From NCBI GenBank assembly GCA_032718475.1, contig JAUCBJ010009100.1, positions 1 to 64,000 of the forward strand: a stretch of 64,000 nt of DNA. Direction: 5' to 3'. Positions within the stretch are counted from its first letter, which is position 1; every line of letters starts with the position of its first letter. This document shows positions 1 through 64,000 of the stretch, piece after piece. Below the pieces are notes generated by a model that was not told where the DNA came from, did no database searches, and was given only the letters and a program-made list of their open reading frames with translations. Source of the stretch: Nemertoderma westbladi (lineage: Eukaryota; Animalia; Xenacoelomorpha). Both the position numbers and the translations under genes were made by a program.

Positions 1-2
1 AA

Positions 3-1319
3 GGAGTCGGCAAATCCCTGACGACGCTCGCGTTCCTTGATAACGGGTCTGACGGAACCATCATCGACCGGGATTTCCTCGAGCAACTCGGCCTAGAATA
101 TGAACCTTGTAAACGGCCCATACAAACCATCACCGATAACAGAGAGGTAGAGTCTGGGGAGGTGCAACTCCAGATGGAAGGAGTAATGAAGGGCTACGAA
201 ACGGTTAAGCTAACCATCAAGAATGCCTTGGTACACACAGACCTCCGAGTGCGGTTCCGACAATCAGCCGAGTACGCCCCCCTCATACAATTGGACCGAG
301 ACAATGTAGATCTGAGGTGTCCGCAGTTGGACGTAAACCGCATCACCCTACTGATCGGACTTGATACACCGGAATTACACATACCAACCGGAGATGTCGC
401 CCGATCCATAAAGAAGGATGACGGCTTTTACGCTGAACGAACAATAATGGGATGGACCCTCTGCGGCATCAAGGAAGAAACTACTGACACCTATACATAC
501 CTTCCTAAATGTCAGATTAAAGAAAATGTAACATCCGTGGGTTATTGCTCAGCTACAGATCTGGACGAGGATTTTTTCCTTGAAACCGAGAGAACCCAGC
601 GGGAGATGACCGGATGCTTTAATGTGGAGACCCGAGAGTTTGCCGAGAAGGATGAGAATCCGTCCGAGGAAGATCAATATTGTACCAACATTTTTGATCA
701 GGCCACGTTCAAAGACGGACATTGGCGCGTGCCCATGCTTTGGTGGCTAAGAAGGTTGTTGATGATAATAATGATGTTGATAACATTGACACCATTAACG
801 GGAGAGCATGGACTAATCTGCCGTAATACCCGGATGGCGAACGCCTCAGTTGAGTCCCTCACTCCTAACCACCTACTAGGGAGACCCAAAACCCACGTTC
901 TCCCAGAGACCATGTTCCCGGTTCCCAACGAGATCGCGAGACATACAAATTGGAAGAAGGCCCAAGCATTGGCAGCGCATTGGTGGAGAATCTGGGCCCA
1001 GGAGTACCTCATAACCCTCCGGACCAGGAGGAAATGGAACAACACCTACCGGAACGTCGCAGTTGGCGACATGGTACTAGTAAAAGAAGATCTCAAAGAC
1101 CGCGTTCACTGGCCTGTGGCGTGGGTCGTGACCATACACCCAAGCAAAGACGGACTTGCGAGGACTGTGACGATACGAACGACATCGGGCCACTACCAAC
1201 GCACTATCCAGAGGCTGTGCCTTCTTGAAGGCAATGATAGCGGTGACTCTACGAGAGGTGATAAGTTCCCTACTCAAGATCCTGCTGCAGACATCGGTGA
1301 CAATGATAAATGCGTTTGA
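3..1319 (+). pseudogene. pol: BEL pol remnant: protease fused in frame to the post-integrase tail; RT, RNase H and integrase core missing
   Basis: DGHWRVPMLW matches DGHYEIGLLW of BEL-3, just before RT. After ~100 nt of filler comes SVESLTPNHLL, matching DSLEALTPVHFL of BEL-2, which lies after the integrase core. Confidence 0.85.
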
Positions 1320-1613
1320 ACCCTTCTTATCCTGTTGACAAACTCTTTTAAACTGTGATTTATCGACGATGAAAATGGACCCCCCTTAAACCAACTGTAA
1401 CCACGCAATGGTATTTGTGTTTCCTCGTGTGTTATGTGGAGTCCAGCGTCACCCTGCAGATGTTTCGACTGACGCAGGGTCGTTTATGCATTGTTTACCC
1501 TGATTTTGGTCATCGGGACCAACGATATTGGATTATTGGAAATGGTAAAGATTTGAAGTGGAATTCATTGTATCCATTGTAGTATGTTATGTTGTCCGTT
1601 GCGTGCGCAGTTC

Positions 1614-2014
1614 GGGGCGTAGGCGGTGTAACGAGTCCAGCTGTAGATCCCGGATTGCCGCGCAACACCCCCTCTATCCCGTTATTCTGGTGGGTCCATG
1701 GTGCATCCACATGACTTCGACAATAGGGGGTTTTATGTTTCTCAGTCGCGTTATTCTGGTGGGACCGTTGCGTGGATTTTGGGGCGTAGGCGGTGTAACG
1801 AGTCCAGCTGTAGATCCCAGAATGTTGCATAACCCCATCCCACATGACTTCGTCGACTGAGCTTTATGTTGTTGGGAGTGTTATTCTGGTGGGTCCCTGG
1901 TGCATCCACGTGACTTCACTCCCAGCGTCTTCATTGTCCATTACGTGTGCAGTTTGGGGCGTAGGCGGTGTAACGAGTCCAGCTGTAGATCCCGGATTGC
2001 CGCGTAACACCCCT
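1614..2014. repeat. Two interleaved GC-rich motifs, three copies each, between pol and the accessory ORF
   Basis: GGGGCGTAGGCGGTGTAACGAGTCCAGCTGTAGATCCC at ~1614, ~1781 and ~1956. GTTATTCTGGTGGG... at ~1681, ~1750 and ~1879. Confidence 0.85.
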
Positions 2015-2563
2015 TCCATAACGAAAATTTACCAAAGAAGATGATTGAATGTAGTTGGAAATGATGAAAAGACTCAGACAACTCTACTATAAACCGAATG
2101 ATGACGCGTATGCTGATGAAAATGTAATGATGCGCACCCTGGTGCTTCGCTTATAACAATGATGATAGCCGGGGGGCTATAACCCCAATGATGGTGTGGA
2201 AATAAACAAAATTGATAATAAATGGTGGAACTAAATGTGTTGAAATGTGTTGAAATAAATGAAATGAGATGAAATAATAAAGAGAAATGAAAAGAGACAA
2301 AAAAAAGGTATAAAAAGTCTAAAGAAAGGAATTGGAAAAAAGAAAAGGACAAAAAAGTCATAAAAAACTGGTTGGATATTAATGTATAGTTATAGTAACT
2401 GTAAATGCTGAATGTATTAGCAATAAGATGATAGATGTCTATATAGCAATGTTATTAATAAACTGAACTAAAAATAAACTGAATTATTCTGCAATCGCTA
2501 TAGTTTCAGACTTTCTGGACTTATAATTAACTGATCTAATTTGTAACGGATATAATCGTAAAT

Positions 2564-5164
2564 ATGGACCCAAATCACCAAATTATCGGCGAATTACGTA
2601 ACACGATAGATCTACTGGAATATTCGCAACCCGGATCACCTGACTTTGATACAAATTGGAGCACCCTGCTAAATGAGAACGTGCGAGTCGTTAAATTCAC
2701 CGGGCGAGAGGGACCGGATTCCAAGAATCTACGAGCCCTCCGGTTAGCCGATGCTAGTACGAGACTGAAAAGAACTCGGAACGCAAAGGCAACCGGAGGG
2801 GACGAGTCGTCGTTTTGGGAAACATTCCGACAAAGCGTCTACAAATCCCAATGTTTGATCTACGACAACGAGGGAAACGCGACACCCACCTCGAAAGCGA
2901 TTACGTTGGCGAGATGTCAAAGTTTTGTCGACGACAAGAGTACGTACCTCGCCCACTGGGGAAACCTGTCGGAGTGTACGGCAACGCTTCGAGAGGAACG
3001 CATATCGATTATCCAGAACCGCGACGACTACCAGGATAAGTACGGGGCGAAAGAATACGGTCGATCCTTAGTCGTCGTCCTCGGAACCCTGGACGGTTTG
3101 GTACTGGTGTGCCGAATATTCCCGACACCCAGGCAGGAAGTGCAGGCAGCCGGAGCGATCTGGTTGCTACCTCCGGAAATCCAAAAGATCCTCTTCGACT
3201 TCGACGTCATTAAAATCGGGTCGGATATCAAGGCGGACGTCCGGAACGACTACGCGAACGCTCCTTTAGGAAGAAACCGATGAGACGACCTCAACGCCCT
3301 TAGCCATTGCGTCGACACCCAAACGCTATTAGCCTGGTTACGATTCGCCGAGTTCATGCGAGGTTTCCGGGAGGTAAGACCGACAAAATCCGGTATCGGC
3401 TACCTCGCTGTGCTGAATGGTGGCATCGACTTCAAACCCCAGAAATTTCGGGATTATAATAAAATATATGGTGGATACCCGGAATTAGAAATAAAGAGCG
3501 AGAGAGAGGGTCGATGGAAAGACGTTGACCGGAAGTGGACGATACACCAAAGGTGGGAGAATCCCGATCGACGGAACTATATCTACGTCGTTATGGAGTG
3601 CTACACCGTCGCTAAGTTTATCTGTAAGACTCTCGATAACCTCATCAGGGCGGTTCCCCTTTCCTTCGTCGACTACGACTGGAACGAGGTTATAAACCAC
3701 GCGTTCAAAGCGGTCGAGAACATTACACCGGGAGAATCGAAAACGCCCGCCGTTATCGATTCCTGGGACGAGAGCGGACCTTACGACATCCCCACGATTA
3801 CCGAGCTTCTTGGTGTGGAGGAGCCTCTGATTTCCTCGGAAGGGGAAGAAATATGGCTACAGGAGGGCGTTCTATTATCCACCCCGAAGCGACAACTCGA
3901 GCCGGGAGCCGCGTACGGACCGGCCGCCAAACGGGTTGCCTCGGCCGAACCGATGATGAAAGCAGGTGCTTACACCCCATGCGGCTCCGGTAGCCCTGCG
4001 AGGGAGGTAGCCACTACATCTGCATTGAGCGACTTCGGCGACATATGCCAACGGTTATCCCCGTATCCCTTCCCGGGTGGCGAAGACTGGTCATCGGAGA
4101 TTCCGAGTACCAGCAACCAACGGACCCGCTCAGCGATACTGGTCGAGAAGGGTCCCAGCGATGCGCCGACCCCCGACGATCTCCTCGGTATCCCTCCGTC
4201 AAAAACCCCGGCACCTCTTCGCCGACCAGCGGTGGCTACTACACCCTCCATTCCTCAGGACCCTATGCGACTAACCCGTTGGTACGCCGAGCAAACTGAA
4301 TGGATCCACCGCCAGAAACGGTCGTCCGAGTTGAGAACAGCGGGACACAAAGAAGGTTATCGTAGCGAGGACCTACTACGCAAAAGCCTAGCATTCCGCG
4401 GGCTACCGGCCACCGCGAATATTCAGAAGAGCGACCGATGACTCGAATATTACGTCGGCATCCCGATTCCGATATTCCCCGGTCGAGAGATGCAATTGGA
4501 GGTTTGCAGCAACTGCGGTTCGGAGCAGTGCCCACGCGGTAGAAGGAATCGGGTTACCGATTCGTGCCTCCAGCTCATCGGGATACTCTATTGCCCATAC
4601 TGTGCGACATCGGGCCACGACGTTTCCGTCTGTCCAATCCTATACAACCTCTGCACCACGTGCGGTTTCCGTGGGCATTCCTCTAGCCCCCGCTGCTATA
4701 TCAAATGTCCCACTAAAGACGTAACTGCTATGGGAAATTTGGTTATGTTCGAAACCTACGCGAACAACCACGTGAAGACTAAAGTGAGGAGAAACGCTCG
4801 GAATATCGCGCAGGAGATGGCGTGCGGGTATTTCTCCTTCCCGGAACGCCTCCACACGTCGGCCACGCTACCTTTCCATTACGTGGATCTGCTACTGAGC
4901 GCCGGATTATTCGGTCCTTTCGAAGTCATTAGACGATTATACTCGTATAAAGAGGAGTTTGGTGACGGAGAGTGGTTCCTAGAGGCACGCAAGTCCGAGT
5001 TGGAAAGACGAACCGACATGATCCCGATGCCATCGAAAGGAAGAGCCGCCAGGAGACAAGCCGAAGCGTTGCTCACGATGGATGTTGACGCTCCTCTACC
5101 AGCCATAGCGATCGATGAGAGTCGACGGGCGAAGAGACGAAAGGCGTATCAGAGAAAGACATAG
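2564..5164 (+). pseudogene. Accessory gene (~866 codons, two in-frame TGA): DEDDy-type (WRN/Mut-7/EXD-like) 3'-5' exonuclease, Pro/Ser linker, CCHC zinc knuckles
   Basis: ORFs 2564-3283, 3356-4441 and 4490-5164 share one frame and are separated only by TGA at 3281 and 4439. ExoI-like LIYDNEG; ExoII-like LPPEIQKILFDFDVIKIGSDIKADV; CVDTQ; ExoIII-like W...YIYVVMEC. C-terminus has CPYCATSGHDVSVC and CTTCGFRGHSSSPRC. Confidence 0.72.
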
Positions 5165-5650
5165 TGGACCGGGATATTCCAGGAACATTTATTGAACATT
5201 TATTTTTATACACATATATATCTATAAACTCTAGGCCAAATTAATTATGACTATGCAATATTAAATTTGGGTTTTTTATATTGGGAATGACCTACGCAAA
5301 CTCAATCTACCGATAGACCTCACGAAGGTCATTGGGGGGGACTGTTCGCGGTATTTCAACTTTTCATAACGCGAGTTTAATATTTTTTGTATTTATTTAA
5401 AATTGATTATTCCGATATTACTACTGGGTGCGGGACCATGGGTTTTGGGCACATTCAATAAACTGGGGGCGATTTATGGGCGAACTTTGGGGCAACTTAC
5501 AGGGTACGGGAATAATTTCATAGTTATAAGGGCCAGGGGTGGGAGGCAAAGTTAAGCAGTATTCAGGTTAGCCTGAGTACTATTAGGCCCTGGCCAACTT
5601 CCTGCTGCCTGTAGGGGTGGATTTGGTAATGCGCCAGGCCTAAAGGACAA

Positions 5651-6665
5651 GGACTGCCCTTAGCGGTCCCTGGCCAACAGCAGTTATTACGAGACTGAAA
5701 AGAACTCGGAACGCTGACTGCTTGTGTCAGGGATTCGCGACGGGAAACGACAGCCCCCTTAGCTAAGCCGTACTGGTTCTCGATGACCGATCCCTTCGGG
5801 GTTCGCGAGGGTTGGGACGGACATGCGAAAGGGTGGCCGACTAACGACTGCCCCCTGAGCTAAGCCGTACTGGTTCTTGATGACCGATCCCTTCGGGGTT
5901 CGCGAGGGGTGGGACGGACATGCGAAAGGGCTGGCCAAGATGGGTTTGACGAGGACTGCCCTTAGCGGTCTCTGGTCAACGGCAGCTATTACGAGACTGA
6001 AAAGAACTCGGAACGCTGACTGCTTGTGTCAGGGATTCGCGACGGGCAACGACAGCCCCCTTACCTAAGCCGTACTGGTTCTCGATGACCGATCCCTTCG
6101 GGGTTCGCGAGGGGTGGGACGGACATGCGAAAGGGCGGCCGACTTACAGAGGAAGGGTTTAACGAGGACTGCCCTTAGCGGTCTCTGGTCAACAGCAGTT
6201 ATTACGAGCCTGAAAAGGACATCGGAACGCCGGCTGCTTGTACCAGGGATTTGCGACGGGAACCGACGACAGACCCCTGAGCTAAGCCGTACTGGTTCTC
6301 GATGATCGTTCCCTTTGGGGTTCGTGAGGGGTTTGACGGACATGCGACGGGGTCGAAAGACAAAGGACTGGACGCTACTGGCCTACCGACTGTTCGGAGC
6401 AGTTTCTCGGCTGCCGAAGCGACTACGAGCCTGAATAAGGACTCGGAAAGCCTAGGTGGTCGAGTCTCTGCGATGAACTGACGGACCCTTAGCTAAGCCG
6501 TACTGGTTCTCGATGATCGAACCCTTCGGGGTTCGGGAGGGGTGGGACGGATGCGCGAACGGGTCCACTGACACGACAGACTCCTAGCCAAGCCGTGCTG
6601 GTTCTCGATGATTGATCCCTTCGGGGTTCGGGAGGGGTGGAACGGACACGCGACAGGGTCGACCG
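5651..6665 (+). ncRNA. Array of two alternating structured RNA modules in the LTR (A x4, B x6)
   Basis: Module A (~5651, 5953, 6165, degenerate ~6395) is a rod hairpin with a GAAA loop. Module B (~5763, 5860, 6065, 6282, 6493, 6588) is a hairpin with a C(UUCG)G loop. Substitutions between copies preserve pairing. Confidence 0.6.
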
Positions 6666-6697
6666 ACACCGACACTACGGCACTAAGACCAGGACTG

Positions 6698-6749
6698 GGG
6701 AACATTAGGTAGGCTAAAATCTGGGGAACATTGGGTAGGCTAAAATCTG
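6698..6749. repeat. Tandem duplication GGGAACATT(A/G)GGTAGGCTAAAATCTG
   Basis: Two adjacent near-identical copies. Confidence 0.8.
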
Positions 6750-7055
6750 AGCGAACAGTGGGTAATTAAATAATATACTGTAGGGACTTATATTGTCGTG
6801 TATAATTATTGTGAATATTTGGTGTATATTGATTTGGGGAAGCCCAAAATTATTCTCAATCAGGTTTCAACTGTAGGAAGTTACATTAAAGAGTATATCC
6901 AACCAATGCGACTTTTCCTCAACCGCAATCCTGCATTTAAGAAATTCCTCCTTCTCCAAATTCAATATCCGGTGACTGGCCGGGACTCTGTGGTCTGTAA
7001 AGTCACGTATCCAGCATCGGCGTTTTTCCCCCCTGGTGTAGGGATAACGGCAACA

Positions 7056-10000
7056 TATAGTAAATATATTAGTTAGATATAGTAAATCTATTAGTTAGAT
7101 ATGGTAAATCTATGAGTTAGATATAGTAAATCTAAGAGTTAGATATAGTAAATCTATGAGTTAGATATAGTAAATCTATGAGTTAGATATAGTAAATGTA
7201 TTAGTTAGATATAGTAAATCTATAAGTTAGATATAGTAAATCTATGAGTTAGATATAGTAAATCTATTAGTTAGATATAGTAAATCTATTAGTTAGATAT
7301 GGTAAATCTATGAGTTAGATATAGTAAATCTAAGAGTTAGATATAGTAAATCTATGAGTTAGATATAGTAAATCTAAGAGTTAGATATAGTAAATCTATG
7401 AGTTAGATATAGTAAATCTATGAGTTAGATATAGTAAATCTATGAGTTAGATATAGTAAATCTATTAGTTAGATATAGTAAATCTATGAGTTAGATATAG
7501 TAAATCTAAGAGTTAGATATAGTAAATCTATGAGTTAAATATAGTAAATCTGTTAGTTAGATATAGTAAATCTATTAGTTAGATATAGTAAATCTAAGAG
7601 TTAGATATAGTAAATCTAAGAGTTAGATATAGTAAATCTAAGAGTTAGATATAGTAAATCTATGAGTTAGATATAGTAAATCTAAGAGTTAGATATAGTA
7701 AATCTATGAGTTAGATATTGTAAATCTAAGAGTTAGATATAGTAAATCTATGAGTTAGATATAGTAAATCTATGAGTTAGATATAGTAAATATATTAGTT
7801 AGATATAGTAAATCTATTAGTTATATATGGTAAATCTATGAGTTAGATATAGTAAATCTAAGAGTTAGATATAGTAAATCTATGACTTAGATATAGTAAA
7901 TCTATGAGTTAGATATAGTAAATCTATCAGTTAGATATAGTAAATCTAAGAGTTAGATATAGCAAATCTATGAGTTAGATATAGTAAATCTATTAGTTAG
8001 ATATAGTAAATCTAAGAGTTAGATATAGTAAATCTATGAGTTAGATCTAGTAAATCTATGAGTTAGATATAGTAAATCTATGAGTTAGATATAGTAAATC
8101 TATGAGTTAGATATAGTAAATCTATTAGTTAGATATAGTAAATCTAAGAGTTAGATATAGCAAATCTATGAGTTAGATATAGTAAATCTATTAGTTAGAT
8201 ATAGTAAATCTATGAGTTAGATATAGTAAATCTATTAGTTAGATATAGTAAATCTAAGAGTTAGATATAGCAAATCTATGAGTTAGATATAGTAAATCTA
8301 TTAGTTAGATATAGTAAATCTAAGAGTTAGATATAGCAAATCTATGAGTTAGATATAGTAAATCTATTAGTTAGATATAGTAAATCTATGAGTTAGATAT
8401 AGTAAATCTATGAGTTAGATATAGTAAATCTATGAGTTAGATATAGTAAATCTATGAGTTAGATATAGTAAATCTATTAGTTAGATATAGTAAATCTATG
8501 AGTTAGATATAGTAAATCTATGAGTTAGATATAGTAAATCTATGAGTTAGATATAGTAAATCTATGAGTTAGATATAGTAAATCTATGAGTTAGATATAG
8601 TAAATCTATGAGTTAGATATAGTAAATCTATTAGTTAGATATAGTAAATCTAAGAGTTAGATATAGCAAATCTATGAGTTAGATATAGTAAATCTATTAG
8701 TTAGATATAGTAAATCTAAGAGTTAGATATAGCAAATCTATGAGTTAGATATAGTAAATCTATTAGTTAGATATAGTAAATCTATGAGTTAGATATAGTA
8801 AATCTATGAGTTAGATATAGTAAATCTATGAGTTAGATATAGTAAATCTATGAGTTAGATATAGTAAATCTATTAGTTAGATATAGTAAATCTATGAGTT
8901 AGATATAGTAAATCTATGAGTTAGATATAGTAAATCTATGAGTTAGATATAGTAAATCTATGAGTTAGATATAGTAAATCTATGAGTTAGATATAGTAAA
9001 TCTATGAGTTAGATATAGTAAATCTATTAGTTAGATATAGTAAATCTAAGAGTTAGATATAGCAAATCTATGAGTTAGATATAGTAAATCTATGAGTTAG
9101 ATATAGTAAATCTATTAGTTAGATATAGTAAATCTATTAGTTAGATATGGTAAATCTATGAGTTAGATATAGTAAATCTAAGAGTTAGATATAGTAAATC
9201 TATGAGTTAGATATAGTAAATCTAAGAGTTAGATATAGTAAATCTATGAGTTAGATATAGTAAATCTATGAGTTAGATATAGTAAATCTATGAGTTAGAT
9301 ATAGTAAATCTATTAGTTAGATATAGTAAATCTATGAGTTAGATATAGTAAATCTAAGAGTTAGATATAGTAAATCTATGAGTTAAATATAGTAAATCTG
9401 TTAGTTAGATATAGTAAATCTATTAGTTAGATATAGTAAATCTAAGAGTTAGATATAGTAAATCTAAGAGTTAGATATAGTAAATCTAAGAGTTAGATAT
9501 AGTAAATCTATGAGTTAGATATAGTAAATCTAAGAGTTAGATATAGTAAATCTATGAGTTAGATATTGTAAATCTAAGAGTTAGATATAGTAAATCTATG
9601 AGTTAGATATAGTAAATCTATGAGTTAGATATAGTAAATATATTAGTTAGATATAGTAAATCTATTAGTTATATATGGTAAATCTATGAGTTAGATATAG
9701 TAAATCTAAGAGTTAGATATAGTAAATCTATGACTTAGATATAGTAAATCTATGAGTTAGATATAGTAAATCTATCAGTTAGATATAGTAAATCTAAGAG
9801 TTAGATATAGCAAATCTATGAGTTAGATATAGTAAATCTATTAGTTAGATATAGTAAATCTAAGAGTTAGATATAGTAAATCTATGAGTTAGATCTAGTA
9901 AATCTATGAGTTAGATATAGTAAATCTATGAGTTAGATATAGTAAATCTATGAGTTAGATATAGTAAATCTATTAGTTAGATATAGTAAATCTAAGAGTT

Positions 10001-13000
10001 AGATATAGCAAATCTATGAGTTAGATATAGTAAATCTATTAGTTAGATATAGTAAATCTATGAGTTAGATATAGTAAATCTATTAGTTAGATATAGTAAA
10101 TCTAAGAGTTAGATATAGCAAATCTATGAGTTAGATATAGTAAATCTATTAGTTAGATATAGTAAATCTAAGAGTTAGATATAGCAAATCTATGAGTTAG
10201 ATATAGTAAATCTATTAGTTAGATATAGTAAATCTATGAGTTAGATATAGTAAATCTATGAGTTAGATATAGTAAATCTATGAGTTAGATATAGTAAATC
10301 TATGAGTTAGATATAGTAAATCTATTAGTTAGATATAGTAAATCTATGAGTTAGATATAGTAAATCTATGAGTTAGATATAGTAAATCTATGAGTTAGAT
10401 ATAGTAAATCTATGAGTTAGATATAGTAAATCTATGAGTTAGATATAGTAAATCTATGAGTTAGATATAGTAAATCTATTAGTTAGATATAGTAAATCTA
10501 AGAGTTAGATATAGCAAATCTATGAGTTAGATATAGTAAATCTATTAGTTAGATATAGTAAATTTAAGAGTTAGATATAGCAAATCTATGAGTTAGATAT
10601 AGTAAATCTATTAGTTAGATATAGTAAATCTATGAGTTAGATGTAGTAAATCTATGAGTTAGATATAGTAAATCTATGAGTTAGATATAGTAAATCTATG
10701 AGTTAGATATAGTAAATCTATGAGTTAGATATAGTAAATCTATGAGTTAGATATAGTAAATCTATTAGTTAGATATAGTAAATCTATGAGTTAGATATAG
10801 TACATCTATGAGTTAGATATAGTAAATCTATGAGTTAGATATAGTAAATCTATGAGTTAGATATAGTAAATCTATTAGTTAGATATAGTAAATCTATGAG
10901 TTAGATATAGTAAATCTATGAGTTAGATATAGTAAATCTATGAATTAGATATAGTAAATCTATGAGTTAGATATAGTAAATCTATGAGTTAGATATAGTA
11001 AATATATGAGTTAGATATAGTAAATCTAAGAGTTAGATATAGCAAATCTATGAGTTAGATATAGTAAATCTATGAGTTAGATATAGTAAATCTATTAGTT
11101 AGATATGGTAAATCTATGAGTTAGATATAGTAAATCTAAGAGTTAGATATAGTAAATCTATGAGTTAGATATAGTAAATCTAAGAGTTAGATATAGTAAA
11201 TCTATGAGTTAGATAGAGTAAATCTATGAGTTAGATATAGTAAATGTATTAGTTAGATATAGTAAATCTATGAGTTAGATATAGTAAATCTATGAGTTAG
11301 ATATAGTAAATCTATTAGTTAGATATATTAAATCTATTAGTTAGATATGGTAAATCTATGAGTTAGATATAGTAAATCTAAGAGTTAGATATAGTAAATC
11401 TATGAGTTAGATATAGTAAATCTAAGAGTTAGATATAGTAAATCTATGAGTTAGATATAGTAAATCTATGAGTTAGATATAGTAAATCTATGAGTTAGAT
11501 ATAGTAAATCTATGAGTTAGATATAGTAAATCTATGAGTTAGATATAGTAAATCTATTAGTTAGATATAGTAAATCTATGAGTTAGATATAGTAAATCTA
11601 TGAGTTAGATATAGTAAATCTATTAGTTAGATATAGTAAATCTATGAGTTAGATATAGTAAATCTAAGAGTTAGATATAGTAAATCTATGAGTTAAATAT
11701 AGTAAATCTGTTAGTTAGATATAGTAAATCTATTAGTTAGATATAGTAAATCTAAGAGTTAGATATAGTAAATCTAAGAGTTAGATATAGTAAATCTAAG
11801 AGTTAGATATAGTAAATCTATGAGTTAGATATAGTAAATCTAAGAGTTAGATATAGTAAATCTATGAGTTAGATATTGTAAATCTAAGAGTTAGATATAG
11901 TAAATCTATGAGTTAGATATAGTAAATCTATGAGTTAGATATAGTAAATATATTAGTTAGATATAGTAAATCTATTAGTTATATATGGTAAATCTATGAG
12001 TTAGATATAGTAAATCTAAGAGTTAGATATAGTAAATCTATGACTTAGATATAGTAAATCTATGAGTTAGATATAGTAAATCTATCAGTTAGATATAGTA
12101 AATCTAAGAGTTAGATATAGCAAATCTATGAGTTAGATATAGTAAATCTATTAGTTAGATATAGTAAATCTAAGAGTTAGATATAGTAAATCTATGAGTT
12201 AGATCTAGTAAATCTATGAGTTAGATATAGTAAATCTATGAGTTAGATATAGTAAATCTATGAGTTAGATATAGTAAATCTATTAGTTAGATATAGTAAA
12301 TCTAAGAGTTAGATATAGCAAATCTATGAGTTAGATATAGTAAATCTATTAGTTAGATATAGTAAATCTATGAGTTAGATATAGTAAATCTATTAGTTAG
12401 ATATAGTAAATCTAAGAGTTAGATATAGCAAATCTATGAGTTAGATATAGTAAATCTATTAGTTAGATATAGTAAATCTAAGAGTTAGATATAGCAAATC
12501 TATGAGTTAGATATAGTAAATCTATTAGTTAGATATAGTAAATCTATGAGTTAGATATAGTAAATCTATGAGTTAGATATAGTAAATCTATGAGTTAGAT
12601 ATAGTAAATCTATGAGTTAGATATAGTAAATCTATTAGTTAGATATAGTAAATCTATGAGTTAGATATAGTAAATCTATGAGTTAGATATAGTAAATCTA
12701 TGAGTTAGATATAGTAAATCTATGAGTTAGATATAGTAAATCTATGAGTTAGATATAGTAAATCTATGAGTTAGATATAGTAAATCTATTAGTTAGATAT
12801 AGTAAATCTAAGAGTTAGATATAGCAAATCTATGAGTTAGATATAGTAAATCTATTAGTTAGATATAGTAAATCTAAGAGTTAGATATAGCAAATCTATG
12901 AGTTAGATATAGTAAATCTATTAGTTAGATATAGTAAATCTATGAGTTAGATATAGTAAATCTATGAGTTAGATATAGTAAATCTATGAGTTAGATATAG

Positions 13001-13053
13001 TAAATCTATGAGTTAGATATAGTAAATCTATTAGTTAGATATAGTAAATCTAT
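7056..13053. repeat. 22-bp satellite array, ~270 monomers
   Basis: AGTTAGATATAGTAAATCTA(TG|TT|AG) with period 22. Confidence 0.98.
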
Positions 13054-13153
13054 NNNNNNNNNNNNNNNNNNNNNNNNNNNNNNNNNNNNNNNNNNNNNNN
13101 NNNNNNNNNNNNNNNNNNNNNNNNNNNNNNNNNNNNNNNNNNNNNNNNNNNNN
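13054..13153. other. Assembly gap (100 N)
   Basis: Run of N. Confidence 1.
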
Positions 13154-14263
13154 TTGACGAGGACTGCCCTTAGCGGTCTCTGGTCAACGGCAGCTATTAC
13201 GAGACTGAAAAGAACTCGGAACGCTGACTGCTTGTGTCAGGGATTCGCGACGGGCAACGACAGCCCCCTTACCTAAGCCGTACTGGTTCTCGATGACCGA
13301 TCCCTTCGGGGTTCGCGAGGGGTGGGACGGACATGCGAAAGGGCGGCCGACTTACAGAGGAAGGGTTTAACGAGGACTGCCCTTAGCGGTCTCTGGTCAA
13401 CAGCAGTTATTACGAGCCTGAAAAGGACATCGGAACGCCGGCTGCTTGTACCAGGGATTTGCGACGGGAACCGACGACAGACCCCTGAGCTAAGCCGTAC
13501 TGGTTCTCGATGATCGTTCCCTTTGGGGTTCGTGAGGGGTTTGACGGACATGCGACGGGGTCGAAAGACAAAGGACTGGACGCTACTGGCCTACCGACTG
13601 TTCGGAGCAGTTTCTCGGCTGCCGAAGCGACTACGAGCCTGAATAAGGACTCGGAAAGCCTAGGTGGTCGAGTCTCTGCGATGAACTGACGGACCCTTAG
13701 CTAAGCCGTACTGGTTCTCGATGATCGAACCCTTCGGGGTTCGGGAGGGGTGGGACGGATGCGCGAACGGGTCCACTGACACGACAGACTCCTAGCCAAG
13801 CCGTGCTGGTTCTCGATGATTGATCCCTTCGGGGTTCGGGAGGGGTGGAACGGACACGCGACAGGGTCGACCGACACCGACACTACGGCACTAAGACCAG
13901 GACTGGGGAACATTAGGTAGGCTAAAATCTGGGGAACATTGGGTAGGCTAAAATCTGAGCGAACAGTGGGTAATTAAATAATATACTGTAGGGACTTATA
14001 TTGTCGTGTATAATTATTGTGAATATTTGGTGTATATTGATTTGGGGAAGCCCAAAATTATTCTCAATCAGGTTTCAACTGTAGGAAGTTACATTAAAGA
14101 GTATATCCAACCAATGCGACTTTTCCTCAACCGCAATCCTGCATTTAAGAAATTCCTCCTTCTCCAAATTCAATATCCGGTGACTGGCCGGGACTCTGTG
14201 GTCTGTAAAGTCACGTATCCAGCATCGGCGTTTTTCCCCCCTGGTGTAGGGATAACGGCAACA
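13154..14263 (+). repeat. Second copy of the distal BEL-1 LTR (same as 5946-7055), probably an assembly overlap
   Basis: Offset 7208. It starts exactly at the gap edge, and identity continues through satellite variants to ~18831. Confidence 0.9.
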
Positions 14264-17200
14264 TATAGTAAATATATTAGTTAGATATAGTAAATCTATT
14301 AGTTAGATATGGTAAATCTATGAGTTAGATATAGTAAATCTAAGAGTTAGATATAGTAAATCTATGAGTTAGATATAGTAAATCTATGAGTTAGATATAG
14401 TAAATGTATTAGTTAGATATAGTAAATCTATAAGTTAGATATAGTAAATCTATGAGTTAGATATAGTAAATCTATTAGTTAGATATAGTAAATCTATTAG
14501 TTAGATATGGTAAATCTATGAGTTAGATATAGTAAATCTAAGAGTTAGATATAGTAAATCTATGAGTTAGATATAGTAAATCTAAGAGTTAGATATAGTA
14601 AATCTATGAGTTAGATATAGTAAATCTATGAGTTAGATATAGTAAATCTATGAGTTAGATATAGTAAATCTATTAGTTAGATATAGTAAATCTATGAGTT
14701 AGATATAGTAAATCTAAGAGTTAGATATAGTAAATCTATGAGTTAAATATAGTAAATCTGTTAGTTAGATATAGTAAATCTATTAGTTAGATATAGTAAA
14801 TCTAAGAGTTAGATATAGTAAATCTAAGAGTTAGATATAGTAAATCTAAGAGTTAGATATAGTAAATCTATGAGTTAGATATAGTAAATCTAAGAGTTAG
14901 ATATAGTAAATCTATGAGTTAGATATTGTAAATCTAAGAGTTAGATATAGTAAATCTATGAGTTAGATATAGTAAATCTATGAGTTAGATATAGTAAATA
15001 TATTAGTTAGATATAGTAAATCTATTAGTTATATATGGTAAATCTATGAGTTAGATATAGTAAATCTAAGAGTTAGATATAGTAAATCTATGACTTAGAT
15101 ATAGTAAATCTATGAGTTAGATATAGTAAATCTATCAGTTAGATATAGTAAATCTAAGAGTTAGATATAGCAAATCTATGAGTTAGATATAGTAAATCTA
15201 TTAGTTAGATATAGTAAATCTAAGAGTTAGATATAGTAAATCTATGAGTTAGATCTAGTAAATCTATGAGTTAGATATAGTAAATCTATGAGTTAGATAT
15301 AGTAAATCTATGAGTTAGATATAGTAAATCTATTAGTTAGATATAGTAAATCTAAGAGTTAGATATAGCAAATCTATGAGTTAGATATAGTAAATCTATT
15401 AGTTAGATATAGTAAATCTATGAGTTAGATATAGTAAATCTATTAGTTAGATATAGTAAATCTAAGAGTTAGATATAGCAAATCTATGAGTTAGATATAG
15501 TAAATCTATTAGTTAGATATAGTAAATCTAAGAGTTAGATATAGCAAATCTATGAGTTAGATATAGTAAATCTATTAGTTAGATATAGTAAATCTATGAG
15601 TTAGATATAGTAAATCTATGAGTTAGATATAGTAAATCTATGAGTTAGATATAGTAAATCTATGAGTTAGATATAGTAAATCTATTAGTTAGATATAGTA
15701 AATCTATGAGTTAGATATAGTAAATCTATGAGTTAGATATAGTAAATCTATGAGTTAGATATAGTAAATCTATGAGTTAGATATAGTAAATCTATGAGTT
15801 AGATATAGTAAATCTATGAGTTAGATATAGTAAATCTATTAGTTAGATATAGTAAATCTAAGAGTTAGATATAGCAAATCTATGAGTTAGATATAGTAAA
15901 TCTATTAGTTAGATATAGTAAATCTAAGAGTTAGATATAGCAAATCTATGAGTTAGATATAGTAAATCTATTAGTTAGATATAGTAAATCTATGAGTTAG
16001 ATATAGTAAATCTATGAGTTAGATATAGTAAATCTATGAGTTAGATATAGTAAATCTATGAGTTAGATATAGTAAATCTATTAGTTAGATATAGTAAATC
16101 TATGAGTTAGATATAGTAAATCTATGAGTTAGATATAGTAAATCTATGAGTTAGATATAGTAAATCTATGAGTTAGATATAGTAAATCTATGAGTTAGAT
16201 ATAGTAAATCTATGAGTTAGATATAGTAAATCTATTAGTTAGATATAGTAAATCTAAGAGTTAGATATAGCAAATCTATGAGTTAGATATAGTAAATCTA
16301 TGAGTTAGATATAGTAAATCTATTAGTTAGATATAGTAAATCTATTAGTTAGATATGGTAAATCTATGAGTTAGATATAGTAAATCTAAGAGTTAGATAT
16401 AGTAAATCTATGAGTTAGATATAGTAAATCTAAGAGTTAGATATAGTAAATCTATGAGTTAGATATAGTAAATCTATGAGTTAGATATAGTAAATCTATG
16501 AGTTAGATATAGTAAATCTATTAGTTAGATATAGTAAATCTATGAGTTAGATATAGTAAATCTAAGAGTTAGATATAGTAAATCTATGAGTTAAATATAG
16601 TAAATCTGTTAGTTAGATATAGTAAATCTATTAGTTAGATATAGTAAATCTAAGAGTTAGATATAGTAAATCTAAGAGTTAGATATAGTAAATCTAAGAG
16701 TTAGATATAGTAAATCTATGAGTTAGATATAGTAAATCTAAGAGTTAGATATAGTAAATCTATGAGTTAGATATTGTAAATCTAAGAGTTAGATATAGTA
16801 AATCTATGAGTTAGATATAGTAAATCTATGAGTTAGATATAGTAAATATATTAGTTAGATATAGTAAATCTATTAGTTATATATGGTAAATCTATGAGTT
16901 AGATATAGTAAATCTAAGAGTTAGATATAGTAAATCTATGACTTAGATATAGTAAATCTATGAGTTAGATATAGTAAATCTATCAGTTAGATATAGTAAA
17001 TCTAAGAGTTAGATATAGCAAATCTATGAGTTAGATATAGTAAATCTATTAGTTAGATATAGTAAATCTAAGAGTTAGATATAGTAAATCTATGAGTTAG
17101 ATCTAGTAAATCTATGAGTTAGATATAGTAAATCTATGAGTTAGATATAGTAAATCTATGAGTTAGATATAGTAAATCTATTAGTTAGATATAGTAAATC

Positions 17201-20200
17201 TAAGAGTTAGATATAGCAAATCTATGAGTTAGATATAGTAAATCTATTAGTTAGATATAGTAAATCTATGAGTTAGATATAGTAAATCTATTAGTTAGAT
17301 ATAGTAAATCTAAGAGTTAGATATAGCAAATCTATGAGTTAGATATAGTAAATCTATTAGTTAGATATAGTAAATCTAAGAGTTAGATATAGCAAATCTA
17401 TGAGTTAGATATAGTAAATCTATTAGTTAGATATAGTAAATCTATGAGTTAGATATAGTAAATCTATGAGTTAGATATAGTAAATCTATGAGTTAGATAT
17501 AGTAAATCTATGAGTTAGATATAGTAAATCTATTAGTTAGATATAGTAAATCTATGAGTTAGATATAGTAAATCTATGAGTTAGATATAGTAAATCTATG
17601 AGTTAGATATAGTAAATCTATGAGTTAGATATAGTAAATCTATGAGTTAGATATAGTAAATCTATGAGTTAGATATAGTAAATCTATTAGTTAGATATAG
17701 TAAATCTAAGAGTTAGATATAGCAAATCTATGAGTTAGATATAGTAAATCTATTAGTTAGATATAGTAAATTTAAGAGTTAGATATAGCAAATCTATGAG
17801 TTAGATATAGTAAATCTATTAGTTAGATATAGTAAATCTATGAGTTAGATGTAGTAAATCTATGAGTTAGATATAGTAAATCTATGAGTTAGATATAGTA
17901 AATCTATGAGTTAGATATAGTAAATCTATGAGTTAGATATAGTAAATCTATGAGTTAGATATAGTAAATCTATTAGTTAGATATAGTAAATCTATGAGTT
18001 AGATATAGTACATCTATGAGTTAGATATAGTAAATCTATGAGTTAGATATAGTAAATCTATGAGTTAGATATAGTAAATCTATTAGTTAGATATAGTAAA
18101 TCTATGAGTTAGATATAGTAAATCTATGAGTTAGATATAGTAAATCTATGAATTAGATATAGTAAATCTATGAGTTAGATATAGTAAATCTATGAGTTAG
18201 ATATAGTAAATATATGAGTTAGATATAGTAAATCTAAGAGTTAGATATAGCAAATCTATGAGTTAGATATAGTAAATCTATGAGTTAGATATAGTAAATC
18301 TATTAGTTAGATATGGTAAATCTATGAGTTAGATATAGTAAATCTAAGAGTTAGATATAGTAAATCTATGAGTTAGATATAGTAAATCTAAGAGTTAGAT
18401 ATAGTAAATCTATGAGTTAGATAGAGTAAATCTATGAGTTAGATATAGTAAATGTATTAGTTAGATATAGTAAATCTATGAGTTAGATATAGTAAATCTA
18501 TGAGTTAGATATAGTAAATCTATTAGTTAGATATATTAAATCTATTAGTTAGATATGGTAAATCTATGAGTTAGATATAGTAAATCTAAGAGTTAGATAT
18601 AGTAAATCTATGAGTTAGATATAGTAAATCTAAGAGTTAGATATAGTAAATCTATGAGTTAGATATAGTAAATCTATGAGTTAGATATAGTAAATCTATG
18701 AGTTAGATATAGTAAATCTATGAGTTAGATATAGTAAATCTATGAGTTAGATATAGTAAATCTATTAGTTAGATATAGTAAATCTATGAGTTAGATATAG
18801 TAAATCTATGAGTTAGATATAGTAAATCTATGAGTTAGATATAGTAAATCTATTAGTTAGATATGGTAAATCTATGAGTTAGATATAGTAAATCTAAGAG
18901 TTAGATATAGTAAATCTATGAGTTAGATATAGTAAATCTAAGAGTTAGATATAGTAAATCTATGAGTTAGATAGAGTAAATCTATGAGTTAGATATAGTA
19001 AATCTATGAGTTAGATATAGTAAATCTATTAGTTAGATATTATAAATCTATGAGTTAGATATAGTAAATCTAAGAGTTAGATATAGTAAATATATTAGTT
19101 AGATATAGTAAATCTATTAGTTAGATATGGTAAATCTATGAGTTAGATATAGTAAATCTAAGAGTTAGATATAGTAAATCTATGAGTTAGATATAGTAAA
19201 TCTATGAGTTAGATATAGTAAATCTATTAGTTAGATATAGTAAATCTAAGAGTTAGATATAGTAAATCTAAGAGTTAGATATAGCAAATCTATGAGTTAG
19301 ATATAGTAAATCTATTAGTTAGATATAGTAAATCTATTAGTTAGATATGGTAAATCTATGAGTTAGATATAGTAAATCTAAGAGTTAGATATAGTAAATC
19401 TAAGAGTTAGATATAGTAAATATATTAGTTAGATATAGTAAATCTATTAGTTAGATATGGTAAATCTATGAGTTAGATATAGTAAATCTAAGAGTTAGAT
19501 ATAGTAAATCTATGAGTTAGATATAGTAAATCTATGAGTTAGATATAGTAAATCTATTAGTTAGATATAGTAAATCTAAGAGTTAGATATAGTAAATCTA
19601 AGAGTTAGATATAGCAAATCTATGAGTTAGATATAGTAAATCTATTAGTTAGATATAGTAAATCTATTAGTTAGATATGGTAAATCTATGAGTTAGATAT
19701 AGTAAATCTAAGAGTTAGATATAGTAAATCTATGAGTTAGATATAGTAAATCTATGAGTTAGATATAGTAAATCTATGAGTTAGATATAGTAAATCTATG
19801 AGTTAGATATAGTAAATCTATGAGTTAGATATAGTAAATCTATTAGTTAGATATAGTAAATCTATGAGTTAGATATAGTAAATCTATGAGTTAGATATAG
19901 TAAATCTATTAGTTAGATATAGTAAATCTATGAGTTAGATATAGTAAATCTATGAGTTAGATATAGTAAATCTAAGAGTTAGATATAGTAAATCTATGAG
20001 TTAGATATAGTAAATCTATGAGTTAGATATAGTAAATCTATGAGTTAGATATAGTAAATCTATGAGTTAGATATAGTAAATCTATTAGTTAGATATAGTA
20101 AATCTATGAGTTAGATATAGTAAATCTATGAGTTAGATATAGTAAATCTATTAGTTAGATATAGTAAATCTATTAGTTAGATATAGTAAATCTATGAGTT

Positions 20201-23200
20201 AGATATAGTAAATCTAAGAGTTAGATATAGTAAATCTATTAGTTAGATATAGTAAATCTATTAGTTAGATATGGTAAATCTATGAGTTAGATATAGTAAA
20301 TCTAAGAGTTAGATATAGTAAATCTATGAGTTAGATATAGTAAATCTATTAGTTAGATATAGTAAATCTAAGAGTTAGATATAGTAAATCTAAGAGTTAG
20401 ATATAGCAAATCTATGAGTTAGATATAGTAAATCTATTAGTTAGATATAGTAAATCTATTAGTTAGATATGGTAAATCTATGAGTTAGATATAGTAAATC
20501 TAAGAGTTAGATATAGTAAATCTAAGAGTTAGATATAGTAAATCTATGAGTTAGATATAGTAAATCTATTAGTTAGATATGGTAAATCTATGAGTTAGAT
20601 ATAGTAAATCTAAGAGTTAGATATAGTAAATCTATGAGTTAGATATAGTAAATCTATGAGTTAGATATAGTAAATCTAAGAGTTAGATATAGTAAATCTA
20701 TGAGTTAGATATAGTAAATCTAAGAGTTAGATATAGTAAATCTATGAGTTAGATATAGTAAATCTATGAGTTAGATATAGTAAATCTATGAGTTAGATAT
20801 AGTAAATCTATTAGTTAGATATAGTAAATCTATGAGTTAGATATAGTAAATCTATGAGTTAGATATAGTAAATCTATTAGTTAGATATAGTAAATCTATT
20901 AGTTAGATATGGTAAATCTATGAGTTAGATATAGTAAATCTAAGAGTTAGATATAGTAAATCTATGAGTTAGATATAGTAAATCTATGAGTTAGATATAG
21001 TAAATCTATTAGTTAGATATAGTAAATCTATTAGTTAGATATAGTAAATCTATGAGTTAGATATAGTAAATCTAAGAGTTAGATATAGTAAATCTATGAG
21101 TTAGATATAGTAAATCTATTAGTTAGATATAGTAAATCTAAGAGTTAGATATAGTAAATCTAAGAGTTAGATATAGCAAATCTATGAGTTAGATATAGTA
21201 AATCTATTAGTTAGATATAGTAAATCTATTAGTTAGATATGGTAAATCTATGAGTTAGATATAGTAAATCTAAGAGTTAGATATAGTAAATCTAAGAGTT
21301 AGATATAGTAAATCTATTAGTTAGATATAGTAAATCTATTAGTTAGATATGGTAAATCTATGAGTTAGATATAGTAAATCTAAGAGTTAGATATAGTAAA
21401 TCTATGAGTTAGATATAGTAAATCTATGAGTTAGATATAGTAAATCTAAGAGTTAGATATAGTAAATCTATGAGTTAGATATAGTAAATCTAAGAGTTAG
21501 ATATAGTAAATCTATGAGTTAGATATAGTAAATCTATGAGTTAGATATAGTAAATCTATGAGTTAGATATAGTAAATCTATTAGTTAGATATAGTAAATC
21601 TATGAGTTAGATATAGTAAATCTAAGAGTTAGATATAGTAAATCTATTAGTTAGATATAGTAAATCTATTAGTTAGATATGGTAAATCTATGAGTTAGAT
21701 ATAGTAAATCTAAGAGTTAGATATAGAAATCTATGAGTTAGATATAGTAAATCTATGAGTTAGATATAGTAAATCTATTAGTTAGATATAGTAAATCTAT
21801 TAGTTAGATATGGTAAATCTATGAGTTAGATATAGTAAATCTAAGAGTTAGATATAGTAAATCTAAGAGTTAGATATAGTAAATCTATTAGTTAGATATA
21901 GTAAATCTAAGAGTTAGATATAGTAAATCTAAGAGTTAGATATAGCAAATCTATGAGTTAGATATAGTAAATCTATTAGTTAGATATAGTAAATCTATGA
22001 GTTAGATATAGTAAATCTATTAGTTAGATATAGTAAATCTATGAGTTAGATATAGTAAATCTAAGAGTTAGATATAGTAAATATATTAGTTAGATATAGT
22101 AAATCTATTAGTTAGATATGGTAAATCTATGAGTTAGATATAGTAAATCTAAGAGTTAGATATAGTAAATCTATGAGTTAGATATAGTAAATCTATGAGT
22201 TAGATATAGTAAATCTATTAGTTAGATATAGTAAATCTATGAGTTAGATATAGTAAATCTAAGAGTTAGATATAGCAAATCTATGAGTTAGATATAGTAA
22301 ATCTATTAGTTAGATATAGTAAATCTATTAGTTAGATATAGTAAATCTATGAGTTAGATATAGTAAATCTAAGAGTTAGATATAGTAAATCTAAGAGTTA
22401 GATATAGTAAATATATTAGTTAGATATAGTAAATCTATTAGTTAGATATGGTAAATCTATGAGTTAGATATAGTAAATCTAAGAGTTAGATATAGTAAAT
22501 CTATGAGTTAGATATAGTAAATCTATGAGTTAGATATAGTAAATCTATTAGTTAGATATAGTAAATCTAAGAGTTAGATATAGTAAATCTAAGAGTTAGA
22601 TATAGCAAATCTATGAGTTAGATATAGTAAATCTATTAGTTAGATATAGTAAATCTATTAGTTAGATATGGTAAATCTATGAGTTAGATATAGTAAATCT
22701 AAGAGTTAGATATAGTAAATCTATGAGTTAGATATAGTAAATCTAAGAGATAGATATAGTAAATCTATGAGTTAGATATAGTAAATCTATGAGTTAGATA
22801 TAGTAAATCTATGAGTTAGATATAGTAAATCTATTAGTTAGATATAGTAAATCTATGAGTTAGATATAGTAAATCTAAGAGTTAGATATAGTAAATATAT
22901 TAGTTAGATATAGTAAATCTATTAGTTAGATATGGTAAATCTATGAGTTAGATATAGTAAATCTAAGAGTTAGATATAGTAAATCTATGAGTTAGATATA
23001 GTAAATCTATGAGTTAGATATAGTAAATCTATGAGTTAGATATAGTAAATCTATGAGTTAGATATAGTAAATCTATTAGTTAGATATAGTAAATCTATGA
23101 GTTAGATATAGTAAATCTATGAGTTAGATATAGTAAATCTATTAGTTAGATATAGTAAATCTATTAGTTAGATATGGTAAATCTATGAGTTAGATATAGT

Positions 23201-26200
23201 AAATCTAAGAGTTAGATATAGTAAATCTATTAGTTAGATATAGTAAATCTATTAGTTAGATATGGTAAATCTATGAGTTAGATATAGTAAATCTAAGAGT
23301 TAGATATAGTAAATCTAAGAGTTAGATATAGTAAATCTATTAGTTAGATATAGTAAATCTAAGAGTTAGATATAGTAAATCTAAGAGTTAGATATAGCAA
23401 ATCTATGAGTTAGATATAGTAAATCTATTAGTTAGATATAGTAAATCTATGAGTTAGATATAGTAAATCTATGAGTTAGATATAGTAAATCTAAGAGTTA
23501 GATATAGTAAATCTAAGAGTTAGATATAGTAAATATATTAGTTAGATATAGTAAATCTATTAGTTAGATATGGTAAATCTATGAGTTAGATATAGTAAAT
23601 CTAAGAGTTAGATATAGTAAATCTATGAGTTAGATATAGTAAATCTATGAGTTAGATATAGTAAATCTATTAGTTAGATATAGTAAATCTAAGAGTTAGA
23701 TATAGCAAATCTATGAGTTAGATATAGTAAATCTATTAGTTAGATATAGTAAATCTATTAGTTAGATATGGTAAATCTATGAGTTAGATATAGTAAATCT
23801 AAGAGTTAGATATAGTAAATCTATGAGTTAGATATAGTAAATCTAAGAGTTAGATATAGTAAATCTATGAGTTAGATATAGTAAATCTATGAGTTAGATA
23901 TAGTAAATCTATGAGTTAGATATAGTAAATCTATTAGTTAGATATAGTAAATCTAAGAGTTAGATATAGCAAATCTATGAGTTAGATATAGTAAATCTAT
24001 TAGTTAGATATAGTAAATCTATTAGTTAGATATGGTAAATCTATGAGTTAGATATAGTAAATCTAAGAGTTAGATATAGTAAATCTATGAGTTAGATATA
24101 GTAAATCTAAGAGTTAGATATAGTAAATCTATGAGTTAGATATAGTAAATCTATGAGTTAGATATAGTAAATCTATGAGTTAGATATAGTAAATCTATTA
24201 GTTAGATATAGTAAATCTATGAGTTAGATATAGTAAATCTAAGAGTTAGATATAGTAAATATATTAGTTAGATATAGTAAATCTATTAGTTAGATATAGT
24301 AAATCTATGAGTTAGATATAGTAAATCTATGAGTTAGATATAGTAAATCTATTAGTTAGATATAGCAAATCTATGAGTTAGATATAGTAAATCTATGAGT
24401 TAGATATAGTAAATCTATTAGTTAGATATAGTAAATCTATTAGTTAGATATGGTAAATCTATGAGTTAGATATAGTAAATCTAAGAGTTAGATATAGTAA
24501 ATCTATTAGTTAGATATAGTAAATCTATTAGTTAGATATGGTAAATCTATGAGTTAGATATAGTAAATCTAAGAGTTAGATATAGTAAATCTAAGAGTTA
24601 GATATAGTAAATCTATGAGTCAGATATAGTAAATCTATTAGTTAGATATAGTAAATCTAAGAGTTAGATATAGTAAATATATTAGTTAGATATAGTAAAT
24701 CTATGAGTTAGATATAGTAAATCTATGAGTTAGATATAGTAAATCTATGAGTTAGATATAGTAAATCTATTAGTTAGATATAGCAAATCTATGAGTTAGA
24801 TATAGTAAATCTATGAGTTAGATATAGTAAATCTATTAGTTAGATATAGTAAATCTATTAGTTAGATATGGTAAATCTATGAGTTAGATATAGTAAATCT
24901 AAGAGTTAGATATAGTAAATCTATTAGTTAGATATAGTAAATCTATTAGTTAGATATGGTAAATCTATGAGTTAGATATAGTAAATCTAAGAGTTAGATA
25001 TAGTAAATCTAAGAGTTAGATATAGTAAATCTATGAGTCAGATATAGTAAATCTATTAGTTAGATATAGTAAATCTATGAGTTAGATATAGTAAATCTAT
25101 GAGTTAGATATAGTAAATCTATTAGTTAGATATAGTAAATCTATTAGTTAGATATGGTAAATCTATGAGTTAGATATAGTAAATCTAAGAGTTAGATATA
25201 GTAAATCTATGAGTTATATATAGTAAATCTAAGAGTTAGATATAGTAAATCTATGAGTTAGATATAGTAAATCTATGAGTTAGATATAGTAAATCTATGA
25301 GTTAGATATAGTAAATCTATTAGTTAGATATAGTAAATCTATGAGTTAGATATAGTAAATCTATGAGTTAGATATAGTAAATCTAAGAGTTAGATATAGT
25401 AAATCTATGAGTTAGATATAGTAAATCTATGAGTTAGATATAGTAAATCTATGAGTTAGATATAGTAAATCTATTAGTTAGATATAGTAAATCTATGAGT
25501 TAGGTATAGTAAATCTAAGAGTTAGATATAGTAAATATATTAGTTAGATATAAAAAATCTATTAGTTAGATATGGTAAATCTATGAGTTAGATATAGTAA
25601 ATCTAAGAGTTAGATATAGTAAATCTATGAGTTAGATATAGTAAATCTATGAGTTAGATATAGTAAATCTATTAGTTAGATATAGTAAATCTAAGAGTTA
25701 GATATAGTATATATATTAGTTAGATATAGTAAATCTATTAGTTAGATATGGTAAATCTATGAGTTAGATATAGTAAATCTAAGAGTTAGATATAGTAAAT
25801 CTATGAGTTAGATATAGTAAATCTATGAGTTAGATATAGTAAATGTATTAGTTAGATATAGTAAATCTATGAGTTAGATATAGTAAATCTATGAGTTAGA
25901 TATAGTAAATCTATTAGTTAGATATAGTAAATCTATTAGTTAGATATGGTAAATCTATGAGTTAGATATAGTAAATCTAAGAGTTAGATATAGTAAATCT
26001 ATGAGTTAGATATAGTAAATCTAAGAGTTAGATATAGTAAATCTATGAGTTAGATATAGTAAATCTATGAGTTAGATATAGTAAATCTATGAGTTAGATA
26101 TAGTAAATCTATTAGTTAGATATAGTAAATCTATGAGTTAGATATAGTAAATCTAAGAGTTAGATATAGTAAATCTATGAGTTAAATATAGTAAATCTGT

Positions 26201-27606
26201 TAGTTAGATATAGTAAATCTATTAGTTAGATATAGTAAATCTATGAGTTAGATATAGTAAATCTATGAGTTAGATATAGTAAATCTATGAGTTAGATATA
26301 GTAAATCTATGAGTTAGATATAGTAAATCTATGAGTTAGATATAGTAAATCTATTAGTTAGATATAGTAAATCTATGAGTTAGATATAGTAAATCTATGA
26401 GTTAGATATAGTAAATCTATTAGTTAGATATAGTAAATCTATTAGTTAGATATGGTAAATCTATGAGTTAGATATAGTAAATCTAAGAGTTAGATATAGT
26501 AAATCTATGAGTTAGATATAGTAAATCTAAGAGTTAGATATAGTAAATCTATGAGTTAGATAGAGTAAATCTATGAGTTAGATATAGTAAATCTATGAGT
26601 TAGATATAGTAAATCTATTAGTTAGATATAGTAAATCTATGAGTTAGATATAGTAAATCTAAGAGTTAGATATAGTAAATATATTAGTTAGATATAGTAA
26701 ATCTATTAGTTAGATATGGTAAATCTATGAGTTAGATATAGTAAATCTAAGAGTTAGATATAGTAAATCTATGAGTTAGATATAGTAAATCTAAGAGTTA
26801 GATATAGTTAATATATTAGTTAGATATAGTAAATCTATGAGTTAGATATAGTAAATCTAAGAGTTAGATATAGCAAATCTATGAGTTAGATATAGTAAAT
26901 CTATTAGTTAGATATAGTAAATCTATTAGTTAGATATGGTAAATCTATGAGTTAGATATAGTAAATCTAAGAGTTAGATATAGTAAATCTATGAGTTAGA
27001 TATAGTAAATCTAAGAGTTAGATATAGTAAATCTAAGAGTTAGATATAGTAAATCTATGAGTTAGATATAGTAAATCTATGAGTTAGATATAGTAAATCT
27101 ATTAGTTAGATATAGTAAATCTATGAGTTAGATATAGTAAATCTAAGAGTTAGATATAGTAAATCTATGAGTTAGATATAGTAAATCTAAGAGTTAGATA
27201 TGGTAAATCTATGAGTTAGATATAGTAAATCTACGAGTTAGATATAGTAAATCTATGAGTTAGATATAGTAAATCTAAGAGTTAGATATAGTTAATCTAT
27301 GAGTTAGATATAGTAAATCTATGAGTTAGATATAGTAAATCTATGAGTTAGATATAGTAAATCTATGAGTTAGATATAGTAAATATATTAGTTAGATATA
27401 GTAAATCTATGAGTTAGATATGGTAAATCTATGAGTTAGATATAGTAAATCTATGAGTTAGATATAGTAAATCTAAGAGTTAGATATAGTAAATCTATGA
27501 GTTAGATATAGTAAATCTATGAGTTAGATATAGTAAATCTATTAGTTAGATATAGTAAATCTATGAGTTAGATATAGTAAATCGAAGAGTTAGATATAGT
27601 AAATAT
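14264..27606. repeat. 22-bp satellite array, ~600 monomers
   Basis: Same monomer; a 1-bp deletion near 21727. Confidence 0.98.
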
Positions 27607-28817
27607 TGTAAAAGCTTTTGCGTAATTAGCCGGTTATTTTCCCTTAAAGTACTCTGTAGTTGGTTTGCCAGGCATAAAAAAGCCGTGTCCTTGCTGTACT
27701 GGTGTTTTAGAGGACATAAAAGTCATTTCTTATGTATTTGTACTGAATTTGTACTTTAGAGGACATAATCCACAATCTCGTGACGCAATAGCTGGATACT
27801 TTGAAAACAGTGTCGCTACCATGACGACGGCTAGCAGCTGATATTGCCACGTCGACGTTTCTTTGTTTCTTTGTTCTCTCGTTGTTCAGGTTGACCAATC
27901 AGAGCGTTTGTTGTCTCTGTGTTGGAGGTATATACAGAAACTCAGTAGTTCAGTGTTATGTTTTTGCCCAGAGCCTAAGAACCGGCTTTTGGCACCTCCG
28001 TGTTTTCAGTTTTTAGTCTTACACTAGTAGGTTTAATTATAAGGGCATATATCCTTTAACTCATGGAATCACTGATCTGTGAATACTGCTGACACACGGC
28101 TTTTAATAACTGCTGAAACTGCTAAAATTACCTGCTCAATCGATACTGTATACTGCTATTTGTTGTCGGTTATTCATTATATTTGTTGATGAATTATTAT
28201 ATTGGAATAACGAGAAATAACCCCGAAAACCCAATATTCTTGATATACCGAAGGTAAGAGAGAAAGGTTACCAATAACGATTGTGACTTATGTTAAAGTG
28301 GTTTGAAGTGAATCTAATGTTATTTGATAGACCCTACATGAGTCAGTCTGTGTTCCTTTTATATGTGACTAAAATCAGTGAAGATTGGCAGATTAGTGTG
28401 CAGTATTGTGCAGCATTGTGTATGAGTGAGTCTGTTAAAGAAGCAATTCCTAAAGAATGCGCCATATATGTGAATTATAATTAAGCCATATCGTTGTGAG
28501 TAGTTTAAGTCATAACTCTGTTTATATAGATAAAGCGCCACGTCCTAAAGGAACTGTTAATATTCCCCGAAGGTGAATAATATTGTCAGAGATTATATAA
28601 TACTGTCAGTCGAATAATACATTAGGCTTACATAGCAATAAAATTAAACCGTCGAACCCAATCTCCCGGGAATATCCAGCGGGTGAATGATCGCGCACAG
28701 ATTGGTTTCGACTAGTGTAGTGAATCAAATATTTGTCATAGGCTAAAAGGCGATTTAATATCTAGAAGACATCCTAATTTGGCGGGTTAAACTGCCAAAG
28801 GTCTGAAAGCGCGAACA
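27607..28817 (+). repeat. BEL-2 5' LTR
   Basis: Direct repeat of 36892-38102. Confidence 0.95.
27893..27954 (+). promoter_or_regulatory. Putative LTR promoter (CCAAT, TATA-like, TCAGT Inr-like)
   Basis: GACCAATCAG at 27893, TATATA at 27929, TCAGT at 27942 and 27950. Motif match only. Confidence 0.35.
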
Positions 28818-29102
28818 TTAAAGGATATTGCTTCTGTATTGCAGTAGGCAATAAAGCTGAAGTACCGGCAACCGGTACCCAGTAGGCCTGACTACCTAAC
28901 CACCCGGACCGGTACCTACAGCAGTACAGGTACAGCAGTATTATTCGATTTTGATAGTTATATACCGGTAGGCCTTAATAATTAATCAGGGAGGGCCCGC
29001 CCTGGTTTTTTATTGAGATTTTTACTTATTTCTGTCAAGTTTTATTTGTTTGTAGGCCAGTATTGAACAGAAGGCGTGTAAGCCTGATCAGATTGTACAG
29101 AC

Positions 29103-29668
29103 AATTTGTAGGCTGAGCTGTTGTCTGATTGCTGTTAAGTCTGAACGGATTGCAGTGTGTGTAGATCACCTGTCCGATTAAGTACGGTTAGGAAGAAGGG
29201 GCAGCGAACGCTGTAAGGTAAACCCCCAACTAAAGAATAAGTCGCACTACTGGGTTAGAGCGCATACTCCCTAATCATTTCGGAGTCTGCATGTCCTGTA
29301 GTTTATTTAGGCTTGAGAGTAGTCTGCCATCGTTTAGTCTGTACTTTGTTTGTGTAAGTCTGTACGGGTAGCGTATAATTTTATTTAGATAATTTGTAGG
29401 CTGGATAGTAGTCCGGCTGTTGTTAGGTCTGAACGGATTGCAGTGTGTGTAGATCATTTGTCTGATTAAGTACGGTTAGGAAGTAGGGGCAGCGAACGCT
29501 GTAAGGTAAACCCCCAACTAAAGAATAAGTCGCACTACTGGGTTAGAGCGCATACTCCCTAATCATTTCGGAGTCTGCATACCGTAGTTTGTTTAGGCTT
29601 GATAGTAGTCTGTCAGTGTTCGGTCTGCATTTTGTTTGAGTAGTTTGTACGCGTAGCGTAATATTTAT
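29103..29668. repeat. ~288-bp tandem duplication in the BEL-2 leader
   Basis: Units start AATTTGTAGGCTG at 29103 and 29391 and have a near-identical core. Confidence 0.9.
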
Positions 29669-30127
29669 TATTCAGAGTTTATGCGATTATCCGCAACATT
29701 CATTCCCCAAGTTTGTTCCTACAGTAATTGTGTTTGTTATACATACCGCTATAGTTAAATTAACCTCGGTACTACACGGGCTGCTTGGCGTAGGTAAAGA
29801 CTGGTGATTTTGTGCATCGGTCACTCCAGCAGATGCCGTGGTTCTTTTAGCTGTTCAAGTATATTTAACTACTGATTATCTGTTGTACAAGTACTCGTAC
29901 CTAATTTAGGGTTTAGTGTACAGTACTTTCCGAAGTAATTAGTGTAGACATTATATTTGTGTTGTAAAGTGGTTGATAGGCACGTTCGATTAGCTCTATT
30001 AACTTCTAGGTAGGAACACTCCGTGATACATAACGTAGAACCTATAGCGATACGGCTATAGGTCGTCAGGCGGTGGTATTTTCCTATCTGGACAACGCAG
30101 TGTATCGCTCTATCTATTGTTCTATCT

Positions 30128-33100
30128 GAACGAGAAGCTTATAACGACGAGTTAAATGACGTCATTGAGCGTCATAATGCCAAGATTCGGGATGAACATG
30201 CCGTATGATTCTTTACGCAAGAGGCGGTAGAGCCCAATTCCTATGATAAAGCCTTGTCGGTGGAAGAGGAAAGGGCCAAGCAGATCCAAGAGACAACTAC
30301 ATGTTTCCTCAAAGATCAAGGTAGGTATGAAGTCGGTTTACCTTTCCGCAAGAAAGAACCGAAGTTCATCAATAACAGACCTTTGGCGGAAAAAAGAATC
30401 GCGCAACTCCATCGACGCCTTACAGCTAATTCTTCAGCGAAAGCAATGTATCAAACGCAGCTGGAAAAATTTATTAATAAGGGATACGCGGAGAGGGTAC
30501 CGGAAGAAACACCTGTGACTGAAAGAACGTATTATTTAACTCACCATTACGTTCCTAAACCTGGTAAACCAAATGAAGTGAGAGTAGTGTTTGATGGCTC
30601 CGCTCTTTACATGGGTCAATCCCTTAACTCTGAATTGTTACCCGGACCCAACTTACTTCAATCTTTGTTGGGAATTCTTTTAAGATTGAGACAATATTCG
30701 ATTGCTTTCGCCTCCGATATAGAAGGCATGTTCTTACAAGTCAAGGTGTTAGATAGGGATCGAGATAGTCTACGATTTCTGTGGTGGCCCGAAGGAGACC
30801 TCAACCAGAAACCGGTGGAGTACTGGATGACCATCCAGGCCTTTGGGATAATCTCAAGCCCTTCCAACGCCTGTTCGGTAGTGCGTACTACTGCAGAGGA
30901 CAACAGAGAGGCCTTCTCTAAGGAAGTGATCGACAACATCAAGAGAGACATATACATGGACGACAATCTGAAGTCCCTCCCATCAGTTGAGGAAGCCATT
31001 GAGGTCGCTAAGGGAACGGTAGAGTGCTTAAAAAGAGGTGGGTTTCGATTAACCAAATTCACCAGCAACTCCCGTGAGTTTCTGGAGTCGATCCCTGCGG
31101 AAGATCGCGGAGCGAAAGATCTCGATTTGATCAAAGATGATCTGCCAGAAACCAAGACACTCGGCTTGAAATGGGACACAGAGAGAGATATCCTGTTTTT
31201 CCAACTAAAACAGCGAGATAATCCTGTTCGAACCAAACGGATTTGCTTAAGTATACTGAGCACTTATTTCGATCCATTGGGATTTATTAGCCCAGTTATA
31301 TTGATTGCTCGAAGTTTGGTACAACAAATGTGGCTTGAAAACCACTCATGGGACGATCCACTTAAGGGGGAATTACTGAAGCAGTGGATGAAATGGGAAG
31401 ATTCTCTGCCAGCCATCGAGGATTTTATAATTTCCCGTTCATATTTTGGTCATGTTCTCCCTACGTATTCCTATCAACTCCATGTGTTTGGAGACGCCAG
31501 CGATATGGGAATCGGTATAGTAGCCTACCTAAGAGTGGAAACTCCGGATGGAATCAAAGTCGCCTTGGTTACTTCTAAGGCATTAATCAACAACAAGTTG
31601 AAAGTTCCTCGAGCGGAGTTAAAAGCGGCTCTATACGCTACAGCCATCGGCCGGAATGTAACCGAACAGATTGACTATACATTAGAGAAAACTGTCTATT
31701 GGACCGACGCTTTACTCGTGTTAGAGTATATAACCAATGAAGTCTGTCAGTTCAGCGTCTTCGTTACCAACAGGGTAGCCATCATACTTAGTCGCACTAC
31801 GATGGACCAATGGAGACATTGCCCCGGAACGATTAACCCAGCAGACATCGCTTCCCGAGGAGCGACTCCAAAGGAATTGGTAAATACTCCCGAATGGTTA
31901 GGAGGACCCGACTTTCTCTACAGAGAAGAAGAAGAATGGCCTCCCCATCTCACAACAGCAGAGATCAGACAGGCCAAGGGAGCGGAGAAAGTTAAACCCA
32001 AAACTCGAGCGAGTAAATCGAAGTTGTTTAAACCTGCGGTTGATCTATCGGTATTATTTACTTCCGGAGAGGATGCTTTGGATCAGAAACCCACCGCCAC
32101 GACTAAAGAAGTCTTGGAAATCCGTGACAAGGATTGGAAATCTGGAATACCAGATATTTCGTAAGGACTCTCACCTCTCTTGCAGAGAGCGATACGTCAC
32201 TACAGTTCCTGGAATCGGCTCTGTAAAGCTGTCACCTATCTGAAACGATGTTTTCATCATCGTTACTCCGGGACAAAGACCAATAGTGATGATGCTCCAT
32301 CAACATCTGCACGAGTCCATGTTGTTAAAGATCTTCCTAAATACAAGATATCCGACAGGTTTCTAAAGGAGAAGATCAGTTACCAGGAGCATGATGAAAC
32401 CAACAAACAGATGCTGAGACTCCTACAATGCTATGAGGATTCCGATAAGTATTTCCTGTTATTAAGAAATCCACAGATGCGCTTAAGGGATCGCTTCTCT
32501 AGTACCATGATAGATGGGTTAATACGTGTTGGAGGTCGGCTTACCAACACCCCGTTATCCTTTGACACTAAGTTTCCCATACTCATTAGGAATCTTGATA
32601 TACAAATCAAGATGATTGTAGATGTTCATAGCAAACTGTATCATGCTGGTAGAGAACGAGTTCTGAGCGAAATTCGAACTCGCTACTATTTTTATAAACC
32701 CCGTAGGGCTCTGAATCAAGTTCTTAGGAACTGCATACCCTGTAGGAAAGCATTCAGTAGGCCTTTGACACAGCGAGAGGCAGAATTACCTAGGGAAAGA
32801 GTAAGCTTCTATGAACCACCCTTTACTAATATCGGTGTGGATTTATTTGGCCCTATTGAAGTATATCGTGCCCGGACTATAGTCAAGAGATGGTGTGTCA
32901 TCTTCGTTTGTATGACTTGTAGAGCTATCCATCTCGATATGGTAAACGATCTATCCACCAACAGCTTCGTGTTGAGTTTACGACGACAGATCGCTCGCTT
33001 CGGAACCAGTAACACGATGAGATCGGATAAGGGAACGAACTTCATTGGCGCCAACAACGAAATTCAAGCTTACGTAAAGGACTGGAACAAAAGACAGGTG

Positions 33101-33838
33101 GACGATCAGCTAAGGATAACAGCGTCTAGCTGGACCTTCAACGCCACCGACGCCCCTTGGTGGGGAGGAAGTTGGGAGAGATTGATTAGGAGCGTGAAGA
33201 CTGCGTTCCACTTTATTGTGCCTTGTCGCGCTTATCTCACCGACGAACTATTGCGGACGTTAATGGAGGAAATCGCCGCCTATCTCAACGAAAGACCGCT
33301 TATGCCAGTCTCTTCAAATCCGGATTCCCTGGAAGCGCTAACACCCGTGCACTTTCTACTGAAGAAACCCGTAGCCATGCTCCCACGATCGGAGATCACA
33401 GACGGAGACGAGTACTGCCGTCGAACCTGGCAACTTATGCAGTTGCTATCCCGTTGTTTCGCTGACCATTTCGAGAAACATTACCTGCCCACTCTACAAC
33501 TTCGAACTAAGTGGTTTGCGCAGCAAGAAAACGTCAGCGCTGGAGACATGGTGCTTATTGTGGACCCCGATCTCCCACGTAAGCGATGGCAAACAGGACG
33601 TATCATCGAGACTTATATCTCGAGCGATGGTTTGGTGCGATCAGTAGAGCTCGTCGTCATGCGGCGGAACTTTAAGAAACCAGGGATAGTCTTTGAGACT
33701 CAACAGCTCAACCGCCCAGTGGGTCGTTTATGTTTACTGGAAAGAGACAGAGAGCTCTCCGGAAACTATGGAAGGCAAGAAACTCTTCCCACGACCACTT
33801 CCCTAATCCAACCGACATCTAGGGACTCCCCAACTTAA
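30128..33838 (+). pseudogene. pol: BEL-2 pol (RT, RNase H, integrase, post-integrase tail) with in-frame stops
   Basis: RT VRVVFDGS...DIYMDD; RNase H VFGDAS...PRAEL...WTD; integrase GVDLFGP, RSDKGTNF, GGSWE. ORFs 30254-32164 and 32180-33838 are in one frame split by TAA at 32162. The frame extends upstream past a TGA to ~30128. Confidence 0.93.
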
Positions 33839-34383
33839 TATCGTTCGGAGTGGGCGTATGACTCTATTATTTTATATTCTTTTATTATTTTTATATTTAT
33901 GTATGTATTACTATGTGATTTTATTATAATCGTTTTATTTAATTTAGTAGAATATTATTTAGTGATTATTTAGTAGAATAGTGCAATATATTCGTGTTTA
34001 TTACGTACGTAATTACTTATATTATATTTAGTGCGACGGCGAGAAATAATTCTTTTTCTCTTTCCTTACTGTCCGTATTATGTTATAAATACGTAACTAC
34101 AGTAAGATGAAATGTCCGTACTTATTAAAGTACAATAAAGCCACTACTATATTTAAGTGTTATTGGTAGGCAGAGTATTAGGAATGCAAAGTTCAGATCC
34201 TCGTGTCTCGGCTAAACCAAGCTCTGGGTAGACCTTGGAAACGACTTGCCTCTTCACACTGACATTGCTTCGTGCGATATTGCTCTCATACCATATATTA
34301 AATAATACATATAGTAGCGTGATGTCCCTTTAACAGTAGCGTAAAACGCAAAATAAATCTGTTAAACCCTTTGACCATCTGCC

Positions 34384-34700
34384 ATTCTAGTCGATTAAGA
34401 TATCGTGGCACCCACCGATATACTTGAAAGACAAATTATAGAATCAGTGGTTAACGTCCCCAGACAAGTTCGGGAATAAATCGGTGCCCATCTCAAATAT
34501 TAATTAGTTAATATTTACAAATCAAATAAGTCAAAATCTGTAAAATTCAGATCCTTCAACAATTCTAGTCAATTAAGATATCGTAGCATTTACCGATATT
34601 CTTAAAAAGACAATTGTCATAGAATTAAGGATCTTGTGTCCCCAGACGTGTTCTGGAATCCAAATATGTCCATTTAGTTGTCAAATAATAAAATTTCAGG
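34384..34700. repeat. Diverged ~178-bp tandem duplication in the BEL-2 3' region
   Basis: ATTCTAGTC(G/A)ATTAAGATATCGT...CCCAGAC occurs at ~34384 and ~34562. Confidence 0.75.
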
Positions 34701-35280
34701 GAATAAATTTAAATTCATGTCTTTTAATGAATTTAATAAATTGCCATTTTTACGCAATTTATAAAGTTCCCAAAATTCCATTAATTAATAGATCAAGGGA
34801 GCGGAGATTTATCTTATCATGCGTATGAGTGTGTGAAAGTCCCCCAAACATAGTCAATAGCCGATAAAATTCATAAAGTCATGTATAAAACAGAACATTG
34901 ACTATTAAAGAATACTATTAAATAACATCCCAGATCTGTATGCATTGGAATTACTCTAATTCTACCGCTAGCTTTGCATAATGTCACCATAGCAACAACC
35001 ACGCTAGAATTAGAATTGAGTTAAAAGAACAATAGAAAGCTTGTCCCATTGAATAGCATAGGGAATAAATAGCGCACTACTAGTATCCAAGGATACATAA
35101 TAATACAGTGACATTCTGGAAGGCATTGACTAACGGACAAATGGCCCGAATGTGCGTAGTTGTGACCAGTTGTGTGGTATTTGTGAGTTTATAGGTGAAT
35201 GTTACTGCTAAGGTGTGTTTACAGTAGCTAGTCGCAATCGTAAAAGTAACCTAACTCTCCAAGGAAAACCTGAAGTACAT

Positions 35281-35441
35281 CTAAGCCTTTGGGACGGACA
35301 GTCGAGTGACTTGTGCCGGTTGTCGTTGTCGTTGTGCGGCTACGTCGTTGGCGAAAGTACAGCGGCGACGACACATCGGCGCTGAGGATCTCGTACTGTC
35401 CGGGGGTTAATTGGAGTAGGCAGCGACGCTCGCTAGCCTAA
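35281..35441 (+). ncRNA. Conserved structured RNA element, copy 1
   Basis: Homologous to 58535-58693, with compensatory base changes. Confidence 0.65.
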
Positions 35442-36891
35442 ATATAAACTCCTTATAATATGGATAAACTCATATATAGCAGATATGACGGAGTTGATAG
35501 AAGATGGTCTTGGTATCGGGGAGCGATATACTCTACTTTTACAAGCGTTTGTTGATAGCTTAATACGCGGCGACGTTAGTCCAACTGCTGCGGAGGACGA
35601 TGGTCGTTATATCGAACCGCCAATGTCCCAAGAGCAGCTCGCGCGAGTTGGACTATAGAAAATTCGCTGCTCGATATACGCAGCTTAATGGTACGTATAT
35701 GGGCTTCTTAACTACTGATCATCCTATCGATTTACACAATACGGACTATGTCGACTATATATCCTGCCCAGCGGAGTCGGAACCATAAACTGAAATTCGA
35801 ATGCGAAAATTCTATTCGAAATCGGCTCGAAAGAAAAGACATTAAAGAATCAAATAAACGCGGTAACTCCAACATATATTTGGAATTCTTGATAGAAGCA
35901 TTGTGACAACAAATAAATATCATCCGCGTTTCCCCTACCAGACGTGCGTCTTTGGTATTATTACGGTAAATGCCCTAGACCCAGCCAATAAACGGAAAGA
36001 CATAAACATCCACGGAAACGTTGTGTTAAACACAGTTGTGTTCGTTATATTTACTGGAGTTTCGAGCGAAACTTGTTTGACGTATCACCTATGCTCACTC
36101 GGCTCTAACGATCCTAGAGTAAACCTACGATCAGAGTCCCGGAATACTCGGTCAAACCTCCTCATTCCTTAGTTGGACCTTAGACCTGCGATCCTGGTGG
36201 TGTCGCGGATCCTCGCGGACGGTATTCACTGTTCAAGATCTAGTGCTACCCTAACAATTAATCGGTAATACTCCGACAGTGATTTCTAGCTAGCCGCCCA
36301 TCTTACCTAGCTGGATTATGACGCAGACACCTAATATCACTATCCAACCGTATGGTCGTCCCGTTTAACGCGATACAACCCTTCATCAAGGTGAAGGAGA
36401 GCGTTGTACGAAACGAGTTAAACGCTATTCTATAAAGATCAAAAAAGAAACCTGCGTTTGTTCAGATAAACGTAAGTTATAACAGTAAGTCCCATCGATA
36501 AACGAATTGGCCTTATCTCAGTTCGATTGGGAAACCTCGAATCTCAAAGAAGATATCAAGCTTAGAAAACCCTATTCTCTGCGAGAGTTTTGGACGAACG
36601 TATCCCATGACAAGCGGAGGAAAATCAGCTCGAGGAGAAGCATATCGAAATGGACGAGACACCGACCGTAAACCCAAACCTTTTAATGCAATCATATTGC
36701 ACCCTTCACCCAGGAGTTATGGCCCTCCTAGTAAAGTGGCTCCCCCCAAAGAGAAAAGGACTCTTGCTAGCCTCAAAAAACTGCGTAAATGCCGTCTGCG
36801 TAAGAAAGGCTAACTGTTTAGAGTATCTTTATATTTTAGAAACTGTGATTTGTTATATTTTATAGACTTAAATCCCATTTTCTGGGAGCGG

Positions 36892-38102
36892 TGTAAAAGC
36901 TTTTGCGTAATTAGCCGGTTATTTTCCCTTAAAGTACTCTGTAGTTGGTTTGCCAGGCATAAAAAGGCCGTGTCCTTGCTGTACTGGTGTTTTAGAGGAC
37001 ATAAAAGTCATTTCTTATGTATTTGTACTGTATTTGTACTTTAGAGGACATAATCCACAATCTCGTGACGCAATAGCTGGATACTTTGAAAACAGTGTCG
37101 CTACCATGACGACGGCTAGCAGCTGATATTGCCACGTCGACGTTTCTTTGTTTCTTTGTTCTCTCGTTGTTCAGGTTGACCAATCAGAGCGTTTGTTGTC
37201 TCTGTGTTGGAGGTATATACAGAAACTCAGTAGTTCAGTGTTATGTTTTTGCCCAGAGCCTAAGAACCGGCTTTTGGCACCTCCGTGTTTTCAGTTTTTA
37301 GTCTTACACTAGTAGGTTTAATTATAAGGGCATATATCCTTTAACTCATGGAATCACTGATCTGTGAATACTGCTGACACACGGCTTTTAATAACTGCTG
37401 AAACTGCTAAAATTACCTGCTCAATCGATACTGTATACTGCTATTTGTTGTCGGTTATTCATTATATTTGTTGATGAATTATTATATTGGAATAACGAGA
37501 AATAACCCCGAAAACCCAATATTCTTGATATACCGAAGGTAAGAGAGAAAGGTTACCAATAACGATTGTGACTTATGTTAAAGTGGTTTGAAGTGAATCT
37601 AATGTTATTTGATAGACCCTACATGAGTCAGTCTGTGTTCCTTTTATATGTGACTAAAATCAGTGAAGATTGGCAGATTAGTGTGCAGTATTGTGCAGCA
37701 TTGTGTATGAGTGAGTCTGTTAAAGAAGCAATTCCTAAAGAATGCGCCATATATGTGAATTATAATTAAGCCATATCGTTGTGAGTAGTTTAAGTCATAA
37801 CTCTGTTTATATAGATAAAGCGCCACGTCCTAAAGGAACTGTTAATATTCCCCGAAGGTGAATAATATTGTCAGAGATTATATAATACTGTCAGTCGAAT
37901 AATACATTAGGCTTACATAGCAATAAAATTAAACCGTCGAACCCAATCTCCTGGGAATATCCAGCGGGTGAATGATCGCGCACAGATTGGTTTCGACTAG
38001 TGTAGTGAATCAAATATTTGTCATAGGCTAAAAGGCGATTTAATATCTAGAAGACATCCTAATTTGGCGGGTTAAACTGCCAAAGGTCTGAAAGCGCGAA
38101 CA
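36892..38102 (+). repeat. BEL-2 3' LTR
   Basis: Direct repeat of 27607-28817. Confidence 0.95.
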
Positions 38103-38143
38103 AATATATTAGTTAGATATAGTAAATCTATTAGTTAGATATG
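38103..38143. repeat. About two satellite monomers between BEL-2 and Gypsy-A
   Basis: AATATATTAGTTAGATATAGTAAATCTATTAGTTAGATATG. Confidence 0.9.
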
Positions 38144-38476
38144 TGGTATAAAATGAGTTTAATAATGTGGTATTATATAATAATAATATAATGTATAAAA
38201 TATAAACGCAATGTCAATGAATCTAAGGTACACATTGCATAATATACATGGATGTAATAGCCCTCCACCATCTGCTTAATCCCACTATGCAAACAATGAA
38301 TACATACATTGTGATGAGGTGCTTTACACTAATATTGATGCGGCATTATTGCATACTACACCATGCCCCCCTTAAGTCTTTTTAGTTCGATATGAGCCCA
38401 TTCCCCTATGAGTCCTTTAGTATCAATATCGTTTGTGAGTCATATATATTCATAACATTAGTCTATCGGGTTTTTT

Positions 38477-41400
38477 TTAATCACGCTTGCTGCGTCTTAC
38501 ATAAGTCCAAACGCCATCACCGTCGATGTCATCATGATCATTGTCGCTGAATTGCTTCTGATCGTGATCTATACTATTACCACCTTGTTGGACTACTTCC
38601 TCCTTGTTCTCTGGTTCTCTGTGGTTTTCTGGTTCTCCATCGCTAAGAAGGCGAAGGAAGCGGCGGTTTCTCCAGTATTCTCGTCCATTGTCAGCAGCAA
38701 TTAGGTAACTGCGGTTCCTTGAACAATCCTTGATAATAGTACCTATCAGGTCCCATTTCTTCGTCTGGTGGTGCTGAATTCTGACTCGGTCTCCTTGTGT
38801 GAAATAATTGGTTATTTCACGAGTACCTCTGTCATACAATTCCTTTGAGATTCTCTGATTATGTGCGGCTTTAACATCGGCAAATTGTATATCATGTTCA
38901 TCTACATTTTTGAATGATGTTGCAGACGTTGGCATCTTACTTCTCAACTGCCTTCCTATGACCCGCTGAGCCAGGCTGAGACCATCGGCACGGGGTGTGT
39001 TTCTGTATTCCAGTAACGCGTTTGCGAATTCATCTGTCGAAATGTCGCCCTTTGGACATACCTTTACAACCAAATCTTTGATACATCTTACTGCCGCTTC
39101 TGCGTATCCATTGGATTCATGGTTGTATGGTGAAGATGGTTGATGGTTAATTCCCCATTCTTGACAAAAGTTTTTAAATTCAGTTCTAAATTGTGGACCC
39201 CCATCCGTTGTGAGCCTATCAGGAATGCCCATATTTGTAAACCAAACTCTGAATTTCTTCTTAGTAGTATAGGTGTCAACACCACCGTGCCCACATTCGA
39301 AAACATCAGGCCATCCTGAGTATTTATCGGTGATAACTAGATATTCTTTAGCAGCATGGGCGAAGAAATCAGCCGCTATTGATTCACCAGGCCTTGTGGG
39401 TCGCACATCAGCCATCATAGGTTCCTTCCGATTACTAGCTTTATGGACCTCGCACTCATTACACTCCGAAACTAATGTCCCTATGTCATTGCTGATCCCA
39501 GGCCAAAAGACGCACATCCGTGCCCTTCTGAGGGCTCTGTCACGCCCTTGGTGTGCTGCATGCAATTCTTTTAAAACAACTTTACGCATGGCTACGGGTA
39601 TAACAATGCGATTCTCTGCATACATGACCACATTGTCAACAATTGATAGCCCATAACGAAAATTCCAATATGGTCTTAACATTTCACTAACCATGTGTTT
39701 GGTGGGTGGAAATCCTGTAGCGATTAGCTTACGAAGTTCAAAATAAGCTGGGTCACGATTTGCCTCTTGTTTAACCTTTTCCCAGCCTAAACCCTTGGTG
39801 TTTGTCGTGGGTGGAGAGACATTTACTGTATTAAGGCTGTGTGCTGCGCTTAACAATGAGGTGTGAGCGAACTCTTCTATTTCGGTCTCACCTTGTTCAT
39901 CTTCTGCCGTTGGATGTGAAACTGGGAACCTAGAAAATGTGTCTACTACTGTATGTGTAATTCCTTGTCTCCATATAGCAGAAGGTCTGTAGCAGGCAAG
40001 CTTTTCTTTTAAACGAATGATTCGTGGTGTCTCGATTTGGTCTAATGTTTTTCCATTGATGATGGATATGAGAGGTTTATGGTCTACAATGAGCTCAAAA
40101 TGAGCCCCCTGAAGAAATAATTTGCTCTTGTGAGTGGCCCATACTACGCCAAGGAGTTCTATTTCAGTAGCTGAGTATCTCGATTCAGTTGTCGTCAATG
40201 TTCTAGAACCGCACTGCAGTAGCTTCCATATACCTGCTTTGTCTTGTTGCCATAGTGCAAATCCTAGACCTTTTGATTGGGCTGCATCGGTTTCTAACCG
40301 TAGTGGAGCATCAGGTATGAAGTTAGTGAGCACTCTAGGGGACATAAGGATCTCTATTATTGATTTAAAAGCCTTTCTTTGGTCTGCTTCCCATATAAAC
40401 CGGGTCTTATGCGAGGTTAGAGCCATAAGAGGTTTTGCTGCTTGTGCCAAGTCTGGTGTGAAGGCCTGAAATTGTTGGATAAGGCCACAGAATGATCTCA
40501 GATCAGTTGTTGACTTCGGCTCTGGGAAGTTTCTGAGTGCACTTGTCAGGGAAGGGTTAACACTATAACCATTTTGGTTGACAACATAACCGCACCATTC
40601 TACTTCAGGTTGCCCAAACATGAATTTGCGCTTACTAAGCGTTATACCATTGTCATTAAAACGTTGTAAGATAGAACGCACCCTCCGTTCATGATCATCT
40701 ATGTTGGTGTCATATACGATGACATCTTCAACCACCTTCTTAAAATTATCAACGCCTTCCATGGCAGTGTCGCCTCTGCTATCGTGCTCATCACCGGCGC
40801 TAGGCAATCCCATGGGGTTTCTGAGAAATTGTTCTCTGCCCCATGGTGTGATGAAAGTAGTCATATCTCGTGCACTATCAGTAAGCGGAACTTGCCAATA
40901 CCCATGTCGTGAATCCATTGTAGTAAAAATAGTCATACCATTAGGAATTTTGGCTACTTCATTTTTGGGTACTTTCGATGGGTGCACTGGCCTTTTTACA
41001 TACTTATTCAAAGCTGTGAAATCTACTGTTATTCTTGGCTCTGATGAGTTCTTTTTAGGTGTTACCACCATTGGATGTATCCAATTGGTGACCTCTGTTA
41101 TTGGTACCTTCCTCGTGATGCCGTTTCTCCTCATCTTTTCCAGCATTTCTTTCACCTTATCCTCCCAATGGATGGGAACGTTATATGGTTTAAATTTTTT
41201 TACTGGAATTGCCCCATCTTCTAATATAATATCCATAGGCGGCCCACTCATGGGTCTCAGTGGACCTTCATCCGCGAAAACGTCTGGGAAATCATGTATG
41301 AGTGCTTCCTTCATAGCAGTAACCTTTCGTTTCATTGCATCATCTTTACTGTTATTATTGGAATCTGACTCCGTGGCTGTCTTCACATTATTGCCTGACG

Positions 41401-43096
41401 CCATAGGTATCAATGACAACGTAGACACACTTGCTTTACAACTGCCATCACATCTGGCTTGTGGCCATCCTTGAGGTATGAGGCCTAGAATAACGCACCC
41501 TTCATAACTTAATATTGGATTATTTGTATAATCCAGCACATGTGCCTTGCATTGGTATTCTTTCATACCAAGTCTCAGTGTAAGCTTAACCTTTCCATGA
41601 GACTCTAACGGCTTTGCATCTGGGCCGATAAGCGTATCGCTATCGGGAATCATCATAAGCCCCCCAGCATCATTATTTCCCAATTCGGCGAGATCTTGAA
41701 GGCTGATAGCATTGCGTTTTGCTCCTGTGTCTGCTAACCATTGTCTGCTACCACTGCGTCTGCTATTTTCGGTATTGGTTGTGTATAGTGTGATGAGCTT
41801 AGTCTCATTATTATCGTAAACAGTAGATATTTCGATGCTTTTAACGTCAATACTGTTAACCGGTTGCCTACTGGCCAGTTTTTTATTGACACGACACATC
41901 TTTATAAGATGGCCCCTTTTGCCACAGTTAAAACAATCAACATTTTTTGCGAAACATTTATCTTTACCATGTGGACGTCCGCAATTCTGACATGAAATGC
42001 CAGGAGAGTCCCTTACTATCTGCTGCATTTGTGATTTGTATGCCGATCTTTTGACTGCACATAACAATTCCCCATTCACTTTTTCGGTATCTGAAATAGA
42101 CATAGAAGCTACTGGATTATATAACACGCCTGGCTTCTCTAGCGCCATATCTACAGACTGACTAGCCTCGAGTGCTCTGGTTGTCGCGAGAACATCTGCC
42201 ATTGTTAGACAGTTCATTGGTGTCTTGAGCACCTCTTGGCGAAGTTTAGACTCTCTTAGGCCTGCCATGAATTGTGTTAATAGGCGATCATGTCGATGTA
42301 TGTCAGCTTTATCACATATTTCTTTTACATCGCACGCCCTATCTAGAGCTTGAAGCGCCATGTAAAACTGTGTTATGTTTTCACCTGGCTGTTGCTTTCT
42401 CTGCACGAAAGCAACTCTATCTAATAACTCATGTCGTTCACCACGTAGATAATTACGCATGCATTTCAGGATATAATTGGTGTCGTCACGTGGCCCTATC
42501 ACAATTATACCTTCAGCCCATAGCTTTGTCCACTCAGGGTCCAAAGCCGACCTTAAGACTCCCCTCCGGGCATCTATGTCTGCATCATTTAACCTGGTGC
42601 CTGCGGCGAAGTCATGCCATCGCTGTTGCCAGTCCTCGAAATCGGTCAATGTGAGACCTGCTGGTGATCTTAGGACAGGGGTGTCCATCTGGCGGGGTCT
42701 TGGCTTACCCATTACTTGTGCGGCACTCGTCATTGGTAGGCGAGCCTTTAGCTCTTCCCGCTTGTTACCGATGTACTTCTGGAAGTATATTGTTAGTTTT
42801 TGTAAGTTTGTTACATACCTTTCAGTGGCGTCATCCTCTTGTTCATCAAGACCGACGATTTCGTCATGACATGCGGCATACCTTTCAACAGCCTTCAAGA
42901 AAAGGTTAAGTGCAGTATCTAGCGCTTCCACTTCAACATTTCCTTGTCTGTCGTGGTCTAAGTCTTCAAAGGCAGTAATCTCAGACCGTAATACAGCTTC
43001 TGTTCGTGTACAGTTACTTTTGTACCCTCTTCTACTGGCCTTTAACCTTCTCAGCTCATCTTCTGTGCCGTCAGTTGACATGATTACTAATGCCAC
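38477..43096 (-). CDS. gag-pol: Gag-Pol polyprotein, 1539 aa (gag with Cys/His knuckles, PR, RT, RNase H, integrase)
   Basis: CFNCGKRGHLIKMC; LADTGA; PRITVDF...DSRHGYWQ...PMGL...KVVEDVIV; LETDA...EIEL...VDHKPL; AADFF/TDGGPQF/SNGYAE. No stops. Confidence 0.95.
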   Translation of the reverse strand: MALVIMSTDGTEDELRRLKASRRGYKSNCTRTEAVLRSEITAFEDLDHDRQGNVEVEALDTALNLFLKAVERYAACHDEIVGLDEQEDDATERYVTNLQKLTIYFQKYIGNKREELKARLPMTSAAQVMGKPRPRQMDTPVLRSPAGLTLTDFEDWQQRWHDFAAGTRLNDADIDARRGVLRSALDPEWTKLWAEGIIVIGPRDDTNYILKCMRNYLRGERHELLDRVAFVQRKQQPGENITQFYMALQALDRACDVKEICDKADIHRHDRLLTQFMAGLRESKLRQEVLKTPMNCLTMADVLATTRALEASQSVDMALEKPGVLYNPVASMSISDTEKVNGELLCAVKRSAYKSQMQQIVRDSPGISCQNCGRPHGKDKCFAKNVDCFNCGKRGHLIKMCRVNKKLASRQPVNSIDVKSIEISTVYDNNETKLITLYTTNTENSRRSGSRQWLADTGAKRNAISLQDLAELGNNDAGGLMMIPDSDTLIGPDAKPLESHGKVKLTLRLGMKEYQCKAHVLDYTNNPILSYEGCVILGLIPQGWPQARCDGSCKASVSTLSLIPMASGNNVKTATESDSNNNSKDDAMKRKVTAMKEALIHDFPDVFADEGPLRPMSGPPMDIILEDGAIPVKKFKPYNVPIHWEDKVKEMLEKMRRNGITRKVPITEVTNWIHPMVVTPKKNSSEPRITVDFTALNKYVKRPVHPSKVPKNEVAKIPNGMTIFTTMDSRHGYWQVPLTDSARDMTTFITPWGREQFLRNPMGLPSAGDEHDSRGDTAMEGVDNFKKVVEDVIVYDTNIDDHERRVRSILQRFNDNGITLSKRKFMFGQPEVEWCGYVVNQNGYSVNPSLTSALRNFPEPKSTTDLRSFCGLIQQFQAFTPDLAQAAKPLMALTSHKTRFIWEADQRKAFKSIIEILMSPRVLTNFIPDAPLRLETDAAQSKGLGFALWQQDKAGIWKLLQCGSRTLTTTESRYSATEIELLGVVWATHKSKLFLQGAHFELIVDHKPLISIINGKTLDQIETPRIIRLKEKLACYRPSAIWRQGITHTVVDTFSRFPVSHPTAEDEQGETEIEEFAHTSLLSAAHSLNTVNVSPPTTNTKGLGWEKVKQEANRDPAYFELRKLIATGFPPTKHMVSEMLRPYWNFRYGLSIVDNVVMYAENRIVIPVAMRKVVLKELHAAHQGRDRALRRARMCVFWPGISNDIGTLVSECNECEVHKASNRKEPMMADVRPTRPGESIAADFFAHAAKEYLVITDKYSGWPDVFECGHGGVDTYTTKKKFRVWFTNMGIPDRLTTDGGPQFRTEFKNFCQEWGINHQPSSPYNHESNGYAEAAVRCIKDLVVKVCPKGDISTDEFANALLEYRNTPRADGLSLAQRVIGRQLRSKMPTSATSFKNVDEHDIQFADVKAAHNQRISKELYDRGTREITNYFTQGDRVRIQHHQTKKWDLIGTIIKDCSRNRSYLIAADNGREYWRNRRFLRLLSDGEPENHREPENKEEVVQQGGNSIDHDQKQFSDNDHDDIDGDGVWTYVRRSKRD

Positions 43097-43189
43097 ATAA
43101 GTAACACAGATTTATTTTAACATTTCAAACTTACATTAATAATGAAAATTATTGAAAAATTCAAACTTATATAAAATTGCTTAAACACA

Positions 43190-43198
43190 ACTGCGCCA
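43190..43198 (-). other. Primer-binding site TGGCGCAGT (tRNA-Ser-like)
   Basis: Directly internal to the 5' LTR. The same 9-mer follows the Gypsy-C 5' LTR at 58359. Confidence 0.75.
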
Positions 43199-43418
43199 TG
43201 GTATAAAATGAGTTTAATAATGTGGTATTATATAATAATAATATAATGTATAAAATATAAACGCAATGTCAATGAATCTAAGGTACACATTGCATAATAT
43301 ACATGGATGTAATAGCCCTCCACCATCTGCTTAATCCCACTATGCAAACAATGAATACATACATTGTGATGAGGTGCTTTACACTAATATTGATGCGGCA
43401 TTATTGCATACTACACCA

Positions 43419-43775
43419 ATATGGTAAATCTATGAGTTAGATATAGTAAATCTAAGAGTTAGATATAGTAAATCTATGAGTTAGATATAGTAAATCTATG
43501 AGTTAGATATAGTAAATCTATTAGTTAGATAGAGTAAATCTATTAGTTACATATAGTAAATCTAAGAGTTAGATATAGTAAATCTATTAGTTAGATATAG
43601 TAAATCTATTAGTTAGATATGGTAAATCTATGAGTTAGATATAGTAAATCTAAGAGTTAGATATAGTAAATCTATGAGTTAGATATAGTAAATCTATGAG
43701 TTAGATATAGTAAATCTATTAGTTACATATAGTAAATCTATGAGTTAGATATAGCAAATCTATGAGTTAGATATA
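43419..43775. repeat. 22-bp satellite, terminal ~16 monomers
   Basis: Resumes in register after the Gypsy-A TSD. Confidence 0.95.
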
Positions 43776-44155
43776 TCCATAATTATATTATCTGTTAAAC
43801 TGGGATGGTAATAATGGGCCTCGCCCTGATTACTTTGTTTATTATCTGATAATAATTGACTGCCAATCTCTGTAGATAGTAGCTCCCACATTTCCTACTT
43901 TCTATTGGTACAGTACAAGGTGCTAATAGTTATGATCAGCTGTTCTGGCCCTACCATTGAATGCCTTGTAACGGTAGTTAAGGAATTATTGCGGTCAGGT
44001 GGTACCTCAGCTTTCATGTAATAGTGTTGCTTTCATGTAGTCAGTAGATAATGTTTACAGTACTGTATGTTTTACAGAACTCAATTACTGTGGTTATTGT
44101 TATGTACCTGTAGGCTTACCACATGTATGACAGTACTAACCTGCACTGCATGTGC

Positions 44156-44319
44156 ACGTATGTGTTATTCATATTCAGACTTTAGTAATACAACTGTACT
44201 AGCGATCATTGCGATTACTTGTAATGACTTATGATAATATTCGCTATTATGCATCATATTTATCTATGATCGCTAGTACAGTTGTATTACTAAAGTCTGA
44301 ATATGAATAACACATACGT
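44156..44319. repeat. Perfect 54-bp inverted repeat with a 56-nt loop
   Basis: 44156-44209 is the reverse complement of 44266-44319. Confidence 0.95.
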
Positions 44320-44400
44320 TTTTTCTTTTAGTGCCAATAAGCGGGGATTGCTTATATCTTCAATATTCCACTATCAGGTAAACCAAGACGCATAACCTGT

Positions 44401-47400
44401 CATGCAATAGCTGATACTGGGGCCCAATCCGCGGTGGCTGGTATGCGTCTAGTTAAATCTCTTGGTCTAACAAAATCGGATTTGATCCCTGTGACACAGT
44501 CTTTGGTAGCAGCCAATGGAACAAAATTAAAGATTTATGGTGGGTTATTTTTAAAAGTCAATTGTCAGACAAAGCAAGGAGTTTCTAGGAGCACTAAACT
44601 ACTTGTATACATTCAGGGCAACTGCGACCAATTTTTCCTTAGCCGAAAAGCTTGTGAATGTCTAGGAATTATATCGACTGATTCCCCCCAAATAAATTCA
44701 ATAACTAATCAATGCTTCAACAATGATAGCAATAGTGCAATTGCCCCATGTGGCTGTCTTAGACGATCCGCACCACCAATTTCACCCTCAATGCCACCCT
44801 TACCCCTGATACCGGAGAATAGAGATGCCATAGAGAAATGGCTGTTGAACTACTATGCATCAAGCACCTTTAACTAAGCATCAGGCCTTGCCTACTATGT
44901 CAGGACCACCACTCAGTCTAATGATTGATGTAAATGCAAAACCACACGCTATTCACACACCGATACCTGTTCCTATCCACTGGCAGAAGGCTGTCAAGGA
45001 AGGACTTGATAGGGATGTTCGTTTGGGTGTCATCGAGCCAGTCCCTTGGGGGACTCCTACATCCTGGTGCAGTCGGATGGTAACTGTAGCCAAAAAGGAT
45101 GGTACGCCAAGGAGAACAGTTGATTTACAACACCTAAATGCAGCCTCAGTTCGCCAAACTCACCATACACCATCGCCGTTTCATCAAGCCATGTCTGTAC
45201 CACATCATACTAAGAAGACAGTGTGTGATGCATGGAATGGCTATCATAGTGTTGCTATCAAGCCAGAAGATAGACATTTCACAACATTTATCACCCCTTG
45301 GGGGCGTTACCAGTATCGAACCACCCCTCAAGGCTTCATAGCCGCTGGTGATGGCTATACACGCAAGTATGACGAAATTATTACTGATATAAGCAACAAA
45401 ACGAAATGTGTCGACGATGTATTACTTTGGTCGAACAATATAAAGCAAAGTTTCCAACAAACGTGTGAGTTTCTATGTCGTTGTGCAGATAATGGCATTA
45501 TACTAAATCCAAACAAATTCCAATTCGCAAAGAGTGAAGTTGAGTTTGCAGGCTTTGTCATAACAGATGATAGTGTAAAACCAAGCAAGAAATATCTGCA
45601 AGCCATTCTAGACTTTCCCACACCAACAAATATCACGGGTATACGCTCTTGGTTTGGACTTGTTAATCAGGTATCATATGCGCTTTCCATGACTGATAAA
45701 ATGCTGCCATTTCGCGAACTGCTGCAAACTGGAGTAAAATTCTACTGGGATAACCAACTACAAATGCTTTTTGATGAATCCAAACAGACAATCGTGAAAG
45801 CAGTAGAAGAAGGTGTCAGAATATTTGACCCGACTAGAAAGACTTGTCTTACAACAGATTGGTGTAAAATTGGCACAGGATTCTTCCTTACCCAGAAACA
45901 CTGTACATGCCTAATGACATCACCTGACTGTTGCTCCAATGGTTGGAAACTAGTATTTGCAGGTAGCAAATTCAATAGCCCAGCTGAATCTAACTATTCT
46001 CCAGTAGAAGGAGAAGCGTTGGCAGTAGTTAAAGGGTTGAATAAGACCCGATACTTTACTCTGGGTATCTCACACCTGATAGTAGCTTCAGATCATAAGC
46101 CATTGCTGAAGATCCTTGGTGATAAAAATATGGAAGATATAAGCAATCCCCGCTTATTGGCACTAAAAGAAAAAACATTGGGGTATAAATTTACCATTAT
46201 ATATCTACCTGGCAAGACTATACGTGGTCCTGATGCGGCATCCCGGTATCCATCAGGTGAGTTACCATCATCTGATACGATTAATCCCATAGTAGCCGAA
46301 GTTGCTAGTGATGATGATTGTTATGAAACTGAATTATCCACAATGACGAGTGCTGTTTGTTCATTGTACTCGTTAGGTACTATTAAATCTGTTACATGGA
46401 ATCGTGTCCGTGAAGCCACTATGAGTGATGATGTAATGTTGGACCTGTTGAAGATAATCCAATGTGGCTTTCCTGATAACCGACATAGTGTACCAGCACA
46501 TTTATTGGAATACTTTCCCTACCGCGAGAATCTCTCGACCGTTGACGATAGTGTCATTATCTACAACAACAGAGTAGTCATACCACCATTGCTAAGAACT
46601 GAGGTTTTAGAAGCTCTACATTCAGCACATCAAGGTGTAACATCAATGGTGTCACGCGCTACCTCATCTGTATTCTGGCCAGGCATTACTCCGGATATTA
46701 CTAATATGCGCTCACACTGTTCTGCATGTAATCAAATGGCCCCGTCACAACCCAATCAACCACCAATGCCGATGGTTTACCCCGAATACCCATTTCAATG
46801 CATCTGCGCTGACTATGCTCATATCGAGGGATCAAACTATCTCATCATTGTTGATCGATACTCTGGATGGCCCCAAATTAGTAAAGCAGCCGCAGGAGAA
46901 GGTGCGAAACAACTAGTCGGAGAACTAAAGCAACATTGTGCCACATTTGGAATCCCAGAGGAGGCAGCAACAGATGGAGGACCTGAGTTCCAATCTGCTG
47001 AAACTTTAAAATTTATGAAAAACTGGGGAATACAGCACCGATTGTCTTCAGTTGCATTTCCCCATTCCAATGCGAGGGCTGAAATTGGTGTCAAAACAAT
47101 GAGGCGTCTCTTAACTGACAATATAGGACCCAATGGAAACCTTAATACAGATAACTTCCTTCGAGCACTACTCCAATATCGAAACACACCAGACCAAGAC
47201 ACAAAGATATCACCAGCAGTAGCGATATTTTTGCGACAAATTCGGGACTTCACACCCGTTCTTCCATCGAAATATAAGCCATGCAAAGAATGGCAAGATA
47301 CTCTAATATGTCGCGAGGAAGCTCTTCGTAAACGCCATAACATAGCACATGAACGACTAGAAGAACATACACATCGACTTCCACCATTAAAAGTTGGTGA

Positions 47401-48208
47401 CCATGTCTATGTTCAAAACCAAGTTGGTAATCACCCCAAGAAATGGGATAGAACAGCATTGGTAGTAGAAGTAAAGCAATTCGACCAATACAATGTTCGC
47501 ATAGATGGATCTGGTAGAATGTCACTCCGAAATCGTAAATTTCTTCGTAAATTCACGCCCTTTCCAACGAATGATACAAAGCTGATATCAAATAGCATAC
47601 CAGTTCCCAAATCTTTATTGCCTGAGAATCATGCAAGAAAAACGATACAACCAACCAATACAGAAAGCCAAACCACCGATCCAAAAATCGAACCACCTAA
47701 ACCAGATAATCAAATCAATGATCAACCACCTAAACCAGGTGATCAAACCAACGATCAACCACCTAATAGGGGCAATCAACCACTCAAACCACCTATTCCT
47801 GGTTATCAAACCAGTGATCATACAATCATCGATCCCCATTCAATTCCAAAGAATCCATCAAGCACAATAACTCTCCCAGAGGAGATCTCAAGACCTACCT
47901 CAGATATTGTCATTACCCCACCGGCACCGCTACCACTAAAAGTGTCCCCTCACAAAACGGGCCGTACCGTAAGTACCACTAGCAGTCGACCACCAAACGT
48001 TGATATTACGTCACCTACGGCTACGATGTCATTGCCACGCCGATCAAATCGGAAGTGCCAGCCTAATACTCGTCTTCGGGATTATGAGACTTCTCTTAAT
48101 GTTGTCAGAGGTAGTCATGGTTTGTCACGAGTTTTCACACGCCAGCGAAGTAAACTTAAAGAGGGTGAAATAAATCACTCAATAAATGACTCAGCGAAAA
48201 CTCTCTAG
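44401..48208 (+). pseudogene. pol: Gypsy-B pol (PR, RT, RNase H, integrase) with a frameshift near 44875
   Basis: HAIADTGAQS; PRRTVDL...DAWNGYH...KCVDDVLL; LTTDWC...SDHKPL; CADY/TDGGPEF/SNARAE; Pro/Gln-rich tail. Confidence 0.92.
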
Positions 48209-48301
48209 AACTATATCAGTATATCGAAACAACCGTAAACTCATATGTTCTCAGCGAAAACTCTCTAGAACTATATCGAAACAACTGTAAACTCATATGT
48301 T
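48190..48301. repeat. ~55-60-bp tandem duplication before the PPT
   Basis: CTCAGCGAAAACTCTCTAGAACTATATC...GTAAACTCATATGTT occurs twice. Confidence 0.85.
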
Positions 48302-49586
48302 ATCATGTGACTCTTGTTTGGGAGGGGGAGATAGATAATGTTTACAGTACTGTATGTTTTACAGAACTCAATTACTGTGGTTATTGTTATGTACCTGTAG
48401 GCTTACCACATGTATGACAGTACTAACCTGCACTGCATGTGCACGTATGTGTTATTCATATTCAGACTTTAGTAATACAACTGTACTAGCGATCATTGCG
48501 ATTACTCGTAATGACTTATGATAATATTCGCTATTATGCATCATATTTATCTAGTCAGGTGGTATCTCTACATTGATAATACCGTACTAAACATATTTGA
48601 ACTTATTTATATTTAGATATATTTCATATTTATATTCAGTCAGTGGCTACCTAGTACTCGCTGTGCTGTACGAGGCGACCCAGTCTTGCCTGAACGGTGA
48701 ACGGTGCTACACAGCGGAGGCCAGTTAAACAAACAAAGTGAGTTTCAAACCACATTAATAGGTTTACCCTGCTTGGTGTCTTGTAGCTCTACCGTAAAGC
48801 CATAAGCTGCCCCCTTATGACCCTTTTGTGTAAGATAGTTTAAAATAAGTGTGCGAATGTCCCCTATCCACCCCGGAATTCGACCTGTCAGTCACGTCGT
48901 ACCGAGAAAGTCGGGTGTCAGGTTCTTTATTAACTGTCTAACAGTCACCGACTTTGACATTAAAGGAAAGTTAGATTTTTCAATTAATACCAGTTACCTG
49001 TAACTGATATTAATTGGAGAAAGTGCGATCCTCATTCGCCACCTTTCTGTGTGGTCTGATTTTACTTACAGTACCTTTAAAGTGAGATATATATTTAAAA
49101 AAAATATATATAAGGGTTAATTTTTTACTGTTGCTGGTAATATCTAAGTTTATATATATACTGTACTGTTGTATATATGGTGTGTTTACATAGAGTAGAT
49201 ATACCGGTAGTATACATAATTAAATTGACTTGGGATTCCAATGATATTTGACTGTGGAATGTCTGCATACTGGCACCTTAATAAAATTACACACGTTTGA
49301 TTAAATTGATAATTGGTTTAATTTCGTAAATTTAAATATATTGAAATTGGCCTAAAACGAATAGTTTTGTTTCCGCAGCGATTTGTTGCAGATATTGTTT
49401 ACTATTTCGATTTACTACTAACCGCTAACCGTTGTATAGTTTCTCATTTAAATTTAGGCTATAATGTAAAAGGTTGACCTGAAAAAATTGGTTATTAAAA
49501 AGATAAAGGCTAATTTATTTTATTTTTACAGGCCTACATAATCAATTATTAATTTATATAAATAACAATTCCCACAAGTATTAAAT

Positions 49587-52339
49587 ATGAGTGATTATAG
49601 TAAAACTAGTCAAAGGTCAACCCAAAGTCAGCAAGTCCTAAGTCCACAGCGAACCAAACCAAAGGTTATACAGGATAAAGTACAAGGTGGCCTTGGGGCA
49701 CCTCCCACAAGGAACGCAGCTCATGTTGGGGCTGCGGCCGTAGCCAATCAAAACTTACCTGAGATTTTGGTTAGCCTAGCTGCACTTGGTCTCGACGCTG
49801 CCTCTCTGGAAACAGAGGGTTGGCGCAGGGCACTTGGTGGGGTCATTGGCTACCGCAACCGCCGAGTCAATGAAATTATTGCCTTGCAAAGGGCATGGAC
49901 TGATGAGACTCCTATTGATCTACTACGGGGTTATGGCATCGAGATGGAGGAGATATTATCAAAAAGACGGCATCTCAGTGAAACCTTGCTTCGGTATGCT
50001 AAACTTACAAACCGTGAGCCCATATGCTTATATGTACAAAAGGCAGATGCCGAATTTACTGTAATAATCAATAAATTTTTTAATGCTATGCCGGGAGGTC
50101 TATACCCACTTAAAGCAGCCAAGTCTTTGGGAGAGGTGGTGCCACCAGTAGTGGATGAAATCACTGGTAAAGTTGCTGATATGACAATTTGCTCACCAAC
50201 CAATATATCAGTTGTACCTTATGTTACACCAGTAAGTCGTTCTGTTGATGTAGCTACTGAATTAGCAGCTGATAACACACTCTGTCCAAACGACAGTGTT
50301 TCCCAAATACCTGTAGGTTCTCACTGCAGCAACTCCAGTTCTACCGTTCGAGCCTATCTGGAGGCTGAGCAGAAAAGGGATGAAGCACATAGGGAGAGAG
50401 TTAGGCGCCATGCTGTAATGGAGCAGGAGGAAGCTCTCCTCAAAGCCGAGGCTGTTAAGCAACGCGCTATTAAAGAGCAAGAAGAACAAATCTCTCGCGT
50501 TGATACTGCTATAATCAAAGCACAGGCCAAGCGGCGTGCCCAAGAAAAAATGGATGAAGCTGAAATGGAGATTGAGCAGCGTAAATCTCGTAGAATCATT
50601 GAGTATGGTTCAGGTGGAAGTGCGGGATCAGGTTTTTCACGGGGAACATTTCCGCTCCGAACCCCAGATCGAGATCCACATGTAACATCTACACTCACTT
50701 CAACACAAATCCCAGCGACTATGCCAGTGACATATAATAATTTGTCGCCACCTTTAGTGTCGGCTGTTAAGGCAGCCAATCCATCCATAACACCATTAAA
50801 TCCAAAGGCAGTGCCTTTCCCGCCATTAAAACCATTACCAACTGGTCAATATCGGGTGCGAGAACCAAACCCAAACCATAGGCGAAGTATGCCTTCCTCT
50901 GCTGCCATACCCATTCATCAAGATCCTGAAGCAGAGCGACAACCATTTGCCTCAGGTACTCGACCACCAATTGCGAGTAATCTTCCACACGTAACCAAGA
51001 AATTTCCAGCTCAGGACATTCGGTATCTACCAGGAACTGCTTTAGGGTCAAATCCACATCGAGAATTCATGAACACTGACAATGGTCCTCCCATCCCACG
51101 ATCACAAAATCCAGTGTGGTATCCACATAATGCAAGAATGTCTGGGCCACCATATGGCTCACAGCGACATCAATATCCAGAGGTATCCCGATATAATGAT
51201 GTTGATCCAATGGGATATCCAGAAATAGGGACTCAAAATCAAAATAACCAAAATATTGGACAATCACAATCTGGGCTTAACACTAGTCTAGAACAAGTCA
51301 GTATGCGAATTTTGTCGCATACAGAAATCAATCGATTTCTACCATACACTAAATTTGTCACCTTCAAAGGTGACCCAGAACAATGGCCAGCCTTCTTACA
51401 GTACTTTACCACAACTGTTCTTAGTAAAGGCTTGTCCTCTCAGGAAAATCTTAGCTTTTTGCTATCTGCAACTGCTGGGCCGCCCCACCTTGCAGTCACC
51501 CAACATATTGGAATCCCTGGGGGTTTTGAGAAGGCCTGGGCAAAACTTAAAAAACGCTATGGCAATCCGCGATGGCTTGCCAAAGAGTTATATCGCCAAG
51601 TTATTGAGTATCCTGCTCTTAAAGGCCAGCAGGATATTACTCCATTTTTTGGAGCGTATTGTAGCGCAATTAACAGCAATTGATCAAATAAATGAATTGG
51701 ATAACGCCCCAATTATAAGTACTATGGTCCAGAAACTAACTGGAGCATGTCAAGGTCGGTGGTTTAAGAATGTGAAACGTCTTGTATACCCCGAATCTGA
51801 TCGTATTATGCCTCGTTCTGAGAATCTAAATGATTTTATGAAGTTTCTTGAATGGGAAGTTGATTGGCGAGTGCAGTGGTGCCCCAACAGCTGCTGCTAT
51901 AGATAAGGCAGCACGGAATCAACCTAGAACCGAATTACGGCCTTCTTATCGATGGCATCCAAAAAAGGCAGTTGAAGCAGCCTTTGCAGCCTCAGCAGCT
52001 GTAACTCCAGAAATTTATAATAAGTCAGCCGATGAGGAATCAGAAGAAACAACCTGTGCAGTAACAGACCGCAAATTGCCTTTACCAAGTAAATCAAAAT
52101 CCTCTAAACCAAAACTGTCATGTGAAAAACCCAAGTCAGTACCACCCGAATGCATCCGATGTAAAAATGGTAATCACCATATCTACCGCTGCGAAACATT
52201 TCACAAAGATGATGTTAAGCAGCGCCGAGACTTTATATCAAAGTCTCGACTTTGTTAGAATTGTCTTCGTTCAGGTCACACTACCACAGAGTGCCCTTCA
52301 GCACGAAATTGCAGAGCATGTGATAATCGCCATCATACC
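49587..52339 (+). pseudogene. gag: BEL-3 gag, frameshifted, with triple Cys/His knuckle
   Basis: Coiled coil; FKGDPEQWPAF...AWAKLKKRYG; CIRCKNGNHHIYRC, LC*NCLRSGHTTTEC and CRACDNRHHTLIC. Two frameshifts and a TAG. Confidence 0.85.
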
Positions 52340-55300
52340 TTGATATGTCGAGACCCTAATGCTTCAACTGCTGTAGCTGTACTTACTGCCGAGTTGATTA
52401 CTGGATCAGATTCATCCTTTGTTGAAGATAGTCCAGGAGAGGTAGAAGCAGAGGCTGAGGCCTATATAGTTGAAATGGTAGACTCTCCATCCATTGCTAA
52501 ATCTTTCTTTATAGGAAAACGCAGTGTTAAAGAATATCCTATTCTTCCAGTTCGTGTCATGGGTCATGGCATTGAGCATCACTGCTTTGCTTTGCTAGAT
52601 ACTGGCAGTACTGCAACATTTTTAGATGAGTCTGTCTTTGACAAGATCTTCCCAGAATCAACTAGTCTTAGATTGACATTGCAAGGTATTTCAGGGGAAG
52701 AAGTCATGGGTACAAGAAAGGCATTTGGCTCCATTAGTTCTCTGGAGGGAAGCTGTACTGCTCGCCTCCCTCGTGTGCGAATGGTTCGCCTGAAGTTTGG
52801 TCAAGCTTGTGGTCAAGCATATGATTGGGCTTCAGACCCTTTTCCTGCAGAAGTTGGCTTGAAAGCACCAACTCTGCCTGATCCATCAGTTGTAATGATC
52901 ATTGGTGGTAATTGCTCAGAAATGCGTATTATATTAGAACAGCGCCCATCTAATCCTACTGCATATGGATGTCTAGCTACCCGAAGTCTACTGGGTTGGT
53001 ACTTTACAGGCCCCTCTCGACGAACTTGTATAGAACGCCAGTGGCCAGTTGATGACATTGAATCAGCAATGGCTGCTGATCGTGGTGATGCCTCTGCTGC
53101 ACTATGGGCACAGGAGGTTCCCCCCGATGAGACCTCTGAGCTGCTTCTTCTTCAAGAAGAAGTATACCAAGAAGATGATGATACTGATGTACTATCTGAA
53201 ACTTCCTTTACCAACCTCATGGAAGAGTCTCTAAACATAATAAATACTGGTCTAGATCTTCTCTGTGATGAAGATAAATATGTACTTCAAGCTTTGGATC
53301 ATAGAGTTTCTGCCTGGATTGATGGTCTGAAATTGCAGCCCCATGATTTAGAGAAAGCTAGCTCTGTAGAAGAGCTCCGTGCCGCTGAAATACAAAGGAC
53401 TACACGACGTCTTCTCCCAGATGGCCATTATGAAATAGGCCTTCTCTGGCGAAAGCCTGAACCACGCCTCATTAATAATCGTCCACTTGCCTTACGACGT
53501 CTAAATTCCCTTAAGAAACGTCTAATTGACAACCCTGAAGTAAATGTAATGTACCGTGCTGAAATGGACAAACTCTTAGCCAACGGATGGGCTATGCGTA
53601 TTCCAGATCACTTAATAGCACCAACTCCTCGAACTTATTACTTGCCTCATCATTTCGTTATAAATCCTAATAAGCCAGGTAAAGTTCGTGTTGTAAATGA
53701 TTGTGCTGCTGTATATCGTGGAATTTCTTTAAACAGTGAGATAATGAAAGGCCCAAACTACCTTAGAAATATTGTAGGAATTCTTCTTCGATTTCGAATC
53801 TCAGCTATTGCTTACATTGCAGACATTGAAGCTATGTTCATGCAGGTCAGAGTTACTCCGGTAGACAGAGATTCCCTGAGGTATTTATGGTGGGAATCTG
53901 AAGACATGTCAGGGGATCCCATAGAATATCAAATGTGTTCTCAAGCATTTGGTATAATATCTTCTCCATCAAATGCTGGTAGCAGTGTTGTTGGTTGCGT
54001 TGCAGATAACCAAGACCTCACCGACTCACTGGGAGAGCCGTTTTACTCACCTGATGCTGCAAGTACGTTACTTCGCGACATTTATATGGATGATATAATG
54101 AGTGCACAGCCAACAGTTGAACAGGCTATTATTGTTGCCCACCAGGTTCGTGACACTCTCGCACTAGGTGGTTTCAATCTTTTGAAGTTTGCAAGTAATA
54201 GTTCTAAGTTCTTAAAGTCTTTCAGTCCTGAGCTTCGCCAGGATGCTACTGTAGAACTTGGTATTGACCCACTTCCTGTAACGAAAGCTCTAGGCATTCT
54301 TTGGGATCCTACAAAAGACAACCTGTTCTTTAAGGTTAAGTCCTTTACCGATGGACCTCGGACAAATAAGTCTTGCCTCTCTATACTAGCAACGACCTTT
54401 GATCCTCTAGGATTGATTGCACCAGTCATTATGGCTGGGAAACTTCTTTTAAAGGATATCTGGGCTCATGGCTTAGATTGGGATGATCCTCTTCCTGGTC
54501 ACCTCTTAGCACAATGGTATAAATGGGAAACAGCCTTACACTATTTAGACACTATGCTCCTGCCACGTCAGTATTTGCCTGATCTTCAGCCTACCTCATC
54601 TGTGGCATTCCATATCTTCAGTGATGCAAGCAGTTTAGGCATGGGAGCGGTTGCATATCTTTGTTGGGATGATGACCAGAATATTGGTACTGCATTGTTA
54701 GGCAGCAAAACTCATATCATGCCTACGAAAGGACTAACCATACCCAGAGCAGAATTGCAAGCTGCAGTATATGCCGTTGAATTAGCTAGAACTCTACATA
54801 AAGAACTCATATGGCCTGAGGCCAAAATTACATTCTGGACAGATGCTTCCTTAGTTCTGCAGTACTTACATAACGAGACTACTCAGTTTGTAGTTTATGT
54901 TGCAAACCGAGTTCAAGCTATTCTCTCATTCACCACTGTGGCTCAGTGGAGACATGTACCAGGTGATCAAAACCCTGCCGATTCCGCATCGCGTGGTTTA
55001 CTTTGTGACAAATTCTTAGAGTGTAAACTTTGGTTCGATGGGCCAGAATTCTTACAACAAGGACCAGAGTACTGGCCTCCTCCCCTATCTGAAGCCTCTG
55101 ATATTGGCTGTTCCAGACTTCGATTCTGCATTACAAATTAAGGTTTCAAGCCTTAGTAATCTGCTGCGGATTGTAGTACCTTCAACTGGTAATGAAACCT
55201 TTCCTGATACTACAAAAAATGTTAGTCCCCTATTACTTGATCTTATACAGCATTATCGATCCTTTAATAGAGCTGCAAGGGCTATTACATGGATTAAACG

Positions 55301-56999
55301 TTTTATTCATTGGTATTTTGGTGGAAAACCAAAGTTAACACCCAATAAATTACCAAATATGGTTCCTCTGAAAGAACCAAATGCTGAAGACAATTCCATC
55401 CTTGAAGATACAAACAAGTGTAAAAAGCACAGAGTTTCAGAAGTGCTACTCACTTTACATTCCTCGACTGTAAATTCAGCTATACCACCATCTTTGAAAT
55501 CAAACTCAACCAAGACAAAAATCGTTATACCTTTAAATACTCATCAGGCACTCTTATGCCTCACACCGCTTGAGATAGATAGCTCTCAACGGCAACTACT
55601 ACGCTTTATTCAGGTATACACTGTGCCTGAAAACTACCGACAGCTACAAACATTACAACGGTCTTATATTCCCGATAGATTCCATGCTGTAATGCACAAT
55701 GGCCTAATGCGTGTTGGAAGCCGAATTGCCGGTGCATATTCTAGTTACGAGCAACAATTTCCTATCATTCTGTCCAATGCCACAGTTATGAGAGGCCTTA
55801 TTTACGATTCACATCTTCGAAATCATCATGCAGGTCAAGAATATATTCTTGCAGATCTGCGTCAACATTACTACTTAATCCGGCCATGGAGATCTCTCCG
55901 GTACATTTTAGATCAATGCCTACCCTGTAAACGGTTATTTGCACGTCCTTGTGCGCAGCTTCAGGCCCCACTGCCACCCGAATGTCTTCAAATAGGTAAG
56001 CCAGCCTTCACATCCACTGGTGTGGATATGTTTGGCCCCTTTAGTGTACGCAGGGGCTACCGTACATATAAACGTTGGGCGATAATATTTACATGCTTTA
56101 CAACTAGAGCAGTTTACCTTGATGTTGACGATCATCCTGACATGCAAAGCTTTATGCTCTGCCTTCGGCGTTTTGTAGCATCGACAGGGGGTGCAACCAA
56201 ATATCGTTCAGACTGTGGCTCTAACTTTATTGCTGCTGCCAGAGAACTGCAGCAGTTCATTGAGGACTGGAATGAACCTGTACTTAAACAGAAGTTGGTT
56301 GAATTCCAGTTGGTCTATCAACCCTGGCACTTTAACCCACCCCATGCTCCATGGTACGGTGGTGCCTATGAGCGTTTAATTCATTCAATCAAAGCCGCTT
56401 TGACAAAGATAATGCCATCACCACGAGATTTTTCGGATGAGATGTTCCGTACGCTCCTTTTAGAGATTGCAGATTCTATTAACCACCGGCCATTAATCCG
56501 AATATCCAATGATCCGGATGCCATAGAGGCAATAACCCCTGCTCATTTCATAAATCCCCGTCCATCGTCATTACAGGTATATGAATGCCATGACGATGGT
56601 GACACTCAAGCATACTACCTCCAAGCTTTATATAAGGCAGTCGCCTTACATGTAGATGTCTTTTGGGGTATTTGGAAGGATCACTACCTTCCCACAATTA
56701 AAACAAGAACAAAATGGTTTTCAAAAGCTCCAAACCTAGCTTTAAATGATCTCGTTATTGTTGACGAGCCCAATGTCCCTCGTCATAAATGGCTGCTTGC
56801 ACTAGTACGGGAAATTCACAAAGGTGATGATGGTTTGGTTTGCTCAGTAACTTTACGGCTTTCAAATGGTTCAACATTACAACGTCCAATTCAACGTCTG
56901 GTATTGCTTGAGATGGCTGCAGGCCACCAAGGTAATTACGGACAATACGCAAAATCTGACAAAGGCTTCTGCTGTGAAAACAATGCCAGTGGGCCTTAA
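52340..56999 (+). pseudogene. pol: BEL-3 pol (PR, RT, RNase H, integrase) with one frameshift near 55100
   Basis: LLDTGST; DIYMDD; FSDAS...IPRAEL; GVDMFGP, RSDCGSNF, GGAYE. Clearly related to BEL-2 pol. Confidence 0.93.
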
Positions 57000-58534
57000 A
57001 CTGTCTTCTACATAGCTTTACATTACAAGTATGTATGATGTATGTTAATTATGTGTTAGTGGGGGTATGTGTGTGTTTGTACTACGTATATATGGGTATG
57101 CAAATAATTACCTAGACTTAAAAATTACCCCTTAGTGAATTTTGGGAGCGGAATCGAAATTATTACTCGACTGATGACAGACCGAGTTTTACTTCTGCCA
57201 TTTCTCTGTTTGTAAAGAAACACGGGGCATGCATTAAAATAAAAAAAAAAAGGTTTTTTGCATTAAAAAAAAAAAAAAAAAAAAATGTCACATTGCAATG
57301 TATAAGGGCTTGAATATGTTCTTATATTTGCTTTGGAACTTGCCATCTGTAATTAAAACTTAGTATTAGTAAAAGACACCAAGCAATTTTGAACCTCATA
57401 GGTAATCCAGCTCACTTTGTCATAACGGCATAAGCTTATTAGTACTGAACACAATATGGCTGATGCTTCAGGCTTCGATTAATCTGAGAGATCCGATTCA
57501 GTGTTGGCGATGTTGGGGAGAAATGATGCGAGGCTACCCTCTGATATACAATAGCTTCAAGTCTCACATTCTCGTGCGTCTCATTTAGATATGTTTTGGA
57601 TCACTATCTAACACGAGTTTCCATCTGTATCTGCGCCATTGTGGTCTGATTTCTCCAAGAAATCTGGATATGAAAACCGAAGAAACATTCTGAGGATCTC
57701 ACTGCTGATGATGTTGTGGATCCACCACTGCTTACATCAACTCCACTTCTCAACCCCTGGGATCCGTTGGTTGCTTGGACGATTCTGGATCTACTACTTT
57801 GCATGCAGGATGGTAGTCAGTGTGTTTGCCTGATCGATAGTCGTACCAATACACAGGTGGCTCAGGAAGCATTGCCTTCAAAACCGAATCAGTACTCCAA
57901 TTATTCATATATATATATATTACATACACCGTACTGTGTTCTGATTGTGCAATTTGTAAAATGTATGCTAATCTTATTCAACACTTGAAATAGAATAGGG
58001 CTTTTTCCGCTGTGTAGCTCCTTTTGCCCTTTCTAGGAGATATAATTTTTTGAGATATGTTAGATTATGTATTGTTAGGGCTCTAGTAGACCCTGGCTTG
58101 GTGGTGGTTAGATCCAACCTACTGGTCTTTTACCTACCGGTCCTCTTCTGGTATTCCGGTATTCAGTCTTTCCTATCTTCTAGGTCTGTAGGTACAGTAA
58201 CCGTTACCGGTACCTACTGTACTGCTGTACTGATGTGCTGTAAGGTGGTGGGTGTGTTCGTTGGCCTGTTGGTTCATATTATTGTTTGATATGCTGTTCT
58301 GTATGTCGACCATTAATAAACTGATGCAGCTGGTATTCATTTATTTCCGATCCCAATATGGCGCAGTGATGTACTTGATGTTCCTACAACCCTATTCAAA
58401 TGGTGGACATTCCAGCGCATTCAGCAGGTCAGATAATTCAATATTATTCTACCGGTCGCCTCTACTGATTCTGATCTAGGCCTAGCTACCTACCTATACT
58501 TCCGGTGGTGTACCTACTCCAGTACTCTTCTAAA

Positions 58535-58693
58535 CTAAGCCCTTGGGACGGACAGTGGAGTGGCTCGCGGTTATCGTTGTCGTTGTGTAGCTACATCGTT
58601 GGCGAAAAACACAGCGACGACGGTACATCGGCGCTGAGGACCTTGCACTGTCCGGGGGCCGTGAGGGGTAGGCAGCGACGCCCGCTAGCCTAA
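58535..58693 (+). ncRNA. Conserved structured RNA element, copy 2, in the Gypsy-C 5' UTR
   Basis: Homologous to 35281-35441. Confidence 0.65.
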
Positions 58694-58888
58694 TTAGAAA
58701 CTACCGGTACCTATTCACATTCAGCAGTCAGGCGGTATTCCAGTCTGCCAGTATTCGATAACTACAGATTTTGGCTGATTTGCATGCAAAAGTTTTGCAC
58801 ATTTTTGCAAAATTTTTTCTTTTCGGATTTTGCAAATTTTTTCGGATATTTAATTTCCTGAAATTTCTCTACTATTCAACAGTCAGAT

Positions 58889-61800
58889 ATGCCTACTAAA
58901 GCTGAACTCGAAACCGAACTGGAGGTTTTAAGAGAACAGTTGGCTGGTCGTGGTAATCCTGATCCCACCTCAGCTCTTCTACATGCTTTAGTTAAATCAC
59001 AACGCGATTTGGCTGATTCCTTAGCACAATCCCAAGCCCAAAATGCCCATCAATTTCAACAATTACTTGGTCAACCACATCAACCTGTAGTTCATCAGGC
59101 TGACTCAACCCCTCGTAATCTTCAAATTAAAGCTCCAATTGCTTTAGAACCGGATTTCAGTTTAGCAAAATTTGAAACTTGGAAGTCGGTTTGGGCAGAT
59201 TATTATTCTGCATTTCAGATGGATAGAATGGCTAGGGATAGGCAAATCTGTATTTTCAGGAGTTACCTTTCTATAGGTATGCGCTCTACACTGGAACAAG
59301 TTATTGACATTCCTCCTGACACACATGATAATCCTTTAACAGTTCAGGTGTTAATAGATTGTATTCAAAGTTATTTTCGTGGTAAACGGAATATAGCCCT
59401 TGATTGTGTTCAGTTTGATAATAGGAAACAGCGTCAAAGTGAAAATTTTGATAGCTACCTGGTTGCTATTAAAGATCTTGCTCGAGATGCTGATCTATGT
59501 CGTCATTGTTTCGATCGGCGGTTGACTACTCGAATTATGTCTGGTATTTCTTGCGAGGACACCAGATCTAAACTTCTTGCATTGACTCCATTTCCTTCGC
59601 TTGAAGATGCTGTAAATCTTTGTAGGTCTGAGGAATCAGCCCAAGCTGGAGTTCAGGATTTAAAAAACCCTTCAATCAACCAAGCTTCTCGACAATCTCG
59701 TTTTCACAACAAAAAGCCTTATAATTCCAGGCGCAACAATTCTTCTAAATCCAAATCCAGAAACAATTCTTCAACTACTGGCCCTATAGTTTGTTATGGT
59801 TGTGGTAAAACAGACCATAAACGCGCTGACTGTCCAGCAAGGAACAAAGATTGTTCTTATTGTGGCAAGGAAGGCCACTTTGCCAATGTTTGTCGGTCTA
59901 AACAAAATAATTCGAATTCATCTTCAAAACCTAAGACAAAACCCATTAGCCGCATCACCCTCAATTTGGTTGGAAGCCATAATCGTCAAGCTCCGAAAGT
60001 ATTTCTGAACTTCTGTCATATTGCAACAGGACATTTATTCGGTTCTCTCAAAGCAACTCCAGATACTGGTGCTGAGGCCACTGTTGCTGGCTTAGATTTT
60101 CTTCAGGCCCTTTCTATTGACAGAGAAAATCTACTTCCACCAGACCATGATGATCTTTCTGCTGCTAATGGTAGTCTTCTTTCATGCATTGGTCTCCTCC
60201 ACACCTCAATTTCCTATGGCGAATATTCAACTGATGAGCTTATCTGCATTTGTGAAGAAGTCGATGGAATTCTTTTGGCATGGTATACTTGTCAAAACCT
60301 AGGAATTATTTCAAGTTCATATCCAGAACCAGTGGCAGAAATTCAGTCTGTTGCTTCTTCTAATTCTTCTAATATGTCACCAATTGGTATTAAAAACTCA
60401 ATTCCAACAACATCATTCAAGGTTGACTTCCATCTTTCTGATGAACCTTCGCCTTCAGAATGGGATACTGTTAAGCAGAAACTCATAAAGGCTTATTCTG
60501 ATGTTTTTGACCAAGATGACAAACTTCGTCCAATGAATGGCCCACCCATGACCATTTCATTAAAAGATGATGCCCAACCATATGCTATTCATACAGCCAG
60601 GCAACTTCCTTTAGCCATTAGAGACTGGGCTAAAGCTCGCTTAGAGAAAATGGTTGAACAAGGTATTATTTGTCCAGTTCTGGATAATGAACCAACTGAT
60701 TGGGTCCATCCTTCCGATATCACTTCTGATATCACTTCCGATATCACTTCCGATATCACTTCTGATATCACTTCCGATATCACTTCCGATATCACTTCCG
60801 ATATCACTTCCGATATCACTTTCGATACCTCAATTGTTGTCTCTGAGGCTCCAAGTCATCTCAAGGATTCATATATTGAGTCTATCCGATCATCTGCAAA
60901 GGATGATATTTCTTACATGGCTTTGGTGGATGCTGTTATTTCTGGATTTCCCTCAACATCCACACAATGTTCTGTGCACATACGCCCATTCTGGAATGTG
61001 CGACATCAGTTATCTTGTGAAGATAATCTTCTTTTATTAGGTTCCCGGATTGTAATTCCATTTTCCCTCCGCAAGGATGTCCTGAAGCACCTTCATGATG
61101 CTCATCAGGGCATTGAACGTTCTAAGTGGAGAGCTAGGCAAACTGTATTCTGGCCTGGTATCAATAGCGATATTACAAACATAGTCAATTCTTGTCCCCA
61201 GTGTCAACTTTATCAACCAAGTTTACCTAAAGAGTCTCTCCAAAGCGACCCTCATCCATGTCTTCCAATGGAGGATTGCTCTGCTGATCTTTTCTACTTC
61301 AGCACCTGGTCATACCTGGTTTATGTCGATAGATATTCTGGGTGGCCATGCGTTCATTCTTGGCGTGCCGATCCTTCCAGCTCTCAAGTTATTTCAGCTC
61401 TTCGAGGATGGTTCAAAGATTTCGGTATTCCAAAACGCCTTCGTTCTGATGGTGGTACACAATTTAATTCAGCACGTTATCATGATTTCTTATCCGAATG
61501 GAATATCATCCCTGAGTATTCTACTCCTGAGTATCCTCAGTCTAATGGCCATGCAGAGGGGGCTGTAAAGGCCATGAAATCATTGATAAAAAAGTTAGAT
61601 GTCAAAGGAGATCTAAACTCTACTTGCTTTGTTCGTGGTTTGCTGGAATGGAGAAATACTCCTAAAGAACATGGTATGTCTCCAGCTCAACTGTTGTTCG
61701 GTAGATCCCTCCGTTCTACTATACCAGCTCATTCGTCCACACTGGCAGGTGATTCATTCCCTATCCCTGGTCCTTCAACGTCTTCAGCAACTGAATCATA

Positions 61801-62104
61801 TTATAATGATCATGCTCACGACTTAACCCCGATTCCTATTGGTTCCCGAGTTTGCATCCAGAGTGCACATTCCAAACTATGGAACAAATCTGGTATCGTC
61901 CTTTCCCGTGGTACTAGGCGAGATTACAGGATAGAACTAGACAATGGTCGGGTGTATTGGAGAAATCGTCGTTATCTACGTTCCATCCCAGATGACTCTT
62001 CTCTTCGTGACATAACGCCTCAAAAACAGGTACAGTTCGCTGATGATCTTCCCAGGCGCAGTTCGAGAACTCACAAGCAACCAGCAAGATTCGGAGTTCA
62101 ATGA
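58889..62104 (+). CDS. Gag-protease-(SDIT)9-integrase polyprotein, 1071 aa
   Basis: Knuckles CYGCGKTDHKRADC and CSYCGKEGHFANVC; PDTGA; the RT start ends at DWVHP; integrase SADLF/SDGGTQF/SNGHAE. No RT or RNase H motifs. Confidence 0.9.
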   Translation: MPTKAELETELEVLREQLAGRGNPDPTSALLHALVKSQRDLADSLAQSQAQNAHQFQQLLGQPHQPVVHQADSTPRNLQIKAPIALEPDFSLAKFETWKSVWADYYSAFQMDRMARDRQICIFRSYLSIGMRSTLEQVIDIPPDTHDNPLTVQVLIDCIQSYFRGKRNIALDCVQFDNRKQRQSENFDSYLVAIKDLARDADLCRHCFDRRLTTRIMSGISCEDTRSKLLALTPFPSLEDAVNLCRSEESAQAGVQDLKNPSINQASRQSRFHNKKPYNSRRNNSSKSKSRNNSSTTGPIVCYGCGKTDHKRADCPARNKDCSYCGKEGHFANVCRSKQNNSNSSSKPKTKPISRITLNLVGSHNRQAPKVFLNFCHIATGHLFGSLKATPDTGAEATVAGLDFLQALSIDRENLLPPDHDDLSAANGSLLSCIGLLHTSISYGEYSTDELICICEEVDGILLAWYTCQNLGIISSSYPEPVAEIQSVASSNSSNMSPIGIKNSIPTTSFKVDFHLSDEPSPSEWDTVKQKLIKAYSDVFDQDDKLRPMNGPPMTISLKDDAQPYAIHTARQLPLAIRDWAKARLEKMVEQGIICPVLDNEPTDWVHPSDITSDITSDITSDITSDITSDITSDITSDITSDITFDTSIVVSEAPSHLKDSYIESIRSSAKDDISYMALVDAVISGFPSTSTQCSVHIRPFWNVRHQLSCEDNLLLLGSRIVIPFSLRKDVLKHLHDAHQGIERSKWRARQTVFWPGINSDITNIVNSCPQCQLYQPSLPKESLQSDPHPCLPMEDCSADLFYFSTWSYLVYVDRYSGWPCVHSWRADPSSSQVISALRGWFKDFGIPKRLRSDGGTQFNSARYHDFLSEWNIIPEYSTPEYPQSNGHAEGAVKAMKSLIKKLDVKGDLNSTCFVRGLLEWRNTPKEHGMSPAQLLFGRSLRSTIPAHSSTLAGDSFPIPGPSTSSATESYYNDHAHDLTPIPIGSRVCIQSAHSKLWNKSGIVLSRGTRRDYRIELDNGRVYWRNRRYLRSIPDDSSLRDITPQKQVQFADDLPRRSSRTHKQPARFGVQ
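60713..60820 (+). repeat. 12-bp tandem repeat TC(C/T)GATATCACT x9
   Basis: 108 nt in frame, encoding (SDIT)9. Confidence 0.97.
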
Positions 62105-62618
62105 ACTGACCTATTGGTGGTGGTTGGATTTTTTTTCAGTACAAATGTCTCCTACATTGTTCTTGGGGGAGATGTTAGATTATGTATTGTTAGGGCTCTA
62201 GTAGACCCTGGCTTGGTGGTGGTTAGATCCAACCTACTGGTCTTTTACCTACCGGTCCTCTTCTGGTATTCCGGTATTCAGTCTTTCCTATCTTCTAGGT
62301 CTGTAGGTACAGTAACCGTTACCGGTACCTACTGTACTGCTGTACTGATGTGCTGTAAGGTGGTGGGTGTGTTCGTTGGCCTGTTGGTTCATATTATTGT
62401 TTGATATGCTGTTCTGTATGTCGACCATTAATAAACTGATGCAGCTGGTATTCATTTATTTCCGATCCCAATAAGATATAAATTTTGTGCTTTGTAGTTA
62501 TTTTTAGTTTTGAGTTATTTCGCTATACCACTGAAGTCCACTTACTCCACTGAAGTCCAGTGCGAGTCCATCTTCCCTGACTATGGGATGCTACCTCGCG
62601 TCGTATCCCAGGGAGCGG

Positions 62619-62963
62619 TGTTAAACTGGGATGGTAATAATGGGCCTCGCCCTGATTACTTTGTTTATTATCTGATAATAATTGACTGCCAATCTCTGTA
62701 GATAGTAGCTCCCACATTTCCTACTTTCTATTGGTACAGTACAAGGTGCTAATAGTTATGATCAGCTGTTCTGGCCCTACCATTGAATGCCTTGTAACGG
62801 TAGTTAAGGAATTATTGCGGTCAGGTGGTACCTCAGCTTTCATGTAATAGTGTTGCTTTCATGTAGTCAGGTGGTACCTCTACATTGATAATACCGTACT
62901 AAACATATTTGAACTTATTTATATTTAGATATATTTCATATTTATATTCAGTCAGTGGCTACC
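62619..62963 (+). repeat. BEL-3 3' LTR, truncated
   Basis: Matches 43793-44044 plus 48559-48651, then similarity stops. Confidence 0.88.
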
Positions 62964-64000
62964 GAGAGAAAGCCGCCCCAATATTAGATTATTACAACAA
63001 CATATCCATTGGGTAAGAAAGTGGAGGAGAGCCAGCCCAGCCCGTCTCTTAATTTTTTACTTTATATTACGCGATCAATTTTCACTCATCTCGTCATGAA
63101 CCCAACATGTATGTAACCTTTTGTTAAATTTGTTGGCTATGCGTTTGCGGTTGTTTGGGCGGAGTGTGGTAGGCCTACACTTTTCACACTTAAATATTTT
63201 GGTTGTGAAATGTTACAGGGCATAGCTATCTGAGATATTTCATTTATATTTTATTATGAGAGGAAGAAGAACATACAACGTTATTTACTATATATGTAAC
63301 AAAATAATTGTTTTCGGGTTTAACTTGGAAGCCTCCCCAAATAGTTTATATACAATTATATTTAAAATTATTTCCATGGTCATGGTCATTCACCCGTCTT
63401 TAGTTAGAAATTTGTTTGAATGAAAGACAGTTTAGTTTAGTTTTTACTGATTTATTATCTCTTATCTGACTGGGGTAATAATAAAGGATAGGATAAATGG
63501 AAGCAAAGTGTGACAGTAACAATTATTTCCCTGACAACCTAGCATGTCTTAAGTATACGATATCTAAAAGGGGGAAGTTTGGATTCACTGCATAAATGCA
63601 GTTCACCAAACTTCCCCCGAATGCACACTGTAACTTCCCCCTTCCCCCAAATATCCACTGTTGAATTAATTTGAAGCGATATAATAAGTACAAAATTGTG
63701 CGAGTTTTTAATTGTGTAGTCCATTTGTTATTTGATCTCTATTTATTGTTTAAAGTGCATTTAATATCACACTGGTTTTTTAGAATATTACAATCTTATG
63801 TTTTATTTATTAACCCAATCGAAGCCTTAATAAGGGCCGCTTATTTGTACGCATATCCCTAATGCGCTCAGTATGAGCCAAACAACATATTAATATGAAA
63901 ATAAAGTATCTGCAAAGAAAATAACCCAATACTATATAATTTGACCTTATTAAAAAATTTGCACTTTTGCACACTTATTTGTACAAGTGCACTTCAGCAG

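Follow-up and report, generated by a model that had tools for sequence, protein, structure and literature searches.

Given the env-like character of the extra ORFs known from the BEL elements roo, Tas and Cer, the third ORF (ORF3) of a BEL/Pao element of Nemertoderma westbladi, in which a reading made from the sequence alone had seen a DnaQ-like exonuclease joined to zinc knuckles, raises the question of whether such a gene is a genuine part of the element and what it would do there. The window analyzed is the whole stretch of 64,000 nucleotides at the start of contig JAUCBJ010009100.1, and all features of the element described below lie on its forward strand.

Architecture of the element and its third ORF

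A BEL/Pao pol remnant occupies positions 3–1319 and is recognized by Pfam and by tblastn to intact BEL pols, in which the protease region is joined to the integrase C-terminus. Pfam finds DUF5641 in this frame (E 9e-28), Asp_protease_2 below cut-off (E 1.2e-4), and no reverse transcriptase (RT), RNase H or integrase core; the pol of the window copy is internally deleted. A spacer of 1.24 kb separates pol from ORF3 and contains, between 1596 and 2014, three hairpin repeats of ~75 nt (1596–1672, 1765–1838 and 1938–2014) that are candidate cis RNA elements. The three copies share an invariant 38-nt core, 4 of 25 pairs are changed on both sides among them, and their folding z-scores are −3.0, −0.2 and −2.0; an Rfam search of window positions 1–7100 gave no match. 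An A-rich purine tract lies 3′ of the hairpins at about 2230–2370.

ORF3 itself (2564–5164) runs from the ATG at 2564 to the TAG at 5162–5164 as a single frame of 866 codons, which bears out the one sense frame of about that length that the sequence-only reading had placed between pol and the polypurine tract (PPT); two in-frame TGA stops, at codons 240 and 626, interrupt it and there is no frameshift. The predicted protein is composed of an N-terminal DnaQ-like (DEDDy-type) exonuclease domain (2822–3700), assigned by profile, by a register test and by the fold of the homologue P0002; a Pro/Ser-rich low-complexity linker (3701–4480), which the alignment shows to be unconserved between families; and a zinc module (4505–4900), delimited by alignment and by a profile that matches Lin28. 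The motifs singled out earlier were recovered where they had been placed, with YDNE at 2861–2872, the segment from LPPEIQ (3167) to KIGSDIKAD (3212–3238), VDTQ at 3311 and YVVME at 3584–3598, followed by CPYCATSGH at 4592 and CTTCGFRGH at 4652. Behind ORF3 stand a PPT (5334–5341), identified by sequence, and a 3′ LTR of 1713 bp (5343–7055) of the TG...CA type (TGTT...AACA), with internal ~97/205-bp repeats.

Window copy and sister copies

The stretch is present in five of the seven sequencing runs listed, of which four represent one organism in three studies and one may be the source sample; run X5, which amounts to a small share from a different organism, was left aside. Contigs of three DNA runs cover all 30 bins of positions 1–7100, and in these runs the depth over ORF3 is of the same order as that over the integrase end and the spacer, depth not being equivalent to copy number. 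At both stop positions another base makes up 98.5–100% of the depth in both runs compared, and because nearly all of the sister depth carries another base, the stops belong to the window copy alone. Majority differences were tallied from 40 of 905 rows and from all 34 of a second listing; third codon positions account for 17 of the 21 differences listed for the nuclease region, stop site excluded (p 1e-5), and for 11 of the 21 listed for the linker. ORF3 genuinely belongs to the element and is present in multiple copies, and the window copy, with pol deleted and two stops, is dead while its family is not.

Linkage to BEL/Pao elements and selection

A metagenome scan seeded with two zinc-module peptides, and with no pol sequence, gave nine loci (L002–L010) from 245 candidates. 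A BEL integrase lies directly upstream of ORF3 in six of the nine and no gypsy/copia pol was seen, a gypsy pol query matching none of the nine, so that the proposed linkage to BEL pol, for which intact copies had been sought, holds in several lineages: four BEL lineages are represented, including that of the window, with pol pieces about 28–37% identical. Peptidase_A17, RT and DUF5641 lie in open frames in L005, L007 and L008, which have the full BEL/Pao pol domain set ending in DUF5641, the window copy retaining protease and DUF5641 only; PF05380 is given as the BEL/Pao RNase H in the available text of PMC3985635.

L005 and L006 belong to one family (99% alike) and show, in order, an LTR end, a PBS-like TGG, gag-pol, an open ORF3 and an LTR; their gag-pol is a single open frame of ~2270 codons with DUF1759, protease, RT, Peptidase_A17, integrase and DUF5641. 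L007 and L008, whose pols are 88% identical, carry gag and pol; fewer than 100 bases beyond pol comes an open ORF3 (934 codons in L007, 922 in L008), followed by a PPT and TGTT. In L004 and L009 an integrase tail directly precedes a broken ORF3; in L002, of the same lineage, ORF3 is open and the 8.5 kb upstream of it contain no pol. Neither L003 nor L010 has sequence ahead of the ORF, and PPT and TGTT follow ORF3 in L003 and L004 as they do in L007 and L008.

Several observations on these loci stand apart from the linkage. That L002 might be a retroposed, spliced ORF3 message was considered and found unsupported, the flanking LTR-like pieces being only 73–76% alike. The L003 protein (P0004) combines a truncated exonuclease with a tandem pair of zinc modules, and at L004:6860–7640 there is another ORF3 fragment, which is decayed and belongs to a related family. 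In L007 (3132–3137) and L008 (1577–1582), gag and pol share a reading frame interrupted by a lone TGA with CTA behind it; TGA-CTA is a known stop-readthrough context, and gag-pol readthrough is likely in both.

Between L007 and L008, dN/dS is 0.15 for ORF3, 0.08 for the zinc module and 0.08 for pol, so the check on selection that had been called for indicates purifying selection on ORF3; for the exonuclease, dN is 0.23 and synonymous sites are saturated. ORF3 diverges faster than pol (64% versus 88% identity), and host-facing accessory proteins tend to diverge faster. The pS of this pair is also higher in ORF3 than in pol (0.70 versus 0.52); given this excess, ORF3 may have been swapped between families by recombination.

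These data bear on two alternatives that we regard as very improbable, namely that ORF3 arose by a single, neutral capture of part of a host gene or that it encodes an env-like protein. The broken window copy would fit the former, and BEL context is known from the scanned loci, not from the closest relatives P0002, P0003, P0006, P0009 and P0010; yet four BEL lineages have this gene at the same place, its dN/dS is well below 1 and the stops are copy-specific. BEL linkage in several lineages, together with selection, marks ORF3 as an accessory gene of long standing that is under selection in some BEL elements, and not as a one-off capture, and the natural intact copies in L006, L007 and L008 are available for assay.

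Exonuclease fold

On its own, the window protein has no meaningful match in Pfam or PDB sequence searches, and modelled from its single sequence it folds badly (pLDDT 34). A phmmer search of 1.84 billion representatives returned nine matches, all unnamed or ‘hypothetical’, of which six combine the Cys/His module with an exonuclease-like part at the N-terminus, weak in two cases, and three have the module only. Word-seeded homologue searches yielded none among 5739 candidates and otherwise the query itself only, the homologue P0014 had no match in a PDB sequence search, and none of 602 viral-contig candidates was a homologue; a 35-residue match in viral contig L001 (E 8e-4) was set aside as chance given its prokaryotic-looking context.

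The fold was accordingly approached through P0002, the best phmmer match, which was modelled with a 7-row alignment and is confident in the N-terminal domain only (pLDDT mostly 60–86 in the exonuclease region). The model superposes on the Nibbler EXO domain with Z 14.5 (rmsd 3.6 over 194 residues), on diDNase/NrnC with 14.2, RNase D with 13.7, Rrp6 with 13.2, WRN with 13.1, EXD1 with 12.5, Egalitarian with 11.1 and the Pol I proofreading domains with 12–13.6; the top Foldseek matches are Egalitarian (E 3.5e-7) and EXD2 (E 9e-7). The atlas gives PF01612 at 0.94 for a homologue, and the L008 ORF3 exceeds the PF01612 cut-off (26.1 versus 23.6) where its sister from L007 falls below. A profile of eight relatives built without the window protein matches residues 166–378 of the latter at 61.4 bits, the best of 500 shuffles reaching 4.1. 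Because a homologue folds so and the profile of the relatives matches at this score, the domain of the window protein is assigned, by way of its relatives, to the DnaQ-like fold, in agreement with the exonuclease proposed from the sequence. Neither of the two findings named beforehand as fatal to that proposal, the lack of a DnaQ-like fold and homologues occurring only outside BEL elements, was obtained.

The predicted domain thus resembles Nibbler/Mut-7, EXD2, EXD1, Egalitarian, WRN exo, RNase D and Rrp6 in fold (Z 11–14.5), and it shares with the cellular DEDDy proteins the segment LP..(I/L)..LL.D..(I/V).K.G....D; unlike them it carries the zinc module, which none of them has, and at identities of only 12–19% no single donor stands out. 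The place of ORF3 between integrase and PPT/LTR is that of the env-like ORFs of roo, Tas and Cer, from which it differs in having a predicted soluble nuclease fold and zinc knuckles and no membrane glycoprotein features. Hydropathy peaks range from 1.1 to 2.1 in nine proteins, the highest lying inside the exonuclease core, and by hydropathy and by fold matches, which are to nucleases, no signal peptide, TM anchor or fusion-protein fold was seen. An env-like reading could point to one 19-residue stretch of hydropathy 2.08 (residues 168–186), but in the alignment this stretch falls on a strand in the core of the exonuclease, and no glycoprotein is among the 50 viral fold matches listed. Capture of a host fragment and an env-like identity are already largely refuted.

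The presence of WRN exo and the Pol I proofreading domains among the close folds, and the fact that, to our knowledge, RTs lack proofreading, would suit a protein whose substrate is DNA in the course of reverse transcription or integration, through proofreading in trans or trimming of cDNA or primer ends. We nevertheless consider such a role improbable: ORF3 is separate from Pol, the active site is lost in several members, the fused knuckles point to RNA, and most BEL elements replicate without ORF3. Two of these are in the window, with BEL-like pol frames at 30209–33838 and 49566–56999 and no ORF3-like ORF of at least 150 aa seen after either; gypsy-like pol frames lie at 38477–43111, 44341–48208 and 58862–62104, and together these LTR retrotransposons take up the remainder of the window.

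Active site

In the window protein, ExoI is placed at D101/E103, in register with seven relatives; this is the best window of a position-profile scan, equalled by 10 of 5000 shuffles, and it lies outside the HMM alignment, with an insertion of ~60 residues between YDNE and the next strand. A first MAFFT placement in which ExoI was deleted from the window protein was set aside, since this part of the sequence is crossed by long contigs that show no large gap there, and since YDNE falls into register. ExoII is D225 in KIGSDIKAD, which aligns with the Asp of P0002, P0003, P0010, P0014–16 and P0018. At ExoIII the protein has Y341 and, in place of the last Asp, E345; lacking Y-x3-D, it is filed as a variant.

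Ten exonuclease domains were compared at these positions. Y-x3-E is found in four (the window protein, P0002, P0003 and P0010, 25–34% identical to one another), Y-x3-D in three (P0016, P0017 and P0018) and H-x3-D in two (P0014 and P0015); the ExoIII motif is lost in P0006, P0017 is without the ExoII Asp, and P0006, P0009 and P0004 are degenerate. The complete set D-E-D-YxxxD is present in P0016 and P0018, and D-E-D-HxxxD in P0014 and P0015. Trees of the integrase end, exonuclease and zinc domains are mostly without resolution, the split between a Glu/degenerate group and an Asp group having support of 77/85. The observation that the last Asp appears as Glu was correct; since three distant relatives share the Glu, it is an inherited subfamily trait and no sign of decay. 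By its motifs, the domain is a variant of the DEDDy fold rather than a canonical member, forming with these relatives a D-E-D-E subfamily that may or may not be catalytic.

Zinc module

The zinc module is composed of a degenerate first CxxC cluster, a CX2CX4HX4C knuckle at 4592–4633 and a CX2CX4HX5C knuckle from 4652, followed by a conserved helical segment, FE-x2-A...G...R...GFF. The C-terminal CCHC knuckles reported earlier therefore reduce to a single canonical one (residues 677–690), the second having the longer spacing and the first cluster being degenerate. A module profile matches the Lin28 knuckles at E 3e-4 and nucleocapsids at 0.1–2; the best atlas assignment is zf-CCHC at 0.87, a lead only, and in the relatives the knuckle falls below the Pfam cut-off. 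The CX2CX4HX4C spacing is that of the tandem CCHC of Lin28 and retroviral nucleocapsids, from which the module differs by its three Cys clusters and by a conserved helical tail of no named family. It is found in 15 of 15 aligned proteins, a constancy owed in part to the search route, since the module led to most of the relatives.

This constancy, set beside an exonuclease active site that varies or is lost, argues for another possible role, that of an adaptor that binds the transcript of its own element, similar to Egalitarian or EXD1 and with no need of catalysis, which would protect, package or transport the genomic RNA, perhaps through the spacer hairpins. We treat this as a tentative but serious candidate. 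The top Foldseek entries show Egalitarian in complex with stem-loops that serve RNA localisation, among them the I-factor signal, and the three hairpin repeats show some compensatory changes. Besides the bias of the search route, it is weakened by the short pol–ORF3 distance in L007 and L008, which leaves no hairpin spacer, by the full acidic sets of P0016 and P0018 and the HxxxD sets of P0014 and P0015, and by the rank of Egalitarian in the full comparison, only Z 11.1.

Comparison with rotifer ORF3s

The Juno and Vesta clades of rotifer retrotransposons are gypsy-like. DEDDy exonuclease ORF3s with the motif DEED have been described in the bdelloid rotifer Juno/Vesta LTR retrotransposons and in Athena/Terminon retroelements (Rodriguez, Kenefick and Arkhipova 2017, PMC5408684), an account repeated in PMC5718144; in the accessible text of the 2017 paper their activity and role are undemonstrated, and Mag and GPY/F are listed for the rotifer elements, BEL/Pao not being treated. 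The elements studied here are similar to Juno/Vesta, as described in that text, in having after pol a non-env DEDDy-type exonuclease ORF3 without a TM segment. They differ in the host element, which is BEL/Pao (Peptidase_A17, DUF5641), in the motif, D-E-D-D or D-E-D-E versus the rotifer DEED, and in the zinc-knuckle fusion, the same text mentioning only a Cys-His-Cys motif in Vesta2/5 (PMC5408684). The two sets were compared by description, and a likeness at that level does not imply common ancestry.

The architecture had been thought undescribed. This no longer stands for DEDDy ORF3s as such, known from bdelloid rotifers since 2017, and it stands, as far as the accessible part of PMC5408684 goes, for their occurrence in BEL/Pao and for the zinc fusion. 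Neither a BEL exonuclease ORF nor a zinc-knuckle fusion was found in the literature searched, a search that lay outside Repbase reports and subscription papers and in which the phrase ‘BEL Pao’ may miss ‘BEL/Pao’. New here are the DEDDy ORF3 in BEL/Pao, its fusion to an unnamed zinc module and the conserved D-E-D-E subfamily, and with them non-env ORF3s resembling enzymes are known from a second LTR superfamily besides that of the rotifer elements.

Proposed function

Nibbler, Mut-7 and EXD1 act on the 3′ ends of small RNAs. The reading that we prefer, at a probability of roughly 0.4, is that some BEL/Pao elements carry in ORF3 a conserved, non-env third gene, encoding a predicted exonuclease with a zinc module that would trim or hold RNA 3′ ends, most probably on small RNAs of the host's silencing pathways, and so serve in trans as a counter-defence. 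ORF3 would be expressed separately, from its own ATG on a spliced or internal mRNA; a candidate splice acceptor ends at 2509. The substrate would be RNA rather than DNA, as suggested by the closest folds, which are RNA enzymes or binders, and by knuckles like those of Lin28 and nucleocapsid; the zinc-knuckle module would likely bind the RNA and the exonuclease domain trim or hold its 3′ end, with catalysis presumed also in the Glu subfamily. The anti-silencing role is proposed by analogy with Nibbler, Mut-7 and EXD1. Three points favour counter-defence: among animal proteins, the closest folds belong to ones that work on the 3′ ends of small RNAs; four acidic residues are retained in the majority of members; and the divergence of ORF3 outpaces that of pol.

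Against it, the Z-scores do not single out small-RNA enzymes, diDNase/NrnC, RNase D and Pol I proofreading domains lying within 1–2 Z; the catalytic residues vary and three of the nine first matches are module-only, which fits RNA binding as well as a nuclease; and the window protein itself is without a confident model. Rotifer carriers of DEDDy ORF3s, moreover, show neither clear escape from small RNAs nor a gain in copy number in the accessible text of PMC5408684.

We consider it doubtful that ORF3 is a BEL-encoded small-RNA nuclease in the strict sense, in which the zinc module would find Piwi/Argonaute-bound or precursor RNAs for the DEDDy domain to degrade, the lineage would be ancient and widespread and D-E-D-E would be a new active-site variant; if this were true, an animal retrotransposon would carry an enzymatic suppressor of piRNA/siRNA silencing. 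For the wider question of whether retrotransposons of animals encode active counter-defences to silencing by small RNAs, this family is a concrete, testable candidate, and its members with Asp, Glu or His at the active site, or with a dead one, provide built-in comparisons.

Repeats around the window copy

Positions 2753–2784 of ORF3 are ~97% identical over 30–32 nt to an LTR motif repeated at 5685–5714 and 5985–6016, which reflects either a shared cis element or ORF-derived LTR repeats. The LTR adjoins an array of a 22-bp satellite with strong G skew, present in ~930 copies at 7055–27604 and 43419–43775. A second copy of the 3′ part of the LTR, at 13154–14263, is 100% identical over the 855 bases compared, has the same satellite junction and is directly preceded by a gap of 100 N (13054–13153); it is probably an assembly duplication.
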